DNA from: an uncultured Pseudomonadota bacterium
Lineage (GTDB): Bacteria; Desulfobacterota; Binatia; Binatales; Binataceae
Assembly (NCBI GenBank): GCA_937889395.1
Contig: CALAOW010000083.1
Coordinates: 1 to 61,711 of the forward strand
Direction: 5' to 3'
Length of the DNA: 61,711 nucleotides
Under the pieces are notes generated by a model. The model searched no databases and was not told the origin of the DNA. It saw only the letters and a program-made list of their open reading frames with translations. The translations under genes and the position numbers were made by a program. This document shows positions 1 to 61,711 of this stretch, piece after piece (the stretch's first letter is position 1; each line of letters starts with the position of its first letter).

Positions 1-1
1 A

Positions 2-1210
2 GTCGCCAAGGGCTGGTGGGACGGATTCGATCAGCCAGTCACGCCCCGTGCGATGCTCGTGTCAGGGTCGAATCCGCTGCGTCGCCATCGCGGCGGCATG
101 AATACCTATTTCAAGACTCTGTGGCCGAAGCTCGAAACGATCGTGGTTTTCGATCCCCGCTGGAGCACGACCGGTCTTTACGCGGATTATGTATTGCCGT
201 CTGCGTCCTACTACGAGTATGCGGACGTCAAGTATTCGACCCCCGACACCAGGTTGCTGTGCTTCACCGACCAGTCGGTGCCGATGCAGGGTGAGTCCCG
301 ATCGGACCGCCAGATTGCCCTCGGCGTGTTGAAAAGCGTCGCGAAGCACCTCAAGGCCCGTGGCATCGAAAAGTACGCGTCGGGCGATCGCGAGGTCATC
401 GTCGATGACCTGTACTGGCGGGCCACTTACGGCGACCGCTACGGCGACACCAACGCCGACGAAGAGCGCATGGTCGATGACTGCCTGCATGCCCTCGGCG
501 AAATGGGCTGGCTTACGACCCTCGATGGCGAGGACCTTAGCCTCGCCAACATGCGCAAGAACGGCAAGGCTTGGCTGAGCGGGCGCCCGCCCTGGCACGG
601 GATGGTGTGCCAGAGCACGGATATGGTCCCGCGCCAGGTTCATGTGCCGATGAGAGACCAGGTGGAAATGAAGGTCCCGTACGCGACCACCACCCGGCGC
701 ATCGCGTTCTACATCGATCACCCGTACTTCATCGAGGCGGACGAGGCCCTCGTCCTCTGTAAGCGGCCTCCCGACATCGGCGGTCACCAGCCGTGCCGGA
801 TAACCGGCGGTCACGTCCGATGGAGCATCCACGCCAATTGGCATACTTCGCTCGAAATGATGAAGCTGCATCGCGGCGAGCCGTTCGCGTTCGTCAATAA
901 TACTGCCGCGCGCAAAAAGGCCATCGAGGACAATGACTTCATTCGCGTTTACAATGACTACGGCTCCTTCATAACTCGCGCGAAGCTGTCCGCCTGCGTG
1001 CGGCCGGATCAGTTGGTCATCTACCATGCCTGGGAGCCGTATCAGCATCCCAACGGCATGCCCGCAGACGGCCTGATGCCTGGCCCGCCCAAAGGGCTCC
1101 ACTTTGCCGGTGGCTATCGGCATTTCGAGTACACGCTGTTTAGCTGGGCGCCGTCGCAGTCGGATCGCCAGACCAATATCGATTACGAGAAGGCTGAGTT
1201 TCAGGCATAA
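2..1210 (+). CDS. Molybdopterin oxidoreductase catalytic (alpha) subunit, C-terminal part, type II DMSO-reductase family (NarG/EbdA-like); 5' end lies outside the window
   Basis: The frame is open from nt 2, with no stop before the first Met at 53. It carries a C-terminal molybdopterin-dinucleotide-binding-type block (GGHVRWSIHANWH, RGEPFAFVN, IRVYNDYGSFITRAKLS, VRPDQLVIYHAWEP) and a NarG-like tail (GGYRHFEY...SDRQTNIDYEK). Confidence 0.75.
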   Translation, partial: VAKGWWDGFDQPVTPRAMLVSGSNPLRRHRGGMNTYFKTLWPKLETIVVFDPRWSTTGLYADYVLPSASYYEYADVKYSTPDTRLLCFTDQSVPMQGESRSDRQIALGVLKSVAKHLKARGIEKYASGDREVIVDDLYWRATYGDRYGDTNADEERMVDDCLHALGEMGWLTTLDGEDLSLANMRKNGKAWLSGRPPWHGMVCQSTDMVPRQVHVPMRDQVEMKVPYATTTRRIAFYIDHPYFIEADEALVLCKRPPDIGGHQPCRITGGHVRWSIHANWHTSLEMMKLHRGEPFAFVNNTAARKKAIEDNDFIRVYNDYGSFITRAKLSACVRPDQLVIYHAWEPYQHPNGMPADGLMPGPPKGLHFAGGYRHFEYTLFSWAPSQSDRQTNIDYEKAEFQA

Positions 1211-1212
1211 TC

Positions 1213-2445
1213 ATGTCCAAAGTCGGCGGTGCGTTGCCATCATGGTATTGGCCTGCAGGCATCCCGCGTCGAGTTCCGGTAGCACAGCAGCCGCTAGGCC
1301 GTCTGTTCCGGCAGCGATTCGCGACCATGAAAGACCGAATCGCGGTCGCGGACAAAAATGTCCGCATCAGTTACGGTGAACTACTCGAGCAAGGCCTGAG
1401 TCTCGCCGGCGGTATCCAGGCCGCCGGCCTCACCGGCACCATCGCGATCTCCGATCCTGATCCGGTCGAGAGTCTGCGCCTGTGCCTTGCCGGTTTGTTC
1501 GCCGGGCGCCGCATCTTGCTCGCAGATCCCGCAGCCTCCGCCGAGCAGCTCGCGGCCCGGCTTGCCGAGGGGAACGCTTCTGCCCTCATCACCTCAGATG
1601 GCGCCGGGCCTGCCCAGGCCGCGGGCGTCAGAATGGTCGCGAGGAGCGAACTGCAAGGAACATTCAGCGAAGCGGGAACAGCGATACGCGCGACGGAGCC
1701 CGCGCTACTGCTTCCGACCGGCCATGGGCTGGTCGCGCATTCACATTTCTCTGTGTCGGCGATGGCCGCCTCGATGGCCGCATTCATTCCCCGGCTGCGC
1801 GAGATCCCGTTTGTATGCACCGAACCTACGATCGGCTCTTGGGAGATGCTGACAGGTATTTTGCTGGCCATTTCACAGGGTAAGCCTGTTGTATTTGCCA
1901 GCCTCGAAGAGTTCGACACCGGCGAGTTGGCCGACCTCACCAATGGCGCCTATATGATTATTCAACGAAGCCAGGCCGACGCAATGTTGGCGGAAGGTCG
2001 GACGCCGCCGATGATTAGTCAGTCTGCTAATGTCTTCGTCTCGACCGGATCTTTCGCGCCGCGGTGGCGCCGCCGGATGGAAGCGCTATGTGGCCGGCCG
2101 ATCTTTCCGATCTGGGGACTGCCCGAGGTCGGCCCTCTGGTTTCCGCTCATCCGACATGGATTCCGCCGCATGGACACGGATTTCCGCTCGTCAATGTCT
2201 CTCTAATTCCGATCGATCCGAAAAGCGGCAAGGTTTCGATCGTGCCGTGGGAGATGCTCGTTCAGGCGGAGGTTGGCGTCGAGGCGCTGTCCGCGATGGT
2301 CGGCTACGTCGAGCCTGCCCGCAACGTCGGTCTCAAAATCGGCACCGCGGTGAGGACGCGCCAGGTCGCGTCGATGGATCATGTTGGCGTGGTTGCCCTG
2401 CAGGGCGCCCCGTTCGACGGCTATGGAGCCGCCGGTGGCAACTGA
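1213..2445 (+). CDS. Adenylate-forming (ANL) superfamily protein, degenerate, N-terminal domain only
   Basis: ATG lies 2 nt after the upstream stop. The layout is ANL-like (RISYGELLEQGLSLAGGIQAAG; WGLPEVGP in place of YGxTE). No [ST]SG[ST]TGxPK P-loop is visible (LLLPTGHGLVAHSH sits at that position), TGD is replaced by TRQ, and the ORF ends at the hinge with no C-terminal subdomain. Confidence 0.6.
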   Translation: MSKVGGALPSWYWPAGIPRRVPVAQQPLGRLFRQRFATMKDRIAVADKNVRISYGELLEQGLSLAGGIQAAGLTGTIAISDPDPVESLRLCLAGLFAGRRILLADPAASAEQLAARLAEGNASALITSDGAGPAQAAGVRMVARSELQGTFSEAGTAIRATEPALLLPTGHGLVAHSHFSVSAMAASMAAFIPRLREIPFVCTEPTIGSWEMLTGILLAISQGKPVVFASLEEFDTGELADLTNGAYMIIQRSQADAMLAEGRTPPMISQSANVFVSTGSFAPRWRRRMEALCGRPIFPIWGLPEVGPLVSAHPTWIPPHGHGFPLVNVSLIPIDPKSGKVSIVPWEMLVQAEVGVEALSAMVGYVEPARNVGLKIGTAVRTRQVASMDHVGVVALQGAPFDGYGAAGGN

Positions 2446-3127
2446 AAATCCATATCTGTTGTTCGACGTTCCCGGCGGCCGTCTTGCCTTCGGCGACGGA
2501 GACCTCGACATCTGGGCGGAACATCTCGCCTGGTGTTACCGGATGATGGGCATCCCGGACGGTGCAACGATCGCGGTTCAGGACTTCGGCAGCAGTCCCA
2601 TATCGTTTCTCGGCTCGAGTCTGCTGATGCCGGGCCTTCAACGCGGAGTCGCCGAACGTATCGATGGCCGCTTCATTTGCCTCGACGCTTCCGCAGAGCG
2701 CGTGACGCTCACGCCGGCTCTGCTGGCGCAACTGGCCGTCGACGCGCTCATCATCAGAGAAGACGTGCTCGTGCTGCTTTCCGCGCAGCTGCACAAAAAG
2801 GGACTTGCAGAGCTCGCACAGCGCACGATGAAAACAATTGTGGTGTTCGGCGACGAGCCTCCCGCCCTCAATCCGGTCCGCCTGCCGCCGTCGCGCCATC
2901 TTATGCACATCGAAAACGCCCTTCTGCTCGCACCCCAGTGCGTCAAGTGCGAGTGCTTCCACCTCCGCGAAGGATTCTACGAAGTTGACGGACGGATGAT
3001 TCGCAACCTCCGGCTGGCCGCGCCGACCTACGACCTGCCGCGCGGCGAACTGTTCTCGCCTTCGCACTGTGCCGCGGGCATCCGCGACTGGTGTATCGGC
3101 TGGTCACCTCGCGGACAAGGTATTTGA
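2423..3127 (+). CDS. Hypothetical protein with weak PaaK-like (adenylate-forming) resemblance and no P-loop
   Basis: ATG at 2423 (MEPPVATENPY) overlaps the upstream stop by 23 nt. LLAPQCVKCECFHLREGFYEVDG resembles the PaaK 'EC...G.H..ED' segment. The start is uncertain, since the track ORF begins at 2381. Confidence 0.55.
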   Translation: MEPPVATENPYLLFDVPGGRLAFGDGDLDIWAEHLAWCYRMMGIPDGATIAVQDFGSSPISFLGSSLLMPGLQRGVAERIDGRFICLDASAERVTLTPALLAQLAVDALIIREDVLVLLSAQLHKKGLAELAQRTMKTIVVFGDEPPALNPVRLPPSRHLMHIENALLLAPQCVKCECFHLREGFYEVDGRMIRNLRLAAPTYDLPRGELFSPSHCAAGIRDWCIGWSPRGQGI

Positions 3128-3133
3128 TCGGCG

Positions 3134-4426
3134 ATGCGTGACACTACTTCGAGCTGCGCGCGAAACGATGCCATCGAGACCCTTTCGGGTGCGCAATTGA
3201 CTGCCTGGCAGACCGACCGTCTGCGCGAGGTCGCCAACCACGCTTACCTCGAGGTTCCATTCTACCGCGAACTGTGGGACCGGGCTGGCGTCGAACCGGG
3301 GCTGCTTCGTTCGCTCGAAGATTTCGCCCGCTTCCCTACGATTTCCAAGCATGACCTCGTACAAGCTGGCCGCTTTTGGACAAACCCCCATCAGGGCTCC
3401 GTCGCATTCAGTACGCGCGGCACTTCAGGCGCTCCTCTCCTCGTATGGCTGAGCGCGGAGGAAGAGGAAGCATACATTCAGCCGACGATGCGCGGCTTTC
3501 GTTGGGCGGGATTCCGCTCCGGGATGACTGCCCTGTTGATGAGCCCGGTATGGCACCGTCTCGCCGCCTGCGAGGCGCACGCAATCGCACGCTTGGGCGG
3601 CCGCTGCGCGTTTTTCTGGGGAAGCATGGGATCCGAGTACACCGACTCCTTCCTTCATACGCTGTCCTCGGCGCGACCGGAATTCATCACGACCACCGCG
3701 CCGTTTCTGCTCTCCCTGGTTCGAGGGAGCACCGGCGCCACGATTCGGCCGCACGACCTTTTCAAGGGAGTACGCTCGGTCGTCGTCGTGGGTTTGCCGC
3801 TCACGCCGCGCATGCGCGAGTTCCTTCGCGACCGCCTCGAAGTCGAGGATGTCTTCGAACGCGGTGGAACGCAGGAAGGAGCTGCAATTGACGAATGCCG
3901 ATTCCATTCCGCTCCCCACGTGCACGAGGACGTCTGCTACCTCGAAGTCATCGACGATGCTGGCATTCACGTCGCGCCCGGTGTCCGCGGACGTCTGATC
4001 GTTACCAAGCTCACCACTACCGGGAGCACCTTCGTGCGTTACGACACTGAAGACATTGCCGCATTCGCACCCGGCGACTGCCCGTGCGGTTCTGGTTTTC
4101 GCAGACTGAGGATTTACGGACGTCCCGAGAGCAGCGTGCTCGTCGGCGACCGGCTAATCACCGCCTACGACGTCCGGATGTGCATCGAGGAAGACCCCGC
4201 TCTGGTGGGCCGCAACGTGTTGCTGATCCGCGAGGCCAACGCGCAGGCCGGCGTCCTGACCGTCGCCGTCGAAGGTGAGGCGCACGACTCGGCCAACTTG
4301 CAGGCGCGCCTGCGCGAGCAACTCGGGGTCGCCAGCGCCGACATCGTCTGGCTCGGCGACCTCAGAGTCAACTGGGGTTTCCGCCAGGTGCTCGACGGTC
4401 GCGAGATACGACTCCCCAGGAACTGA
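3134..4426 (+). CDS. Phenylacetate-CoA ligase (PaaK) / coenzyme F390 synthetase-like adenylating enzyme
   Basis: PaaK-type N-terminus (FYRELWDRAGVEP...LEDFARFPTISKHDL), a P-loop-like STRGTSGAPLLVW, and a GGTQEGAAIDEC...HVHEDVCYLEVID block. Confidence 0.75.
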   Translation: MRDTTSSCARNDAIETLSGAQLTAWQTDRLREVANHAYLEVPFYRELWDRAGVEPGLLRSLEDFARFPTISKHDLVQAGRFWTNPHQGSVAFSTRGTSGAPLLVWLSAEEEEAYIQPTMRGFRWAGFRSGMTALLMSPVWHRLAACEAHAIARLGGRCAFFWGSMGSEYTDSFLHTLSSARPEFITTTAPFLLSLVRGSTGATIRPHDLFKGVRSVVVVGLPLTPRMREFLRDRLEVEDVFERGGTQEGAAIDECRFHSAPHVHEDVCYLEVIDDAGIHVAPGVRGRLIVTKLTTTGSTFVRYDTEDIAAFAPGDCPCGSGFRRLRIYGRPESSVLVGDRLITAYDVRMCIEEDPALVGRNVLLIREANAQAGVLTVAVEGEAHDSANLQARLREQLGVASADIVWLGDLRVNWGFRQVLDGREIRLPRN

Positions 4427-5541
4427 TGGAGGCGCCGATGAAACTGATGCTCCCGACCAATTGGGATCCCGAACTCATCGCGCAAATTGCGCCGTTCAAG
4501 CCCGATTACATTTACGGAAGCCTGCCGAGCGAGGCTACGCTCCGCTCGTCACAGGTGCTGTCCGACGCGAGCGAAGACGATATAGCGCGCCATGTTTCAC
4601 AAGCCTCGCAGCACGGCATTCGTCTCGTTTACGTCATGAACGCCACCTGTCTGGGAAACAAGGAATACTCGGAAGAAGGCCGTGGTCAGCTGTTGCAGCG
4701 TCTCCAGTGGCTTGTCGATATCGGGGCGGCGGCTGTCGTCACGGCCAATCCGTTCGTGATGGAGCTGATGCGCGAGAATTTTCCCGCTCTCGAGCTGCAC
4801 ATTTCGGTACTCGCATCGGTCAATGACGCCCGCAAGGCAAAATTCTTCGACGACTTGGGCGCCACCGTCATTCATCTCGATCCCCAGGTTAATCGCGACT
4901 TCCGCCATATCGAGGCCATACGCAAGGCGGTCGGATGCCGTCTCTCGCTGGTGGTCAACGAGGGATGCCTGCTGAGCTGTCCCATCCGCCAGTATCACTC
5001 CAATATGATTTCCCATTCGGGCGAAAGTATCACCAGCCGATACTACGTGGACTACTGTTACTACCGCTGCTCGCTTATCAAGCTCAACGACGCCGCCGAG
5101 CATCTTCGCTCGCCATGGATCAGACCCGAGGATCTCGCCATCTACGAAAACTTGGGGATCGACCTGTTCAAGGTTGCCGGCCGTGAAAAGATGGAAGAGG
5201 GACCAAGCTCGCACACCGATTGGATCGCCATGGTCGCCAATGCGTATCACTCGAGGCACTGCGAGGACATCGCCCGCCTCCTCGTCGGCATCCAGCCGCC
5301 TCACAAGCTCTTCGGCGAGGCGCCTGAGCCGTTGGCCGTCCGAATCGACAGTGCGGAGCTCGATGGCTTCCTGCGCTTCTTCCAGGACGACCATTGTTCG
5401 CTCGATTGCGACCAGTGTGACTATTGCGGGAATTGGGCGCGGCGTGCCGTCCACGTCAGCGGCAGGCCGACGGAATGCGCGCAGGCGCTCGCAGACGACG
5501 TGCAAACCATTCGAGTCGGAAGTTATCGGAGTGGCAGGTGA
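4426..5541 (+). CDS. Peptidase U32-family protein (UbiU/UbiV/TrhP-type fold) with a Cys-rich C-terminus
   Basis: ATG overlaps the upstream TGA (TGATG at 4424-4428). U32-like N-terminus (KLMLPTNWDPELI...DYIYGSL) and core (VVNEGCLLSCPIRQYH). C-terminal cysteines (CSLDCDQCDYCGNW) are compatible with an Fe-S site. Confidence 0.6.
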   Translation: MEAPMKLMLPTNWDPELIAQIAPFKPDYIYGSLPSEATLRSSQVLSDASEDDIARHVSQASQHGIRLVYVMNATCLGNKEYSEEGRGQLLQRLQWLVDIGAAAVVTANPFVMELMRENFPALELHISVLASVNDARKAKFFDDLGATVIHLDPQVNRDFRHIEAIRKAVGCRLSLVVNEGCLLSCPIRQYHSNMISHSGESITSRYYVDYCYYRCSLIKLNDAAEHLRSPWIRPEDLAIYENLGIDLFKVAGREKMEEGPSSHTDWIAMVANAYHSRHCEDIARLLVGIQPPHKLFGEAPEPLAVRIDSAELDGFLRFFQDDHCSLDCDQCDYCGNWARRAVHVSGRPTECAQALADDVQTIRVGSYRSGR

Positions 5542-6080
5542 ACCAAGCAACTCAATCTCTCGACCTACAAATTCTGGCTGGGATCCATATGCTTTTCGCG
5601 GCCGTGTTCGTCGGCTCCAATATATTTCTGGATTTCCTTTTGACTCCGCGCCTCGATCTGATTCCGCCCGGACAGGCGGCGCGGCTCGGCGACAAGCTCG
5701 GCACCGACTTCGCCTGGCTGAACTGGATGGCCCTGGTGGGATCCCCGCTGAGCGGACTCCTGCTGCTGTGGCGATTGGGCAATTTGCCGTCGTTGCTCGA
5801 CCCGAGTTTCCTCTTCAGCGGTTACGGTGTCGCCCTGCTGTGCATGATTACGCTCTGGTTTACCTTGATAATAACCGCCTCAATCCTGACCTTCTACCTG
5901 CGCCCGCGCGTCGTAGTGAAACTTCCCTACGATGCCACGCGTCAGCAGGTCGAGGGCTCTCGTACCGACGCTATGAACTATGCGGACTGGATGAAGACTC
6001 TGGCGCGTTACAACGTATACGCGTCGTGCCTCATAATAGTCATAGGCGGTTTTCTGCGCTTCGGAGGTTTTCCATTCTGA
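5538..6080 (+). CDS. Integral membrane protein (about 4 TM helices), function unknown
   Basis: GTG at 5538 overlaps the U32 stop (GTGA at 5538-5541), in the same frame as track ORF 5424..6080. Hydrophobic segments include MLFAAVFVGSNIFLDFLL, WMALVGSPLSGLLLLW, GVALLCMITLWFTLIITASILTFYL and ASCLIIVIGGFL. An alternative ATG start lies in the same frame about 50 nt downstream (MLFAAVF). Confidence 0.6.
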   Translation: MNQATQSLDLQILAGIHMLFAAVFVGSNIFLDFLLTPRLDLIPPGQAARLGDKLGTDFAWLNWMALVGSPLSGLLLLWRLGNLPSLLDPSFLFSGYGVALLCMITLWFTLIITASILTFYLRPRVVVKLPYDATRQQVEGSRTDAMNYADWMKTLARYNVYASCLIIVIGGFLRFGGFPF

Positions 6081-6130
6081 GATGCTGACAGCGAGGCCAC
6101 AAACCGCAGCTCTCTTGATCGGCGCGCCGT

Positions 6131-7180
6131 TTGCGCGGCGCATTGGATAGACGACCCGTGCAATCAGATAACGAAAGCGCAACCGTCCGAACTCAGGCGT
6201 CACAGCTACGCGACCGGTTCGGGCGCACCATGAAGAAACTGCGCATCTCGCTGACTGATCGCTGCAACTTCCGTTGCGTTTACTGCATGCCGGAGTGTCC
6301 GGTCTGGGGCCCCAGGGAAGTAGTCCTCAGCCTCGAGGAACTCCATCATCTGGCTGCCGTTTTCGTAGCTCGCTTCGGACTTGAGCAGATACGCCTGACC
6401 GGTGGCGAGCCTCTCTTGCGCAGCGGTGCGCCCCGATTCGTGTCCATGCTCCAAAGCCTCCGGGCCTCCGGCCTTCGGCGCGTCTCGCTCTCGACCAACG
6501 GCGCCCTGCTGGCGCGGTACGCGCGGGAACTCGCCGAGTCAGGCCTCGACGGCGCCAACGTCAGCCTCGATTCGCTGTCTCCCGCCCGATTTCACCAAAT
6601 CACCGGCGGCGGCAACCTGCCCGAGGTTCTGCGTGGGATCGAGAGTGCGCGTGAGGCCGGACTACCGGTAAAACTCAACGCCGTGGTGATGCGCGGGACC
6701 AATGACACCGAAGTTCCAGCGCTCGCTGCCTGGGCATACCGCGCCGACATCCCTCTGCGCTTTATCGAGTTCATGCCTCTGGACAGTCGCGGCCTTTGGA
6801 GTCCCGATAAGGTCTTCACCGAGCGCGAGATCGTCGCGCTCCTGGCGCGGGATTTCGAGGTCAAGCCGCTTCCGCGTACTGACGAACCGGCGAGCTACTA
6901 TCTCCTGAACGGACACTTCCGCCTCGGTGTAATTTCGACAATCTCCAATGCCTTCTGCGCGCGATGCGATCGCATCCGGCTCACTGCCGATGGAAGGCTG
7001 TTCTCGTGCTTGTTCTCGCCCACAGGCATCGACCTCAAGAGCGCGCTGCGCCCCACGGTCAATCCGGATTTGCTTGAATCGCGGATAGAAGCGGCGATCC
7101 TGAATAAGTCCCCCGGCTTCGTCGACCGTTCCGCGTCAATGGATCGCGCGAATGTAGGAATGCACGTGCTCGGGGGCTGA
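6131..7180 (+). CDS. moaA: GTP 3',8-cyclase MoaA (radical SAM, molybdenum cofactor biosynthesis)
   Basis: LRDRFGRTMKKLRISLTDRCNFRCVYCMP (CxxxCxxC), a second cluster motif FCARCDRIRLTADGRLFSCLF, and a C-terminal GG. The start is uncertain: TTG at 6131, or GTG/ATG further downstream. Confidence 0.9.
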   Translation: MRGALDRRPVQSDNESATVRTQASQLRDRFGRTMKKLRISLTDRCNFRCVYCMPECPVWGPREVVLSLEELHHLAAVFVARFGLEQIRLTGGEPLLRSGAPRFVSMLQSLRASGLRRVSLSTNGALLARYARELAESGLDGANVSLDSLSPARFHQITGGGNLPEVLRGIESAREAGLPVKLNAVVMRGTNDTEVPALAAWAYRADIPLRFIEFMPLDSRGLWSPDKVFTEREIVALLARDFEVKPLPRTDEPASYYLLNGHFRLGVISTISNAFCARCDRIRLTADGRLFSCLFSPTGIDLKSALRPTVNPDLLESRIEAAILNKSPGFVDRSASMDRANVGMHVLGG

Positions 7181-7212
7181 ATGCAGTGCGGATCGGATAC
7201 CCTATATACAGA

Positions 7213-8520
7213 ATGAACAGACCCAATGACGCACCGCACACGCTCGTTCGACTGATTGCGATCGTGATGCTGGCGCTCTTGACCCAACTCACCGCGCCGA
7301 ACTCTGCCGCGGCCCAGGTGCGGCCCGGGGACATCATCACCGACCGCAACGCGTACAAAGCAAGGGAGCTGGTGTCGCCCGGAGTTTATCTCAGGATAAC
7401 CCGCGGGATGAGCATGCAGATCGTGCCAAGCGAACGCATCGAATGGCCTCCGCCGTATCGCGAGGCCACCGAGAAATATTCCTCGCAGGTCCGGCTTTCC
7501 AATGACCATAGGAGCCTGGTGGGATACGTAGCGGGACTGCCCTTCCCGTTCATCGATCCGAACGATCCCACTGCCGGGACGAAGCTGATGTGGAACGACA
7601 CGTTTCGGCCCACTTCCACCGACGATTATGATGCGCGCGACTTCAGCTGCATCAGCGAGTACGATGGGTTGAATCGCCCGTACGTTCCAATCAACTACTA
7701 CGAGTTCGGTCATCTGGCCAGTTACAACCTCGTCGGCCGCACCGAGGTCGAGCCGATGCCCACCGACCCCGATTTCCTGACCAGCGGGCGGCTTTTGCTG
7801 ATCGGCTTCTATCCATTTCTGGCGCCGCAAGAGGACCGTGGCCGTGGCTTCGTCCGCTATCGATATGCCGATCCTCTCAAGGGTGACGACACTTGGGGAT
7901 GGAGCCCCGGGAATCGACGAGTCAGGAGGCTTGGCGAGGCGTTCCTGGGATCCTCGGCCGGTGCGATTACATGGTCACTCGACAATTTTCAGGGGTTCGC
8001 CGCCAAGAATGAAAACTACAACTGGCGCCTCCTGGGCGAGAAATCCATGCTTGCTTCCATAGCCGCCGCTCACGTGCCGGAAGTAACCTGCCCGACCGAC
8101 GGCGGCGCCAGCGCATGTCCCGAGCGTTGGCAATTACGCCGGATGTACATCGTCGAGGGGCAAGCACGGCGCGACCGGGTTCCCGAGGAACTGTTCGGAC
8201 GCCATGTCATGTACCTGGATGCCGAGGCGGAATCCATAATGTACCAGGATTTCTACAATCGCGCCGGTGAACTCTGGAAGAACTACATAAGCTGGATGGC
8301 TTATCGCGATCGCGCCGTACCGGACGCGCGCATCGCGATTTACCCATTCAAACGCGTATTCCAGGTCGGCGCGAGCATCGATGATCTGACCGCCGGATTC
8401 GCCTCGATGTGTTACCTCCCCGCACAGGACACCACCGAGCGCGAGTCCTGGTACATCAACATGGGTGCGGTGGACAAGAGTTTCTTCACCGTCAAGGCGC
8501 TCGCGGCAGCCGCGCCGTAA
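7213..8520 (+). CDS. DUF1329-family secreted protein (LolA-like outer-membrane lipoprotein-sorting fold family)
   Basis: Signal peptide MNRPNDAPHTLVRLIAIVMLALLTQLTAPNSAAAQ. DUF1329-like blocks GYVAGLPFPFIDPNDP..GTKLMWN, YNLVGRTE and WSPGNRRVRRL. An alternative GTG start exists at 7186. Confidence 0.65.
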   Translation: MNRPNDAPHTLVRLIAIVMLALLTQLTAPNSAAAQVRPGDIITDRNAYKARELVSPGVYLRITRGMSMQIVPSERIEWPPPYREATEKYSSQVRLSNDHRSLVGYVAGLPFPFIDPNDPTAGTKLMWNDTFRPTSTDDYDARDFSCISEYDGLNRPYVPINYYEFGHLASYNLVGRTEVEPMPTDPDFLTSGRLLLIGFYPFLAPQEDRGRGFVRYRYADPLKGDDTWGWSPGNRRVRRLGEAFLGSSAGAITWSLDNFQGFAAKNENYNWRLLGEKSMLASIAAAHVPEVTCPTDGGASACPERWQLRRMYIVEGQARRDRVPEELFGRHVMYLDAEAESIMYQDFYNRAGELWKNYISWMAYRDRAVPDARIAIYPFKRVFQVGASIDDLTAGFASMCYLPAQDTTERESWYINMGAVDKSFFTVKALAAAAP

Positions 8521-8539
8521 TCTGCGCGAGGGGAGCCCG

Positions 8540-8989
8540 ATGTTCAGGCGCTTCGACTTCGAAAAGGACCTGTACGAGACGCTCGAGTTTATGCCGCTGT
8601 CGGTACGGCGCAAACTGGACTTGGCTGGTGTGAAGCTCCATTTGAAAGAATGGCAGGCGCTTTCGCGGGTCGAGCGCATGGTGATCTGCCACTTCCCGGC
8701 CGCATCCCCGGAGGAACGCGACGTTCTGGCGGCCTTTCTGCGCGACGCGGTGAAGACACGCGCGGGAACCGATCTCGCGACCATGAAGCCCGCATCGCAC
8801 GACGCTGCGCCCGACGCCGGCCAAGTGCCGCCGGATGTTGCGCGGCTGATCGCCGAGCTTAAGCTGCCGGAGAAGCGCTGGTCGCTTCTCGATCCCGATG
8901 AACGCTTCGCGCTGGCAAAGATGGCGCGCGGCGGAGCCGATAAGTTTATGAGCGCATGGTCCGAGTTCGCGGACAAGCGGCGACCATAG
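8540..8989 (+). CDS. Nitrate reductase-associated protein family (function unknown)
   Basis: GAGGGGA RBS, then ATG at 8540. MFRRFDFEKDLYETLEFMPLSVRRKLDLAGVKLHLKEWQALS..ERMVICHFP matches my memory of the 'nitrate reductase associated' conserved hypothetical family. Confidence 0.6.
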   Translation: MFRRFDFEKDLYETLEFMPLSVRRKLDLAGVKLHLKEWQALSRVERMVICHFPAASPEERDVLAAFLRDAVKTRAGTDLATMKPASHDAAPDAGQVPPDVARLIAELKLPEKRWSLLDPDERFALAKMARGGADKFMSAWSEFADKRRP

Positions 8990-9030
8990 ATATTCTTGCC
9001 CGGCGCGGAAGGATAAACAGGAGAACTACG

Positions 9031-10239
9031 ATGATTCAATCAACTCACGAAGACGCTTCCTTCAAGCTGCTCGATCGCGCCATTGCCGGACATCGGCTCA
9101 GCGCCGGCGAGATACGCCGCCTCTACGATTTGCCCACAAACGATCTGGCGGCGGCGGCTCACGAATTACGCCTGCGCCGTGGCAACCCGGAGCTGGCGAC
9201 CTACTCCATCGGCGGGAATATCGATTACACGAACATCTGCGTCGTCGCGTGCAAATTTTGCGCGTTCTATCGTGCCAGGCACCAGGAGGGCGCCTTCACA
9301 CTCACGCTCGATGAAATCGCGGATCAGATGGACGAGCTCAAGCGAATCGGGGGGCGCGATGCTCTGCTTGAGGGCGGCATCAATCCCGACTTGCCATTTC
9401 AGTGGTATTTGGATCTGCTGCGGTTTCTCAAATCGCGCTATCCGGAAATCCACATTGATGCATTCAGCCCCGAGGAGATTCTCGGCCTGGAGAAGCTGAC
9501 CGGCCGCGATGCGTGGGATATTCTCTGCGAGCTGAAGGATGCCGGACTCGATGGCATGCCCGGCGCCGCGGCCGAGATCCTGGTTGACGAAGTGCGCGAA
9601 CGCACCGCACCGACGCGGATGAAGACCGGAGACTGGTTCCGAATCATCGACTCGGCCATGAAGGCCGGCCTGCACAATCCGTGGACAGGGATGGTCATCG
9701 GATTCGGCGAGACGCTGGAACAACGCGTTCAGCATCTGATCGCGCTGCGCGATCAACAGGATCGCGGATTAGAGCGTTACGGTTGCGGCTTTTCGGCGTA
9801 CAAGATATGGCCCGCACGCCTCGAGCATACTCGCCTGAACGGGACCACTCCTCCTGCCGATAATGATGCGGTCGTCAATGAGTACTTACGCGACGTGGCG
9901 GTCGCGCGACTTGCGCTCGACAACATCGAAAATCATCGCGCGGTCTGGCGCACGATGGGCTTCGAGGTCGCGGGCCGGGCGCTGCGCTCAGGAGCAAACG
10001 ATCTCTGCGGCACCGGGTCGATCAACGCGATTAACGCTTGCATCACGGCGGCCGGCAAGGATTTGCCCGACCCAACCGAGGCGATGATCCGTGACGTAGT
10101 GAAATGCATCGAAGCCGCCGGCTTCACTGCTGCGCTGCGCGATCCCTATTACAATATTCTTAAGCGCCACGAATCGACCAAATTGGAATCGACCAAATTG
10201 GAAGAATTGCCCGAATCAGCACTGGCTGCGGGAAAGTAA
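9031..10239 (+). CDS. Radical SAM protein of the MqnC/MqnE/CofH subfamily
   Basis: AGGAGA RBS, then ATG at 9031. NIDYTNICVVACKFCAFYR (CxxxCxxC), LLEGGINPDLP, IHIDAFSPEEI, AGLDGMPGAAAEILVDEVR, GMVIGFGET..RVQHLIALRDQQD. Confidence 0.8.
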   Translation: MIQSTHEDASFKLLDRAIAGHRLSAGEIRRLYDLPTNDLAAAAHELRLRRGNPELATYSIGGNIDYTNICVVACKFCAFYRARHQEGAFTLTLDEIADQMDELKRIGGRDALLEGGINPDLPFQWYLDLLRFLKSRYPEIHIDAFSPEEILGLEKLTGRDAWDILCELKDAGLDGMPGAAAEILVDEVRERTAPTRMKTGDWFRIIDSAMKAGLHNPWTGMVIGFGETLEQRVQHLIALRDQQDRGLERYGCGFSAYKIWPARLEHTRLNGTTPPADNDAVVNEYLRDVAVARLALDNIENHRAVWRTMGFEVAGRALRSGANDLCGTGSINAINACITAAGKDLPDPTEAMIRDVVKCIEAAGFTAALRDPYYNILKRHESTKLESTKLEELPESALAAGK

Positions 10240-10337
10240 TAAAATAGCGCCGGCCCCAGCTTGCAGCAGCGGCTGGTGAAAATGGTGGTCGTTTGATACA
10301 GCTTGCCCGCTACTAAGATGGTCGAGGGCGAGTTCGC

Positions 10338-11297
10338 GTGCCCGCAAAAGTCTGGATCGGTATCGATATCGGTGGCACCAAGACGGCGATCGTCGTCTCG
10401 GAACGGCTGCCCGAGGTTAGCGAGCGTCTCCAGTTCGCTACCATTCCCTCCAAGGGCCCCAACCGCGCGCTCGACCTGATAGTTAAGGGAATCGGCGCGC
10501 TCCTGAAGAGCCGCGGGCTTCCGCGCTCGGTAATCCGCGGCATCGGCATAAGCTGTGGCGGCCCGCTTGATCGATTGCGCGGGATTATCCATTCGCCGCC
10601 CAATCTTGCCACGTGGGTGGATGTTCCGGTCAAAGCAATCCTCGAGCGGCAATTCGGCGTTAGCTGCAACGTCGAGAATGACGCAAACGCCGGCGCCGTC
10701 GCCGAGCATCGCTACGGCGCGGGGCATGGATTCGACAACATGGTCTTCGTCACGATGGGCACGGGACTTGGCGCAGGAATCATCGTTGATGGGCAACTTT
10801 ACCGCGGCACTGACGATCTCGCCGGAGAGATTGGGCATGTGCGGCTCACCCGCGGCGGCCCTGTCGGACATAACAAGCGCGGTTCAGCCGAGGGATGGGC
10901 AAGCGGCGGCGGGATGGAGCAGGTAGCGATGCGAGCCGTCGAAGACGCGCGAATGCGCGGGCGCAGCACTATTCTGACGGCCCATCGCGGGACGCTCACG
11001 GCTCGCGACGTTTGCGCGGCTGCGAAGCGCGGCGATGCGGTCGCGATGCGAATCGTTCGTTCCACGGGCGAGCGGCTCGGCCAGGTGCTGGCGATTCTGG
11101 TAGACATCCTCAATCCGGAGCGGATTGTGATCGGCGGCCTGGCGATGCGCACGGACGAGATGATGCTGGGACCCGCACGCGCGGTGATGGCGCGCGAGGC
11201 CTTGCCCGCGTCTGCCGGGTCTTGCCAGGTGGTGCCGGCAGCCTTGGGCGAGCGTATCGGTGATGTTGCGGCGCTATGCGTCGCGATGGGACTCTAA
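10338..11297 (+). CDS. ROK-family protein (sugar kinase-like)
   Basis: GIDIGGTKTA, NDANAGAVAEHRYGAG and TMGTGLGAGIIVDGQLYRG..AGEIGH. The canonical ROK CxCGxxGCxE zinc motif is not evident. GTG start. Confidence 0.75.
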   Translation: MPAKVWIGIDIGGTKTAIVVSERLPEVSERLQFATIPSKGPNRALDLIVKGIGALLKSRGLPRSVIRGIGISCGGPLDRLRGIIHSPPNLATWVDVPVKAILERQFGVSCNVENDANAGAVAEHRYGAGHGFDNMVFVTMGTGLGAGIIVDGQLYRGTDDLAGEIGHVRLTRGGPVGHNKRGSAEGWASGGGMEQVAMRAVEDARMRGRSTILTAHRGTLTARDVCAAAKRGDAVAMRIVRSTGERLGQVLAILVDILNPERIVIGGLAMRTDEMMLGPARAVMAREALPASAGSCQVVPAALGERIGDVAALCVAMGL

Positions 11298-11313
11298 CCG
11301 GGAGGCACGCTTC

Positions 11314-14121
11314 ATGGACCAGCTTTATTTCGTCGTTCACACGCACTGGGATCGCGAGTGGTATCAGCCGTTTCAGCGGATGCGTGCGCGGCTGCTTACG
11401 ATGACGGACAAGATGCTTGCGCTTCTCGAAAGCGGAGCCCTCCCATGCTTTCACTTCGACGGCCAGACGATAGTGCTCGAGGATTACCTCGAAGTGCGGC
11501 CCGACAGTGCGCGCCGAATCGCGAAGCTGGTGAAGGCCGGCAAGCTCCAAATCGGTCCATGGTACCTCCTCGCGGACAGCTTTCTCGCCAGCGGCGAGGC
11601 GCTGATTCGCAATCTCGAGATCGGCAGCCGTATCGCGCGGCGATTCGGGAAGTCCGCACAGACCGGCTATTTGCCCGATCAATTCGGTCACGCCGCGCAG
11701 CTTCCACAGATTCTCTCGGGGTTCGGGCTCAAGGCGGCGGTCGTTTTCCGCGGCGTGGGACGCGAAGTGTATCGCAATCGATTCATCTGGGAAGCGCTCG
11801 ACGGCAGCTCACTGTTCACGATCTTTCTGCCGTTCGGCTATTTCAACGGCGCCGGTCTGCCGACCGACTCGGCTGATGCAATGATCGCGCGAGCGAACGA
11901 GATCGCCGCGCGGGAACGCGAGTTCTCTGCCGGCGCTCCGATCCTGGTGATGAACGGCATCGATCACGCGGAACCCGATCCGCTGGTATTCGAGCGCCTG
12001 AAGGAAGCAGCCGGACGCGCGCCATTCAATTCGGAAGTCGGCACGCTCGACGATTACGCGAAGCGGCTTGCCGAGCTTCCCCGGGACGGCACGCCTCGCG
12101 TCCGCGGTGAATTGCGATCTCCTGCCCGCTCGAATATCACGCCGGGCGTCAGCTCGACACGAGCCTGGATAAAGCAGCGTGACTTCCAAAACGCATATCT
12201 GCTCGAGCGGATTGCCGATCCGCTTGCCGCGCTCGCTTCTCGTTTGAATCAGGCCGACGACCTGACTGCGCTGCTCGAGGTTGCCTGGCGCATGCAGATT
12301 CAGAACCATCCGCACGACTCGATCTGCGGATGCTCGATCGACCAAGTCCATCAGGACATGCGCTACCGCTTCGATCAGGCCGCGATGATCGGCGAGATCG
12401 TGGCGCACCGCGCCGCGGATGCCGTGCTTTCAACACGAAACCGCGCCGAAGCCGCGATCGCGGTGTTCAATCCGACGTTCGCCCGCCGCGCGCTCATCAC
12501 GGGTGAAACCGACCTCGAGGATCCCCACGGATGCTACGTCGCGCTGGATAGCGACGGGCGCCGGATTCCCGTCGCGATCGATGTCGCGCGGCTGGCGCGG
12601 CCATTCGAAATCGAGCTGAAGGCGGCCGACCTCAAAGGTTTGATCACCGGCGCTCAGGTGATGGACCGGTACGTGAACCGGTTCGAACTCGAACGCGTCG
12701 GGGACAATCGATTCGATCTCCGTGTGTTCGCCAGCAGCAGCCCGGCGGCCGACCTGGACCCGGATAGCTTTCGCCGGCGAATTCTGGAGCTGCCTGACGA
12801 GGCGATCCTTCGGATCCAGGCTACGGAGGCCGCGCGGGCGCAAATCACCTTCGTTGACGACGCACTCACGCAGGCCGGCTTCAGCCTTTATCGGCTTGTT
12901 CACTCGGATGAACTCGCTACTAATACGCCGGCCAATGCGGCCGGAATCGAATCGATCGAGAACGAATACTTCAGGCTCAGCCCGTCGCCGCGCGGCCTGA
13001 AAATCGACGACCTGAAAAACAAAAAAGCCCTTGAAATTTATTTCGAAGATGACGGCGATCGCGGCGACGAATACAACTTCGACCCGGTGGCCGATTCGGC
13101 GCCGATCTCGAGGCCTGTATCGATCGCCGCCAGCGTGATCGAGCGCGGAACCGTGAGAAGTCGCATCGCCCTCTCGTCGGTTTACAGTTTCCCGTGCGCG
13201 CTCACGGAGGATCGCACGGCGCGCGCACCGCAGACCGTCGAGGTTCCGATACAACTGACGGCCACCATCTACGCGGGACTCGAGCGCGTGGATTTTGAGG
13301 CAGCGATAGATAATCGCGCGCGCGACCATCGCATCCGCGTCGCGCTATCCACGCCGATTGCGGCCTCGGAATCGCTCTCCGACACGAATTTCGGAATCGT
13401 CCGCCGCCCGCTCGATCCAACCGAGCCGGCGGGAGTCACGGAAGATGTCTATCCGACCGCGCCGCATCGGACGTTCACCGCGGTGGAATCCGCGGAGTTT
13501 TCGGCGGCCATGATGAGCCGTGGAATCTACGAGACCGAGTCCAGGCGAGACGGCGGCGGTACGACAATCTTGTTGACGCTCTTGCGATGCGTAGGATGGC
13601 TTTCGCGCGGAGACCTGAAGATGCGCCGCGGTGATGCCGGTCCGGAGTTCGAAACGCCCGACGCGCAGGAAATCGGCCAGCATCGTTTTCAATTTGCCAT
13701 CACGACCTGGCGCGGTTCGTATGCAGACTCCGGCGTCGTTCAGCTAAGCCAGGCGTATGCGTATCCGCCGCGGGTGTTCCAGGCTTGCTCCGCGGCAGAT
13801 GTGTCTGAGAATCGACTTTGCGCCTGCGACAATCCGCGAGTAGTGTTTTCCACCGCGCGCGCAACGGAACGCGTCGATGCCTGCATCGTACGCGCCTTCA
13901 GCGCTTCCGAGTCACCGGAGATCGCGCGATTCAACTTCGGCCACGGCCGGAGAGCTCGACTGATCGATCTCGCTGGCCGGCCTTTGAAAGGCGTCAAGCT
14001 CAAGCGGCGCCGCGACGGTTCCGTCGAGTTGAATCTGCGCCCCTTTCAGATCGTGACGTTCGAAGTTCGCTGGCCTATGGCGGATTCGCGCCGACCCTCT
14101 GCTAGCCCGCTTGCGGAATAA
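11314..14121 (+). CDS. Glycoside hydrolase family 38 (alpha-mannosidase / mannosylglycerate hydrolase-like)
   Basis: GGGAGG RBS, then ATG at 11314. N-terminal FVVHTHWDREWYQPFQ, GPWYLLADSFL.SGEALIRNL, YLPDQFGH. Confidence 0.85.
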   Translation: MDQLYFVVHTHWDREWYQPFQRMRARLLTMTDKMLALLESGALPCFHFDGQTIVLEDYLEVRPDSARRIAKLVKAGKLQIGPWYLLADSFLASGEALIRNLEIGSRIARRFGKSAQTGYLPDQFGHAAQLPQILSGFGLKAAVVFRGVGREVYRNRFIWEALDGSSLFTIFLPFGYFNGAGLPTDSADAMIARANEIAAREREFSAGAPILVMNGIDHAEPDPLVFERLKEAAGRAPFNSEVGTLDDYAKRLAELPRDGTPRVRGELRSPARSNITPGVSSTRAWIKQRDFQNAYLLERIADPLAALASRLNQADDLTALLEVAWRMQIQNHPHDSICGCSIDQVHQDMRYRFDQAAMIGEIVAHRAADAVLSTRNRAEAAIAVFNPTFARRALITGETDLEDPHGCYVALDSDGRRIPVAIDVARLARPFEIELKAADLKGLITGAQVMDRYVNRFELERVGDNRFDLRVFASSSPAADLDPDSFRRRILELPDEAILRIQATEAARAQITFVDDALTQAGFSLYRLVHSDELATNTPANAAGIESIENEYFRLSPSPRGLKIDDLKNKKALEIYFEDDGDRGDEYNFDPVADSAPISRPVSIAASVIERGTVRSRIALSSVYSFPCALTEDRTARAPQTVEVPIQLTATIYAGLERVDFEAAIDNRARDHRIRVALSTPIAASESLSDTNFGIVRRPLDPTEPAGVTEDVYPTAPHRTFTAVESAEFSAAMMSRGIYETESRRDGGGTTILLTLLRCVGWLSRGDLKMRRGDAGPEFETPDAQEIGQHRFQFAITTWRGSYADSGVVQLSQAYAYPPRVFQACSAADVSENRLCACDNPRVVFSTARATERVDACIVRAFSASESPEIARFNFGHGRRARLIDLAGRPLKGVKLKRRRDGSVELNLRPFQIVTFEVRWPMADSRRPSASPLAE

Positions 14122-14422
14122 GGCTGCTACCGGCGTTCTTGGCTGATGAATTGCCTATGGCACTTTCGGGAGCACTCCACTGTCCTGCTCTCGCACGCAA
14201 CGAGTCCTCGAGCGTGGTCAACGGACACATCACACCCAAAATCGCTTCGAGGCAAACCAATGCGATCGCTACAAGGTGCCAGAGGCGAAAGCAGAATCCC
14301 CGTACCCATTCCCACTCAAGCACAACACCAATGAGGATTGCGGCCAAGCCGAAAACAACAAACACGACATAAGCCGCATGGATCACCACAACCGCGTCGG
14401 CGAGCACGCGCCATCTCACCAT
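14102..14422 (-). CDS. DUF2784-family small membrane protein
   Basis: Three hydrophobic helices and a GVMCPLTTLE motif. The 3' end overlaps the convergent GH38 gene by 20 nt. Confidence 0.6.
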   Translation of the reverse strand: MVRWRVLADAVVVIHAAYVVFVVFGLAAILIGVVLEWEWVRGFCFRLWHLVAIALVCLEAILGVMCPLTTLEDSLRARAGQWSAPESAIGNSSAKNAGSSLIPQAG

Positions 14423-14548
14423 GATTTCATCATCGCACCGCCGCGAGCGTTGGCGAAGGGTGACGGATAGTTCAGCCTCGTCGATGCGGGCCGAGGCCTA
14501 TCTGCAATCGGGCGCCTGGCTCGATCACGGGCACGCGCCGCAATCTCT

Positions 14549-16318
14549 TCAGTCAAGCTTGCGCTTACCGTAGTAGGGCAGCGTAGTTTCGCTTTCGCTG
14601 CCAGCATCGGGCTTCGGTTTTTCCTTCGCGGGCCCAGCAAGGCCGGCGCTGTACATCGCGAGAGTGCCCGGCTCGATCACGTCGCGGTCCGTGACGATAT
14701 TGATGCAAGCGGGCCGTCCCGAAGCGAGCGCCCGCTTGAGCGCCGGCGCGATATCCGCCGCGCGCTCGACAAGTTCGCCCTGGGCGCCTAGCCCCTCGGC
14801 GGCGCGTTCGTAATGAACCATGCCGAGTTCGGTAGCCATGCTGTGGCCTTTCCCCCACATCAGTTCCTGCCCGTGCTTGGACATCCCCCATTGCTGGTCA
14901 TTGTTGATTACGACGGTGATGGGCAGGTTGTTCTTCGCCGCGGTATGGAATTCCGAGAAATTGAGCCCCGCCGATCCGTCGCCGACGATGCAGAAAACCT
15001 GCTTGTCGGGGTGCGCCGCCTTGCACGCGAGCGCGAACGGGAGGCCGGTTCCCAGGCATCCGAGATAGCCGTGCGTCAGGAATCGTCCCGGGTGGCGCGC
15101 CGTCCACGCGTTCGACATCCAGGAGGCGGTCTCGCCACCGTCGGCGACCACGATCGCGTCGGGACTGAGGGTCTTGGCGATATCGTGCACCATCCGCGCC
15201 GGATGAATCGGGCCGGGCCCGTCTTTGAGCGCATCGTCGAAGCGATGGCGCATTGCATTGCGGATCGCGCTCAACCGCTCGATCCATTCCTCGTGACGAT
15301 CGAATTTTTCGTTTTCACTCTTCGCCGCTTCGCATGCCTGCCGCAAAAATTCGCCGCAATCGGAAACAATGCCGAGTTCAATATTCCGGTTGCGCCCGAT
15401 CTCCTCGGGCTCGATATCGACCTGAATTACGCGAGCCTCGGCCGGGATTACCGAGTTGCGCCCGCCGGTGAACAGCCCAATCCGCGTACCAAGCAGGATT
15501 ACGAGGTCGGCGCCGCCGCCGCTGTTCGCATGGATCGCAGGATGAATCGCGCCGAAGCCTCCGAAGCATAGCGGATGCTCCTCGGAGATCGAGCCGCGCG
15601 CCTTGGCGTTGGTCATCACCGGGGTGTTGGTAAGCTCGGCAAAGCGCGTCAGCTCTGCCGCGGCCTGCGCGAACCATACTCCGCCGCCGGCAAGGATCGC
15701 CGGGCGCTTCGCCTCGCGAAGCCATTTGAGCGCCTGCGCGAGCGCGGCTCTGCCGGGGCCGGCAGTCTCCTTGGTACGATAATTTTTGGGAAACTCGACT
15801 CGTTCCTCATCAACGCGCGTGAAGAGCACGTCAATCGGCAGCTCCAGGAACACCGGCCCGGGGCGGCCTGAAGTCGCATGGCGGAAAGCGGCCGCCAGAT
15901 ATTCCGGAATCCGCTCGGTATGCGTGACACTGCGCGCCCACTTGGTGATTGGCCGCAGGATGCCCATCTGATCGACCGCTTGCAGCGACAGCTTGTCATC
16001 CTCGATGAGCGGGCTTCGGCCGCCGATCAAAATCATCGGGATCGAGTCCATGAAGGCGTTGGCGACTCCAGTGACCGCGTCTGTGACTCCTGGCCCCGCC
16101 GTCACGATGGCGACGCCCGGACGGCCGGTCGTGCGCGCCCATCCGTCAGCCATATGCGCCGCTGCCTGCTCGTGACGAGTATCGATCACGCGGAAGTCGT
16201 GTGCGCGGCATGCCGCGTAAATCGCATCGAGATGGCCGCCGTGGAGCGTGAAAATCTCGCGCACGCCCTCTTGCTCGAGCGTCCTTACCAGCATCTCGCC
16301 GCCATCAATCTTTGCCAT
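14549..16318 (-). CDS. Thiamine-diphosphate-dependent enzyme (acetolactate synthase large subunit / oxalyl-CoA decarboxylase / 2-hydroxyacyl-CoA lyase-like)
   Basis: N-terminal TPP-pyrimidine domain (HEQAAAHMADGWAR.TGRPGV..VTAGPGVTDAVTGVANA) and a C-terminal TPP-binding motif (GDGSAGLNFSEF...NN). Confidence 0.85.
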   Translation of the reverse strand: MAKIDGGEMLVRTLEQEGVREIFTLHGGHLDAIYAACRAHDFRVIDTRHEQAAAHMADGWARTTGRPGVAIVTAGPGVTDAVTGVANAFMDSIPMILIGGRSPLIEDDKLSLQAVDQMGILRPITKWARSVTHTERIPEYLAAAFRHATSGRPGPVFLELPIDVLFTRVDEERVEFPKNYRTKETAGPGRAALAQALKWLREAKRPAILAGGGVWFAQAAAELTRFAELTNTPVMTNAKARGSISEEHPLCFGGFGAIHPAIHANSGGGADLVILLGTRIGLFTGGRNSVIPAEARVIQVDIEPEEIGRNRNIELGIVSDCGEFLRQACEAAKSENEKFDRHEEWIERLSAIRNAMRHRFDDALKDGPGPIHPARMVHDIAKTLSPDAIVVADGGETASWMSNAWTARHPGRFLTHGYLGCLGTGLPFALACKAAHPDKQVFCIVGDGSAGLNFSEFHTAAKNNLPITVVINNDQQWGMSKHGQELMWGKGHSMATELGMVHYERAAEGLGAQGELVERAADIAPALKRALASGRPACINIVTDRDVIEPGTLAMYSAGLAGPAKEKPKPDAGSESETTLPYYGKRKLD

Positions 16319-16585
16319 TGGTGAATCTCCCTGTTCCGTGCGATTCGAAGCCCGGTCTGCTCGATCGCACGCAAGTGCCGTGCTCGTTCCTCTTTTAGCT
16401 TATAGCCCGGCCACGCGAGTTCGCCTAGACACGCGGCGCCATTTGAGTTATCCCGGAAAGAATCATTGCGGCGATTGGATACATCCCAACAAATGAAAAC
16501 TCTTCACTGAACGATCGTTCATTTCGGGCACAACCTATGCTACGTCTTGCCCGTCCCATTCAATACCACCGTCGAGGAGCAAGGA

Positions 16586-17851
16586 ATGGACATCTACCGC
16601 GAGCTAAACGTCGAACTCCCTAAAGATATCGAGTCCGTCAAAGAAGGCGTTCATCGCTTCGCCAAGGACGTCCTTCGCCCGGCTGCGGCGGTCCTCGACC
16701 GGATGACCGATCCGCGCGACGTGATCGCGCTCGATTCGCCGCTAAGAAGCGTTCTCAAACAGGCATACCAGTTGGGATACCACGTCGCCGGCCTTCCCAC
16801 GGAAATCGGCGGCATGGGACTGCGTGGGCTCGGAATGCATGTGCTGATCGAGGAGATGTCCTGGGGCGCGGTTGATCTGGCGATAAGCCTTCTGGCCACC
16901 GGTTTTCCGTTTTCTGCCGCCGCCGCGAGCGGCAATCCAGAGCTCTACGAAAAGTTTGTTAAGCCCTATATCGCCGATCGCGACGGTAGTCTCATCGGAT
17001 GCTGGGCGATCACTGAGCCTCAGCACGGTTCCGATGAACTGGTGCCGGGTACGCCCCAGTTCCACAATCCCCGCGTGACCGGTCAGGTCGTCGCGCGCGC
17101 CGACGGCGACTCATATGTGATCAATGGACAGAAGGCGGCGTGGGTCTCGAACGGGACGATCGCGACCCACGCGGCGCTTTATCTGACGACCGAGCCCAAG
17201 GCCGGCATGGCTGGCGGAGGTATCGCTTTCGTCCCGCTCAACCTGCCGGGCGTGTCAAAGGGTAAGCCGCTCAACAAGCTCGGCCAACGCGCGCTCAATC
17301 AGGGTGAAATTTATTTCGACAATGTGAGGATTCCGCGCAAATGGATGCTGACAAAGAGCGAGGGCTACGAGCTCGAAGTCGAACGGACTCTCACATTTGC
17401 CAACTCGGCGATGGCGGCTGCGTTCACCGGCGTCGCACGCGCCGCTTACGAGGAAGCGCTCGACTACTCGAAGCAGCGCGTCCAGGGCGGGCAGCCGATC
17501 TGCGAGCATCAACTCGTCCAGAAGCATCTGTTCGAGATGTTCACCAAGGTTGAGGCATGCCGGGCGTTGTCACGGGCCGTGATGATCTACAACCAGACCT
17601 CGGCGGCTCCGTCACTGGAGCACGCGATCGCGGCCAAGACGTTCTGCACACAGGCATCGTTCGAGGTCGCGAGCGACGCACTCCAGGTATTCGGCGGCAA
17701 TGGCCTCAGCAAGGAGTACGGAATCGAAAAACTCTTCCGCGACGCACGCGCCTCGTTGATTGAGGACGGCACCAACGATGTCCTGAGCCTCGCGGGTGCG
17801 CGCCACATTCTCGATCGCAACGGCGTGGCGGGACCTGCGACGGCGCAGTAG
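16586..17851 (+). CDS. Acyl-CoA dehydrogenase family protein
   Basis: GAGGAG RBS, then ATG at 16586. ITEPQHGSD, INGQKAWVSNG, FGGNGLSKEYGIEKLFRDA. Confidence 0.85.
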   Translation: MDIYRELNVELPKDIESVKEGVHRFAKDVLRPAAAVLDRMTDPRDVIALDSPLRSVLKQAYQLGYHVAGLPTEIGGMGLRGLGMHVLIEEMSWGAVDLAISLLATGFPFSAAAASGNPELYEKFVKPYIADRDGSLIGCWAITEPQHGSDELVPGTPQFHNPRVTGQVVARADGDSYVINGQKAAWVSNGTIATHAALYLTTEPKAGMAGGGIAFVPLNLPGVSKGKPLNKLGQRALNQGEIYFDNVRIPRKWMLTKSEGYELEVERTLTFANSAMAAAFTGVARAAYEEALDYSKQRVQGGQPICEHQLVQKHLFEMFTKVEACRALSRAVMIYNQTSAAPSLEHAIAAKTFCTQASFEVASDALQVFGGNGLSKEYGIEKLFRDARASLIEDGTNDVLSLAGARHILDRNGVAGPATAQ

Positions 17852-17957
17852 CGCCGCGTCGGGATAGCAAAGGAATCAACATGGCGCGTCTTCAGGGGCC
17901 AATCGATCGAGAGAAAGCGGGAATCAACATCGCCGCATCTGACAGGGAGAATCGAAA

Positions 17958-19184
17958 ATGCCAAACAGAGAACGTGTGACAGTAGCCGGCGTCGGGATGA
18001 CGCGCTTCGGCAAGTATTCGGATCGCGGCGTCCGCTCGCTGGCCGAAGAAGCGGTGGGCGATGCCCTCAAGGACGCCGGCATCGCGCCGAAGGATATCGA
18101 GGCGGTTTTCTTTTCCAATGCGATTGCCGGATTGATCACCGGCCAGGAAATGATCCGTGGACAAGTTGCGCTTCGGAACACCGGAGTCCTTGGCGTCCCG
18201 CTGTTCAACGTCGAAAACGCGTGTGCGTCCGCGTCGTCCGCATTCCATCTCGCGTGGGTGGCGATTCAATCGGGACTTTACGACGTCACGCTGGCCGTCG
18301 GCGCGGAGAAGATGAGCCATCCCGATAAAGCTCTCACCTTCAGGGCGATCGGCACCGCCGTGGATCTGGATCAAATTCGCGAACTCCAGGCCCGGATGGC
18401 CTCCGCCGACAAGAAACCGGGAATCGAGGGTGGCGGCGAAAAGAAATCCTTCTTCATGGACATCTACGCGGCCTCGACGCGCGAATACATGAAGATCAGC
18501 GGGGCGACTGCGAGCACCTTTGCCGATATCGCGGTAAAGAGCCACGCCTTCGGCGCGATGAATCCCAAGGCGCAGTTCCGCGAACGCGTCACGCGCGAGC
18601 AGGTGCTGGCCGCGCGCGAGGTCTCTGCGCCGTTGACCGTAATGATGTGTTCGCCGATCGGCGACGGCGCCGCCGCGGCAGTGCTCATGTCGGAGAAGTA
18701 TGCGCGTCGAATGGGTATCGCGACGCCGGTCGAGGTGCGCGCGTCAGTAATCTTTTCAGGACGCGATCGCGCAGCCGACGAACCCACCGCGCTCGAGCGC
18801 GTGGCCAAGCGCGCTTACGAAGTCGCCGGCGTCGGGCCGTCGGACATCAACGTGCTCGAGGTCCACGACGCCGCAGCGCCGGCCGAACTCATCTCAATTG
18901 AGGAGCTCGGAATCTGCGGCAGGGGCGAGGGGCCCAAGTTCCTCGCGAGCGGCGCCATGGATCTCGGCGGAGCCCATGTCGTTAATACTAGCGGCGGACT
19001 GCTCTCGAAGGGCCATCCGATCGGCGCCACCGGGATCGCGCAGATCGTGGAAATCGTCGATCAGCTGCGCGGGCGATGCGATGCCCGCCAAGTGAATGGC
19101 GCGCGCGTAGGACTTACCGAAAACGGTGGCGGCTTTCTGGGACGCGATGCCGCGGCGATGTCGGTTCACATTTTCTCGAGGTAG
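17958..19184 (+). CDS. Thiolase, SCP-x / nonspecific lipid-transfer type
   Basis: VAGVGMTRFGK, active-site region NVENACASASSAFHLA, C-terminal NTSGGLLSKGHPIGATG. Confidence 0.85.
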   Translation: MPNRERVTVAGVGMTRFGKYSDRGVRSLAEEAVGDALKDAGIAPKDIEAVFFSNAIAGLITGQEMIRGQVALRNTGVLGVPLFNVENACASASSAFHLAWVAIQSGLYDVTLAVGAEKMSHPDKALTFRAIGTAVDLDQIRELQARMASADKKPGIEGGGEKKSFFMDIYAASTREYMKISGATASTFADIAVKSHAFGAMNPKAQFRERVTREQVLAAREVSAPLTVMMCSPIGDGAAAAVLMSEKYARRMGIATPVEVRASVIFSGRDRAADEPTALERVAKRAYEVAGVGPSDINVLEVHDAAAPAELISIEELGICGRGEGPKFLASGAMDLGGAHVVNTSGGLLSKGHPIGATGIAQIVEIVDQLRGRCDARQVNGARVGLTENGGGFLGRDAAAMSVHIFSR

Positions 19185-19292
19185 CACAAGCGCGATGGAA
19201 CACCAGAAGAGTCGATCGTTTCACCAGTTCACGGCGGTCGATCCTTCGATCCCAAGCGGCTCGTGGCGCAGGAATAACCTTCCAGAGTGGAG

Positions 19293-19634
19293 ATGATGAC
19301 CGAGCAGACGATCGAAGGGTACGAGTCAGTCAAGACGTGGCGGCGCGATCTAAGCGATCAGTGGGGCGGCGACCCGATTGCCGAAGAGCCCGAGAAGCTG
19401 CAAGCGCTCGCGCGATTCTGCGAATTCGTGGGCGAGGATCCCGATACGATTATCGGGCGATGCTTTCGGGTTCGGAAGTCAGATGGTGAGCGAGTAATCA
19501 GCGCAAAATGGCGCGCCCATTACGCCGGAAAGATTCGTGAGTTTCGCGAACACAACCCGGACCAGGAGTCACAACGCCTTGGCACCAATGTGCTGAGTTT
19601 TTTAATCCACAACGGTGTACTGATCCAGGTCTAG
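19293..19634 (+). CDS. Hypothetical protein
   Basis: ORF only, with codon usage similar to its neighbours and no motif I recognise. The start is GTG at 19287 or ATG at 19293. Confidence 0.4.
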   Translation: MMTEQTIEGYESVKTWRRDLSDQWGGDPIAEEPEKLQALARFCEFVGEDPDTIIGRCFRVRKSDGERVISAKWRAHYAGKIREFREHNPDQESQRLGTNVLSFLIHNGVLIQV

Positions 19635-19718
19635 GAGCATTCAGCTCAACGGACTCGGGGAATAGAGCAGGCGAAGACGCTTACTCAGCGAGCCGCACGC
19701 CAGCCCGTTCGATTCGCG

Positions 19719-20522
19719 TCAGTGCTTGAGCCAATCGACGATTTTCTGGAAACTCCCGACCGGATCTGTCACCTGAAATGCGTGTCCCGCGCCCGCAATC
19801 ATGTACAACTCGGCCTGCGGAATTCTGCTCTTGATCAGCTTGGCGTTCTCCGGCAGCACGAGCACGTCCTTGTCGCCGTGCACGATCAGCACCGGGCACT
19901 TGATCTGCGGCAGCCGATCGTAGGCGTTGAACTGCGCGACTCCCAACATCGCGCGGTCGGCTGTCTCCGGCGGCGTGGGGGGCATCATCTTCGCGCCCGC
20001 GACCATCATCGCTTTGATCTCCGGATGCGCGGCGGTGAACTCCGCCGGCATGAGCAGTGGCATCAGGATGTCGAAGCCCTTCTCGGGATCGGTCGCCATG
20101 ATCTTGCTCCCAGTGATCAGCTTATCGAGGATCTCCGGCGCCGCCATCTTCGTGGTTGGCCCTCCCGCCATCGTGCATCCAAGCACCACCTTGGCGACCT
20201 GCTCGGGATGCCTGAGCGTGAGCTCCTGCGCGATCATCCCGCCCATCGATACTCCGAACACTTTTGCTTTTGCGATTCCGAGCGCCCGCATCAGGTTGCT
20301 CGCGTCATCGGCCATGCCCTCGACGGTGTAGATACCCTCGGGCTTGTCGCTGAGTCCTGTTCCGCGATTGTCAAAATAGATGCACTTGAAACCGCTCAAG
20401 AACGGCAACGACGGAATCCACCCGGCGCCCGACATCCCAAATCCCATGATCAGCAGCAACGGCTCGCCGTCGCCGTAAGTTTCGTAGCTGAGGTTGATGT
20501 TACCGGCTTTGATTATTGGCAT
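19719..20522 (-). CDS. Alpha/beta-fold hydrolase
   Basis: LLLIMGFG oxyanion region, nucleophile elbow GVSMGG, C-terminal GAGHAF. Confidence 0.85.
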   Translation of the reverse strand: MPIIKAGNINLSYETYGDGEPLLLIMGFGMSGAGWIPSLPFLSGFKCIYFDNRGTGLSDKPEGIYTVEGMADDASNLMRALGIAKAKVFGVSMGGMIAQELTLRHPEQVAKVVLGCTMAGGPTTKMAAPEILDKLITGSKIMATDPEKGFDILMPLLMPAEFTAAHPEIKAMMVAGAKMMPPTPPETADRAMLGVAQFNAYDRLPQIKCPVLIVHGDKDVLVLPENAKLIKSRIPQAELYMIAGAGHAFQVTDPVGSFQKIVDWLKH

Positions 20523-20609
20523 CGCGAAAATTTACTCCCAGTGGAAAAATAAAAAATGGACGCGGCTCTTTTCCGAGCTGCGCCCGCCGCACGCAATTCT
20601 AAGTCTCCA

Positions 20610-21221
20610 TCAGGCGAGCTTCAAGATGCTCTCGGGATACTGCTCATTTGGATCGACGCCGGGTTCCATCGCGTACACGACCGACTTATCGACCACCAGC
20701 TGTCCGTCGTCGCCAACGTAGATCTTGAATCGATCCATCGGGCGCGGCGCCGGCCCTTCGAAGTTGAGTCCGTTGATGTAATAGCCCGAGCCGTGGCACG
20801 GACATTTGAACTTCTGCTCGGTCTTCAACCATCGCGGCGTGCATCCCAGATGGGTGCATTTGGCGAAGACCGCGTAGAAACCCGCCTTGGTGCGAATGAT
20901 CCAGGTGCGGAAATCCTGCTTGTACTTCTCGCTCACTTCGCCAACCACGTAATCGTCCGGCAAGCCGGCCTTGAATTTCGATGGCGGCAGAAAGAGCACG
21001 CGCGGAAACGCCGAGCGAATCGCCGCGAGCAGGCCGATCAGCGAGAATGCACCGAACCCCGCCCATCCGAGCACGCCCAGAAAATCGTGCCGGCTCCACA
21101 ATGTGCCGAGCTCGGACTTTTCCTTGTCCCGCTTCGCCCGTTCTTTAGCCTGCTCGTCCTCGCGCCACTTCTTGAGTTCGGCGGGATCGGTCGGAGCCTT
21201 CTCTTTGAGTGCAATAGCCAT
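20610..21221 (-). CDS. Rieske [2Fe-2S] protein, membrane-anchored (QcrA/PetC-like)
   Basis: One N-terminal TM helix plus CTHLGCTPRW ... CPCHGSGY. Confidence 0.85.
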   Translation of the reverse strand: MAIALKEKAPTDPAELKKWREDEQAKERAKRDKEKSELGTLWSRHDFLGVLGWAGFGAFSLIGLLAAIRSAFPRVLFLPPSKFKAGLPDDYVVGEVSEKYKQDFRTWIIRTKAGFYAVFAKCTHLGCTPRWLKTEQKFKCPCHGSGYYINGLNFEGPAPRPMDRFKIYVGDDGQLVVDKSVVYAMEPGVDPNEQYPESILKLA

Positions 21222-21310
21222 CTAAGTGACGCTATCTCTCAGCTTGGGACAAGCCCGAACGCTCCACAAGATTGCGTCAATGACGATGTTTCACAGCGAG
21301 ACGCGAAAAT

Positions 21311-21784
21311 TCAGTGAAGCGCCGGCTGACTGGTCGAGGGCGCCACTGACGAGTGAAGCGCCGGCTGACTGGTCGGGGGCTCCACTGACGACGGTGCTGC
21401 CTGCTTAATCACGGTTGCATTCGTCGTGACCGGCGACCTGGTTGGAGACCAATCCTGCGGAGTCGTGGACAATGACGCCGCCTCCATCGTGTTGTCCGGA
21501 ATAATGGGAGCCGGCGGCGGCGGCGAGTTGTCATTGCCGCCCACCGGCCGGAAAATCGGCGCTGCCGGACTCTCAGTGGCGATGTAGTGCATCGGACGCG
21601 CCACCAGCCATTCGGCCGCGTACCCAATGGGATAGAACAGGTCGGCGATGATCGCGAGCGGCTGCGAATCCTCGTCGTGATATTCCTTGGGAGTCTGTAG
21701 ATCGGTGTCGTTGTACTGCGCGTGCGAAATTGTGGGCAGCACAACAAAAAGCGCGGCGCAGAAAATAATCGCAACTCGGCGCAT
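21311..21784 (-). CDS. Secreted hypothetical protein with a Pro/Ser/Thr-rich tail
   Basis: Signal peptide MRRVAIIFCAALFVVLPTISHA. The C-terminus carries a duplicated 13-aa unit (SSVEPPTSQPALH / SSVAPSTSQPALH). Confidence 0.6.
   Translation of the reverse strand: MRRVAIIFCAALFVVLPTISHAQYNDTDLQTPKEYHDEDSQPLAIIADLFYPIGYAAEWLVARPMHYIATESPAAPIFRPVGGNDNSPPPPAPIIPDNTMEAASLSTTPQDWSPTRSPVTTNATVIKQAAPSSVEPPTSQPALHSSVAPSTSQPALH
21313..21390. repeat. 2 x 39-bp tandem duplication at the 3' end of the 21311..21784 gene
   Basis: Units at 21313-21351 and 21352-21390 differ at 3 positions and are in frame (13 aa each). Confidence 0.9.
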
Positions 21785-21919
21785 GCCCTCAACTTTGCGT
21801 GATTGCCCGCCGTCGTGTCAACACGTCGCGATCGCTTGCCGCCGCGCCCGGCTGCAAGGTCGGTTCCCGCGCAGGATCGTTCTTGCCTTGGCGCCCCTGC
21901 CGGCGCAATTCTAAACGCG

Positions 21920-23275
21920 ATGACGACATCAGCGATGCGCTCCGTCCGTGCACGCTTGCGAATTCCCGCAGCCGCGGCCGTCCTGTTTCAATTCGCCCTC
22001 GCGACGATTGCCCATGGCGCGCCGCCGCCGGGTGCGATCACTTTTGTAGGAACTGATTCCAACATCTACTACTGCGATACCAAATGTTCGGAGCCGAAAT
22101 GCATCACGTGCAAGGCAGCCGCGATTAACGTCCGGCGCGACGACGCGCGCGAAGGTACGATTGTCCCGGTCGCCGACCCTGTCCCCCACGCGGCCCCCGC
22201 CATCGCTACTGCGTACGGATTGCCGACGTTCTCGCCCGACGGCAAGCGCCTGGCATATTCGTCCGAGACTCACAAGCAAGCTGACAATTCGTTCGCGGCA
22301 TGGGTTTACGATCTCGCGCGCAGCCAGCCGACGAAAATCTTTGAGAGCCGCGCCGAGCGCATCCTGTACCTGGCCTGGCTGCCCGACGCGCAGCATCTTT
22401 CATTTCTGCTCGGTGAGCCGCGCGGACTCAGCCTGGTGTTGGCCGAGGTCAAGGAATCGACTCCGGTCAGAATCGTCACCACCGGGATGCCTCTGTACTT
22501 CGATTGGGGCGCGCGGCCCGGCGAGGTTGCGTTGCATACGCTCGCCCTCGACTCGGATCGCACCGAACAGGTTTCGCTGATGAGCCTGACGCCCACCAGC
22601 CAGAGCATCGTCAAGGTGCTCTCGAGCGGACGCACGCCGTTCAAGACTCCCGCCTGGTCGCCTGACGGCAAGCATCTCGCCTACATCGCCAACTACCACG
22701 CCGAATCGAACATCGTGGTGGCCGACGCCGACGCCGGTCATCCGCGCTCCGTCGTTAGTTTGCCGGTCGGCGAGAACAGTTTCGTGTGGGCGCCTGACTC
22801 GGCGCATCTGGCCTACTCGACGGCGATCATGCCACGGAATCCCACCTATCACGGCATCAAGCTGGTCGATGTCGCCAGCGCGAATTCGAAATGGTTGACC
22901 CACAACGACGTCGCCGCATTCTTCTTCGCGCCCGACTCGCGGCATGTCGCGTACATCGGCGTCCCCGAAGAGAAACCGTACTACACCTGGTCGGTCGTCG
23001 ACGTTAAGACCGGCGCCGAAAAAGCGCTCGGCAACTTTCTCGCGACGCCCGACGAAGCGACCGCCTACCGTTACTTCGACCAACTCGCCACATCGCACAC
23101 CATCTGGTCGCCCGATTCATCGTCATTCATTTACGCGGGCGTACGATTGACGGGATCGCCGGGGCAGGCGCTGGGATTTGCGCCGCCGCCGATGGCGTAT
23201 ATTGTGCCCATCGACGGCAGCGAGCCCCGCGGCATCTCAAACGCGGTTCTCGCCTTCTTTTCCCCGGCCAGGTAG
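21920..23275 (+). CDS. TolB-like / PD40 (WD40-like) beta-propeller repeat protein, secreted
   Basis: ATG at 21920 gives a signal peptide (MTTSAMRSVRARLRIPAAAAVLFQFALATIAHG). Repeated FSPDGKRLAYS, WSPDGKHLAYI, WAPDSAHLAYS, FAPDSRHVAYI and WSPDSSSFIY motifs. Confidence 0.75.
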   Translation: MTTSAMRSVRARLRIPAAAAVLFQFALATIAHGAPPPGAITFVGTDSNIYYCDTKCSEPKCITCKAAAINVRRDDAREGTIVPVADPVPHAAPAIATAYGLPTFSPDGKRLAYSSETHKQADNSFAAWVYDLARSQPTKIFESRAERILYLAWLPDAQHLSFLLGEPRGLSLVLAEVKESTPVRIVTTGMPLYFDWGARPGEVALHTLALDSDRTEQVSLMSLTPTSQSIVKVLSSGRTPFKTPAWSPDGKHLAYIANYHAESNIVVADADAGHPRSVVSLPVGENSFVWAPDSAHLAYSTAIMPRNPTYHGIKLVDVASANSKWLTHNDVAAFFFAPDSRHVAYIGVPEEKPYYTWSVVDVKTGAEKALGNFLATPDEATAYRYFDQLATSHTIWSPDSSSFIYAGVRLTGSPGQALGFAPPPMAYIVPIDGSEPRGISNAVLAFFSPAR

Positions 23276-23280
23276 CGCGT

Positions 23281-24462
23281 CTATTCCTTGCGGCACACGT
23301 AAATCGCCGCCGGCCTGCCGAGCACCGACACGCGGATAATCCTGCTCGGTGCGATCTTGCGGATGCGCTCGAGCTCGCGCATCAGCCGCCACTCCGCCGT
23401 CAGCATCACCATCACGCCGCCGCTCTTGAGCACGCGCGTGAACTCCCTGAACCACCGCGGATAGAGTTTTCGATTCTCGCCGTGCGATCCATAGCGCAAT
23501 CCCCACGGCAGGTTGGTGACGATTTTATTTACGCTCGCGTCGCCGAGCGGGATTGCGCCCGCGTCCCAGTTCTCGAGCTGGATTGGCTTGTAACGCGCGC
23601 CGACATTGATCCGCGCCGCCGCCAGCGCCGCATGATCGCGATCGCTGCCTATCAGCATCGCGTAGCGCCCCAGATGCGCCCGCTCGATCAGAATCGTTCC
23701 CGCGCCGCAAAATGGATCGAGCACGACGTCGTCCTCGCGCGGCTCCGACAACCATCCCAACGCCGCCGCACTCGACGCGCGCAGCGAGGCGGGGCGATGC
23801 GCCGCCTTGTACTCGCGATGCCGCATCCTGTCGTCGCTGAGCCGCACCGTCAGAAAAAACTCCGCGTCGATCATGGTCGCCCAGAACTCGACGTCCGCAT
23901 CCTCTTCTTCCAGCCGCCAGGTGTGATCGCCCCGCTCGAGAATCCCGCGCTCGACCGCGCGTTGAAAATCGACGCGCCGAAATTCGTGCTCGCCCGCCAT
24001 CCTGGCGATCACGCGGAACTTGAGCCTGCGGCCCGCGCGCGTCCCCGGCGAGACCTTGACCCGCGCCGCCAGCGCGGCCTCGACCAGCGGCGCTTCACGC
24101 GCCGCGCCGCGAATCTTGTCCAGCGCCGCGCTCTCGGGCCCAACGCCGGCCCGGTAGCCGGCCAGCCCGAACAGGTCCTCAGCCGTCCGGATCACGCCCA
24201 GCTTCTCTGCCGCCGGCGCGAAAAAAATCGTCATCCCGGCGCGATCCGGCACCACGCGCCGCGCGATCTCGCGGGCGCCCCGGATTCGTCCTGCTATTTC
24301 CTCAGCCGCGATCCCCTCGAATCCCGGCTGCGTATGCGCGATGTAGAGATTCGGCCCGAATCGTATCGGATGCGGCTGTGCGCGCTCCGGCGCAGCCTTG
24401 CGATTCAGCCCAGCCTTGCGATCGCGCCCCGCATGTCGATCCGTCTGGCGCGCGCTAATCAA
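23281..24462 (-). CDS. THUMP-domain class I SAM-dependent RNA methyltransferase (RlmL/Trm14-like)
   Basis: Motif I DPFCGAGTILIE, motif IV TNLPWG, and an N-terminal THUMP-like region. Lies 15 nt downstream of efp on the same strand. Confidence 0.75.
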   Translation of the reverse strand: MISARQTDRHAGRDRKAGLNRKAAPERAQPHPIRFGPNLYIAHTQPGFEGIAAEEIAGRIRGAREIARRVVPDRAGMTIFFAPAAEKLGVIRTAEDLFGLAGYRAGVGPESAALDKIRGAAREAPLVEAALAARVKVSPGTRAGRRLKFRVIARMAGEHEFRRVDFQRAVERGILERGDHTWRLEEEDADVEFWATMIDAEFFLTVRLSDDRMRHREYKAAHRPASLRASSAAALGWLSEPREDDVVLDPFCGAGTILIERAHLGRYAMLIGSDRDHAALAAARINVGARYKPIQLENWDAGAIPLGDASVNKIVTNLPWGLRYGSHGENRKLYPRWFREFTRVLKSGGVMVMLTAEWRLMRELERIRKIAPSRIIRVSVLGRPAAIYVCRKE

Positions 24463-24477
24463 CTATCGACTCGCGCG

Positions 24478-25041
24478 CTACTTCGAGCGTGACAGGTACT
24501 CGCCGGTTTCGGTGTTGATCGTGATCGTGTCGCCCTCGGCGACGAAATGCGGCACCTGGATCGTCATTCCGGTCTCGAGCGTCGCCGGCTTGAGCGTATT
24601 GCTCACGGCAGCCGTCTTCATTCCCGGATCGGTCCGGATCACCTTGAGCGCCACCGTTTTCGGAAGCCGGACGTTGAGCGGCGTCGTTTCATAAAACTCG
24701 ACTTCGACTTCGAGGTTCGGCGTCAGAAATCCCACCACGTCCTCGATCAGCTCCTTGGGAATCGTGATCTGCTCGTAGTTCTCGGTGTTCATGAAATGGA
24801 AATCGTCGCCGTCCTGGTAGAGGAACTGCATCTTGTTCTGGCTCAGGATGACCCGCTCGACGCGATCTTCCGACCGGAAACGGTTCTCGGTTTGCGATCC
24901 CGTCTTCACGTTGCGCAGCTTGGTCTGCACCATCCCGCGCCAGTTGCCCGGCGTGATGTGCGTGATCATCATGATCCGGTACAGGTCTTTGTTGTACTCG
25001 ACAATCATACCCGGGCGCAGTTGCGTCGCTTGAATCAGCAT
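24478..25041 (-). CDS. efp: Elongation factor P
   Basis: Full-length EF-P pattern (MLIQATQLRPGMIVEYNKDLYRI...KPATLETGMTIQVPHFV.EGD.I.INTETGEYLSR). Confidence 0.95.
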   Translation of the reverse strand: MLIQATQLRPGMIVEYNKDLYRIMMITHITPGNWRGMVQTKLRNVKTGSQTENRFRSEDRVERVILSQNKMQFLYQDGDDFHFMNTENYEQITIPKELIEDVVGFLTPNLEVEVEFYETTPLNVRLPKTVALKVIRTDPGMKTAAVSNTLKPATLETGMTIQVPHFVAEGDTITINTETGEYLSRSK

Positions 25042-25144
25042 TGTATGGACACTCTCGATAAAGAACGAAGGTTAAGAGAGTAATTCTACGCAAGCCCGCA
25101 GCGCGCGGCAAGTTTTTTGCGCGCCAATCTTGCGAGCGCGCCGC

Positions 25145-25176
25145 CACTGAAACACTAAAACACTAAAACACTAAGG
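25145..25176. repeat. 4 x 8-bp tandem repeat (CACTRAAA-like) in the efp upstream region
   Basis: cactgaaa cactaaaa cactaaaa cactaagg, about 105-135 nt upstream of the efp start on the opposite-strand coordinate. Confidence 0.9.
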
Positions 25177-25209
25177 ATATGGATCGATCGCGCGGCTTGA
25201 CCCGTGCGG

Positions 25210-25347
25210 CTACGGCGATTGCCGGTAGCGCTCTACCGTTTGCTTTATCTGACGCGAGAGCTTCAAGAATATATCGCCCTCGTCGTAGATGAAGAGCACG
25301 AGAGCGCCGCCGGCTCCGACAATCAAACCCAGGATAAATGCGCCCAT
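25210..25347 (-). CDS. Small (45 aa) single-TM membrane protein, hypothetical
   Basis: GGAGGAG RBS 6 nt before the ATG at 25347. MGAFILGLIVGAGGALVLFIY followed by a charged tail. The longer track ORF (to 25485) runs into repeat DNA. Confidence 0.5.
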   Translation of the reverse strand: MGAFILGLIVGAGGALVLFIYDEGDIFLKLSRQIKQTVERYRQSP

Positions 25348-25403
25348 ACTTTCGCTCCTCCGGATAACCCGGATTATATTCAAATCCACCCTCCGAAACC
25401 TAG

Positions 25404-25512
25404 CAGGGGTGCCCCCTGGCCCTGGCGACGGCAGCGCGGTATTAAGCCATTGGCAGGGGCCGCGCGCGACAACGGAGCGCGGCATTAATACCGGGTGCAG
25501 GGGTCACCCCTG
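25404..25512 (+). repeat. Repeat module A (about 110 bp, bounded by CAGGGGTnnCCCCTG hairpins), left copy
   Basis: Aligns in direct orientation with 28747-28855 (shared CCCTGGCCnTGGCGAC, GTATTAAGCCnTTGGCAGGGGCCGCGC, CAACGG, CAGGGGTCACCCCTG). Confidence 0.85.
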
Positions 25513-25525
25513 CCAGGAGTGCCCC

Positions 25526-25628
25526 CTGCACCCAGTGAAAAGATGCGGCCTGACGGCCTGTTAGAACAGGTTAAGGGGCAGACAGGTCGCTCTTTTTTTT
25601 GTGTCATTCTAGAGCGAAGCGAAGAATC
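25526..25628 (+). repeat. Repeat modules B (ctgcacccagtgaaaagatgcggcctgacggcctgttagaac) and C (T-run + gtgtcattctagagcgaagcgaagaatc), left copy
   Basis: The reverse complement of 28661-28749 matches these modules. Module C recurs at 28437, 28542, 28661(-), 59125(-) and 59182. Confidence 0.85.
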
Positions 25629-25741
25629 CCGGATTCTTGCCTCGCCCTGTATCGGGAGAGGCCGACGCGAGTCGGCGAGCGTCGGGTGAGGGACATCTGT
25701 GCGGCGCGATTGTCTGACGCGCCGCACAGGGTCACCCCTGC

Positions 25742-28351
25742 TCAGTCCTTCTTGATGAATCCGGCCGGGACGGCAGCCGCAACCAGCAGCAACATCCATC
25801 CGATGAATAGCTGAATTAGCGAATAGAATTCATATCTCCAGTACCCGATACCCTCAATCAGCCGCCAATGCGACTTCTGGCCAAGGTCGAAGGGACTAAT
25901 GACATCGAGCGAATAAAGAGGTGCATGGAAGCGGGGATAAGCTGGCGTCAGTTCTTCCATCTTCGAATTTTCGTAATCCGTGTAAGCTGCCTGCTCGGAG
26001 GGAACGAGCACGTTGGCAGAGTGGGCGCGCGAGAACACACAGGTTCCTATGAGCACCAACAGCACGAGCCAGCCGAACGCCCGCCACGGTTTGTACCCGT
26101 AGCCGACGGCGAGATAGAGAAACCAACTACGGATCCAACCCAAGAAGCCGAGATGGCCGCGCTTGCGCAAGTCCTTCTGCTTGGCGATCGCAACTTTCGC
26201 GACCTGATGCTCATGGCCGATCCGCCGCAGGACGGCGATTAACTGCTCGTATGGCTGGGGAAGATAACCTTCGTTTTCTGGCTGCAAGCCCAGCCACCTG
26301 AGCCGCTCCTTCGCAATGATCGGTGCTTTCTCATCGATCGGTGCTCCCGCACCGGCCGGCGCTTTCGCATCGATCAATGGTTTCGGATCGGGTACCGCAT
26401 CTATGCGGTCATAGACGAACCCATCAAGATGCAACCCTCCCTTTTCCGGCCAGCTAGACTCCTGATCGGCCAAGGGTCCTACCTTCGCATCGGTCAAGTT
26501 CAATGATCGCTTCCATTTCTTGTCTCGAAAGTCAGGGTGGGCGTCCTTGTGGATGTTTTGCCAAAGGAACGGCCCGGTAATATGGGCGCTATCAAGATTT
26601 AATTCGTCCAGCCAGGCGTCATCGACCTCCAGTTGCCCATTTACTTCTGCTCGGCACAGCCATACTTCGCCTTCGGCAACGAATTTGTCGCGCAGCAAGA
26701 CGCTGCCGTGCACCTTAATGCTGTCGGCGTTCAAGGCGATGGCCTCGCCGGTCACTTTGGTGCCATCTGCGTTCGGGGCGTTTTCGTCCGGCCTTTTGAA
26801 TCTTCCGCCCGTTGCATCTAGATCGCCCCCGATGGTAGCGCCGAGCAGCCGCACCTCGCCCTCGGCGCTGAAGGCTTTCCTCAGGAAGATGTCGCCCGTC
26901 ACCTTGATGCCGTCGGCGTTCAGGGCGGTCTCATTCTTAGTGCCGTCAGGATTCAAGGCGTTTCCGCTCGGCTTTTTGAATGTTCCGTCCGTCGCATCCA
27001 AATTGCCGCCGATGGTAGCGCCGAGCAGCCGCACTTGGCCGTCGGCGCTGAAGCCCCGCCTCAGGAAGACGCCGCCGCTCACCTTGATGCGGTTGGCGCT
27101 CAGGGCGGAGCCTTTCGGATTTAGATTCTTAAATGTTCCGCCGTTCGCATTAAGGTCACCCCCGATGGTCGCGCCGTGCAGCCGCACCTCACCCTCGGCG
27201 ACGAATTTGCTCTGGATTTCGTCTTTGGCGTTCAACTCTCGCGTCATAAAGACGCTACCGTCGATCTTGGCGCGGTCGGCGTTCAAGGCGTACCCTTCCG
27301 GCTCTTTAAATGTTCCGCCTCTCGCATCCAGACTGCCGCCGATGGCCGCGCCGACTAGGCGCATCTCGCCCTCGGCAGCGAATTTGCGGCGCAGCAAGAC
27401 GTTGCCGCCCACCTTGATGCGTTCTGCGTTCAGAGCGGTTTCATTCTTGGTGCCGTCGGAGTTCAAGACGTTTCCGCACGGCTTTTTAAATGTTCCGCCC
27501 GTCGCGTCCAGATTGCCCCCGATAGTCGCGCCGAGCAGCCGCACCTCGCCCTCGGCGTTGAAGCCGCTCCTCAGGAAAACGCTGCCCGCCACCCTGACGC
27601 CGTCGGCACTCAGGGCTTTCCCGTTCGACCTTTTGAATGTTCCGCCGTCGGCCTCTAGGTTGCCCCCGACGATCGCGCCGAGCAGCCGCACTTCGCCTTC
27701 GGCCATGAACTCATTCTGTACCTTGCCCTCGGCGTTCAGCTCTTGCTTCATAAAGACGTTGCCGCCGATCTTGGCGCCATCGGCGCTCAAGGCCTTGCCG
27801 CTCAGGTTTTTGAATGTTCCACCTTCCGCACTCAGATCGCCCCCGATGGTCGCACCGAGCAGCCGCACCTCACCCTCGGCGTGGAAACCACCGTTCAGAA
27901 AGATATCGCCCTCCAACTTAAGCCCGTCGGCATCTATCGCCCGGGGCCAACTGCCCTTCAGGCTGAGCAGGGGCATCTTCGCATATTCCAAGTCAACATC
28001 GCGTTCCACACGGCAGCTCAACAGGGCAAGAGGGAAAAGCACGTTGGTAAAGCTGAGGTCGAGGTCGCCCGTTATCCGGGCGCCCTGAATCCAGACGCCC
28101 TTCGGATCGACCAGCTCGCGGGCTTCATGATCGACGACAAGCCAGCGGATAAGATCGGCGCGGACGTTGCGCGTTTCCGGCCATTGTTCGCCGAGAGGCC
28201 TAGGCGTTCCGTCGACATTCTGCAGATCTTCGTCTCCGCCGAGATCGCGGCAATCTGCTGTGGTCCCGCCGGGCGCGGCCTGTAGGACCCTTCCCTCGGC
28301 CTCAGACAGGAACGGGAACTTTTTCCGCGCCATTCCCTCCAGTGTGGCCAT
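25742..28351 (-). CDS. Repeat-built (predicted beta-helix) membrane protein of unknown function, 870 aa
   Basis: GGGGGAG RBS, then ATG at 28351. There are 7-8 tandem units of about 50-60 aa (AEGEVRLLGATIGGNLDATGGTFKKP..ALNADGIKV.G.VFLR..F) and a C-terminal hydrophobic domain (WFLYLAVGYGYKPWRAFGWLVLLVLIGTCVF ... LIQLFIGWMLLLVAAAVPAGF). Confidence 0.8.
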   Translation of the reverse strand: MATLEGMARKKFPFLSEAEGRVLQAAPGGTTADCRDLGGDEDLQNVDGTPRPLGEQWPETRNVRADLIRWLVVDHEARELVDPKGVWIQGARITGDLDLSFTNVLFPLALLSCRVERDVDLEYAKMPLLSLKGSWPRAIDADGLKLEGDIFLNGGFHAEGEVRLLGATIGGDLSAEGGTFKNLSGKALSADGAKIGGNVFMKQELNAEGKVQNEFMAEGEVRLLGAIVGGNLEADGGTFKRSNGKALSADGVRVAGSVFLRSGFNAEGEVRLLGATIGGNLDATGGTFKKPCGNVLNSDGTKNETALNAERIKVGGNVLLRRKFAAEGEMRLVGAAIGGSLDARGGTFKEPEGYALNADRAKIDGSVFMTRELNAKDEIQSKFVAEGEVRLHGATIGGDLNANGGTFKNLNPKGSALSANRIKVSGGVFLRRGFSADGQVRLLGATIGGNLDATDGTFKKPSGNALNPDGTKNETALNADGIKVTGDIFLRKAFSAEGEVRLLGATIGGDLDATGGRFKRPDENAPNADGTKVTGEAIALNADSIKVHGSVLLRDKFVAEGEVWLCRAEVNGQLEVDDAWLDELNLDSAHITGPFLWQNIHKDAHPDFRDKKWKRSLNLTDAKVGPLADQESSWPEKGGLHLDGFVYDRIDAVPDPKPLIDAKAPAGAGAPIDEKAPIIAKERLRWLGLQPENEGYLPQPYEQLIAVLRRIGHEHQVAKVAIAKQKDLRKRGHLGFLGWIRSWFLYLAVGYGYKPWRAFGWLVLLVLIGTCVFSRAHSANVLVPSEQAAYTDYENSKMEELTPAYPRFHAPLYSLDVISPFDLGQKSHWRLIEGIGYWRYEFYSLIQLFIGWMLLLVAAAVPAGFIKKD

Positions 28352-28436
28352 TCGCTCCCCCTGCACGGGCTATTGTCTAGCGTCCCACGCGGCATAACGC
28401 GATAGCCGCCGCGCCAGCAAACAATCGAAGCTCCGC

Positions 28437-28687
28437 GTGTCATTCTGAACGAAAGCTGCTGAAGTGAAGAATCCCGGATCCGGGGTCCCTCCACTCCGCA
28501 GACTCCGGTCGGGATGACGCAAGAAAAGCGCGCGACCCCTCGTGTCATTCTGAGCGAAAGCTGCTGTGCTTGAGCCGAAGCCCTGAGCGAAGCCGAAGGG
28601 GAAGAATCTCGACGGATGCCCGGCGTCCGGCGTCGGCCAGACACGCGCTGGCGCGCGCGAGATCCTTCGCTGCGCTCAGGATGACAC
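28437..28687. repeat. Cluster of module-C hairpin repeats (two direct, one inverted, plus a degenerate fragment)
   Basis: gtgtcattctgaacgaaagctgctgaagtgaagaatc (28437-28473), gtgtcattctgagcgaaagctgctg...gaagaatc (28542-28608), and inverted gatccttcgctgcgctcaggatgacac (28661-28687). Confidence 0.85.
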
Positions 28688-28694
28688 AAAAAAA

Positions 28695-28855
28695 GTTCTA
28701 ACAGGCCGTCAGGCCGCATCTTCTCTTTTCACTTTTTCACTGGGTGCAGGGTCACCCCTGGCCGTGGCGACTGCCGCGCAGTATTAAGCCGTTGGCAGGG
28801 GCCGCGCCCGCCAACGGCGGGCGGCCTTAACACTGAGTCCAGGGGTCACCCCTGG
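28695..28855. repeat. Module B (inverted) fused to module A (direct), right copy
   Basis: gttctaacaggccgtcaggccgcatcttctcttttcactttttcactgggtgcag is the reverse complement of the left module B with an internal agtgaaaa duplication. It is followed by module A at 28747-28855. Confidence 0.85.
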
Positions 28856-29017
28856 TGCGTCTGTTTCTCCCACGGCCGAGAGCGAGAGACGCGGCTCGCG
28901 CGTATCTCGCGATTTACCTTGCGCCCCCGTCGCAACGGGCGCCCACCGCGCAGGTGATTCTTCCTTCATGCGCTACTGCTCTACGCGCACGGGGTCACCC
29001 CTGCTATCGTCATAGTA

Positions 29018-30028
29018 GTGGCAAATCCCGAAATAACCGATCGTCCCGGCCCTCCCGCATCCGCCGAGGCGGCCGCTTTCGACTCCGCTTACGATGCGGT
29101 CATAAGCGCGGCGGGCGTGCTCGTCCTCGACGGCCGAATCGTCGTGCGCGTGACCGGCGACGATCGCGCCTCGTTCTTCCACGGCATGTGCACCGCCGAC
29201 GTAAAGGGCGCCAAGCCCGGTTCAATCCTGCCCGCGCTGTTTCTGACCGAGCACGCGCACGTGATCGCCGACGCGTTCATCTGGGTGACCGGCGATGCGC
29301 TCGTGCTCGATATCGACTCCGATGCGTGGACGCGCACGCGGGCGCATCTTGAGCGCCTGCTGGTCGCCGACGATGTCGAATTCGAAGAACTGGGCGAGCT
29401 TGCCCTGATCGACGTCGAGGGACCTGCCGCCCGCGGCGCGGCCTGCTCCGCTGAAGTGGATGCGTCCCTGCCCCCATGGCGCTTCATCGAAGCCGGCAGC
29501 TCGCTAATCGGCAACTTGCCTCGTTACGGCGGACCCGCTGTATCTGTAATCGCTTCGCGCGATTCGATCGATTCGACCATCGCCAACATACTTGCCAAAG
29601 CGCCGCATTCGCGCCGCGTCGATTCGAGCCCGCTCGAAACTATCCGCGTCGAGAACGGCATCGCACTCATCGGGGTCGATACCACTGACAAGACGATCGC
29701 ACTCGAGGCGCGGCTCGATCGTGCAATCTCGTTCTCCAAAGGATGCTACCTCGGGCAGGAAACTATCGAGCGAGCGACCGCGCGCGGCGGTTTGAAAAAA
29801 CGGATGTTCGGACTTAAGTTCAGCAATGCGCATGTGCCGCCCGTCGGCGCGGTCGTCAATCTGGCCGGGATCGAAGTCGGCCGTGTGACCAGTGCCGTGC
29901 GCTCGCCGCGCTTGGGCGCGATCGGGCTTGCGATTTTGCACCGCAGCGCATGGACGCCCGGGGTTGAGTTGAAGATTGGCGGAGACGGTGCCGCGATCGT
30001 GACTGATTTGCCGTTCGCGCAGAGTTAA
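29018..30028 (+). CDS. ygfZ: Folate-binding YgfZ/CAF17-family protein (GcvT-like fold; Fe-S cluster / tRNA modification associated)
   Basis: Signature KGCYLGQE (SFSKGCYLGQETIERA) and a GcvT-like N-terminal domain. GTG start. Confidence 0.8.
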   Translation: MANPEITDRPGPPASAEAAAFDSAYDAVISAAGVLVLDGRIVVRVTGDDRASFFHGMCTADVKGAKPGSILPALFLTEHAHVIADAFIWVTGDALVLDIDSDAWTRTRAHLERLLVADDVEFEELGELALIDVEGPAARGAACSAEVDASLPPWRFIEAGSSLIGNLPRYGGPAVSVIASRDSIDSTIANILAKAPHSRRVDSSPLETIRVENGIALIGVDTTDKTIALEARLDRAISFSKGCYLGQETIERATARGGLKKRMFGLKFSNAHVPPVGAVVNLAGIEVGRVTSAVRSPRLGAIGLAILHRSAWTPGVELKIGGDGAAIVTDLPFAQS

Positions 30029-30096
30029 AGAGTTGAAGCGATACTTTAAATTTACCATGAGGGCCCGCACGGCCCCGGTTCAAGGAGAGGATTGCG

Positions 30097-30240
30097 ATGG
30101 CTAACGTGCTCGGTAAGCGTTACCTGTGCGAAAAATGCGGCACTGAGGTGCTCTGCAACAAGGCTGGCCCCGGCGGCCTCGAGTGTTGCGAGGTCGAGAT
30201 GAAGATCAAGGAAGCCAAGCCGCTTCCAAGTTCCGACTAG
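30097..30240 (+). CDS. Desulforedoxin-type small metal-binding protein (47 aa)
   Basis: Not in the ORF track (under 60 aa). AAGGAGAGG RBS 6 nt before the ATG. MANVLGKRYLCEKCGTEVLCNKAGPGGLECCEVEM has the C-x2-C-x15-CC spacing of desulforedoxin. Confidence 0.7.
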   Translation: MANVLGKRYLCEKCGTEVLCNKAGPGGLECCEVEMKIKEAKPLPSSD

Positions 30241-30282
30241 AACGTCCGTACGCCGCCGCGCTCGGTCGCAGGCGACGAAGGC

Positions 30283-31854
30283 ATGCGTTCCAAAGTGGTA
30301 GTCGCGCCCGCGAAAGCCGACCTGGTTCTTCACGAGGGTCTGGTCCTCGGCCACCCCGGTAGCGACTCGGTTGCCATCTCTGGCGGCTTGATCGCCGCGC
30401 ACGGCCCGTTTGCGGAACTGAAGCCGCTGGTCGGTCCGCGAACTCATCTGATCAAACTCGCGGGCCGCGCCGTCGCTCCCGGCTTCATCGATTCGCACCT
30501 CCATTTCCTGCAAGCTGCTGCCGCTGCCACCGGAATCTCGGTTCAGCGATGCCGCACGGTGGGCGATCTGCTGGGCGATCTGCGGCTTGCCGGCGGCAAG
30601 ACTCCGCCCGGCAACTGGCTGCGCGCGTTCGGATGCGACGAAGCGCTGATGCTCGAAAAGCGCGGGCCCACGCGCGCCGAGCTCGATCAGTCGATCCCCA
30701 AGAATCCGCTGCGCTTGCGCCATCAGACGTTGCACGCGACCTGGCTCAACTCGCGCGCCATCGCGGTGCTGGGCCTCGAGGCTCCCGGCTTCACTCCGCC
30801 GCTGGGCGCCAACATGATTCGCGACGCCGCCGGCAAGCTCACCGGCCTCGTAGTCGGGATGGAAACGTGGCTGTCTAATCATCTCCCGCTCGTGACCGCC
30901 GCGGAATCGGAATCACGCGCGCGCATCATGAGCCGCGAACTGGCCGCCGCGGGAGTAACCACGTTCACCGACGCGACCACGCGCAACGGCCCCGTCGAAG
31001 TCGAACTGTTCGCCAAGCTGGCGGATTCGGGCGCGATATGCCAACGCGTCGGCGTGATGATCGGCGGGCAGCATCTCGACGCCGTCGATCGATGCGAACA
31101 ACTGGCCCGCGCCGCTGGAATCGGGTTGGCCGCCGTCAAGTTCATGCCCGGCTATCAGTACGACCCTGCCGGGCTCGCGCGCCCCGTGCTCCACGCGCTC
31201 GATCGCGGCCTCGATTGCGCCTTTCATGCGACCGAAATGGAAGAATTGGAAGAGGCGGTCGCCGCGATCGAAGCCGCCAGGGCGGGTTCCGCCGGCGAAC
31301 GAGCCATTGCGCGGTTTCGCATCGAACACGGCGGGCTGATTACGCCCAACTACATAGACCGGCTCATGGCGCTCGGCGTGTGGGTCGTCACCAACCCCGG
31401 CTTCATCCACTTCCGCGGTCCCAAGTACGCCGCGGAGCCCGGCCTCGTCGCGCATCTCTACCGCGCACGAAGCCTCAAGGCCGCTGGTGTTCATCTGGTC
31501 GGCGCCACCGACGCCCCGGTCACACCTGCCAAGCCGCTCGCGGCGATTGCGGCCGCGGTTTCCCGCACCACCATCGACGGCGTCGAGCTCGCACCCGCCG
31601 AAGCGCTCCCCGTCCACGAGGCCTTCGCGCTTTTCACGATCGACGCTGCGCTCCTCGCCCGGATCGAGGCCGGCGCCATCGAGCCCGACCGTCTTGCCGA
31701 TCTTATCGTGTTGCCGCGCGACCCGTTCTCGCTCAAGCCCGCCGATCTGATGAACCTCGCCGTCGATATAACAATCGTCGGCGGCCGCGTGGTTTACGAG
31801 CGCGGCCGTCCCGCCATCGCCAGCAGCGACAGCGCCGACCTGCGTTCCGGATGA
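30283..31854 (+). CDS. Amidohydrolase-family metallohydrolase (Amidohydro_3-like)
   Basis: VAPGFIDSHLHF metal-binding HxH motif near the N-terminus, a C-terminal ...GATDAPV motif and a DL.VL..DP tail. Confidence 0.8.
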   Translation: MRSKVVVAPAKADLVLHEGLVLGHPGSDSVAISGGLIAAHGPFAELKPLVGPRTHLIKLAGRAVAPGFIDSHLHFLQAAAAATGISVQRCRTVGDLLGDLRLAGGKTPPGNWLRAFGCDEALMLEKRGPTRAELDQSIPKNPLRLRHQTLHATWLNSRAIAVLGLEAPGFTPPLGANMIRDAAGKLTGLVVGMETWLSNHLPLVTAAESESRARIMSRELAAAGVTTFTDATTRNGPVEVELFAKLADSGAICQRVGVMIGGQHLDAVDRCEQLARAAGIGLAAVKFMPGYQYDPAGLARPVLHALDRGLDCAFHATEMEELEEAVAAIEAARAGSAGERAIARFRIEHGGLITPNYIDRLMALGVWVVTNPGFIHFRGPKYAAEPGLVAHLYRARSLKAAGVHLVGATDAPVTPAKPLAAIAAAVSRTTIDGVELAPAEALPVHEAFALFTIDAALLARIEAGAIEPDRLADLIVLPRDPFSLKPADLMNLAVDITIVGGRVVYERGRPAIASSDSADLRSG

Positions 31855-32588
31855 TGCCATCGAGCGGTTCGAGCGCGGTTCTCTACAGCAAGCGCGGGCC
31901 CGTCGCGTGGGTCACACTCAATCGTCCCGATCAATTCAACGCTTACAACATGGCGATGCGCGACGATCTGTTTCAGGTCCTCGCCGCCATCCACGACGAC
32001 CGCGAGGTTCGCGCGATGGTCTTGCGGGGCGCCGGTCAGGCCTTCTCGACCGGTGGCGATCTTGCCGAGTTCGGGATGGCGCCCTCGCCGATCGTCGCGC
32101 GATGGGCCCGCTTTCGCCGCGACGTGTGGGGGATGCTTCGCGCGCTGCCTATCCCAAGCATCGCGGCCATCCACGGCTACACGGTCGGCGGCGGACTCGA
32201 GATGGCGCTGCTGTGCGACCTCGCGATCGCCGCCGAAGACACCCGCCTTTGCCTGCCCGAGACCGGCGCCGGCATGATTCCCGGCGTCGCCGGCACCCAG
32301 ACGGCAGCGCGCCGCATCGGCCTGGGCCGCGCCCTCGACCTTTGCCTCACCGGCCGTTGGATTGACGCCCAAGACGCGCTACTTGTAGGTTTGGTCGCCG
32401 AAGTGGTTCCCTTGGCGGATTTGGATCGCCGCGCGCTCTCGATCGCCCGCGCCGTTGGACGCGTCGCCCGCGAGCGGTCCGCGATACTTAAGCTGGCGGT
32501 CTGGGGAGGCCTCGATTTGCCGCTTCGACAGGGACTCGAACTCGAACGCCGGCTTTGGAAGCGCCTCGCGCTGATTACCAATGTCTGA
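31851..32588 (+). CDS. Enoyl-CoA hydratase/isomerase (crotonase) family protein
   Basis: ATG overlaps the upstream stop (ATGA at 31851-31854). VTLNRPDQFNAYN, GAGQAFSTGGDL, GYTVGGGLEMALLCDL.IAAEDT. Confidence 0.85.
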   Translation: MMPSSGSSAVLYSKRGPVAWVTLNRPDQFNAYNMAMRDDLFQVLAAIHDDREVRAMVLRGAGQAFSTGGDLAEFGMAPSPIVARWARFRRDVWGMLRALPIPSIAAIHGYTVGGGLEMALLCDLAIAAEDTRLCLPETGAGMIPGVAGTQTAARRIGLGRALDLCLTGRWIDAQDALLVGLVAEVVPLADLDRRALSIARAVGRVARERSAILKLAVWGGLDLPLRQGLELERRLWKRLALITNV

Positions 32589-32621
32589 TTTGCATTTGCC
32601 GGCTGGGAGGAATCGCGCGCT

Positions 32622-34169
32622 GTGAACACGGTTAACTTCGTCACGATCCCATCGTCGATCGTGCCCGACCAGGAAATCCTGGTCTTCGGCGCGCGACGCC
32701 TTACTTACGCGGATCTGAACGACCAGGTCGCGCGCCTGTGCGCGGTCTTCAAACAATTCGGTTTGGCGCATGGCGACGTCGTTGCCCTGCTCGACACCAA
32801 TTCCGATCTCTACATCGAATGCTACTACGCTGCCGCCAAGGCCGGGCTCACATTCCTGCCGCTCAACTATCGCGCCAAGGATGCCGAGCTCGAATACATG
32901 ATCAACACCGCACAGGCGAAGGCGTTGCTGGTCGGCGATCGCTACCTCGAACTGATAAGCAAAATTCAGTCCCGGCTCAGCGCGAGCAGGATCGTCGCGA
33001 TCGGCGACGCTGCCCGCGGATTGCCGCGGCTCGCCGATCTGATCGCCAAGACTGCGCCCGATGAATCCGAAGCTGAAGTCGAAGACGAGGATATTTCGAT
33101 CCTGATGTACACCAGCGGCACCACCTCACTGCCCAAGGGTGTGCAGTTGCGCTTTCGCGATTTCACCGCCTACGTGACCGCCAACGTCGAGATGGCCGAC
33201 GGCACCGATCGCGGCGTCGCGCTGCTGTGCGTGCCGTTTTATCACATCGCCGGAACGACCGCGTACATGACCAACATCTGGACCGGCCGCAAGATGATCG
33301 TGATGCCGCAATTCGACGCCCGCGCGTGGCTCGATCTCGTCCAGCGCGAGCGCGTCACGCATGCCTTCGTCGTGCCCACGATGATGAAGCAGATCATCGA
33401 CGAGCCGTCATTTGCGAACTCCGATCTCTCCAGCCTGACCAACCTCGCCTACGGCGGCGCGGCGATGCCGGTGCAGGTAATTCGCCGCGCGATTGAAGTC
33501 TTCCCCAAACAAGTCGGCTTCGTGAACGCGTACGGACAGACTGAAACGACTTCATCGCTGACCGTGCTCGGCCCCGACGATCATAGAATCGAGGGCACGC
33601 CCGAGCAGATCGAGCTCAAACTCAAACGCCTCAATTCGGTAGGCTTGCCTCTCCCCGATGTCGAGATTCGCGTCCGCGACGAGGACGGTAACTTTCTCCC
33701 CGCCGGCCAGGTCGGCGAAATAATCATCCGCACCCCGCGAATCATGAAGGGCTACGCCGGCCGCGACGACAACGCGCGATTGCTCGACGGATGGCGCGCC
33801 ACGGGCGATCTCGGATGGCTCGACAGCGACGGCTACGTGTTCTTCGCCGGCCGCAAGGACGACATGATCATCCGCGGCGGCGAAAATATTGCTCCCGCGG
33901 AAATCGAAACCGTCCTCATGAGCCATCCGGCCGTCGATGAATGCGCCGTTATCGGCGTGCCCTCCGTCGAGTGGGGGCAGACCGTCAAGGCCTTCATCGT
34001 TGTGCGCAAGGGGAAAAAGGCGACCGAGCAAGAGCTCGCCGAGTTCTGCCGCTCGCGGCTTGCCAGCTTCAAGCGTCCCGAGCATATCGAGTTCATCGAC
34101 GCGCTGCCCAAAAATCCGCTCGGCAAAGTCCTGCGCAAAGATCTGCGCGCGCCCGCTGGAGACGTCTGA
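32622..34169 (+). CDS. AMP-dependent acyl-CoA synthetase/ligase
   Basis: Canonical motifs MYTSGTTSLPKGV, YGQTET, TGDLG..D.DGY and GKVLRKDLR. GTG start. Confidence 0.9.
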   Translation: MNTVNFVTIPSSIVPDQEILVFGARRLTYADLNDQVARLCAVFKQFGLAHGDVVALLDTNSDLYIECYYAAAKAGLTFLPLNYRAKDAELEYMINTAQAKALLVGDRYLELISKIQSRLSASRIVAIGDAARGLPRLADLIAKTAPDESEAEVEDEDISILMYTSGTTSLPKGVQLRFRDFTAYVTANVEMADGTDRGVALLCVPFYHIAGTTAYMTNIWTGRKMIVMPQFDARAWLDLVQRERVTHAFVVPTMMKQIIDEPSFANSDLSSLTNLAYGGAAMPVQVIRRAIEVFPKQVGFVNAYGQTETTSSLTVLGPDDHRIEGTPEQIELKLKRLNSVGLPLPDVEIRVRDEDGNFLPAGQVGEIIIRTPRIMKGYAGRDDNARLLDGWRATGDLGWLDSDGYVFFAGRKDDMIIRGGENIAPAEIETVLMSHPAVDECAVIGVPSVEWGQTVKAFIVVRKGKKATEQELAEFCRSRLASFKRPEHIEFIDALPKNPLGKVLRKDLRAPAGDV

Positions 34170-34951
34170 CGCCGCGCCCCGCTAAGAGAACCCGAACCCG
34201 CGCCGCGCGCCACCCTGCCGCCGGCGTAATCGAGGTTGCCTTCGCGAGCGGATGCGTCAGCGCCACGCTTCGCTACGCCGGTCCGCGCGCCCGGCTCACG
34301 CCCGCGATGGCGGTGCGGATGCTGGAGTTGATCGAGCACGTCGAGGACGACGACGACGCCCGCATGCTCGCCATCACCGGCGCCGGCTCGGTGTTCTGCA
34401 CCGGTTTCGACAACGGCGTGGATCCGCGCCTGGTCGAATCGCTCGCGGTGCTCTCCAAGCCCACCGTCGCGATCATCAACGGCGACGCATTCGATGAAGG
34501 ATTGGAACTTGCCATGGCCGCCGACATTCGGGCCGCAATTTCCTCGGCTCGATTCGCGATCACGCAGATGAAGCGCGGCGCGATGCCCCACTTCGGCGCG
34601 ACCCAGCGACTCCCGCGGCTCGTCGGCGCCGGCAACGCTCTGCGCATGATGCTCACCGGGACGGCTCTGGGAGCCGACGAGGCGATGCGCATCGGCCTCG
34701 TCGCTTATCTCGCCGACAGCCGGATCGAGCTCGCCGCCTTAAGCGGTCGTGTCGCCGAGGCCATCCTGAGCCGCGCCCCGCTCGCCGCGCGGCTGGTCAA
34801 GGACGCCGTGCTCAAGGGTTACGACATGACATTGGAGCAGGGCATAAGGCTTGAGGAGGATCTATACGCCCTGCTACAAACGACTTCCGACCGTGCCGAA
34901 GGCGTTCGCGCCTTTCTTGAGAAGCGCAAACCGCTGTTCAGAGGCGCGTGA
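34166..34951 (+). CDS. Enoyl-CoA hydratase/isomerase family protein; start codon unresolved
   Basis: ITGAGSVFCTGFD, ING.AFDEGLELAMAADIR, RAFLEKRKP. No ATG/GTG/TTG lies between the upstream stop and the conserved first beta-strand (VIEVAF). The only coupling-type candidate is CTG at 34166 (CTGA overlap with the upstream stop). Confidence 0.6.
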   Translation: MTPRPAKRTRTRAARHPAAGVIEVAFASGCVSATLRYAGPRARLTPAMAVRMLELIEHVEDDDDARMLAITGAGSVFCTGFDNGVDPRLVESLAVLSKPTVAIINGDAFDEGLELAMAADIRAAISSARFAITQMKRGAMPHFGATQRLPRLVGAGNALRMMLTGTALGADEAMRIGLVAYLADSRIELAALSGRVAEAILSRAPLAARLVKDAVLKGYDMTLEQGIRLEEDLYALLQTTSDRAEGVRAFLEKRKPLFRGA

Positions 34952-35005
34952 ATGTTCGACGCAAGGTTTTAAGAAAAAATCGTCCGAAAGGATCAGGATC
35001 CACGA

Positions 35006-35125
35006 ATGGCAAATCAGCTCGGCAAAGTTTACATCTGCGGCAATTGCAAATCCCAGGTTATCGTCACCAAGGGCGGCTCCGGACAGCTCAAGTGCTGCGG
35101 CGTTCCGATGGAACAAAAAAAGTAG
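35006..35125 (+). CDS. Desulforedoxin-type small metal-binding protein (39 aa), paralogue of 30097..30240
   Basis: Not in the ORF track. MANQLGKVYICGNCKSQVIVTKGGSGQLKCCGVPMEQKK has the same C-x2-C-x15-CC spacing and the same MAN.LGK.Y.C N-terminus. Confidence 0.65.
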   Translation: MANQLGKVYICGNCKSQVIVTKGGSGQLKCCGVPMEQKK

Positions 35126-35179
35126 CGAGCGCGCTCAATCGTTCGAGCTCATCGCGACAACGAAAATGAGGTCCCCAAA

Positions 35180-35404
35180 ATGATTGGTGCGATCATAGTC
35201 GGAATAATCGCGGGATGGCTCGCCGGCAAGCTCATCCGCGGCGAAGGCTTCGGATTGCTCGGCGACCTCGTGCTCGGTCTGCTCGGAGGCCTCATCGGCG
35301 GATTTATTTTCGGCTCACCCAACGGCATGATCGGTGCGATCGTCGTCGCGACCATCGGCGCCGTCATACTGGTCTGGATCTCGCACGTGATTCGCGAGGC
35401 CTGA
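35180..35404 (+). CDS. GlsB/YeaQ/YmgE-family stress-response membrane protein
   Basis: MIGAIIVGIIAGWLAGKL..G.GFGLLGDLVLGLLGGLIGGFIF is the typical Gly-zipper pattern of this family. Confidence 0.8.
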   Translation: MIGAIIVGIIAGWLAGKLIRGEGFGLLGDLVLGLLGGLIGGFIFGSPNGMIGAIVVATIGAVILVWISHVIREA

Positions 35405-35430
35405 CTAAAAAACCCCGCGCGCGCCGGCTC

Positions 35431-35820
35431 TCATCCGATCGCCCGGATGCGCAAGCCCTCGGCCTGCGTCCGAATCGGCTCCGGCAACTTCACTTCGTGC
35501 GCGTCGATCCAGTTGGTCTCGAGCCGATAGAACTCCCGCGCCGGTTCGTAGAACAGGTGGATAACAACGTCGTCATAGTCGAGCACCACCCAGTGCGCAT
35601 GATGCATCCCTTCGACCGCCAGCGCCTGCTGTCCCGCCTTGCCCATCGCGTCCTCGATCCCGCGCGCGATCGCCTGCACCTGCACGTCGGAGCGCCCGGT
35701 CGCCACCAGAAAATAATCCGCGACTGACTTCAGATGCTCGACTTCGAGCACCACCAGGTCGTAGGCCTTTTTTTCCAGCGCCGCTTCGGCGGCGGCGTAT
35801 GCCTTCTTCAGCGCCCTCAA
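35431..35820 (-). CDS. rsfS: Ribosome silencing factor RsfS (iojap-like)
   Basis: DYFLVATGRSDVQVQAI, W.VLDYDDVVIHLF....REFY.LE. Confidence 0.85.
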   Translation of the reverse strand: MRALKKAYAAAEAALEKKAYDLVVLEVEHLKSVADYFLVATGRSDVQVQAIARGIEDAMGKAGQQALAVEGMHHAHWVVLDYDDVVIHLFYEPAREFYRLETNWIDAHEVKLPEPIRTQAEGLRIRAIG

Positions 35821-35905
35821 GAAATGTTTCCGCGACGCGGCAACTTACTCGCCGCTTGTGGCTGGTTCGATCGGAATGAACGCGAAAGTTTAAGCAGAGC
35901 GAACC

Positions 35906-36544
35906 TCAATAGAGCGCGTGGTACTGAATGTAATCGACGACGTCGATCGGCACCAGATACCTGATCGATTCACCGTGTTGCAGTTTGCCGCGAATTTCAG
36001 TCGCTGAAATGGGCAGGAACGTGGTTTCGACGAAAGATAGCGTTTGTCCGCTCGAATGCACGTAGTGATCGTCTGCCTGAGTGTAGCCAAATCGTTTGAG
36101 CGCGGCAACTGAAATTCGCGGCGGACCCGCCTCGCCTTCGGTTAACCTTGTATGAACGGCAAAGTTGCACAGGCGCGCCAGTTCGTCCGGCTCCTTCCAT
36201 GATTCCAGCTCGGCAAACTGATCCGCGCCCATCAGCAGGTACAGCGTCGCCGGCTGGCGCAGCGTCGCCAGGAAGTAGCGCACCGTGTCGATCGTGTACG
36301 AGTGCCCGGGCCGCCGAATCTCCACGTCCGACGCCATGAAATGCCGGTTGCCCTTGGTCGCCAGCCGAACCATCGCGAGCCGATGCTCCGCGGGCGCCAA
36401 TTCGCTCTTCGCCTTATGCGGCGGCGACGCGGCCGGAATAAAATATACCAGGTCGAGCCGGATTGCCTCGCGGACTTCCTCGGCCGCGCGCAGATGCCCG
36501 AGATGAATCGGATTGAAAGTGCCGCCGAACAATCCTACCCGCAT
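35906..36544 (-). CDS. nadD: Nicotinate-nucleotide adenylyltransferase
   Basis: MRVGLFGGTFNPIHLGHL, plus ISATEIR near the C-terminus. Confidence 0.9.
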   Translation of the reverse strand: MRVGLFGGTFNPIHLGHLRAAEEVREAIRLDLVYFIPAASPPHKAKSELAPAEHRLAMVRLATKGNRHFMASDVEIRRPGHSYTIDTVRYFLATLRQPATLYLLMGADQFAELESWKEPDELARLCNFAVHTRLTEGEAGPPRISVAALKRFGYTQADDHYVHSSGQTLSFVETTFLPISATEIRGKLQHGESIRYLVPIDVVDYIQYHALY

Positions 36545-36563
36545 GCGATTTCAGCTTCGCGGC

Positions 36564-37850
36564 TCAGGCGCGAACTTGTCCGGTCCCGCCAACGACGTAC
36601 TTGTAGGTGGTCAACTCGTTGAGTCCCATCGGTCCGCGCGCGTGCAGCCGATTCGTCGAGATCCCGGTCTCTGCGCCGAATCCGAATTCGAAACCGTCGG
36701 TGAAACGCGTTGACGCATTGACGTAAACCGTAGCCGAATCGACCTCGCGTTCAAAGCGCGCCGCTGCTTCCGTGTCGCTGGTGACGATCGCGTCCGCAAG
36801 ATGAGACCCGTGACGCGCGATAAACGCAATCGCCTCGTCAAGCGAATCCACCACTTTCACCGCCAGTATCAGGTCCAGATATTCCGTGTCCCAATCTTCG
36901 TCCGTCGCCGCGCGCGCCGCGGGAACGATTTTTCGCGTCCGCTCATCGCCGCGAATTTCGACGCCCGCCGCCGTCATCCGCGCGGCGAGCGCGGGCAGAA
37001 ATTTTTCCGCGACCCCGCGATGCACCAGCAGCGTCTCCATCGAATTGCAGACCGATGGCCGCGAGCATTTCGCGTTCATGCAGATTTCCTCGGCCATCTT
37101 CAGATCGGCCGCGGAATCGACGTAGGTGTGGCAGATACCGTCAAAATGCGGCAGCAGCGCAACCGCCGAGCCTTCCAGCGCCTCCTTCAACGACTTGCCG
37201 CCGCGCGGGATTATCAGGTCGATCAACTCGCGGCTGCGCTTCATTATCTGGATTACTTCGCGATCCGGATCGCGGATAAAGGTCGCCGCGTCGGGATTCA
37301 GCCCCGCGTCCTTCAACGCTTGCGAGATCAAACCGGCCAGAAATCCGTTGCTGCTTAGCGCTTCGCTGCCGCCCCGCAACACCACCGCGTTGCCGGCTTT
37401 CAGCGTCAGCGCGGCCGCATCCACCGTGACGTTGGGCCGAGATTCGTAAATGATTGCGATCACGCCGATCGGCACACGCCGCTTTTCGATCTTCAGCCCG
37501 TTGGGCCGCGTCCACTTCTCGATCGCTGCCCCGACCGGATCGTCGAGCGCCTCGACTTGAAGCACGCCCGCGGCCATCGCTTCGATTCGCTTGTCGTCGA
37601 GCGTCAGCCGCTCGACGAACGCTCCGCCGCGTCCGCTCTTGCGCGCGCGCTCCAGGTCGATTGCGTTGGCGCGGATAATTTCCGCGCGTGAATCGCGAAT
37701 CGAGATCGCCAACCGGCGTAGAAAATCGTTTTTCTCCGCCGTGGTGGCCAGCGCCATCCCCGGCGCCGCCGCCCGCGCCCGCCCGAGCGCGGTAACAGTG
37801 TCCGCTTCAATACCCATCCATCTTCGAGAATATATCCCGAACCCACTCAA
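36564..37850 (-). CDS. proA: Glutamate-5-semialdehyde dehydrogenase (gamma-glutamyl phosphate reductase)
   Basis: IYESRPNVT, CNSMETLLVH, VNASTRFTDGFEFGFGAE.GIST.RLHARGPMGL.ELTTYK. Confidence 0.92.
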   Translation of the reverse strand: MSGFGIYSRRWMGIEADTVTALGRARAAAPGMALATTAEKNDFLRRLAISIRDSRAEIIRANAIDLERARKSGRGGAFVERLTLDDKRIEAMAAGVLQVEALDDPVGAAIEKWTRPNGLKIEKRRVPIGVIAIIYESRPNVTVDAAALTLKAGNAVVLRGGSEALSSNGFLAGLISQALKDAGLNPDAATFIRDPDREVIQIMKRSRELIDLIIPRGGKSLKEALEGSAVALLPHFDGICHTYVDSAADLKMAEEICMNAKCSRPSVCNSMETLLVHRGVAEKFLPALAARMTAAGVEIRGDERTRKIVPAARAATDEDWDTEYLDLILAVKVVDSLDEAIAFIARHGSHLADAIVTSDTEAAARFEREVDSATVYVNASTRFTDGFEFGFGAETGISTNRLHARGPMGLNELTTYKYVVGGTGQVRA

Positions 37851-37878
37851 ATAAACTGCGCGCCTTCCGCCCCCATAC

Positions 37879-37971
37879 TTCTAACAGGGACGAAGTCCCG
37901 CATATTCTCTTAGTACCGGGTGCAGGGGTCACCCCTGCCCAAGGAGGTGCGGAACCCACGGTGGGTTCCGC
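37879..37971. repeat. Module B-like repeat + CAGGGGTCACCCCTG hairpin + perfect 11-bp-stem palindrome in the proB-proA spacer
   Basis: ttctaacagggacgaagtcccgcatattctcttagtaccgggtgcaggggtcacccctg parallels 28696-28760. GCGGAACCCAC-g-GTGGGTTCCGC lies at 37949-37971. Confidence 0.8.
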
Positions 37972-37995
37972 ATTCAATAAAGTGGTTCCCCCTCC

Positions 37996-39141
37996 CTACG
38001 CGATCTCCTTGATGAGCACGAAGTTGTCGCGATGGATAATCTCGTCGGCCACCTTGTAGCCGAGCAGAGTCGGGATTTCAGTCGAACGGCGCCCGGCCAC
38101 TTTCATCACGTCGGACGCTGGATAGTTCACCAGTCCGCGCCCGAACTCGACTCCGTCGGGATCGAGCAGGCTCACGCAATCGCCGCCGCCGAAGTCTCCC
38201 CGCACCTCCCGCACGCCCGAGGGTAGAAGAGAACGCCCCCGGTTGCAGAGCGCATCGGCCGCGCCCTTATCGACCGCGATTGAGCCCGCCGGCCGCAGCG
38301 CGAACGCTATCCAATGCTTTCGGCTCTTGAGCCGCACGCCGGCCGGCACGATCAGCGTGCCCGCCTCGCGCGCCGGGTCCAGCGCGATTGTGACGATGCC
38401 GGCTTCGCGCCCGCGCGCGATTATCACGGCGATTCCGGCCTGCGCCGCCTGCCGCGCCGCCTTCAACTTGGTCGCCATCCCGCCGCTCCCCAGCGGACCC
38501 GCATTCTCGGCCACCAGCCCGCGCATCCCGGCCTCCGGATCGTTGATCACGGGAATCAGCCGCGCGTCGCTACGCTCGCGAGGGTCTGCAGTCAGAACGC
38601 CATCCACGTCGCTCAAAATAATCAAGAGCTGCGCCTGCACGAGGCTCGCGACCAGCGACGACAGCACGTCGTTGTCGCCCAGCCGTATTTCCTCGACCGC
38701 GACCGTGTCGTTCTCGTTGACGATTGGAATCACGCCCGCGCCAAGTAATTCAGAAATGGTTTGATTCGCATTCTGACGGCGCCGGCGTTCCGCCAAGTCC
38801 TGATGGGTGAGCAAAATCTGCGCGACGGTCCGATCGTGGATGCCGAATGCGCGCGCCCACGCCGACATCAGCTCGATTTGCCCGGTGGCGGCGGCGGCTT
38901 GCCGCGCCGCGATGGTTGCGCCGTGAAGTTTCGAGAGTCGCGCGCGTCCCGCAGCCACCGCGCCCGACGTGACGATCACGATTTCATAGCCGGCCCGCAC
39001 CGCCGACTCGATCTGCGCCGCGAGCTGCTCGATCACATCGACGCGCAGTCCTTCGGCGTCGGACAACACGGCGCTGCCGACCTTGATCACGATCCGCCGC
39101 GCGCGCGCGACCGCCGGTTCCTTGTAGTTCAGCTGGGACAT
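37996..39141 (-). CDS. proB: Glutamate 5-kinase with C-terminal PUA domain
   Basis: RIVIKVGSAVLSD, IVNENDTVA, GGMATKL, and a C-terminal PUA-like segment. Confidence 0.92.
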   Translation of the reverse strand: MSQLNYKEPAVARARRIVIKVGSAVLSDAEGLRVDVIEQLAAQIESAVRAGYEIVIVTSGAVAAGRARLSKLHGATIAARQAAAATGQIELMSAWARAFGIHDRTVAQILLTHQDLAERRRRQNANQTISELLGAGVIPIVNENDTVAVEEIRLGDNDVLSSLVASLVQAQLLIILSDVDGVLTADPRERSDARLIPVINDPEAGMRGLVAENAGPLGSGGMATKLKAARQAAQAGIAVIIARGREAGIVTIALDPAREAGTLIVPAGVRLKSRKHWIAFALRPAGSIAVDKGAADALCNRGRSLLPSGVREVRGDFGGGDCVSLLDPDGVEFGRGLVNYPASDVMKVAGRRSTEIPTLLGYKVADEIIHRDNFVLIKEIA

Positions 39142-40142
39142 GCGGCCGGCTGATCCATCGTATGAAGCATCCGCGCGATCGCCGTGACCAGCGGCGCCAG
39201 GTTTTCGCCCTTGTCCGCCGAAATCGGGAGCACTTCCAGCCCGGTGAGCTTGCGAAGCTTGCGCGCGGTCTTCTGTACCTCGTCGGCGGCGATCAGATCA
39301 ATCTTGTTGAGCGCGACGATCGCCGGGCGCTCCGCCAGCGCGGGATCGAACGCCGCTATCTCGCCGCGCACGGTCGCGAACGCAGCGTCGGGATTGTCCG
39401 CGCCGTCGAGCACGTAAACGACGAGCCGCGTGCGCGCCAGATGGCGCAAAAAACGGATGCCGAGTCCAAGCCCGCGATGCGCTCCTTCGATCAGCCCGGG
39501 GATATCGGCCAGTGTGAAACTTTCCTCGCCGGAGATGGACACGCGGCCGATGTTGGGCGCCAGCGTCGTGAACGGGTAGGACGCGATCTTCGGGCGCGCC
39601 GCGCTTAGAGCCGCCAGCAACGTCGACTTGCCCGCGTTGGGGAGTCCTACCAGCCCGGCCTCCGCGACCAGCCGCAGCTCCATCCGGATCCATCGCTGCT
39701 CGCCCGCGGTTCCGGGAGTCGCGATTCGCGGCGAACGCCGCGTCGAAGACGCGAAGTGCATGTTGCCGCGGCCGCCCTCGCCGCCCTGCGCGATGATTGC
39801 CGTGTCGCCCGGCATCACCAGGTCCGCGAGCGTCATCCCGCTTTCCTCGTCGAAGACGATTGTCCCGGGCGGCACTCGCACCACGACGTCGTCGGCGCCG
39901 TGGCCATATTGTTCCTTGCCGCGGCCGGGTTCGCCGTCTTTCGCGATCAAACGGGGCTGATATTTGAAATCGAGCAGCGTCGAGAGGCCCTCATCGACCT
40001 GGAAGATTACGCTGCCGCCGCGCCCGCCGTTGCCGCCCGCAGGTCCGCCGAACGGCCGGAATTTCTCGCGCAGAAACGCGATGGCGCCGTCGCCGCCCTT
40101 GCCGGCGTGCACGAATACCCTGGCTTCATCAATAAATCGCAT
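39129..40142 (-). CDS. obg: GTPase Obg/CgtA
   Basis: MRFIDEA.V.V.AGKGGDGAIAF.REKF.P.GGPAGGNGGRGGSV, and G motifs GLPNAGKST, DIPGLIEGA, NKID. Confidence 0.95.
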   Translation of the reverse strand: MRFIDEARVFVHAGKGGDGAIAFLREKFRPFGGPAGGNGGRGGSVIFQVDEGLSTLLDFKYQPRLIAKDGEPGRGKEQYGHGADDVVVRVPPGTIVFDEESGMTLADLVMPGDTAIIAQGGEGGRGNMHFASSTRRSPRIATPGTAGEQRWIRMELRLVAEAGLVGLPNAGKSTLLAALSAARPKIASYPFTTLAPNIGRVSISGEESFTLADIPGLIEGAHRGLGLGIRFLRHLARTRLVVYVLDGADNPDAAFATVRGEIAAFDPALAERPAIVALNKIDLIAADEVQKTARKLRKLTGLEVLPISADKGENLAPLVTAIARMLHTMDQPAACPS

Positions 40143-40317
40143 GGCGGCCTAACCACTATAGCCCATCTGAGGCCCGTTCCCGACGACCTCAACTTTTTTG
40201 CCGCCATACCTAGGCCGTGAATAGGCTACGCGCCTTTTTTTCTGGACCGGCACGGACGATCCCCTCTCTCTTCGCAACGTATCGCCTTACGCGGATCCCG
40301 CGCTCCGCTTTGCGCGC

Positions 40318-41346
40318 CTAGAAACAAATCTCCGCCAGCGCGCGGACTGCGTTTATATCGCCGGTGCCGATCAGCATCGTCTTGACGGGCGACGCCTTCC
40401 AGGCCTTGAGCCGGTCCGCGATTCGCTCGCGACTGCCGACCAGCGCGACCTCATCGACCAGCTTGTCCGGCACCATCGCCATCGCTTCGGCCTTTTTGCC
40501 GGCCAGGTATAGGTCCTGGATTTTCACCGCGGCCTCTTCGTAGCCGAGCCGCTTGGCGTAGTCGTTGTAGAAGTTTTTCGCGCGCGCGCCCATCCCGCCG
40601 ATGTACAGCGCGAGCATCCACTTCACCGGCATCCGGCATCCCTCGAGATCCGAGCCCATGACGCAGCTGACGAACGGCGCGACGTCGAAATTTTCGAGGC
40701 TCTTTTTGCAGCCGGTTTTCGCAAAGCCATCCTTGAGCGGCGCGTCATAGATGTCCCATCGCTCCGGATTCATCCAGGCCGGAATCACGCCGTCGGCAAT
40801 TTCCGCCGCGAGCGCGATTCCCTTGGGGCTGATCGACGCAGTGTAGATCGGTATGTCCACCCGCCCGTGCAGGATGCTCTTGAGCGGCTTGCCAAGGCCG
40901 GACGCGCCGGGACCGGTGTATGGGATGTCGAATTCCTTTCCGTGATGCTCGAGGGGTACTTCGCGCGCGAGAATTGTCCGCACGATCTCGATGTACTCGC
41001 GGGTGCGCTGCAGCGGCTTGCCGTACGGCACGCCGTGCCATCCCTCGACGACCTGCGGACCCGACGGCCCGATGCCGAGGATGAAGCGGCCGCCCGACAG
41101 CGCGTCCAGCGTCATAGCGGTCATGGCGGTTGCGGCGGGAGTTCGCGCCGGCATCTGCATGATAGCGGTGCCGAGCCGGATTTTTTTGGTCAGCGCGCCG
41201 ATCCAGGCCAGCGGCGTAACCGCGTCGGAGCCGTAAGCCTCGGCGGTCCACATCGAGTCGAACCCAACGCGTTCCGCTTCGAGGATGGTGTCCATCGGCA
41301 AGCCCATCTGGGCGCCCGAATACCCGGAAATTAAACCTAGTCGCAT
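40318..41346 (-). CDS. LLM-class (luciferase-like) F420-dependent oxidoreductase
   Basis: Typical LLM/F420 pattern [20 protein letters not shown]....T..I.LGTAI.Q...R.PA..AM.A.TLD.LSGGRF.LG.G.SGPQV.EGWHG. Confidence 0.8.
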
Positions 41347-41469
41347 TGAAATTACTCCCGTCGCGGGAAAGTCCGCGTCACCCGTCAGCTAAGGTTGCGC
41401 AAACAAGAAAAGCTCCATGGCATACCGAGGAGCTTCGACTCAAGTCTTGCGCCCATTGCGGTACCGTGA

Positions 41470-42558
<1,089 letters not shown>

Positions 42559-42560
42559 AT

Positions 42561-42597
42561 AAAAAAAGCCCCACGGCGCACCGCGGGGCTTCGATTC
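42561..42597. terminator. Intrinsic terminator hairpin between convergent genes (mainly for rpmA on the minus strand)
   Basis: A7 + GCCCCACGG-cgca-CCGCGGGGC (one mismatch). On the minus strand this reads as a hairpin followed by T7. It sits between 42558 (+ gene stop) and 42619 (rpmA stop). Confidence 0.75.
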
Positions 42598-42618
42598 AAT
42601 CTTGAGGGCTGACGGTCC

Positions 42619-42903
42619 CTAAGCAGACGCCCCAGCGGTTTCGGCGGCGGCGGGAAGCGGCTCGACGCTCACTTGCCGCTTCTCACCCTTCGGCTCGTAC
42701 TTAACCACACCATCGATGAGCGCGTAAATCGTATAGTCGCGGCCCAAGCCGACGTTGCGTCCCGGATGCACGCGAGTGCCGAGCTGGCGGATGAGGATAT
42801 TGCCGGCCTTGACGGTCTGGCCCGCGTAAATTTTGATACCACGGCGCTGGCCCGGACTGTCGCGGCCATTGCGCGTCGAACCTTGGCCTTTTTTGTGCGC
42901 CAC
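42619..42903 (-). CDS. rpmA: 50S ribosomal protein L27
   Basis: GGGAGA RBS, then GTG at 42903. (M)[22 protein letters not shown]. Confidence 0.93.
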
Positions 42904-42970
42904 GCGATGTCTCCCTGAATTTGTCGAGCGGCCTTCCGAGCCGCGGTTCAATTAAGATTAGCGCTGGCGT

Positions 42971-43285
42971 CTATGCGCCGGCGGAAATTTCCTCGATCTT
43001 GAGTACGGTCAGTTCCTGGCGATGGCCCCGTTTACGGCGGTAGTTCTTGCGGCGCTTTTTCTTGAACACGATAATCTTGGTGCCGCGCGGCTGCTGGACG
43101 ATCTTTGCCGTCACCGACGCGCCCGCGACCACCGGCGTGCCGACCCTGGGCGCATCGCCGCCGACCGCCAGCACATTGTCAAGTGATATAGCCGCGCCAA
43201 CCTCGCCGGCGAGCCGCTCGACCGTTATCTGGTCGCCGACGCCGACGCGGTACTGTTTTCCGCCTGTCTTTACTATTGCAAACAT
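42971..43285 (-). CDS. rplU: 50S ribosomal protein L21
   Basis: [20 protein letters not shown] and a C-terminal [15 protein letters not shown]. Confidence 0.93.
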
Positions 43286-43376
43286 CGATATGCCGAACGA
43301 GAACAATTATCGGACGCCGCCCGGCGTGTCAACGCATCGGGCGTTGCGCGCGACCCAACAAGCTGCTGCGCGTTGA

Positions 43377-43922
43377 TCAGTCGATGCCCAGTCGCTCGCG
43401 GCCTTCGGGAGAAATCATCTGCGGGGTCCACGGCGGATCCCACACCAGATCGACCTCCGCCTCCGACACGCCCGGGATGCTCATGATTTTGTAGCGCGCG
43501 TCGGTCGCGATCGAGGCGCCCATGCCGCATCCCTGCGCCGTCAGCGTCATCTTGACTTCGACTTTCTTGGCGCCGTCGCCGGCGTCCTTCACTTCCATTC
43601 CATAGACGAGGCCGAGGTCAACGATGTTGACGGGGATTTCGGGATCGAAACAGGTCTTGAGCTGCTCCCAGACCATCGCTTCGAGATCGCCGCCGGCCGA
43701 CGCCGGCACCGCGCCCGCATCTTCGGGCTTTTTGCCGAGCGCGTCGGCGTCCTTGCCCGCGACGCGGAACAGGCCGCCGTACGCGGGAATCTGCAAGGTG
43801 AAGGTTCCCCCGAGCGATTGCGTGATAGAGGCCTCGGTCCCCTTTCCCAGCATCATTTTGTTTCCGGCCGGGATCCGGACGCCTTCGCATTCGCGGGTCA
43901 GTTCAACGCGTTCCATCGGCAA
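43377..43922 (-). CDS. sufT: SufT-like Fe-S cluster assembly protein (DUF59/MIP18 domain with N-terminal extension)
   Basis: DUF59 core (V.EQLKTCFDPEIPVNIVDLGLVY...V.MTLTAQGCGMG) and a size and N-terminal extension typical of SufT. Confidence 0.7.
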   Translation of the reverse strand: MPMERVELTRECEGVRIPAGNKMMLGKGTEASITQSLGGTFTLQIPAYGGLFRVAGKDADALGKKPEDAGAVPASAGGDLEAMVWEQLKTCFDPEIPVNIVDLGLVYGMEVKDAGDGAKKVEVKMTLTAQGCGMGASIATDARYKIMSIPGVSEAEVDLVWDPPWTPQMISPEGRERLGID

Positions 43923-44032
43923 ATACCTTCCTTGTCAGACCTCTTATTGTAACGCGACGACTGGGTGCGGGCCATAGGCATGGCGCGAGACTTCGCCAAG
44001 CAGCGGTTCCTGGTGGGAGCGTTCACATAGGC

Positions 44033-45973
44033 ATGCCGTTGCCGTCACGATGCGCCCCTGATAAAGCGAAGGAAGGACGAAGGCATAGGCAGGTGGAGGA
44101 AGCGGGAATCCCAGGCGCGAATCAGCGTCATTTTGGCATCTCGGCCAAGCAGAAGCTCTACCAGTTTCTGTGCTCGCGGCCGGCGGGCGCCGACGCGGGC
44201 GAGCTGGTCGGGCTGCTGCTGAGCGGAGCCGGCTCGGACCCTGAGCTCGGCGCGCGAATTGTCCGCCAGCTACTCGACGGCGATCCGAATTTCATCTTCG
44301 ACGCCGACACTGCCCTGTGGCGGCTTGCGCAGAGCGATCGCATCCGCGTTGCGCTCGACCAGGCCGAGTTCACGGTGGTCGATCTGGAAACCACCGGCGG
44401 ACGCGCCGGCCCGGGCACGATCATCGAGATCGGCGCATACCGGATGGTCGGGCGGCGGCTCACCGAAACTTTCTCGACGCTGGTGCGGCCGGATGGCGGC
44501 ATCGTCCCGCGCTTCATCACGGGGCTCACGTCGATCACGACGGAGATGGTTCGCGAGGCGCCGCCCATCGAGGATGTGCTGCCCGCGTTTCGCGAGTTCA
44601 TGGGGGAGCGGGTGATGGTCGCTCACAACGCGGCCTTCGATTTTGGATTTCTCGACTTCGAATACCGCCGCATCTTTGGAATTGGCCTCGGCAACCCGGT
44701 GCTATGCACTCTCCGGATGTCGCGCCGGTTCATGCCGTCGCTCAAGCGCCGCCGGCTCGATCTGCTCGCGGAGCATTTCGGGCTTTCGCTCGAAGGACGG
44801 CATCGCGGACTGGGCGACGCGCGGATGGCCGCGGAGCTGCTCTCGATTTTTCTCGAGATGGCGGAGCGGATGGGTATCACGCGGCTGGATCGCCTGCTCG
44901 ACGACCATCATCGCGGACTTGCGGGCAGGAGAATCGAACGTCACGTGCCGCCGGAGGAAATCGCTGCTATTGCGCATGCGCCCGGCGTTTACATGATGCG
45001 CAATGAGCGCGGCGATTTGCTGTACATCGGCAAGGCGCGGCGGCTCCGGGAGCGGGTGAGCTCATACTTCACGGCGTCGGTGAAGGCAAAGACGGCGGAG
45101 CTGGTCTCGCACGTTTACAAAATCGAGACGCGACCGACGCGCTCGCCGCTCGAGGCGGCGCTCGACGAAGCGCGGCTCATCCGCGAGCTGAAACCACCGT
45201 ACAACCGGATGCTGAAATCGGCGGCGCCCGCGTATTTCATCAAGCTCGACATGATGGACGAGTTTCCGCGCGTGACGATCTCGACAAAGATGAGTGCGCG
45301 GCGCGGCGTGATGCATCTGGGGCCGTTCATCGGCCGCCGCAGCATCGAGCATTCAGTTCGCGCGCTGGCGAGAATCCTCGGCCTTCGCACCTGCGGCGGA
45401 AAGCTCGAGCCGAGCGAGGATTTTTCGCCGTGCATCTATGGGCAGATGGGGCATTGCACCGCGCCGTGCAACCTGGCGATCGACGCAGAAGGGTACGCGG
45501 AGCGGGTTCGGCGCGCGGTTGGTTTTCTCCGCGGGCGGATCGGCCCGCTGCTGGGTGAATTGGCCAAGGCGCGCGACCAGGCCGCGGCCGCGATGCGCTT
45601 TGAGGAGGCGGCGCGCTTTCGCCACCATCTTGAGGCGCTGACCACGCTGGCGCATCGCGCGACCCGTCTCAGCCAGGTGGTGACGGAAAACAATCTCGTG
45701 ATCGTGACAGGCGAGGCGGCCGATCGCGCAGCGCACGTCGTGCTGTCGGGACGGCTTGCGATGACGCGCCATCTGGAGACGGGAGACGCCGCAGGCGAGG
45801 TGGCGGCGTTCGTCGCGGGCAATTACCAGCGATACAAGTTGAAATACGTCGAGCGCGGAGAGTTGGAGGCTATGACGATCGTCGCACGATGGCTCCGGGA
45901 GCGCGCGCCCGACGAGGGTCGTCTCATCTATCTGGCCGGTCCGCATCTGGATCCCGTCGCCCTGGCGGGCTGA
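44033..45973 (+). CDS. DEDDh (DnaQ-like) 3'-5' exonuclease fused to a GIY-YIG / UvrC-N-half (Cho-like) nuclease
   Basis: Exo I VVDLETTGG, Exo II AHNAAFDFGFL, Exo III H.GLGDARMAAEL. GIY-YIG GVYMMRNERGDLLYIGKA..LRERV.SYF. Cys-rich UvrC-type segment C..C.YGQMGHCTAPC and UVR-like motif MRFEEAARFRHHLEAL. The start is uncertain. Confidence 0.75.
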   Translation: MPLPSRCAPDKAKEGRRHRQVEEAGIPGANQRHFGISAKQKLYQFLCSRPAGADAGELVGLLLSGAGSDPELGARIVRQLLDGDPNFIFDADTALWRLAQSDRIRVALDQAEFTVVDLETTGGRAGPGTIIEIGAYRMVGRRLTETFSTLVRPDGGIVPRFITGLTSITTEMVREAPPIEDVLPAFREFMGERVMVAHNAAFDFGFLDFEYRRIFGIGLGNPVLCTLRMSRRFMPSLKRRRLDLLAEHFGLSLEGRHRGLGDARMAAELLSIFLEMAERMGITRLDRLLDDHHRGLAGRRIERHVPPEEIAAIAHAPGVYMMRNERGDLLYIGKARRLRERVSSYFTASVKAKTAELVSHVYKIETRPTRSPLEAALDEARLIRELKPPYNRMLKSAAPAYFIKLDMMDEFPRVTISTKMSARRGVMHLGPFIGRRSIEHSVRALARILGLRTCGGKLEPSEDFSPCIYGQMGHCTAPCNLAIDAEGYAERVRRAVGFLRGRIGPLLGELAKARDQAAAAMRFEEAARFRHHLEALTTLAHRATRLSQVVTENNLVIVTGEAADRAAHVVLSGRLAMTRHLETGDAAGEVAAFVAGNYQRYKLKYVERGELEAMTIVARWLRERAPDEGRLIYLAGPHLDPVALAG

Positions 45974-46001
45974 TCACTGTTCGTTGGTCGTCGCGCCGCC
46001 G

Positions 46002-49000
46002 CTATTTCTTTGCGTGCGTGCCCTTGCCGGTCAGAACGACAGAATTCGGCGAGTTACTCGCGTTGCTGTTGATCGTGAGTATGCCGCTGCGCCAGCCGTA
46101 GCCGGTCGGCGAGAACCGGATAGTCACCGAGCATTTGGACTGGGGTCTGATCGTCGCCCTGCAGCCGTTCACCATCGCGAAATCGCCGCTGGTGACGATG
46201 CTCGAAAACGTGACCGACGTGTGCTTGCTCTTGTTCTTGATCGTGACGTGCCGGGGCTTGCTGACGGCGCCTCTTCCGAACACGACCTTGCCGAGCTTGA
46301 GCCAATTTGGTGAGACCTTAAGCGCGGCAGGCACCGCGGTTGCAGTAGGAGTGGAAGTCGCAGTGGCGGTCGCAGTCGGTGTCGCAGTCGGTGTCGCCGT
46401 TGCTGTCGCAGTAGCCGTCGCTGTCGCTGTCGCAGTAGCCGTTGATGTCGGCGTGTTAGACGCGGTTGCAGTTGCAGTGGGCGTGGCGGTTGCCGTCGCA
46501 GTTGCCGTAGCCGTCGCAGTTGCGGTCGGCGTCGCGGTACTGGTCGCGGTCTGAGTCGCGCTGGCGGTTGCGGTCTGAGTTGCAGTGGCAGTTGTGGACG
46601 CGGTCGGAGTCGCCGTTCCAGTTGCGGTATTGGTCGCAGTAGCCGTTGAAGTCGGCGTGCCAGTACTGGTCGCGGTATCGGTTGCCGTCGCAGTCGGCGT
46701 GCTGGTCGCAGTTGCCGTTGCGGTATCTGTCGCTGTGGCTGTCGCGGTTGGCGTGTCAGTTGCCGTTGCAGCGACAGTATCTGTCGCGGTCTGAGTCGCA
46801 GTTGCCGTTGCAGTATCGGTCGGCGTTGCAGTCGGCGTATCAGACGCGGTCGCTGTTGCAGTCGCAGTGGCAGTCGGCGTTGGAGTCGCAGATGGTATCA
46901 TCGGGTCATTGAAAAGAAGCACGCGATTGTTCGCTTGGTCCGCGGTGTAGAGGTTGCCAACCGGATCCATCGCAACGCCGGCCGGCTGGCACATCGCGGT
47001 TGCGCTTGGCGGGGGGTTGCCGTTGGCGGAGTCGGCGCAGGCGCTGTCGATGAAATCGGTGCCGCTCGCACCTTGTCCAAAGACCTGGTCGGCGGTGACG
47101 TTGCCCGTCGCCAGGGGCTGGTTGTATTCGAGCACGCGATTGTTGGTCTGGTCGGCGACGATCAGGTCTCCTGAACTGTCGAGGCTAATGCCGGCGGGAT
47201 TGCAGATTCCGGTGGCGCTCGGCGCGGGCGACGCCGCCGCGCTCGCGCATAGCCGGTCGCGAAACTCGTCCCCATCCCACCCTGGCCGAAAACCAGATCC
47301 GCGGTCGTGTCGCCCGCGCCGGTTAATAGATTCGGCGCGGCCAGCGGTTGATTGAATTCGAGAACTCGCGAGTTGTCCACGTCGGCGACGAACAGGTCGC
47401 CATGCGGGTCGATAACCAGCCCGCGCGGAGCGCATAGCGTGTCCGCACTCGGATCGCTGCCGCCGTTGCAGAGCCCGGTGCTGAAAATTCCGCTCTGTCC
47501 GAACACGTTGTCGGCGACCGTATCGCCCGCGTTGAACTCGAGCACGCGATTGTTGTTCGTATCGGATACGTACAGATCGCCCAACGCATCGACTGTCAGA
47601 CCTTCGGGGAAGCACATCGTAGAGGCGTTGATGGTGCCCGTGCCGAGGTTGCATCCGGTGGTCGTGAAGCTGCCGTCTTGTCCGAACACTTGACTGGCGG
47701 TCAGTCCGACGATCGGCGAGCCGAAGTCAAATGGAGTAGTGTATTCGAGCACGCGATTATTGGTGGCGTCTGCCACATACAGATCACCCGAACCGTCCAC
47801 TGCCACGTCCTCCGGATTGCAGAGGCTGGCCGGTCCGATTCCGCCGTCGTTGCAGCCGATGGAGAGCGCATCAGGCTGCCCGCTGACGAGAGTGGCGGGT
47901 TCGTCGTTGGCGAACGCGCCGGCGTCGGCCCATCCGAGCACGCGATTGTTTACCGAGTCGGCGACGTAGAGGCGGTACGGCGAGCCGCCGCTGGGATCGA
48001 TCGCGATTCCCTCCGGCGCCTGGAGCGCGGCCGCAGTCGGATTGTTGATTCCGTTGTGAAGCAAGTCGGCCTGTCCGAGCACCGCGCTGGCAAAAGGCGG
48101 AGACGACAGTGGACTGGTGTACTTGAGGACGCGGCTGTTTGACGCGTCGGCGACGAAGACATCTCCCGGACCGTCCACCGCAACTCCGTCGGGCTGGCAT
48201 AGGACGGATCCACTCGGTGCGATCCCGCTGGCCGCGGTGCCGCCGCAGACGCCAGTGGTGAAGCTGCCGTTCTGACCGAAGACGACGTCCGCGGTCACGT
48301 CGCCGGCGGCGAGCGGGGTCAGATATTCGAGCACGCGACTGTTGGTGATATCGTTCACGAACAAATCGCCCGCGCTATCGAGAGCTATTCCGCTCAGGTC
48401 GCACAGGCCGGTGGCGCTAGGCGCGGGATCGCCTCCATTGCCGTCATAGCAAGTGGAGTCGGTAAAATCGGTTCCGCTCGAGCCCTGGCCGAAGACCAGA
48501 TCGGTGGTGACGTTGGCGGCGCCGGGCGGCGCCAGCGGCTGATTGAATTCGAGCACGCGATGATCGCCGTCGTCGCCGACGTACAAATTTCCCGGCCCGT
48601 CCACGGCGACCGACAATGGGTTGCACATCCCAACTGCCGAAGGGCTGCCGGTGTCGCAAGCATGGCCGGTGAAGTCGGTGCCGCTCGCGCCTTGTCCAAA
48701 GACGAGGTCCGCAGTCTGTAGCCGGCGTTGTATTCGAGCACGCGATGATTGCCCGCGTCGGCGACGTAAAGATTGTTGCTCGAGTCGGTTGCGACGCCCT
48801 GCGGAGAACACAGGCCGGCTGCCGTTTGCGCGCACGTCGTCTGGGTGAAGCTGCCGCCCTGTCCGAATACAACATTCGCCGCAAAGCCGACACTGATTCC
48901 CTGCGTGAACGGCTGATTGTATTCGAGCACTCGACTGTTGAGCGTATCCGCGATGTAGAGGTTGCCCGCGCTGTCCACGGCGACGCCGCCCGGCAGGCAC

Positions 49001-49419
49001 AGACTATCTGGGCCCAGGCCCGCGAGGTCGCCGCCGCCGGTGCCGCTGTTGCAGCGCGTAGTTCGAAAATCGGGTTGGCCGATCTCGATGTCTGCGTTCT
49101 GGCCGTTGACGAAACTGGTGGCGTCGTTCCATCCGAGGATGCGGCTGTTGTTGCCGTCCACGATGTACAGATGCTCGGTTCCGCCGCTCAGATCGATGGC
49201 CATCTGGCCTGGAGATTCGAGACTCGCCGCGCCGGTGTTGTTGATGCCGTTGTGCGAGAAGTCGATTTGTCCGAGCACCGCGTCCGCGATGTTGTCGCCG
49301 GTCGCCGCTATCAGCATCGTGACCATGAACACCGTGACGACGGATACGAGCGCGATGGCGCTCAGACGAAGTTTGGAAATTACTCGCGACGGTTTTTGCG
49401 TGGTCGTGCTGTTTTCCAT
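46002..49419 (-). pseudogene. NHL-repeat surface protein with Thr/Ala/Pro linker and C-terminal Ig-like domain, interrupted by two 1-nt frameshifts
   Basis: Three overlapping track ORFs (48394..49485, 47162..49000, 46002..47654) each carry the same NHL-type units (GNLYVAD..NNRVLEYN.P....ADLVFGQ.G.F....C). The sense reading passes from one frame to the next near 48727 and 47250. There is an N-terminal signal anchor (MENSTT...LSAIALVSVVTVFMVTMLIAA). Confidence 0.75.
46336..46890 (-). repeat. Low-complexity coding tract of about 185 aa of (Thr/Ala/Pro/Ser) units (ATATATPTATPT...)
   Basis: Degenerate short tandem DNA units (gtcgcagtngc / gttgc(a/c)gt). It also generates the antisense V/A-rich pseudo-ORFs 46135..46554 and 46585..46794. 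Confidence 0.85.
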
Positions 49420-49667
49420 TTGACGCCGCGCAATCGATCCGAACCAGCGCGGGGCGATATGGAAAGCAATGTCGTGCTCGCGCAATAGCGAAGTAAGTGG
49501 GGTGACAAATTGTGCCTAAACATACTGCAGCGCGCTCAGTGAGGCGCGTCGCGGGGGATGGCCGCCTCCTGCAGGCGGCATTTGCGTAGGGTGTGAGTCA
49601 GTGGGATTGCAGATCCGATCGAATCGCAATCCACCGACAGAGATCGGAGATCAGTTCCTGGGCTGCT

Positions 49668-50375
49668 TCACCCCTTCAGATTCGCGGCGAACAGCTTGAG
49701 CGTGCGCTCCCACGCGTCCTTTGCTTCGGCGGGGCGATGGACGTCGGCGCGGGTGTCGTTGAAAAATCCATGCGAGCATCCCGCGTAAACCTTGACCTCG
49801 CCCGGCTTGTCGAATTTCTTCAGCGCCGCCGCCAGCCGATCGACGTCGCCGCGCTGGATCCATCCGTCGTTCTCGCCGTATGCGTAAAAGATCGGGCAGC
49901 CGAGATGCTTGAGTTTTTCGTCCGGCGGTATTTCGCCATAGAACGGCGCCGCGGCCGCGATTTCCCGGCTCTCGCATGGCAACAGGATCGCGTAGCTGCC
50001 GCCCATGCAAAATCCCGTGATGCCGACGCGGGTTGAATGCGTCCGTTTCTGCGCGCGCAGCCATTCCACCGTCGTCTGAAGATCCGCGATGCCGTCTTCC
50101 TTCTTCAATCCGCCCATCAGTTGCGCGGCCTCGTTGGGCTCGGTGGCGACGCGATGGCCCTGTCGCGAGTACAAGTCCGGCGCGATCGCGAAGTAACCCT
50201 CGCGCGCCAGCCGCCGGCTGACGTCGCGGATGTGGTCGTTCAGTCCCCACCATTCCTGCACTACGATCGCCGCCGGCGATGGCTCGGCTCCCGCCGGCTC
50301 AGCGACATACGCCTTGAGCGCGCACGCACGGCCCGCATAGCTCACTTCACGCGTGATGATATCTTTGTTCGCCAT
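49668..50375 (-). CDS. Dienelactone hydrolase family protein
   Basis: VVQEWWGLNDHI.DV.RRLA.EGY.A.APDLY and a Cys-nucleophile elbow GFCMGG. Confidence 0.85.
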   Translation of the reverse strand: MANKDIITREVSYAGRACALKAYVAEPAGAEPSPAAIVVQEWWGLNDHIRDVSRRLAREGYFAIAPDLYSRQGHRVATEPNEAAQLMGGLKKEDGIADLQTTVEWLRAQKRTHSTRVGITGFCMGGSYAILLPCESREIAAAAPFYGEIPPDEKLKHLGCPIFYAYGENDGWIQRGDVDRLAAALKKFDKPGEVKVYAGCSHGFFNDTRADVHRPAEAKDAWERTLKLFAANLKG

Positions 50376-50422
50376 CGTCGCTCACCTCGAAGGTATAAAA
50401 TGGCACCCGCGCTGCGTGGCAT

Positions 50423-51307
50423 CTACTCCGCGGCCGCCACCGGTATGAAGCCAATCGCGCCATTCCTGAGTTTGATCTGAAGGTAGTTGCCGGTGATTCC
50501 CGTGACGTGAACGTACTTCTTGCGGCGCACGTGGCCGATTGTGGAACTGGTCTCGTCGGGATTTTGATATACCGGCGAATTTTTCGTCAACAGGAAAAGC
50601 TTGTTGAGCGGCTTGATCTTCGGCGCGCCGCCCGACGCGGTCGTCGCCGCGGCGCCCGCCGGCGCCGCACTGGCAGCCGGGGTCGCGGCGGGAGCAGGCA
50701 GCAGCTTGACATCGAGTGCTCGCACCTCGTCGAACTCCGCGTTGGCTTCGGTCGCGCGAGCCGGGTCCGTTGCCAGCAGATTCGCCAGCGCCAGGTGGGC
50801 CTTTGCGTCCTTAGGGCTCAGCCCGATTGCGGTGCGAATTTGATCCTCCGCCGCGGCGGCCTTGCCTTCCTTTCCGAGCACCTCGCCCAGATCGAGATGG
50901 TAGTTGGGGCGGTCCGGCTCGAGCGCTACAGCGGCGCGGTACTGATTTTCGGCCAGTCCGCGCTGGTTCTGATCGCTATAAAGGTTGCCGAGCGCGGCGT
51001 GGGTCGCCGCGTTTTTAGGATCGAACTCGAGGACCTTCATGAATTCAACTTGCGCGTCGCCCGGTTTGTGCTCGAATATGTACAGATTTCCGAGCGCGAT
51101 ATGGGTGCGCGGATCGTTTGGCGCGAGCTTCACCGCCTCCTGGTAAGCCTTTTCCGCGTCGGCGAGCTTCGTCGCCTGCATATCCGTGTCGCCCTCGGCA
51201 AGAAAATCCTCGGCGGTTTTGTGATGGCATCCCGCCCCTATCAGGATCATCGCGCCGGCCACGATCATCGCCCCGGTCCGAGTCGTTAAGCTTCGCTTCC
51301 TGTTCAT
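50423..51307 (-). CDS. TPR-repeat lipoprotein with C-terminal SH3-like domain
   Basis: GGAGGAA RBS, then ATG at 51307. Lipobox-like LIGAGC, several TPR units (A...Y..A..L.P.....H..LGNLY), an Ala/Pro linker, and a C-terminal segment (YVHVTGITGNYLQIKLRNGAIGFI). Confidence 0.7.
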   Translation of the reverse strand: MNRKRSLTTRTGAMIVAGAMILIGAGCHHKTAEDFLAEGDTDMQATKLADAEKAYQEAVKLAPNDPRTHIALGNLYIFEHKPGDAQVEFMKVLEFDPKNAATHAALGNLYSDQNQRGLAENQYRAAVALEPDRPNYHLDLGEVLGKEGKAAAAEDQIRTAIGLSPKDAKAHLALANLLATDPARATEANAEFDEVRALDVKLLPAPAATPAASAAPAGAAATTASGGAPKIKPLNKLFLLTKNSPVYQNPDETSSTIGHVRRKKYVHVTGITGNYLQIKLRNGAIGFIPVAAAE

Positions 51308-51479
51308 TGCTGCGGTTTCCTCCAAGACGAGCGCGCCTTCCGATTGCGCAATGATCGGACCAGCGACGAAAAAATCTACACATCAATGTTGAAGGGAGCG
51401 CGGAAACAGTGTCAAGCACTCCAGCCCCTGTCGCAGTTCCCGTTGGATGCGCGGGCCTGTTAGGTTATAAACATACGCC

Positions 51480-52124
51480 GTGCGCTTTATTCTAATCGCA
51501 GCCAAGCAACTCGAATTCGCCAAGACCCGGCTCGCGCCTGTCCTGCCACCCGGCGAGCGCCGTGCGTTGGCCCAAGCGATGTTTCGCGACGTGCTGGCGG
51601 CCTCGCTTGGCGCAGCCGCCGCCGACCACGTCGCCGTGGTGACGTCGGACCCGGGCCTGCTCGCGCTGGCGCGTTCTGCCGGTGCACTCACCATCGACGA
51701 GGAATTTCCGCGCGGCCTCAACGCCGCCGTCGGACTTGCCACCTCCGCGCTGATTGCCGATGGTGCGCGAACAGTTTGCACGGTGTTGTCCGACATCCCA
51801 TTGATCGCGGCCGAAGATATAGACGCAGTGTTTGCCGCGATGCCCCCCGAACGCGGCGTGGTGCTGGTGCCCTCGCGGGACTTCTCCGGCACCAACATCA
51901 TTTGCCGCTCACCCGCCGGCGCGGTGGCGACTCGATTCGGTCGAATGAGCCTGGTGCGGCATCTTGACGATTGCCGCAACTCCGGCGTTGGGGCTAGAGT
52001 GTTGCGGCTTGCGCGGCCCGCGCTGGACCTCGACGTGATCGCGGACCTCGCCGAGTTCGAGCGCGCCGGGTCCGCCACGCATACTCAAAACCAGTTGGCC
52101 CGGCTTGGGATTGCTCATCACTAA
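51480..52124 (+). CDS. cofC: 2-phospho-L-lactate (or phosphoenolpyruvate) guanylyltransferase CofC/FbiD (F420 biosynthesis)
   Basis: ILIAAK....AKTRLAPVL....R.ALA.AM..DVL, LSDIPL, VLVPSRD..GTN. GTG start. Confidence 0.75.
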   Translation: MRFILIAAKQLEFAKTRLAPVLPPGERRALAQAMFRDVLAASLGAAAADHVAVVTSDPGLLALARSAGALTIDEEFPRGLNAAVGLATSALIADGARTVCTVLSDIPLIAAEDIDAVFAAMPPERGVVLVPSRDFSGTNIICRSPAGAVATRFGRMSLVRHLDDCRNSGVGARVLRLARPALDLDVIADLAEFERAGSATHTQNQLARLGIAHH

Positions 52125-52127
52125 AAA

Positions 52128-52919
52128 TTGAAAAACGGACTGAAGGCGATCGTGGAAATGACTGGGCGGCTCGGCGCGCTGGTGGTCGACAGCGTTGTCC
52201 AGCTCGGCGCGTTTGTGCTTTTTTTGCTGAACGCCGCGTTTTATGTGTTCGTCCCGCCGTTCAAGCCGCGGCTGTGGATTCGGCAGATACGAATGATCGG
52301 CGCCGACTCGCTGTTTCTCATCATTCTAATCGGCGGCTTCACCGGGATGGTGCTGGGTCTGCAGGGCTACAACACGCTGCGCCGCTTTGGCTCCGACGGC
52401 GCGCTGGGCACGGTCGTCGCCCTGGTTCTGGTGCGCGAGCTTGGACCCGTTCTGGCCGCCCTGATGATCGCGGCGCGCGCCGGTTCCGCGATGGCGGCGG
52501 AGCTCGGCTCGATGCAATCCACCGAACAGATCGACGCGCTCACCGTGATGGCGATCAACCCGGTCCAGTACCTGGTCTCGCCGCGCGTGCTCGCAGGCGT
52601 GATCAGTTTCCCCTTGCTGACGGCGGCCTTCGACGTGGTGGGAATCTTCGGCGGCTACATGGTCGGCGTCGGTTTGATGGGCGCGCCGTCGGGTGCGTAC
52701 TTCAACGGTATCGCCGCCAACATGGACGGCCACGACGTCATGACCGGCATCTACAAGGCCCTGGTCTTCGGCGTGGTCGTAACCTGGATCTGTTGCTATA
52801 AGGGATATCACGCCGAGCGGATGGCGACCGGGGTCAGCCGCGCCACCACCGAAGCCGTGGTGCTGTCCAGCGCCCTGATTCTTGCGTTTGACTATTTTCT
52901 TACGTCTATACTTTTGTGA
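52128..52919 (+). CDS. mlaE: MlaE-type ABC transporter permease
   Basis: Q....G..SL.LI.L.G.FTGMVL.LQ....L..FG......VVAL.LVRELGPVL.ALM.A.R.GSAMAAELGSM..TEQIDAL. The start is TTG at 52128 or ATG at 52158. Confidence 0.88.
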   Translation: MKNGLKAIVEMTGRLGALVVDSVVQLGAFVLFLLNAAFYVFVPPFKPRLWIRQIRMIGADSLFLIILIGGFTGMVLGLQGYNTLRRFGSDGALGTVVALVLVRELGPVLAALMIAARAGSAMAAELGSMQSTEQIDALTVMAINPVQYLVSPRVLAGVISFPLLTAAFDVVGIFGGYMVGVGLMGAPSGAYFNGIAANMDGHDVMTGIYKALVFGVVVTWICCYKGYHAERMATGVSRATTEAVVLSSALILAFDYFLTSILL

Positions 52920-52943
52920 TAACGCCGTAGCGATCGACGATCC

Positions 52944-53774
52944 ATGAGCCAAACTGAAATCAACCACGGCGACGGCAATGCGCAGAACATTCGCAACGCG
53001 CCGAGCGCCGGTAATGCAATCGAAGTGCGCGACCTTCGCCGCCGCTTCGGCCGCCAGCAGGTCCTCGACGGCGTTACGCTCGACTTTCCCGCCGGCCAGA
53101 TCACGACGATCGTCGGCCCCAGCGGATCCGGCAAGACCGTTCTGCTCAAGCATATCAACCTGCTGCTGCGGCCCGACTCGGGCACGATTGTGATCGACAA
53201 CGTCGAAGTGACAAAACTCGGCGAGACCGGCCTGGACGCGGTGCGCGAAAAATTCGGGATGCTCTTTCAGGCCGGCGCACTGTTCGACTCGATGTCGATA
53301 TTCGACAACGTCGCGTTCCCGCTGGTCGAGAAAACCAGGCTCACTCGCGCCGAGATCGCCGCGCGCGTGCATGAAACGCTCAAAGCGGTTGGACTGGAAG
53401 GGATGGAAGCCAAGTTTCCCTCCCAGATGAGCGGCGGGATGCAGAAGCGCGCCGCGCTCGCGCGTGCACTGGTGCGGCGCCCGAAAATCCTCATGCTCGA
53501 CGAGCCGACTACCGGCCTCGATCCGTCGCGGACCGGCGCGATTCACGAACTTATCCGGCGCACCCAGGAGAATTTTCACCTGACCGCCGTGATGGTCAGT
53601 CATGACGTGCCGGCGGTCTTCCAGGTTTCCGACCGCGTCGCATTTCTCCATAATGGCCGCACTCATCTCAATGGCACGGTGGCTCAGGTGATGGCGGCCG
53701 ACGACGACGTCTTCAAACGGTTTCTGGCGGGCAAAGCATCCGGCGAGGAGAATGAAACAGCTCTTGCGGGCTGA
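52944..53774 (+). CDS. mlaF: MlaF-type ABC transporter ATP-binding protein
   Basis: Walker A GPSGSGKT, signature MSGGMQKR, Walker B ILMLDEPT. Confidence 0.9.
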   Translation: MSQTEINHGDGNAQNIRNAPSAGNAIEVRDLRRRFGRQQVLDGVTLDFPAGQITTIVGPSGSGKTVLLKHINLLLRPDSGTIVIDNVEVTKLGETGLDAVREKFGMLFQAGALFDSMSIFDNVAFPLVEKTRLTRAEIAARVHETLKAVGLEGMEAKFPSQMSGGMQKRAALARALVRRPKILMLDEPTTGLDPSRTGAIHELIRRTQENFHLTAVMVSHDVPAVFQVSDRVAFLHNGRTHLNGTVAQVMAADDDVFKRFLAGKASGEENETALAG

Positions 53775-53785
53775 AACAAAGATCT

Positions 53786-54301
53786 ATGTACGCAACTCGA
53801 ACCACGCAGCTTATCGTCGGCATTTTCGCGATTCTCGGTATCATCGCACTGGTGGTTTTGTCGCTGTCGCTGGGCAAACTCACCCTGCTGCCCAAGCCGG
53901 GCTACACGCTCTACGCAAGTTTCGATAATATCTCGGGATTGAAAACCGGAGATCAGGTTCAACTGGCGGGTGTGCAAGTCGGTAAGGTTGTGCAGATCGG
54001 GCTCAAGAACCTGCGCGCGCGGATTGCGATACGCGTTGACGACGGCGTGCCAATCGACAAGGATGCAATCGTGTCGATCAAGACCAGCGGAATAATCGGC
54101 GACAAGTACATTACGGTTCAACTGGGTCCAAGCGACAAATTGCTCAAGGACGGCGATACGATCATGCATACGCAGGACGCGTTTGTGCTTGAGGATGCAA
54201 TTGGCCAGTTGATCAACAACGGTGGCAGCAGTGGTGACTCCGCGAAGGATAAATCCTCAAACTCAGAGAAGGAGCAGAAGCCTGGAAAATCGGGGAAATA
54301 A
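53786..54301 (+). CDS. mlaD: MlaD (MCE-domain) protein
   Basis: N-terminal TM helix plus MCE core (F.N.SGLK.GD.V.LAGV.VGKV..I). Confidence 0.85.
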   Translation: MYATRTTQLIVGIFAILGIIALVVLSLSLGKLTLLPKPGYTLYASFDNISGLKTGDQVQLAGVQVGKVVQIGLKNLRARIAIRVDDGVPIDKDAIVSIKTSGIIGDKYITVQLGPSDKLLKDGDTIMHTQDAFVLEDAIGQLINNGGSSGDSAKDKSSNSEKEQKPGKSGK

Positions 54302-54314
54302 CCGGGTGAAATTT

Positions 54315-54977
54315 ATGATGACGCCAACTTCCATCCAGCGAATCCTGCCGCGGCGCGCGATCGCGATGCTCACGGTGACGGCCGCGCTCGTCGTCAGCCT
54401 TGCACCGTCGCGCTTTTTGGCGGCCGCCCGGGCCGACGATCCGATGTCCGTGGTGCGGACCACCGTCAACCAGGCGCTGGACGTGCTCCGCGACAATCAA
54501 ACTCCGCTGGCCCAGCGCCAGGACAAGCTGCGCCAAATCGTGTCCGCAACCTTCGATTTCACCGAGATGGCGAAGTCGGCGCTCGGCTACCATTGGAAGC
54601 AGATCACCCCCGATCAGCAGCAGGAGTTCACCAAAGCGTTCGTCGCTTTCATCGAGGATTCTTACTTGAGCAAGGTTAACGACTACCGCGGTCAGCAGGT
54701 CGCCTTCCTCAGGATGACGACCGACGGGCCCCAGTATGCGGAGGTCAACACCGATATCGTGGAGCCGGAGGGCAAGGACCCGATCCATTTGAACTACCGC
54801 CTCGTGCAGGAGGGCGCTACCTGGAAGATCTACGATGTGACCGTGGACTCGATCAGTATCATCGCGAATTACCGCAACCAGTTTAATCGCGTGATGAACA
54901 ATCAGGGCTACGCCACCCTGATTAGCGACTTAAAGAGTAAACAGGCCGCCCTTGCGGCAAGTCTCGCGAATCACTAG
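54315..54977 (+). CDS. mlaC: MlaC / Ttg2D-family periplasmic lipid-binding protein
   Basis: ATG at 54315 gives a signal peptide. F.EMAK.ALG..WK....QQ.EF...F......Y......Y, W.IYDV.V..IS...NYR.QF. Confidence 0.8.
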   Translation: MMTPTSIQRILPRRAIAMLTVTAALVVSLAPSRFLAAARADDPMSVVRTTVNQALDVLRDNQTPLAQRQDKLRQIVSATFDFTEMAKSALGYHWKQITPDQQQEFTKAFVAFIEDSYLSKVNDYRGQQVAFLRMTTDGPQYAEVNTDIVEPEGKDPIHLNYRLVQEGATWKIYDVTVDSISIIANYRNQFNRVMNNQGYATLISDLKSKQAALAASLANH

Positions 54978-55041
54978 CAAGTATGGATTCCTTGAGTCTG
55001 GAAAGGTACCCTCTAAAGGAAGATTTTAGGGCGACACCGCC

Positions 55042-55875
55042 ATGGAGAGGCAAATGACATCTGGTTCGAAACAAATCGAAAGGACAAGCGCGCGTTGGAT
55101 GATGCTCGCATCGTCCCTGCTTGCGGTCGTTTCGTTTGCGACCCCGGCTCTGAGCCAGGGCGCCGCTCCGGTGTCGCAGAACCCGGCCGCCCAATCGCCG
55201 GCCAATCCGTCGACTCAGCCACCGGGCGAGAACAATCAGGGCGGCTATGCCGATCCGATAGCGGCGTTCAATGAGCCGATGTTCACCTTCAACCTCAAGC
55301 TCGACGATTGGGTGCTGCGCCCTGTAGCCAGCGGATACGCCACCATCACGCCGCAGCCGGTGCGTGAGAGCGTGGACAGATTCTTTGACAACGTCCATGT
55401 CATCCCGCGTTTCGCCAACAACCTGTTTCAGCTCAAGCTGGTCGAGGCCGGCGGCGAAATCGCCCGTTTTGGAATCAACTCGACGCTCGGATTGGCCGGC
55501 TTCTTCGATCCCGCCGACCTTTTGTTTGGGCTCAAGCAGCATCGCAACGATTTCGGTCTGACCATTCGCTACTACGACATCCCGACCGGTCCGTACTTGA
55601 TGCTTCCGTTGATGGGACCTTCGACGATTGGCGACACGGTCGGCCTGGTCGCCGACGGTGCGATGGATCCGATCAGCTACTTCGTTCCGTGGTGGGTGTC
55701 GATCACGGTGGCCACCGGGGAGGGCGCGGCTGAAGCAGTGAACTACCGCTCGCTGCATCTGAACATGTTCGAGGAAGCCGATCGCTATGCGATCGATCTC
55801 TACGGCGCTGTTCAGGACGCGTACCTGCAGATGCGCGTGAACAAGGTCAAGAAGCTCCACGAGGAACAGTGGTAA
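55042..55875 (+). CDS. mlaA: MlaA/VacJ-family lipoprotein
   Basis: DP...FNE.MF.FN..LD.....P.A..Y....P..V...V..FF.N........N..LQ and N.T.G.AG..D.A. Confidence 0.85.
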   Translation: MERQMTSGSKQIERTSARWMMLASSLLAVVSFATPALSQGAAPVSQNPAAQSPANPSTQPPGENNQGGYADPIAAFNEPMFTFNLKLDDWVLRPVASGYATITPQPVRESVDRFFDNVHVIPRFANNLFQLKLVEAGGEIARFGINSTLGLAGFFDPADLLFGLKQHRNDFGLTIRYYDIPTGPYLMLPLMGPSTIGDTVGLVADGAMDPISYFVPWWVSITVATGEGAAEAVNYRSLHLNMFEEADRYAIDLYGAVQDAYLQMRVNKVKKLHEEQW

Positions 55876-55919
55876 GCTGACCCGGATTCGTTATTAAATC
55901 AAAGGTGATTTGACGATTG

Positions 55920-55961
55920 GCGCGCCGCGGGACTGATGTTCCGCGGCGCGCTGCTCTTTTT
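55920..55961 (+). terminator. Rho-independent terminator after mlaA
   Basis: GCGCGCCGCGG-gactgatgtt-CCGCGGCGCGC, followed by tgctcttttt. Confidence 0.8.
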
Positions 55962-55982
55962 AAGCCCGCGCGCCAGACTTCT

Positions 55983-56846
55983 TTAGTTCACTTGTTCCCA
56001 CGCGTGGTACGAGCTGCGCACCAACGGCCCTGACTCGACGTGATGGAACCCCATCGCGAGCGCGGCCGTCTTCAACTCCGCGAACTCCGCCGGCGGCACG
56101 TACCTGGCGACGGGAATGTGTTCCGCCGACGGCCGCAGATACTGCCCGAGCGTCAGGATGTCGCACCCTACCCTGCGCAAATCGCGGATCACATCGAGCA
56201 GCTCGCTGTTGCTCTCGCCAAGCCCGAGCATCACGCCCGCCTTGGTGAACATCGGCTTGCCGAGCTGGCGCGCCGAGTCTTTCGCATGGCGGATAACGTC
56301 AAGCGATCGAGCGTAATTTCCGCCCGGCCGCACCGTGCGATAAAGACTCGGCACCGTTTCGATATTGTGGTTGTAGATATCGATCGGCGACCCCACCACC
56401 GTCTCGACGCTGGCGAACGATCCCTGGAAGTCCGGCACCAGCACTTCGACGCGCGCCGGCGCAGCCATCGCTTTGATTGCATGCGCCGTCGCCGCGAAAT
56501 GCGCCGCGCCGCCGTCCGGCAGATCGTCGCGATCGACCGAGGTGACGACGACATGTTGCAGTCCAAGCCGCGCCACCGCCTCCGCGATTCGCCGCGGTTC
56601 ATCGGAATCCAGCGGACGAACTTTGCCGTGCGCGACTGCGCAGTACGGACAATTGCGCGTGCACACGTCGCCCATCAGGATGAAGGTGGCGATGCGATGC
56701 GAAAAGCATTCGCCGATGTTCGGGCAGCACGCCTCCTGGCAGACCGAATGCAGCTTGAGCCCGCCGAGGATCGCCTTGGTGCGAAAGTACTCGGGCGACA
56801 CCGGTGCGCGAACCTTAATCCAGTCGGGATGTTTTCGTTCAACCAT
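55983..56846 (-). CDS. lipA: Lipoyl synthase
   Basis: The ATG at 56846 overlaps the lipB stop. HSVCQEACCPNIGEC and CTRNCPYC clusters. Confidence 0.93.
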   Translation of the reverse strand: MVERKHPDWIKVRAPVSPEYFRTKAILGGLKLHSVCQEACCPNIGECFSHRIATFILMGDVCTRNCPYCAVAHGKVRPLDSDEPRRIAEAVARLGLQHVVVTSVDRDDLPDGGAAHFAATAHAIKAMAAPARVEVLVPDFQGSFASVETVVGSPIDIYNHNIETVPSLYRTVRPGGNYARSLDVIRHAKDSARQLGKPMFTKAGVMLGLGESNSELLDVIRDLRRVGCDILTLGQYLRPSAEHIPVARYVPPAEFAELKTAALAMGFHHVESGPLVRSSYHAWEQVN

Positions 56847-57528
56847 CGCCAGCCACAAACTCAGCGGTCGGCACAATTCGCGCTGCCGCCACTGAAAAAA
56901 TTTCATCGTAACGGAACACACCGCGGAAACTCTCGCGCATCACCTCGGCGAATTCGCTCACCGACACTGCCCGATTCGTCAGCTCGCAGATCGAAGTCAT
57001 GCGGCATCCCTCGATACCGCAGGGCACGATCGCATCGAAAAAACTGAGATCGGTGGATACGTTCAGTGCGAAGCCGTGCCAGGTGGTCCAGCGCCGGATG
57101 CCGACGCCGATCGACGCGATCTTGCGCGACCCAACCCAGACGCCGGTCATCGCGTCGCGGCGGGCGGCGTCGATGCCGAATTTTGCCAGCGCGTCGATCA
57201 TCGCCGCCTCGAGGCCTCGAAGATACTTCGTAACGTCGCGGTCGCGCCCTTCGAGTTTGAGAATCGGATAACCGATCAGCTGTCCGGGGCCGTGATAGGT
57301 TACCTGCCCGCCGCGCGAAACCCGCCGAATCGGCACGCTCGCCGGATTGCCGACGATGAAGCGCTCGTCCGCGCCGCGCCCGAGCGTGAAAACGTGCGGA
57401 TGCTCCATCATCAGGAGCGTGTCGCCTATCGCGCCGTCGATCCGCGCCGCCAGCATCGCGGTTTGCATCGCAAGCGCGGCGTCGTAGTCGAGCACGCCCA
57501 AATCGGCGACGGTGAGTGTTCGACCCAT
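56839..57528 (-). CDS. lipB: Octanoyltransferase (lipoyl(octanoyl) transferase)
   Basis: EHP.V.TLGR......RGG..TYHGPGQL..YPIL and a KI...G......T.HG.ALN block. Confidence 0.9.
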   Translation of the reverse strand: MGRTLTVADLGVLDYDAALAMQTAMLAARIDGAIGDTLLMMEHPHVFTLGRGADERFIVGNPASVPIRRVSRGGQVTYHGPGQLIGYPILKLEGRDRDVTKYLRGLEAAMIDALAKFGIDAARRDAMTGVWVGSRKIASIGVGIRRWTTWHGFALNVSTDLSFFDAIVPCGIEGCRMTSICELTNRAVSVSEFAEVMRESFRGVFRYDEIFSVAAARIVPTAEFVAGDG

Positions 57529-57530
57529 AT

Positions 57531-58943
57531 TCAGAAGTCTATCGCTTCACCGTCTGCCGCCAAAGCCGCTTGCATGATCGCCTCGGACATCGTGGGATGC
57601 GGATGCGCGGTCTTGCCGATTTCGGCGGTGGTGGTCTCGAGCGTTTTGCCGAGCACGACTTCGGAAATCAGGTCGGTGGCACCGTGTCCGACAATCTGGC
57701 ATCCGATCACTTCGCCGTACTGTTTGGTCGCGACGATTTTCACGAAGCCCGCGGTCTCGCCGATCGCAACCGCCTTACCGATCGCGCGAAACGGAAACTT
57801 GCCGACCTTCACTTCGATGCCGCGCGCTTTGGCGTCGGCTTCGCTGAGTCCCACCGTCGCGACTTCGGGCTCGCAGTAGATGCATCCGGGGATCGCGAGC
57901 AGGTCGAAACCGGGTTCGCGCACCCCCGCCATGATTTCGACCGCCGCGATGCCTTCGGCGCTGGCCTTGTGCGCGAGCAGCGGCGGGCGGATCACATCGC
58001 CGATCGAGTAGATGCTCGGCACGCTGGTCTGGAACGAGTCGTTCACCTTAATGAAGCCGCCGCGTTCGAGCTCGACCCCAAGTTTTTCGAGTCCGATATT
58101 CTGGCTGAGCGGGGTGCGGCCGACGGCAATCAGCACAACTTCCGCGTCGAGAGATTTTTCGGCGCCATCGGCCGTTACCGCGACCGACCAGAGATTGCCC
58201 TTGCGCGCCATCGACTTGTAGCCATGCCCGAGCATCACGGTGACGCCGCGCTTGACGAACGCGCGGCGCAATTCTTCGGCGACTTCGGCGTCGAAGCCGG
58301 GAAGCATCTGCTTTTCCAGCTCGACGATCGTAACCTTCGCGCCGAACGCGCTGTAGAAGTAGCCGAACTCGAGTCCGATCGCACCGGCTCCTATCACGAC
58401 GACGCTCGCGGGCATCGTGTCGAGCACCAGCGCCTCCTTGCTGGTGACGACGCCGTCGCTAACCTTCATGCCCGGGAACAGTTTTTCGCCGGACCCGGCC
58501 GCAATCAGAATCCTCTCCCCCTCGAGTGCTGAAACCGCCGGCGCAGATTTGCCTTCGACCGGCGCGAGCGCAACAGAATGCGGCCCGGTAACAGTCGCGT
58601 CGGCCTCGAAGTAATCGATTTTGTTTTTCTTGAGCAGGTAAAGCACGCCCTTGGACAGTTTCTCAGCGGCGGCCCGCGACCGCGCGATCACTTTTTTGAA
58701 ATCGAAACGAACCTCGCCGACCTCGATGCCGTGCTCCTTCGAAGCCCCGCGAATAGTGTCCATCGCGCCGGCAGAGTTAAGCAGCGCCTTGGAAGGAATA
58801 CACCCCCAATTCAGGCAAACACCCCCAGCCCGGTCCCGCTCGATGACCGCGACACGCATCTTAAGCTGCGCAGCCCGAATAGCAGCAACATAACCGCCAG
58901 GCCCGGATCCGATCACAACAAGGTCATACCGAGAATTAGCCAA
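57531..58943 (-). CDS. lpdA: Dihydrolipoyl dehydrogenase
   Basis: GSGPGGYVAAIRAAQLG-type FAD motif, redox-active GGVCLNWGCIPSK, and C-terminal HPHPT.SE. Confidence 0.95.
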   Translation of the reverse strand: MANSRYDLVVIGSGPGGYVAAIRAAQLKMRVAVIERDRAGGVCLNWGCIPSKALLNSAGAMDTIRGASKEHGIEVGEVRFDFKKVIARSRAAAEKLSKGVLYLLKKNKIDYFEADATVTGPHSVALAPVEGKSAPAVSALEGERILIAAGSGEKLFPGMKVSDGVVTSKEALVLDTMPASVVVIGAGAIGLEFGYFYSAFGAKVTIVELEKQMLPGFDAEVAEELRRAFVKRGVTVMLGHGYKSMARKGNLWSVAVTADGAEKSLDAEVVLIAVGRTPLSQNIGLEKLGVELERGGFIKVNDSFQTSVPSIYSIGDVIRPPLLAHKASAEGIAAVEIMAGVREPGFDLLAIPGCIYCEPEVATVGLSEADAKARGIEVKVGKFPFRAIGKAVAIGETAGFVKIVATKQYGEVIGCQIVGHGATDLISEVVLGKTLETTTAEIGKTAHPHPTMSEAIMQAALAADGEAIDF

Positions 58944-59124
58944 GATAAAATCCCTCAGAGGTTTTCCCCATTATTCTCCGAATCAAAACATCGAGTAAGA
59001 GGAGGCTACTGTCGCCAGAGGTGCAAAGTGAAGAGCTCAACTTGGAAAGCGGATCCTGGCTGGAGACGCGGCCTCGACCGGTGAGTTGTGCGTAACCAGC
59101 GCCGGACACCGGAGCGTCCGTCGA

Positions 59125-59290
59125 GGTTCTTCGCTACAGCAGTTTTCGCTCAGAACGACACGTGAGACCGCTCGCTTTTTTGTGTCATCCTGAGCGCAGC
59201 GAAGGATCTCGCGCTTCCAGCGCGGATCGATCCAGCACCAACATTGGGTTATGCAAAGCTCTCCTGACAGGGAGAGGACGAAGGTGAGGG
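59125..59290. repeat. Inverted pair of module-C hairpin repeats plus a 'ctctcctgacagggagagg...ggtgaggg' module (D)
   Basis: 59125-59161 is the reverse complement of a module-C copy (GTTCT/AGAAC stem). 59182-59208 is gtgtcatcctgagcgcagcgaaggatc. 59259-59290 parallels 25641-25693. Confidence 0.8.
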
Positions 59291-59477
59291 TCCAATTACA
59301 TTACAGCGCGCCCTGTTTTTCCCTTCTTAATACTGGCCTCCCGTGCCCACGGGCGCTCGCGATTCAGGATTCTGCCTCCGCCCACAACACATCCGGACGT
59401 TATGCAAACCTCTCTTCGAGTTCAGGGATGAACTGTTCAGCCTGACGCCGCCTCGCCCGGCGTGTTACGCGTACTGA

Positions 59478-60125
59478 ATGGACAACGATCAGCATACTCT
59501 ACCCTCGCCGGCCTTGGCCTTGCCCGAAAGCGGGCTGCCCGCGCTTTCGCCGCGCCAGCTTGCGCGCCGTGCCAACGCGATGAAATCTACCGGCCCGCGC
59601 ACGCCCGAAGGCAAGGCCGTTGCGCGTCTCAACGCCCTCAAGCACGGTTTCTTCGCCTGCGACGTCGTCAACCCCGTACTCGACGACCCCGTTCGCACCG
59701 AGGAATTCAATTCGCTCCTCGACGCTTTGCTCGAAGAGTTCCAACCGCAGTCCGCCCGCGAGCGCATCCTGATCGACGAGGTCGCCGCATGCTGCTGGCG
59801 AATCCGCCGATTGCTGCGCTACGAATGCCGCGAATCCTGGATCGATGAGGACGCTTCTCGCCGCCACGCCGATACTGAGACGCCCAGCGAATCACTGCTC
59901 GCCACGATGGGCTACGATAACTACGGCGTTCGTCGGCGCACTGCTCAGAAGCTCCGGCGCGCCGGACTCGATGCCTTTATCCTGCCGAGCGATTCGGATG
60001 TGGATAAAATCGTCCGCTTCGAAGGAGCCGTAAAGCGAAACCTGTACCGGGCGCTCGATTCTCTTGAGCGGATGCGATCCGCGCGCAGCCGCCCGGAATC
60101 ATCGGCCGCAACTCCGCGGACATGA
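59478..60125 (+). CDS. Conserved hypothetical protein (N-terminal KSTGPRTPEGKA..NALKHG motif)
   Basis: ORF with a plausible ATG. I recall the motif from hypothetical proteins of several GC-rich phyla. No function known. Confidence 0.5.
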   Translation: MDNDQHTLPSPALALPESGLPALSPRQLARRANAMKSTGPRTPEGKAVARLNALKHGFFACDVVNPVLDDPVRTEEFNSLLDALLEEFQPQSARERILIDEVAACCWRIRRLLRYECRESWIDEDASRRHADTETPSESLLATMGYDNYGVRRRTAQKLRRAGLDAFILPSDSDVDKIVRFEGAVKRNLYRALDSLERMRSARSRPESSAATPRT

Positions 60126-60469
60126 CTCTTCCCGAAAAAAATTTGACGGAACGAAGCTACCCTTGGGGCCGTGGCCTCCACTGGACCACAACCGGCGGTG
60201 GTCCGGGACCCTTCGGATTCGGGCGGGGCGGGCTGCTCGATTCCTCCTTTTTTGGCGATTCGTGTTTCGTTCTGCTGAACTAAAAACGTTCCACGTGAAA
60301 CATTCGTATCTAAACCCCAGCAAACAACTTCCCTTTTTCGGAAATCAGCCGTAATTTCGCCGCGCCGGATCGAGCCGGGGCGCGGGGCTGCGCTCGTGGT
60401 TTGGGGGCCGTAGACATGAGCGAGACGTTTTATTCGCCGCCGCCTTGCTAATATACATGTTGTAAAAAT

Positions 60470-61711
60470 ATGGTGCGGACTGTGACATTGCGGCTGGCAC
60501 GATCGTGGGTGGTGATTTTGGTGCTGATGCTTTGCGGCGTCGTGCTGCCCGCCGTCGCGCATGCGCAGGCGGACCAGTCCGTGTACACCGACGCGCTCGT
60601 TAACGGCTGGCAGGACTGGAGTTGGGCGACGGTGAATTTCAGCAATACCCAGCCGGTCCAATCCGGCGCCGACTCGATCAGTGTCAGCGCGGGCCCCTAC
60701 CAGGCGCTCTACCTGCATCACGACGCCTTCGATTCCAGCCTCTACTCCAATTTGGTTTTCTGGATCGACGGAGGCTCGACCGGCGGCCAGTTGCTGCAAG
60801 TCCAGGCGACGCTCAACGCCACGGCGCAGACCGTGGTGACGCTGCCTCCCCTTGCGGCGAACAGCTGGCAGCAAGTCACTATTCCGCTGTCTTCGCTGGG
60901 TGTGGAGAGCCAACCGAACCTTGACGGATTTTGGATCCAGGACCGCAGCGGCACGACGCAGCCGAAGTTTTACGTGGACACCATCTCGATTACGGCGCAA
61001 CCGGCGCCGAGTGTGGTGAACGTTACGGTGAACGCGGCGGATGCGGTGCGCGTGGTCGATGCGCGGCATTTCGGAATCAACACGGCGGTGTGGGACTCGA
61101 TGCTGGATACGAGCGTCACGACCAACCTGCTGACCGAGATGGGCGCCGGGGCGCTGCGCTTCCCGGGCGGTTCGCTCGCCGACGATTACAACTGGGCCAC
61201 CAACACTACCGACAGCAACACATGGCAATGGGCAACGTCATTCGACATGTTTGCCCAGGTTGCTACCAGCGTCGGCGCGCAGGCCTTCGTCACCGCCAAC
61301 TACGGATCGGGCACGCCGGCGGAGGCTGCCGCGTGGGTGCAGGAATCCAATGTCACCAATCATTACGGGTTTAAGTATTGGGAAATAGGTAACGAGTGCT
61401 ACGGCTCATGGGAGACTGACAATAACACTGTCCCACATGATCCCTACACCTATGCGCAGCGCTTCCAGCAATACTACATCCAGATGAAGGCGGTGGACCC
61501 GACTATCAAAATCGGCGCCGTGGCGGTTGCCGGCGAGGACAGTTACGCGAACAACACCAATCACCCGGTGATCAATCCGCGCACCGGAGTAACGCACAAT
61601 GGCTGGACGCCCGTGATGCTCGCGACGATGCGCAGCCTGGGCGTAACCCCGGATTTCCTGATCTACCATCGCTATGCGCAATCGCCGGGTGATGAGAGCG
61701 ATCAAGGACTG
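60470..61711 (+). CDS. Secreted clan GH-A glycoside hydrolase (GH51/GH39/GH79-like) with N-terminal CBM-like domain; 3' end outside the window
   Basis: This 414-codon frame is open to the window end and absent from the ORF track. Signal peptide MVRTVTLRLARSWVVILVLMLCGVVLPAVAHA, LRFPGGSLADDYNW, and the acid/base motif WEIGNECYG. Confidence 0.75.
   Translation, partial: MVRTVTLRLARSWVVILVLMLCGVVLPAVAHAQADQSVYTDALVNGWQDWSWATVNFSNTQPVQSGADSISVSAGPYQALYLHHDAFDSSLYSNLVFWIDGGSTGGQLLQVQATLNATAQTVVTLPPLAANSWQQVTIPLSSLGVESQPNLDGFWIQDRSGTTQPKFYVDTISITAQPAPSVVNVTVNAADAVRVVDARHFGINTAVWDSMLDTSVTTNLLTEMGAGALRFPGGSLADDYNWATNTTDSNTWQWATSFDMFAQVATSVGAQAFVTANYGSGTPAEAAAWVQESNVTNHYGFKYWEIGNECYGSWETDNNTVPHDPYTYAQRFQQYYIQMKAVDPTIKIGAVAVAGEDSYANNTNHPVINPRTGVTHNGWTPVMLATMRSLGVTPDFLIYHRYAQSPGDESDQGL

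Follow-up and report, generated by a model that had tools for sequence, protein, structure and literature searches.

The ten genes that open a 61,711-nucleotide stretch of DNA (the window) are more than one evolutionary unit: their conserved core is a five-gene cassette, g02 to g06, which recurs in several phyla and was previously undescribed. The block lies at the distal end of an operon some 20 kb long in a Candidatus Binatus (Binatota) genome. As the best explanation we propose, with a probability of roughly 40 %, that this operon oxidizes a hydrophobic substrate in the cytoplasm without O2 and activates it. Our literature search turned up no paper in which U32 proteins are connected with EbdA-type enzymes or with the futalosine pathway, nor a description of a Mo hydroxylase combined with a U32 cassette.

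Read directly from the sequence, positions 2 to 10239 hold ten co-directional, tightly spaced open reading frames on the + strand, and the operon-type junctions of the original prediction are confirmed. The alpha gene ends with TAA at 1208-1210 and g02 follows at ATG 1213; the ATG of g03 (2423) lies within the g02 frame, which ends at 2445; TGA 3125-3127 of g03 precedes ATG 3134 of g04. The g04/U32 junction reads CTGATGG at 4424-4428 and the U32/g06 junction GTGA at 5538-5541, a 4-nt overlap present in three lineages, other contigs (L012 and L099) included. Behind g06 the gap is 50 nt to TTG 6131, or 99 nt more if the next gene, moaA, starts at ATG 6230. Spacings of 5 nt (7180/7186), 19 nt (8520/8540) and 41 nt (8989/9031) then separate the MoaA, DUF1329, NarM-like and radical SAM genes. 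Gene calls on sister contigs place the starts of g03, U32, g06 and DUF1329 slightly later; with them the g03, U32 and DUF1329 junctions remain within about 35 nt, and the 163-aa call for g06 would place its start some 47 nt behind U32, against the 4-nt overlap of the other contigs. Scans for promoter and terminator consensus sequences gave background level only. The block is followed by ROK and GH38 genes, which look unrelated, and later in the window come genes for an acyl-CoA dehydrogenase, a thiolase, enoyl-CoA hydratases, a CoA ligase and a TPP enzyme.

Overlapping contigs place the start of the window inside the last of two to three tandem alpha genes. On sister contigs the order is a CtmA-like flavoprotein, SCP2, a CtmB-like flavoprotein, an SCP2-like protein, one beta Fe-S subunit and two to three tandem alpha genes resembling EbdA and S25DH, followed by the cassette and a divergent MqnC/MqnE-like radical SAM gene. 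None of the products encoded ahead of the cassette has a Tat signal. The original prediction had remarked that alpha is not followed by a beta, chaperone or gamma gene, which is correct; of the upstream genes that it named as counting against a novel block, a beta gene of canonical type is there, but neither gamma nor NarJ is.

The window retains the C-terminal 402 codons of the last alpha copy (2..1210, +), a member of the type II DMSO-reductase family with Molybdopterin and Molydop_binding domains (PF00384, PF01568) and best matches to TIGR03479 and EbdA; the fragment is a mosaic of two full-length paralogues on contig L001, alpha3 and alpha2. The full-length paralogues of that contig are 948-952 aa long, carry the FS0 motif H-x3-C-x4-C and have no Tat signal. 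The closest solved structure is EbdA (2ivf, E 9e-172), whose Mo ligand Asp223 aligns with a conserved Asp. Nine alpha N-termini, from this clade (L001, three; L098, L099, L101 and L014) and from the distant multi-alpha clusters, are without a Tat motif, and no gamma or NarJ Pfam family occurs in any annotated neighborhood of the clade. The lack of gamma subunit, NarJ chaperone and Tat signal places the Mo enzyme in the cytoplasm. In the upstream flavoproteins, GFLHNVHA and GFWHNLHA represent the covalent-FMN motif known from CtmAB and from delta24-steroid desaturase (PMC11061730). SCP2 proteins adjoin beta in both Binatus and Actinomycetota, and close homologs are labeled 'steroid C-25 hydroxylase alpha' by JGI.

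Profile searches against Pfam and NCBIfam reproduced all family assignments of the original prediction. Its three adenylate-forming paralogues are an AMP-binding protein (g02), one that is PaaK-like by predicted fold only (g03) and a PaaK-like one (g04), but paralogy among them is undetectable by BLAST or hhalign. The first, g02 (1213..2445, +; 410 aa), is an ANL-superfamily N-terminal domain that lacks the C-terminal domain. It passes the AMP-binding cut-off (54 bits against 29.9), keeps its place beside g03 and g04 in both group 1 and group 2, and in an alignment of eight orthologs shows 'LPTGHG..H.H' where the TSGTTGxPKG loop is expected. The truncated g03 (2423..3127, +; about 230 aa) matches no Pfam or NCBIfam family and is found in only 65 clusters (50 % identity) among 1.84 billion representatives. 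Its AF2 model (pLDDT 85) retrieves with Foldseek the N-domains of PaaK1 and the acyl-CoA ligase BT_0428 (E 2e-7, TM 0.62-0.66). The P-loop is degenerate in both g02 and g03. Full-length g04 (3134..4426, +; 430 aa) resembles PaaK and F390 synthetase, with NCBIfam matches all under cut-off (DVU_1553 family 8e-30, PaaK 4e-28, F390 synthetase 6e-24). Invariant positions are G96, T97 and G99 of the P-loop together with C255, H262, C316 and C318; group 2 has the A10 lysine, which is replaced in group 1 (WGFRQV). A natural g03-g04 fusion exists (P0375).

The hub of the conserved neighborhood is g05 (4426..5541, +), a U32-family Fe-S protein of 367-371 aa whose start may be ATG 4438. It matches Peptidase_U32 (PF01136, 52.7 bits), and TrhP and UbiU weakly; C181, C185, C215 and a C-terminal motif, C324-x3-C-x2-C-x2-C334, are invariant. 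The small membrane protein g06 (5538..6080, +; 163-180 aa) is distantly CopD-like, at 30.4 bits just under the Pfam cut-off of 32.1, with a single invariant His (H17) and an invariant IPP motif; its single-sequence AF2 model was too poor for use.

Four genes complete the block. The GTP 3',8-cyclase MoaA (g07; 6131..7180, +; start uncertain between 6131 and 6230) passes the TIGR02666 equivalog cut-off (336.4 bits against 284.05), and the gap upstream of it yielded no Moco riboswitch. A DUF1329, LolA-like exported protein (g08; 7186..8520, +; PF07044, E 1.5e-42) has a signal-like hydrophobic stretch at its N-terminus. The NarM-like 'nitrate-reductase-associated' protein (g09; 8540..8989, +) scores 104 bits with Nitr_red_assoc (PF09655) and 93.7 with TIGR02664, under the cut-off of 110. 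The radical SAM protein g10 (9031..10239, +; Radical_SAM and CofH_C), with a CxxxCxxC motif, forms a third branch of the MqnC/MqnE/CofH family: it is closest to MqnC (317.6, cut-off 428.1), ahead of TIGR00423 (252.6, cut-off 260.25) and MqnE (237), misses all equivalog cut-offs, and is 30-36 % identical to the bona fide MqnE and MqnC of locus L099.

Across 80 genome loci, the PaaK-like gene of the cassette lies alongside 34 of 39 close U32 relatives and none of 41 distant ones, and gene order is conserved between phyla far more than chance would predict. Closely spaced genes in the order beta-alpha-g02-g03-g04-U32-g06, at times extended by g10, are found again in Actinomycetota, in Binataceae-type MAGs, in a MAG of the Gammaproteobacteria and on a JGI contig without assignment. 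The combination originally predicted is real and found outside this genome, but not as a unit of ten genes. In order after the cassette, MoaA, DUF1329 and NarM are confined to Binataceae-type ('delta proteobacterium') MAGs, where MoaA, DUF1329 and sometimes the NarM-like gene are inserted between the cassette and the radical SAM gene that usually follows it. Orthologs of MoaA (60-73 % identity) and DUF1329 (70-90 %) occupy these positions only there; elsewhere DUF1329 and NarM matches are scattered or weak, and a few further MAG loci, of delta type or from Myxococcota, have distant DUF1329 copies (24-53 %) in the vicinity of the cassette. Among the loci other than that of the window, a NarM-like gene was found only in L016 and, more distantly, L048. 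Orthologs of g10 (50-72 %) follow the cassette in Binataceae-type MAGs, Actinomycetota and a Rhodobacter-like lineage.

Nor is the cassette tied to a Mo enzyme. Its partners are Tat-less Mo beta/alpha, Tat-less GMC, CtmAB-like, or CoA-transferase and thiolase genes, and where it stands with GMC or CtmAB flavoproteins, or alone, no Mo enzyme lies within 10 kb; the cassette is therefore not specific to Mo enzymes. The GMC partner comes with a 'gluconate 2-dehydrogenase subunit 3' protein and without Tat motif or cytochrome c subunit. Other neighbors include an SCPx-type thiolase, ALDH, two CoA-transferase subunits, nitroreductase-like proteins, acyl-CoA dehydrogenases, a porin and TetR and GntR regulators, although the CoA-transferase and thiolase cases come mostly from related Binataceae-type MAGs and are non-independent. 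With the CtmAB-like and SCP2 proteins, this neighborhood fits what was first suggested, a route that activates and hydroxylates a hydrophobic or aromatic acid anaerobically.

In the reading we favor, the substrate would probably be of isoprenoid or alkyl-aromatic type, and flavoproteins and Mo enzymes would carry out water-based oxidation of its allylic, benzylic or tertiary C-H bonds in the cytoplasm. SCP2 and the exported DUF1329 protein may serve as lipid carriers. A complex of g03 and g04, perhaps with g02, would activate the substrate at the expense of ATP, as an acyl-adenylate, as a CoA thioester or by F390-synthetase-style adenylylation of a hydroxyl group; a membrane-tethered U32 protein could add a further O2-independent, prephenate-type hydroxylation. 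The product would then pass to beta-oxidation-type enzymes encoded nearby, while MoaA and the NarM-like protein might provide the Mo cofactor and see to its insertion, substituting for a NarJ chaperone. The oxidation draws support from the CtmAB-like motifs, SCP2, the steroid label, the beta shared among alphas and the catabolic neighbors; the activating complex from the intact g04 P-loop, the g03 fold and the g03-g04 fusion; the cofactor supply from the MoaA score. Several observations speak against it. With two of three ANL-like P-loops degenerate and no A10 lysine in group-1 g04, a plain CoA ligase is doubtful. The radical SAM gene, a constant companion of the group-1 cassette without obvious catabolic role, is given none here, and in one Gammaproteobacteria MAG its place is held by a complete MqnE-MqnA/D-MqnC-MqnD/A set. 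L031, L096 and L097 each have one U32 gene amid five to six alpha paralogues, one beta and one chaperone, a position more fitting for an accessory subunit used in common than for an enzyme of a pathway, and in L036 and L030 the cassette stands amid housekeeping genes.

These U32 positions and solitary cassettes also count in favor of a second reading, the main rival and in our estimate somewhat less probable than the first: cassette, radical SAM enzyme and SCP2 would make or tailor a membrane quinone-type carrier, or form the electron exit to it, for cytoplasmic Mo, GMC and CtmAB dehydrogenases that lost their cytochrome subunit, with the U32 protein and its two Cys clusters docked on the small membrane protein. 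Every component has a precedent in isoprenoid-quinone biosynthesis, namely the ANL ligase MenE, MqnC/E-type radical SAM enzymes, the U32 hydroxylase UbiU/UbiV and the SCP2 protein UbiT. The interchangeable partner dehydrogenases, normally periplasmic and cytochrome-linked, here lack Tat signal and cytochrome. For U32 proteins there is also a prephenate precedent (PMC10990095). In L099, MqnE and MqnC genes that pass the equivalog cut-offs begin 39 nt behind the cassette and are joined by two VitK2_biosynth genes, L101 has a second CopD-like gene directly upstream of beta, and in L021 the cassette adjoins cytochrome b and multiheme cytochrome c genes. However, canonical mqnA/D genes adjoin the cassette in one lineage only, and no prenyltransferase, methyltransferase or decarboxylase was seen beside it. 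We know of no U32 protein that acts as an electron-transfer subunit, and such a role is hard to see for three ANL-like proteins. Catabolic neighbors recur, and Binatota already encode menaquinone biosynthesis (bioRxiv survey, 10.1101/2020.09.14.296780).

The other reading first offered, in which the genes behind alpha would serve the maturation of the Mo enzyme or the synthesis of a special cofactor for it, we consider improbable. Within the block it fits only MoaA and the NarM-like protein. The U32 genes within the Mo-enzyme clusters of L031, L096 and L097 also speak for it, as does the missing NarJ-type chaperone, which the distant multi-alpha clusters do have; but MoaA and NarM join the cassette only in Binataceae-type MAGs, Mo enzyme and cassette occur without them in Actinomycetota and a Gammaproteobacteria MAG, and the cassette also occurs with GMC and CtmAB partners or alone. 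That the ten genes are chance co-directional neighbors from several operons is hardly credible: in its favor, the insertion of MoaA, DUF1329 and NarM is specific to one lineage, the cassette boundary coincides with the widest gap (50-150 nt, in front of MoaA) and the unrelated-looking ROK and GH38 genes come next, yet the beta-alpha-cassette order, the PaaK-like association, the U32/g06 overlap and the g03-g04 fusion all argue against it.

The favored oxidation of a hydrophobic substrate also bears comparison with a known system. Several alpha paralogues are here combined with one beta, an arrangement that has its parallel in Sterolibacterium denitrificans (PMC6016249).

Ten + strand open reading frames (ORFs) occupy positions 2-10239 of the window and form an operon that is entered inside the gene for the alpha subunit of a Mo enzyme. 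The alpha fragment is followed by a five-gene cassette (g02 to g06, with g05 encoding the U32 protein), by genes for MoaA (g07), a DUF1329 protein (g08) and a NarM-like protein (g09), and by g10, a radical SAM gene. Direct reading of the sequence bears out the tight junctions claimed by the original prediction, all on the + strand: a 2-nt gap between alpha and g02 (1210/1213), a 23-nt overlap of g02 and g03 (2423/2445), a 6-nt gap between g03 and g04 (3127/3134), TGATG joining g04 to the U32 gene (4424-4428), GTGA joining the U32 gene to g06 (5538-5541), 5 nt between the MoaA and DUF1329 genes (7180/7186), 19 nt before the NarM-like gene (8520/8540) and 41 nt before g10 (8989/9031). Between g06 and MoaA lie 50 nt or about 150 nt, depending on whether MoaA starts at TTG 6131 or ATG 6230. 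On sister contigs the starts of g03, U32, g06 and DUF1329 are called slightly further 3′ and the gaps are still short, the exception being a 163-aa call for g06 that leaves a gap of ~47 nt. Scans of the window for consensus promoters and terminators stayed at the shuffle level and were uninformative; no Rfam family was found in the whole window and no Moco riboswitch in the gap before moaA.

Profile searches with the ten proteins likewise reproduced all of the predicted family calls. The alpha fragment matches the C-terminus of type II DMSO-reductase/EbdA-like enzymes, g02 is AMP-binding, g03 has no family, g04 is PaaK/F390-synthetase-like, g05 is Peptidase_U32, g06 is weakly CopD-like, g07 is MoaA above its equivalog cut-off, g08 is DUF1329, g09 is Nitr_red_assoc/NarM-like, and g10 combines Radical_SAM with CofH_C, being nearest to MqnC and below every equivalog cut-off. 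The identical g02 protein is present on 21 public contigs. The nearest alpha homologue bears the label Candidatus Binatus sp.; numerous further ones are assigned to Binataceae. Look-ups of contigs carrying the window ORFs at 21803-23272 and 44033-45970 returned no records; the start codons probably differ.

The missing front of the operon is visible on four sister contigs (L001 and L011-L013), the first of which is >99% identical to the window downstream of alpha. There the genes encode, in order, a CtmA-like flavoprotein (530 aa), an SCP2 protein (135 aa), a CtmB-like flavoprotein (537 aa), a second SCP2-like protein (157 aa), a single beta Fe-S subunit (360 aa) and two or three tandem alphas (952, 951 and 948 aa), after which g02 and the following genes are reached. 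Identity is 91% between alpha2 and alpha3 and 67-68% between alpha1 and either of them. The stretch at 2-1210 belongs to the last of these two or three tandem copies and matches alpha3 of L001 (1401-9998) except for ~200 nt that match alpha2. This mosaic, which reflects either gene conversion between the tandem copies or an assembly chimera, explains the contig break at the start of the window. Of the canonical beta, gamma and chaperone genes whose presence immediately upstream would have counted against the original prediction, the beta gene is there; an EbdC-type gamma and a NarJ-type gene are absent from all contigs of the clade.

The Mo-bisPGD domains PF00384 and PF01568 are present both in the window fragment and in the full-length alphas. 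All three L001 alphas carry, in the part upstream of the window, the FS0 motif HRVNCYPGSC, which has the H/C-x3-C-x3-4-C pattern. They align with EbdA (2ivf) over 930 residues (E 9e-172), with the Mo-ligand Asp223 of EbdA falling on a conserved 'IGD'. Scores are nevertheless below the curated cut-offs, at 769 and 714 bits against 984.75 for the type II subfamily model TIGR03479, 592 against 2000 bits for the EbdA equivalog, and 312 against 480.7 bits for the EbdB-like beta subunit (TIGR03478). No twin-arginine motif with a hydrophobic region, as expected of a Tat signal, was found on the alpha N-termini, nor on those of relatives in Actinomycetota, a Gammaproteobacteria metagenome-assembled genome (MAG), a Sterolibacterium MAG and distant multi-alpha clusters. 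Within 10 kb on either side of the five loci inspected (L001, L011, L098, L099 and L101) there is no gene for a haem b gamma subunit or a NarJ/EbdD/SdhD-type chaperone; a type II chaperone was found only in distant multi-alpha clusters such as L096 and L097. The Mo enzyme is a distinct, cytoplasmic, gamma-less and beta-first branch of the EbdA/S25DH group. The Sterolibacterium MAG (L014/L015, 8892-14093) has a Tat-less beta-alpha pair that shares 61-63% identity with the enzyme of the window. The next gene encodes a multi-helix membrane protein of 246 aa without a Pfam family, and the cassette is absent; the pair may correspond to the uncharacterised eighth alpha paralogue ('DH8') of S. denitrificans.

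Both upstream flavoproteins, whose nearest NCBIfam matches are CrtO-type enzymes, carry a covalent-FMN His motif (GFLHNVHA and GFWHNLHA). The corresponding motif G-F-L/R-x-N/S-T/L-H-A has been described for the CtmAB limonene dehydrogenase and the delta24-steroid desaturase (PMC11061730).

The cassette proteins are unusual members of their superfamilies. By Pfam, g02 consists of an ANL N-terminal domain only; the C-terminal domain is absent and the P-loop is replaced by 'LPTGHG'. For g03, profile searches gave no family and phmmer against PDB sequences gave nothing. Pairwise BLAST among g02, g03 and g04 yielded no significant match, and profile-profile comparison by hhalign put the probability of a match of g03 to g04 or g02 at no more than about 1%. 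The AF2 model of g03 (pLDDT 85) was superposed by Foldseek on the N-domains of PaaK1 and the BT_0428 acyl-CoA ligase (E 2e-7, TM 0.62-0.66), and it is the predicted fold alone that settles its identity. The protein is half-length, has an altered P-loop (D-F-G-S-S-P) and lacks a C-terminal domain; its family is very small, 1.84 billion representatives yielding 65 clusters at 50% identity. Other relatives, 305-340 aa long, resemble PaaK N-domains in which the loop is altered to 'D-Y-G-T-S-P'. In one protein of the representative library (P0375, 610 aa) a g03-like domain (E 4e-15) is naturally fused to a complete g04-like enzyme (35% identity, E 2e-61), which speaks for g03 and g04 acting together in a single complex.

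Full-length g04 retains a P-loop, TRGTSG(A/E)P in cassettes close to the window's (group 1) and SSGTSGT in more distant ones (group 2), with G96, T97 and G99 invariant. It also has an invariant Cys/His set (C255, H262, C316 and C318). The A10 lysine is replaced in group 1 (WGFRQV) where group 2 has W/F-K-G, and scores are below curated cut-offs (Pfam 28.5 vs 29.9; PaaK 98 vs 646). The three adenylate-forming paralogues of the original prediction thus hold at the level of the fold, but only g04 looks catalytically equipped and is itself atypical. The U32 protein is clear at the family level (PF01136, 52.7 bits against a cut-off of 22.4) and falls below the subfamily equivalogs TrhP (30 vs 534 bits) and UbiU (25.7 vs 440). 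The family is marked by a four-Cys 4Fe-4S motif; here three Cys are invariant (C181, C185 and C215), and there is an additional, separate C-terminal four-Cys motif, CX3CX2CX2C. Its sole solved relative is the Methanopyrus U32 domain 5d88 (profile match E 1.7e-23). The membrane protein g06 has one invariant His and overlaps the U32 gene by 4 nt in three lineages; its single-sequence AF2 model (pLDDT 57, pTM 0.33) was too poor for a fold search.

To follow the block across genomes, U32 homologues were aligned, one genome per GTDB species was scanned, and every operon protein was compared by tblastn with the 80 loci returned. A g04 homologue accompanies the U32 gene in 34 of the 39 loci whose U32 shares 36% or more identity with that of the window, mostly together with g03, g02 and g06, and in 0 of the 41 loci with a more distant U32. 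The five exceptions are two loci embedded among alpha genes (L031 and L033) and three that are short or lie at a contig end. Complete beta-alpha(n)-g02-g03-g04-U32-g06 arrangements are present in Binataceae-type MAGs (L020, L025 and L027), a Gammaproteobacteria MAG (L023, the same as L099), Actinomycetota (L026, and L028, the same as L098) and an unassigned JGI contig (L101). Orthologues of g10 (50-72% identity) lie 3′ of the cassette in Binataceae-type MAGs, Actinomycetota and a Rhodobacter-like lineage. MoaA, DUF1329 and NarM stand in order between g06 and g10 only in Binataceae-type MAGs; DUF1329 and NarM matches in a few other loci are scattered or weak. A tblastn search of plasmids returned no g03 homologue and a U32 match of only 30%, in Bacillus. 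Because the Mo enzyme, the cassette, g10 and the MoaA/DUF1329/NarM group are distributed differently over the loci, the ten genes, predicted to be one unit, are instead a composite of four layers: Mo enzyme, five-gene cassette, radical SAM companion and lineage-specific helpers.

The cassette is an independent, widely conserved entity that swaps partners. Group 2 (U32 36-41% identity) is found in Binataceae-type MAGs, Myxococcota, Acidimicrobiia, Actinomycetota and Dehalococcoidia, where g02, g04, g03 and g06 are usually divergent from U32 and alpha/beta genes are absent within 10 kb. Its conserved neighbours in Binataceae-type MAGs are an SCPx-type thiolase, an aldehyde dehydrogenase, two CoA-transferase subunits and two nitroreductase-family proteins; one locus (L022) combines the thiolase/CoA-transferase neighbours with a group-1 cassette and g10. 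In the Rhodobacter-like lineage (L102, 4386-12951; L052, 211-8780) beta and alpha are replaced by a GMC oxidoreductase and a 'gluconate 2-dehydrogenase subunit 3' protein in which the usual Tat motif is absent, and there is no cytochrome c subunit; the g02 and U32 genes of L052 are apparently split by frameshifts. A permuted cassette adjoins a CtmA/CtmB-like pair in L100. In L101 a second CopD-like gene lies directly 5′ of beta, and two acyl-CoA dehydrogenases and a porin follow. On a 3.66-Mb Binataceae-type contig (L021, 1578-4817, - strand) the cassette, accompanied by MoaA, DUF1329 and g10, stands without alpha or beta beside it and is divergent from genes for a cytochrome b and two multihaem cytochromes c, alpha homologues lying elsewhere on the contig. 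Housekeeping genes surround the cassette in L036 and L030.

A U32 protein of the same subfamily also occurs inside clusters with one beta, one type II chaperone and five or six Tat-less EbdA-like alphas, from a Deltaproteobacteria MAG (L031), an unassigned JGI metagenome contig (L096) and a Zixibacteria MAG (L097). Small YHS-domain proteins are interspersed in these clusters, a UbiD enzyme is present in L096, and no ANL genes nearby and no gamma or membrane anchor are visible. More distant U32 relatives (30-35% identical; L055-L095) occur in Syntrophaceae, Thermodesulfobacteriota, Omnitrophota, Armatimonadota and some archaea. At 24 of these loci U32 is followed by a ~480-aa radical SAM protein resembling the B12-binding type, and the pair is often accompanied by ABC-transporter and LUD/CCG-like genes. 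Having this partner instead of the cassette, U32 proteins below 36% identity were considered as members of the same system and judged to be different.

Among the genes beyond the cassette, MoaA scores above its equivalog cut-off (TIGR02666, 336.4 bits against 284.05; PF04055 and PF06463 present), and the NarM-like protein scores 104 against 25 with PF09655 and 93.7 against 110 with TIGR02664. The radical SAM protein g10 is below both the MqnC (317.6 vs 428.1) and the MqnE (237 vs 434.55) cut-offs. Being 30-36% identical to MqnE and to MqnC, which are themselves 40% identical to each other, it represents by sequence comparison a third branch of the MqnC/MqnE family. In the Gammaproteobacteria MAG (L023/L099) the g10 orthologue is absent, and 39 nt after g06 begin four genes encoding MqnE (446.6 vs 434.55), VitK2_biosynth, MqnC (453.8 vs 428.1) and a second VitK2_biosynth protein. 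The recurrence of the same enzyme family at the same post-cassette position is unlikely to be accidental. As VitK2_biosynth (mqnA/mqnD-type) genes are found neither in the window nor in any cassette locus except L023/L099, the replacement by an Mqn set is confined to a single lineage.

Further along the window, 98 nt past g10, a ROK-family kinase gene and a GH38 alpha-mannosidase-like gene (10338-14121) overlap by 38 nt; the pair is present on all sister contigs and lies outside the conserved neighbourhood elsewhere. Beta-oxidation-type genes at 14549-19184 and 31038-34951 encode an acyl-CoA dehydrogenase, an SCPx-type thiolase, two enoyl-CoA hydratases and a standard full-length AMP-dependent (CoA) ligase, and on the - strand there is a TPP enzyme resembling acetolactate synthase or 2-hydroxyacyl-CoA lyase, below cut-offs. 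For three long ORFs, at 25742-28366 (-), 52326-53666 (-) and 20556-21317 (+), of 873, 445 and 253 aa, Pfam gives no match at E <= 1e-5; given the high GC, some of them may be shadow ORFs.

The best reading, to which we assign a probability of about 40%, is that the operon encodes a cytoplasmic O2-independent route for a hydrophobic substrate, probably an isoprenoid or an alkyl-aromatic compound. The putative flavoprotein and Mo hydroxylases would attack C-H bonds, with the SCP2 and DUF1329 proteins as likely lipid carriers. The ANL complex would provide ATP-dependent activation, either by CoA ligation or by hydroxyl adenylylation; the latter idea is modelled on F390 synthetase and the Sterolibacterium kinase/lyase cascade. 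The membrane-tethered U32 protein could then carry out a further O2-independent hydroxylation, after which beta-oxidation-type enzymes would act, candidates for which are encoded between 14.5 and 35 kb of the window. For the missing NarJ-type chaperone, MoaA and the NarM-like protein are plausible substitutes. The neighbours and the regulators fit this route. Three features find no explanation in it: g10, the degeneracy of the ANL subunits, and the place of U32 in the multi-alpha clusters, which is that of a 'shared subunit'.

The main rival, which we consider tentative and somewhat improbable, is that the cassette makes or tailors a quinone-type carrier, or forms an electron exit to the membrane, for its partner dehydrogenases. 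Every cassette-associated family has a precedent in isoprenoid-quinone biosynthesis, namely the ANL ligase MenE, the MqnC/E-type radical SAM enzymes, the U32 hydroxylase UbiU/UbiV and the SCP2 protein UbiT. All three classes of partner dehydrogenase are Tat-less and miss their usual cytochrome, and together with these precedents this is the ground for the proposal. Canonical mqn neighbours are nevertheless restricted to one lineage, prenyl- or methyl-transferase genes are missing nearby, and the recurrent neighbours are catabolic. The oxidant and electron acceptor of U32 hydroxylases are not known (PMC10990095), nor is the electron acceptor of the delta24-steroid desaturase (PMC11061730). In its broadest form, held with equal reserve, the cassette, the MqnC/MqnE-like enzyme and SCP2 would constitute an unrecognised system providing a dedicated carrier or membrane electron exit to cytoplasmic, cytochrome-less versions of normally periplasmic EbdA-type Mo enzymes, GMC flavoproteins and CtmAB-like flavoproteins. 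If true, this would give U32 proteins a role beyond ring or nucleobase hydroxylation and identify the missing electron acceptor of this enzyme class. A dedication of the whole block to the maturation of Moco or of the Mo enzyme is improbable, being contradicted by the cassette loci without a Mo enzyme, and mere adjacency of genes is highly improbable in view of the conservation statistics.

All domains of the operon belong to known superfamilies, and O2-independent hydroxylation of hydrophobic compounds is likewise a known theme. EbdA/S25DH-type enzymes are the main known means of water-dependent hydroxylation of unactivated C-H bonds, and U32 proteins are a newly recognised, prephenate-dependent alternative for hydroxylation. 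The literature yielded no description of the Tat-less beta-first alpha clade or its linkage to U32, of the five-gene cassette with its family lacking a Pfam model, or of the third-branch Mqn-like enzyme; queries on U32 with EbdA, U32 with futalosine, DVU_1553, and Binatota with Mo enzymes returned nothing relevant. There is a realistic chance that the cassette is categorically new. The genetic link across phyla between Tat-less, cytochrome-less EbdA/S25DH-type enzymes and U32 points to an unstudied cytoplasmic, O2-independent oxidation of hydrocarbons or isoprenoids. Compact and including a family without a Pfam model, the cassette is suited to expression and testing, and offers a handle on the electron acceptor of U32 and CtmAB-type enzymes as well as on the role of most uncharacterised U32 subfamilies. 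The host phylum, Binatota, is common in soils and sediments and is a predicted hydrocarbon degrader, so that the pathway may have a part in the turnover of lipids and hydrocarbons where O2 is low.

Several known systems resemble parts of this operon. S25DH and S26DH of Sterolibacterium denitrificans are periplasmic alpha-beta-gamma enzymes with Tat export and haem b that need the SdhD chaperone (PMC7411048, PMC6016249). Common to both systems are an EbdA-clade alpha with a beta Fe-S subunit (PMC6016249, PMC7411048), several alpha paralogues with common accessory subunits, an adjoining CtmAB-like flavoprotein pair with the covalent-FMN His motif, as in the delta24-steroid desaturase (PMC11061730), and the combination, putative here, of an ATP-dependent step with water-dependent hydroxylation of a lipid side chain. 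In the present operon, by contrast, beta precedes alpha, Tat signal, gamma and chaperone are lacking, and the ATP-dependent partner is ANL/PaaK-like where S. denitrificans uses a kinase and a lyase; the U32, CopD-like and MqnC-like proteins have no counterpart there. EbdABC (2ivf) is the best solved relative, sharing the FS0 motif, the Asp223 position and an EbdB-like beta, but here Tat signal, EbdC and EbdD are missing and alpha is below cut-offs. With UbiU/UbiV/UbiT (PMC10990095) the operon shares a U32 Fe-S protein encoded with SCP2 lipid-binding proteins, which would act without O2 on a hydrophobic substrate and would need an electron acceptor. Similarity to UbiU itself is only weak (E 5.5e-6, 25.7 bits against 440); there is one U32 gene rather than a pair, with the extra C-terminal CX3CX2CX2C, coupled to a membrane protein and three ANL-like proteins, and ubi genes are absent nearby. 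With MqnC, MqnE and CofH, g10 shares the radical SAM core and CofH_C, MqnC being the best model, and bona fide MqnE and MqnC hold the post-cassette position in L099; unlike in the futalosine pathway, MqnA, MqnB and MqnD are not encoded in the window, and g10 is below equivalog cut-offs. PaaK and F390 synthetase align end to end with g04, and the g03 model fits the N-domains of PaaK1 and BT_0428; the differences are scores under cut-offs and a group-1 g04 that lacks the A10 lysine and carries a conserved Cys/His set, and, unlike PaaK/F390 synthetase, the g02-g04 proteins appear to work as a multi-subunit set. Finally, relative to CtmAB of Castellaniella defragrans, as cited in PMC11061730, no Ctm ferredoxin/reductase genes were seen here, and the two-subunit CrtO/CtmAB-like pair with a covalent-flavin motif, which recurs in Binatus and L100, is tied to a Mo enzyme and a U32 cassette.

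Follow-up and report, generated by a model that had tools for sequence, protein, structure and literature searches.

Mosaic repeats of Candidatus Binatus and its relatives surround a strain-variable gene slot between ygfZ and efp

Why should one gene for a large repeat protein lie between two arrays of short repeats, one kind arranged as direct copies and two others as inverted copies? In the 61,711-nt stretch of uncultured bacterial DNA analyzed here (the window), an 869-aa repeat-protein gene occupies such a position between efp and ygfZ, and a sequence-only reading had offered two interpretations, an accumulation of MITE/REP-type elements or the footprint of a mobilized or recombined cassette. 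Our best reading is a REP/BIME/NIME-like accumulation around a hotspot of the "minimal mobile element" type, which is a known kind of arrangement in an uncultured phylum. We place at roughly 0.8 the probability that mosaic repeat arrays of this type, found Binataceae-wide, surround but do not define a hypervariable slot for accessory genes.

The repeats exceed chance by a wide margin and lie where they were first placed to within a few bases (Table 1), with A direct and B and C inverted, and the T8 run of the left flank and the A7 run of the right flank are both present. The A copies (25407-25512 and 28749-28854) are 85% identical over 106 nt (86% over 100 nt, E 9e-20, in a second alignment), and the inverted B copies (25537-25567 and 28695-28725) are 97% identical. 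Both B copies contain the 26-mer GATGCGGCCTGACGGCCTGTTAGAAC, for which shuffles expect 0 occurrences, and the adjoining 18-mer (25524-25541 and 28734-28751, inverted) is 100% identical. Module C has a single copy in the left flank and four in the right, where three had been recognized and a fourth, degenerate one (28478-28520, minus strand) had been missed. The window contains 10 copies of the core palindrome GGGTCACCCCTG, whereas 0.2 would be expected.

When the reverse complement of the left flank is aligned with the right flank, the two are collinear in C, A-run, B, 18-mer, and palindrome, and the sole part out of line is the ~80-nt core of A. The geometry is therefore that of two inverted composites facing inward, one of which has its A core flipped. 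The inverted look of B and C arises because both flanks bear P-Acore-P-J-B-(A-run)-C facing inward, and the direct look of A because the A unit on the left is an independent copy turned the other way. The left core, which has central hairpin allele v1, runs against the P-core-P-J-B order that is usual in the family; the right core has allele v2 (GCCCGCC-GTTG-GCGGGC) and the family's canonical orientation, read towards the gene. Since two contigs from other samples (L002 and L009) carry the same arrangement and match at 99.9% over 12-16 kb, the arrangement is real and no assembly artefact.

Table 1. Features of the ygfZ-efp interval and related repeat copies in the window
Feature	Coordinates	Strand	Remarks
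efp (elongation factor P)	24478..25041	-	Pfam EFP_N/EFP/Elong-fact-P_C; conserved right-hand slot anchor
45-aa small hydrophobic ORF (MGAFILGLIVGAGG...)	25210..25347	-	Inner boundary of the slot, efp side
Module A, left copy	25404..25513	+	P (25404-25418), ~78-nt core, P (25497-25513)
Third P copy, junction J, module B	25514..25578	+	P 25514-25528; J 25524-25541; B hairpin GATGC-GGCC-TGAC-GGCC-TGTTAGAAC (25542-25567), tail AGGTTAAGGGG
T8 run and left module C copy (GTGTCATTCTAGAGCGAAGCGAAGAATCCCGGAT)	25593..25634	+	C 25601-25634
Module D (CCCTCACC..hairpin..CCTCTCCC-N6-GGGCGAGG)	25636..25692	-	Another dispersed repeat type, mostly adjoining C
GC-rich hairpin CTGTGCGGCGCG..CGCGCCGCACAG and half palindrome AGGGTCACCCCTGCT	25697..25742	+	Abuts stop codon of 869-aa gene
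869-aa repeat-protein gene	25742..28351	-	Current occupant of the variable slot
Surviving 3' gene end	25742..25835	-	Remnant downstream of PIN gene in L001/L003/L004/L005
Head-to-head C pair	28437..28520		C#1 28437-28479 (+), degenerate copy 28478-28520 (-)
C#2, long-insert variant of C	28542..28615	+	Related copy 59136-59162
C#3 (GTGTCATCCTGAGCGCAGCGAAGGATCTCGCGCGCGCC) and A7 run	28650..28694	-	C#3 28650-28687
Module B, junction J, P	28695..28760	-	B 28695-28720; J 28734-28751, with TTTTCAC duplication; P 28746-28760
Module A, right copy	28746..28855	+	P, core, P (28839-28855)
Solo half palindrome GGGGTCACCCCTGCT	28991..29005	+	13 nt upstream of ygfZ start
ygfZ-like folate-binding protein (GCV_T family)	29018..30028	+	Conserved left-hand slot anchor
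Complete canonical member (H1, P, B)	37874..37982	-	proB-proA spacer
Inverted pair of C modules	59136..59214		Unrelated spacer

The gene between the arrays starts at an ATG at 28351 (the ORF reaches a GTG at 28366), contains internal 180-nt repeats, and encodes a helical N-terminal region followed, at residues ~85-650, by a long beta-solenoid built from repeats of ~60 aa; a helical membrane domain makes up the C terminus. To the eye it had seemed less GC-rich than its neighbors, but the difference is marginal: GC is 59.4%, compared with 62.3 +/- 2.7% in the 46 other ORFs (z -1.07), and GC3 is 71.6, compared with 74.3 +/- 5.5% (z -0.49), so that its composition is unremarkable. Consistent with the earlier view that mobility genes are lacking, the 869-aa gene and the 45-aa ORF are the only ORFs of the efp-ygfZ interval, and no transposase, integrase, or recombinase was found there.

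Comparing this interval across relatives, as the sequence-only reading had proposed, revealed a strain-variable occupant between flanking repeats that stay. The order is ygfZ, X, 45-aa ORF, efp, with the 45-aa ORF called as a gene in all related loci and X varying by strain. An identical EF-P protein is encoded on 20+ contigs; among these, X is the 869-aa gene in L002 and L009 and a 497-aa PIN_4 gene in L001, L003, and L005 (frameshifted in L004). Sister lineages have a 562-aa orthologue (61% identity) or, in L017, an Mrr type IV restriction enzyme (PADLOC mREase_IV, 2e-83); in sister lineage L016 the slot is empty, and more distant lineages run from ygfZ to the 45-aa ORF without any gene. The flanks shared with the PIN-gene strains are 98.6% identical, repeats included, up to 28436, and homology ends at 28436/28437, the exact outer edge of C#1. 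The remnant after the PIN gene is the last 94 nt of the 869-aa gene (95% identity), a 5' remnant of the repeat-protein gene lies upstream of the Mrr gene, and the half palindrome before ygfZ is kept in all related loci, the empty site included. The repeat-protein gene was resident in this clade, and in close relatives it was replaced by PIN or Mrr genes, shortened, or lost. Of the cassette interpretation, the part that stands is a recombination or replacement hotspot with at least one replacement breakpoint at a repeat edge.

The repeats have a distribution of their own, and here the suggestion of a MITE/REP-type accumulation was borne out, as all modules recur at unrelated loci, both in the window and in many Binataceae genomes. 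One mosaic intergenic family, built around the palindrome P, GCAGGGGTGACCCCTGCACCC, includes A, B, and C as modules, and the flank repeats are ordinary copies of hairpin-forming modules scattered across the genomes of Candidatus Binatus and its relatives. P is combined, in varying orders and orientations, with interchangeable partners: an upstream hairpin (H1), junction J, a downstream hairpin (B), the A core, C, and further types D and E. Module A is a ~80-nt unit between two P copies, and module C is a GTCATTC..GAATC hairpin. The 21-mer P matched at least 119 stretches, nearly all from Binataceae or Ca. Binatus metagenome-assembled genomes (MAGs), with several per genome on separate contigs among the matches listed. 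Across ~899 kb of loci chosen for having P, and in which P is therefore invariant by construction, we counted 176 P, 89 H1, 41 B, 37 E, 27 D, and 17 A-core copies, with 19 C copies by a strict pattern. A scan for the 5' end of C in all loci collected returned 115 rows, which include many repeats of one efp locus from different samples and some chance matches in coding sequence. These copy numbers refer to the Binataceae loci collected, and this genome was sampled by its 61.7 kb. The composite P-Acore-P-J-B was found again at four unrelated loci (L021, L034, L123, and L127). Elsewhere in the window, module copies lie at 37914-37939 and 59136-59214; the first belongs to the complete member between proB and proA, which places dispersed modules within this genome, and in the second, 59176-59214 matches the reverse complement of 28655-28693 at 39/39 positions.

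In the reading we favor, strains would swap alternative genes in one of two ways: either DNA that has been taken up would recombine homologously with the conserved flanks, or the spacers themselves would recombine, illegitimately or at repeat edges. The arrays would act as recombination-prone, hairpin-forming DNA, not as the ends of a transposable cassette. The two inward composites are probably paralogous, through local inverted duplication or gene conversion, since their common B stem variant was not seen at the other loci. Two observations weigh against the favored reading. One replacement breakpoint falls exactly on the edge of C, so that the repeats may take part in gene exchange and not be bystanders. 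Both B copies also have the GGCC-TGAC-GGCC form of the stem together with one and the same 18-nt junction, and the other genomes sampled showed neither; the likeness between the flanks is thus greater than between family members picked at random, a hint of some local event tied to this locus.

The likeness of the two flanks in B variant and junction would also be expected if an accessory gene had inserted between the halves of a pre-existing inverted pair, similar to a REPIN, so that the bracket represents the two arms of one element and not two separate accumulations. We hold this to be unlikely, though it survives best among the rivals. The family often has inverted doublets spaced 130-200 nt apart (L054, L055, L056, L086, and L136), and the empty site of L016 is such a doublet (9400-9654), with inverted arms that are 88-89% identical. 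However, the doublet of L016 belongs to the H1-P-X type and not to P-J-B-C, 0 or 1 P lies between ygfZ and the 45-aa ORF in lineages that lack a slot gene, and several additional C and D copies vary by strain. These strain-variable copies indicate that accumulation goes on whatever the origin of the bracket.

The hairpins themselves are conserved with compensatory changes. Taking three local hairpins, we found 97.9% of cells to be paired, compared with at most 51% when partners are slid, and double changes affect 22 cells compared with 6.6 in shuffles, where 0 of 500 reach 22. H1 pairs switch from UA to CG or back in 7 sequences and between AU and GC in 10, and the B stem takes the forms GGGAC/GTCCC, GGGGC/GCCCC, GGGC/GCCC, GGTGC/GCACC, and, in the window, GGCC/GGCC; B is one stem variant among those of the third hairpin in the family. 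Maintenance of the stems raises the possibility that the elements act mainly in RNA and that the copies here are regulatory parts of neighboring transcripts, either 3'-end hairpins (terminators or mRNA-stabilizing structures) or a multicopy small RNA. A same-strand ORF stops just upstream at 89 of 129 P sites, an orientation bias that is approximate given noisy ORF calling at 62% GC, and the median distance of 55 nt from stop to P start means that the element begins directly after the stop; the complete member of the window is likewise sense to proB. Yet neither composite at this locus has an H1, and each stands upstream of divergently transcribed genes; the A core can occupy one site in either orientation, terminator-like sites show no enrichment, and a search of Rfam gave no match. 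An RNA role seems slightly less likely than insertion into a doublet.

Much less probable is a mobile cassette bounded by the repeats, in which A, B, and C would be the terminal repeats of a non-autonomous element moved in trans with the repeat-protein gene as its cargo. Composites of ~200 nt do lie inverted on both sides of the gene, and more distant lineages lack the gene at this position. But the composites stay where other genes lie between them, namely PIN in L001/L003/L005 and Mrr in L017, and replacement boundaries fall within the composites and within the gene. The orthologue in L015 has another set of flanking modules, homologues at unrelated loci lack the bracket, and neither a target-site duplication nor an anomaly of composition was seen.

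The repeats also vary in copy number and orientation among strains. D and C differ in copy number, central-hairpin alleles v1 and v2 are swapped between near-identical strains, and in L006-L008 the A core lies at the same site in opposite orientation. Least probable of all is a programmed inversion, with the A core between inverted palindromes acting as a phase-variable switch for ygfZ, the 45-aa ORF, or the repeat-protein gene: both orientations occur at the same site in strains with 98% identical flanks, and the core lies between 27-nt inverted repeats, but the flipped copies are only ~87% identical and carry an additional palindrome copy and a 21-nt duplication, which indicates replacement and not a clean flip, and the ~65-80 bp between the arms, in an interval without a recombinase gene, is very short for invertase synapsis.

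Accumulation around a replacement hotspot has parallels in several known systems. REPINs of Pseudomonas are REP doublets mobilized by RAYT transposases (PMC3116915, PMC3184786), and the Binataceae elements resemble these REPINs and the REP and BIME sequences of enterobacteria in being short, GC-rich, imperfect palindromes with many extragenic copies (PMC3116915, PMC3184786). Further points in common are a frequent position right behind a stop codon, a frequent arrangement as inverted doublets, and a degree of sequence conservation that far exceeds the spacers around them. They form mosaics with other short motifs as BIMEs do, although the likeness extends to architecture and not to sequence, which has no relation to the E. 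coli PU motifs. They differ in their unrelated sequences, in a unit that is a three-hairpin modular element (H1-P-B) whose third module is swappable, and in their lineage, the uncultured phylum Binatota. Cognate RAYT (Y1 HUH transposase) genes typically have REPs on their flanks; no Y1 transposase was found within the efp-ygfZ interval.

NIMEs, the intergenic mosaic elements of Neisseria, consist of 20-bp dRS3 inverted repeats flanking 50-150-bp RS units (PMC1797815). Module A is likewise a ~80-nt unit between 15-25-nt palindromes, its core (~78 nt between P copies) recurs in both window flanks and at the four loci with the composite, and the arrays stand on both sides of a gene whose product is a repeat protein of membrane or surface type. 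Module A works like a NIME but is none, because its bracket, CAGGGGTSACCCCTG, differs from the dRS3 sequence ATTCCC-N8-GGGAAT. In its ~110-nt length, 27-nt terminal inverted repeats (81% complementary), and either orientation by strain, A also resembles MITEs such as Correia elements; unlike theirs, its termini are a free-standing dispersed palindrome, and for module A neither a target-site duplication nor a parent IS was recognized. The slot itself resembles the minimal mobile element, defined by alternative unrelated genes between conserved flanking genes without mobility genes (PMC1797815), down to the presence of a restriction enzyme among its occupants.

Module C shares with NTS repeats, which cluster around variable membrane-protein genes (PMC11893778), a GTCATTC...GAATC frame around a short hairpin: C reads TGTCATTC-TGAGC-GAA-GCGAA-GAATCCCGG and NTS CGTCATTC-CCGCG-MAV-GCGGG-AATCYRG, the same outline. 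We rejected C as the published SRM/NTS motif, since the SRM pattern HGTCWY-N(0-2)-YYVSBRH-N(0-5)-WNVSBRG-N(0-2)-RNCYNB had 0 matches on both strands of the window (shuffle mean, 0.68); the outer frame alone is common to both. Like the NTS/SsnA system, in which SsnA is a GIY-YIG nuclease for single-stranded DNA (PMC11893778), Binatus genomes encode a conserved single-domain GIY-YIG protein, here of 82-118 aa, and its gene adjoins an SDR gene. A C-like copy lies 350 nt downstream of this gene in L142/L145/L146, whereas upstream of it L074 and L148 carry a P-type element and L147 a degraded one; at the loci examined, neither C nor P occurred on both sides.

These parallels bring up a broader proposal, which we regard as doubtful, more so than an RNA role: P elements and the NTS-like C hairpins could be substrates of a dedicated enzyme, with an Ssn-type GIY-YIG single-stranded DNA nuclease, a RAYT-like transposase, or an IS110-type recombinase as candidates, and the arrays could be programmable exchange sites for accessory and defense genes. 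If so, PIN, Mrr, and membrane beta-solenoid genes would be swapped among strains of an uncultured soil phylum by such an enzyme, and the locus would represent a Binatota counterpart, built from units of a new three-hairpin element, of the Neisseria NTS/dRS3-minimal mobile element system.

The repeats on either side of the 869-aa gene (25742-28351, minus strand), a membrane repeat-protein gene in the slot between ygfZ and a 45-aa ORF next to efp, are best explained as a local build-up of lineage-wide, REP/BIME/NIME-like repeats in both spacers of a highly variable slot for accessory genes, a reading to which we give a probability of about 80%. The sequence-only reading had described direct A modules, inverted B modules, and C modules placed once on the left and several times on the right, and all were present as described, with one more C copy added. 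The two A copies are 85% identical over 106 nt (86% over 100 nt, E 9e-20, in a second comparison), both B copies contain the 26-mer GATGCGGCCTGACGGCCTGTTAGAAC, where shuffles predicted none, and the window has 10 copies of the core palindrome GGGTCACCCCTG (P), where 0.2 would be expected. As contigs of two further samples (L002 and L009) show the same arrangement with 99.9% identity, it is no assembly artefact. The lower GC content suspected for the enclosed gene was not significant (59.4% versus 62.3 +/- 2.7% for other ORFs, z -1.07), its GC3 showed no significant anomaly (71.6 versus 74.3 +/- 5.5%, z -0.49), and no tRNA or tmRNA gene lies in the window as a possible marker of an integration site.

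Positions of repeat modules flanking the 869-aa gene and of a complete element elsewhere in the window
Feature	Position	Strand	Remark
Module A, left and right copies	25407-25512; 28749-28854		direct
Module B, left and right copies	25537-25567; 28695-28725		inverted, 97% complementary
18-mer adjoining B, left and right	25524-25541; 28734-28751		inverted, identical
C, left copy	25601-25634	+	
C, right copy	28437-28479	+	
C, right copy	28542-28615	+	
C, right copy	28650-28687	-	
C, degenerate copy	28478-28520	-	overlooked by the sequence-only reading
Full H1-P-B element	37874-37982	-	proB-proA spacer

When the left flank was reverse-complemented and aligned with the right flank, C, an A-run, B, an 18-nt junction (J) and P were collinear, with 25 additional nt separating the A-run from B on the left, and only the ~80-nt A core could not be aligned in this orientation. 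Each flank therefore holds one composite, directed inward at the 869-aa gene. Module A is itself a ~78-nt core between two P copies; in the left composite the A unit is reversed and carries an additional palindrome copy (25497-25513 adjoining 25514-25528). Because the composites share a B variant and a junction absent from the other loci seen, they may be paralogous, having arisen by local inverted duplication or gene conversion. It is rather unlikely that a pre-existing doublet was split by the gene, a proposal compatible with much of the accumulation reading.

Accumulation of REP-type repeats, one of the two options in the sequence-only reading, is supported by the dispersal of all modules, both in the window and in public Binataceae genomes. 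The end of A is present again at 37914-37939 (26/26 nt), and an inverted C pair occupies 59136-59214 in an unrelated spacer, where 39/39 nt equal 28655-28693. A D-like CTCTCC..GGAGAGG..GGTGAGGG motif comes after this pair within 59136-59300. The full element in the table lies between proB (AA_kinase+PUA, 37996-39141) and a proA-like aldehyde dehydrogenase gene (36564-37850), probably within an operon and in the sense of proB. A scan of public genomes for the 21-mer GCAGGGGTGACCCCTGCACCC, with one genome per species, returned at least 119 stretches, and those listed came nearly all from Ca. Binatus / Binataceae metagenome-assembled genomes, several per genome and on different contigs. By the source names of identical or near-identical proteins, the organism of the window is a Candidatus Binatus sp.

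Read from 140 oriented copies, the element is modular. It opens with a hairpin, H1 (GTGAAACCC-N4-GGGTTTCAC), joined to P by a short linker; agtRttaag links P to the third module, which is the B hairpin (most commonly GATGC-GGGAC-TTC-GTCCC-TGTTAGAA), a hairpin atcgcaaaatggcg..cgccattttgc, or the A core. C often comes next, with type D (CCTCGCCC..GGGAGAGG) or type E (TTCCCCTTCCC..GGGAAGGGG) after it. Counts over 899 kb of loci, all picked for carrying P, were 176 for P, 89 for H1, 41 for B, 37 for E, 27 for D, 17 for the A core and, by a strict pattern, 19 for C. A looser scan for the 5' end of C across every locus collected gave 115 rows, many of them one efp locus resampled and some of them chance matches in coding sequence. 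The right-flank composite P-Acore-P-J-B also occurs at unrelated loci (L021, L034, L123, and L127). Rfam returned no match in the whole window at gathering thresholds and, at permissive E-values over 25040-29100, only a chance-level Antizyme_FSE and no family for the repeats; a promoter and terminator scan found no enrichment over shuffles; and no full-text article among the ten top matches listed joined Binatota with 'repetitive extragenic palindromic'. The family is apparently undescribed so far. The identical 21-mer is also repeated in alphaproteobacterial genomes (L023, L049, L079, L090, L094 [Polymorphobacter], L069 [Stellaceae]) in another flank context, gcctccggcgg-P-ggttgtttg. As we estimate about 0.3 chance matches in the whole collection, these copies point to convergence or shared machinery.

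In an alignment of 31 H1-P-B elements, three local hairpins placed 97.9% of cells in standard pairs, compared to at most 51% with slid partners, and double-sided changes numbered 22 cells versus 6.6 in shuffles, a value reached by 0 of 500. Pairs in H1 switch from UA to CG in 7 sequences and from AU to GC in 10; the invariance of P is a product of locus selection and uninformative on pairing. The B stem takes the forms GGGAC/GTCCC (26 copies), GGGC/GCCC, GGGGC/GCCCC, and GGTGC/GCACC, with GGCC/GGCC in the window. RNAalifold proposed long-range P-B pairing in place of the local hairpins. In the B stem variants, that of the window among them, only the local hairpin is kept, and on this ground we rejected long-range pairing as the general structure. 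The central hairpin of the A core (25458-25483 and 28800-28825) has two alleles, v1 (GCCGCGCTCCGTTGTCGCGCGCGGC) and v2 (GCCGCCCGCCGTTGGCGGGCGCGGC), each foldable. Variants of the H1 stem covary with the six bases past it (alignment A1, loci L025-L134 plus the full window element), giving the forms GTGAAACCC..GGGTTTCAC-GCTTCC and GYGGAACCC..GGGTTCCRC-ACCTCC, the second of which yields CACCTCCTT, resembling the 3' end of 16S rRNA.

A same-strand, high-GC3 ORF ends just 5' of P at 89 of 129 P sites, and the median distance from stop codon to P start is 55 nt, so that the element begins directly past the stop codon, a tendency subject to noisy ORF calling in GC-rich DNA. The elements might act mainly at the RNA level as 3' hairpins, which we consider unlikely because such a role leaves the window locus unexplained, where they lie upstream of divergent genes.

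The decisive comparison was among contigs encoding exactly identical EF-P. The 869-aa gene lies between ygfZ and the 45-aa ORF in L002 and L009, its place is taken by a 497-aa PIN_4-domain gene (E 8e-6) in L001, L003, and L005 and by the same PIN gene in pieces in L004, and contigs L006-L008 and L010 stop within the repeat gene. In a sister lineage with ygfZ ~91% identical, the slot holds a 562-aa orthologue with fewer repeats and 61% identity (L015 and L018), an Mrr type IV restriction enzyme gene on the opposite strand (L017; PADLOC mREase_IV, 2e-83), or nothing (L016). More distant lineages have the order ygfZ, 45-aa ORF, an unrelated ~500-aa Pro/Tyr-rich protein, and efp, with no gene found between ygfZ and the 45-aa ORF. 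Taken across lineages, these contents indicate that the repeat-protein gene was gained in a sub-clade and later replaced, shortened, or lost. The ~500-aa protein (L011-L014 and L149-L153), encoded directly past the 45-aa ORF, is hydrophobic in an N-terminal segment and rich in Pro and Tyr at its C-terminus, is not found in the window's lineage, and is fragmented in L013, L014, L150, and L151. The stretch separating efp from the 45-aa ORF contains, at 25145-25174, three tandem units of 8 nt (CACTAAAA-like), of which L001 has one fewer.

Remnants of the prior occupant accompany the alternative slot genes. The window and L001 are 98.6% identical from past ygfZ via A, B, and three C copies to 28436, the base preceding GTGTCAT of the first C copy. 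Beyond this breakpoint, L001 has 1.7 kb of unrelated sequence containing the PIN gene, then 101 nt that match the last 94 nt and stop codon of the repeat gene (95%), then additional D and C modules before homology to the window resumes from 25662. In L017, the Mrr gene is preceded by ~100 nt similar to the repeat gene's 5' end, and the divergence from L015 begins directly past a P-J unit; the point where L016 and L015 part is precisely the outer edge of the P adjoining the 45-aa ORF. Related genomes show variable presence of the gene and do not tie the repeats to it. That the repeats bound a mobile cassette, as the sequence-only reading had also proposed, is very improbable, being contradicted by their persistence when the slot carries other genes.

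Repeats and slot gene turn over independently. D and C copy numbers vary among strains with ~98% identical flanks, and one and the same site can hold either allele of the A hairpin in near-identical strains (v2 in the window right flank versus v1 in L001; v2 in L015 versus v1 in L017), suggesting that gene conversion between dispersed copies is frequent. In L006-L008, where flanks are ~98% identical to the window, the A core runs the other way (the canonical orientation), matches at only ~87%, has one palindrome less, and contains an internal duplication of 21 nt. We rejected a simple flip of this core because the reversed copies are too different, and for the same reason a programmed invertible switch is the least credible explanation. 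According to the accumulation reading, gene exchange would proceed through recombination, either within the conserved flanks or at, or close to, the edges of repeats, and the arrays may render the spacers recombination-prone.

In architecture, the family resembles REP, BIME, and REPIN elements in its short palindromes, extragenic location, doublets, and mosaics (PMC3116915, PMC3184786). Module A shares the architecture of neisserial NIMEs, whose dRS3 is not the Binataceae palindrome, and the slot matches what is defined as a minimal mobile element (PMC1797815). The frame GTCATTC...GAATC is common to module C and the Neisseria NTS, the substrate of the SsnA GIY-YIG nuclease (PMC11893778). The published SRM pattern had 0 matches in the window, and tblastn with an approximate GIY-YIG consensus query found one gene (L074), whose Binatus homologues are conserved, syntenic, and single-copy; those examined were not bracketed by repeats. 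A link between module C and an Ssn-type enzyme is only a lead. Two further observations concern nucleases and transposases: a 646-aa protein in the window (44033-45973, plus strand) fuses an RNase_T-type exonuclease domain to a GIY-YIG nuclease domain, and an IS110-family transposase (DEDD_Tnp_IS110 + Transposase_20; L147 and L148, 4425-5267) is encoded at a distance of 1.6 kb from the conserved Binatus GIY-YIG gene. In other bacteria, REP sequences are known targets of IS110 elements (PMC1525189, PMC12288879).

The 869-aa protein belongs to no curated family, with no match in NCBIfam, PADLOC, or a PDB sequence search and only a sub-threshold Pentapeptide_3 match in Pfam. A confident AlphaFold model (pLDDT 88, pTM 0.78) predicts a short helical N-terminus, a long beta-solenoid (approximately residues 85-650), and a helical C-terminal membrane domain. 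At E below 1e-3, Foldseek found nothing in the PDB; the similarities it gave were weak and of a generic beta-helix kind (fucoidan lyase N-terminal domain, Qnr/MfpA, Ag43). Homologues number in the thousands in Binatus, Terriglobia, and Acidobacteriaceae metagenome proteins; the three checked were all at unrelated loci, near which repeats were either the usual elements past the upstream gene or absent. The gene has about seven 180-nt (60-aa) internal repeats, 61-81% identical, at 26657-27941. Several metagenome contigs end inside them (L006-L008, L010), and the orthologues are 562 to 949 aa long; the number of repeats therefore varies and breaks assemblies. Elsewhere, three long ORFs at 46002-49485 (minus strand) overlap in different frames, all with NHL beta-propeller repeats and common internal repeats, and are tandem paralogues or else a single large gene that is frameshifted or mis-assembled.

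The association between NIME arrays and variable genes in Neisseria was long disputed, and its link to an enzyme is only recent. In Binataceae, with the repeats of the window's genome sampled over 61.7 kb, the data support accumulation of REP-type repeats, a kind of element already known, in an uncultured phylum; the finding would gain weight only if the repeats drive gene exchange via a dedicated enzyme. As the bracket is a pile-up of generic intergenic repeats and no mobile cassette, the 869-aa gene should not be annotated within a transposable unit. The family is strongly conserved across a widespread uncultured soil and peat lineage, with an invariant 21-nt palindrome, three compensated hairpins, and a preferred position just past stops; it will fragment assemblies and mislead gene callers, and 3' ends may be marked by it. 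In the efp-ygfZ spacer, a clean example of a small hotspot, accessory genes beside the arrays differ between near-identical strains and include a restriction enzyme and a PIN nuclease. This spacer offers a tractable metagenome test case for whether hairpin repeat arrays promote gene exchange.
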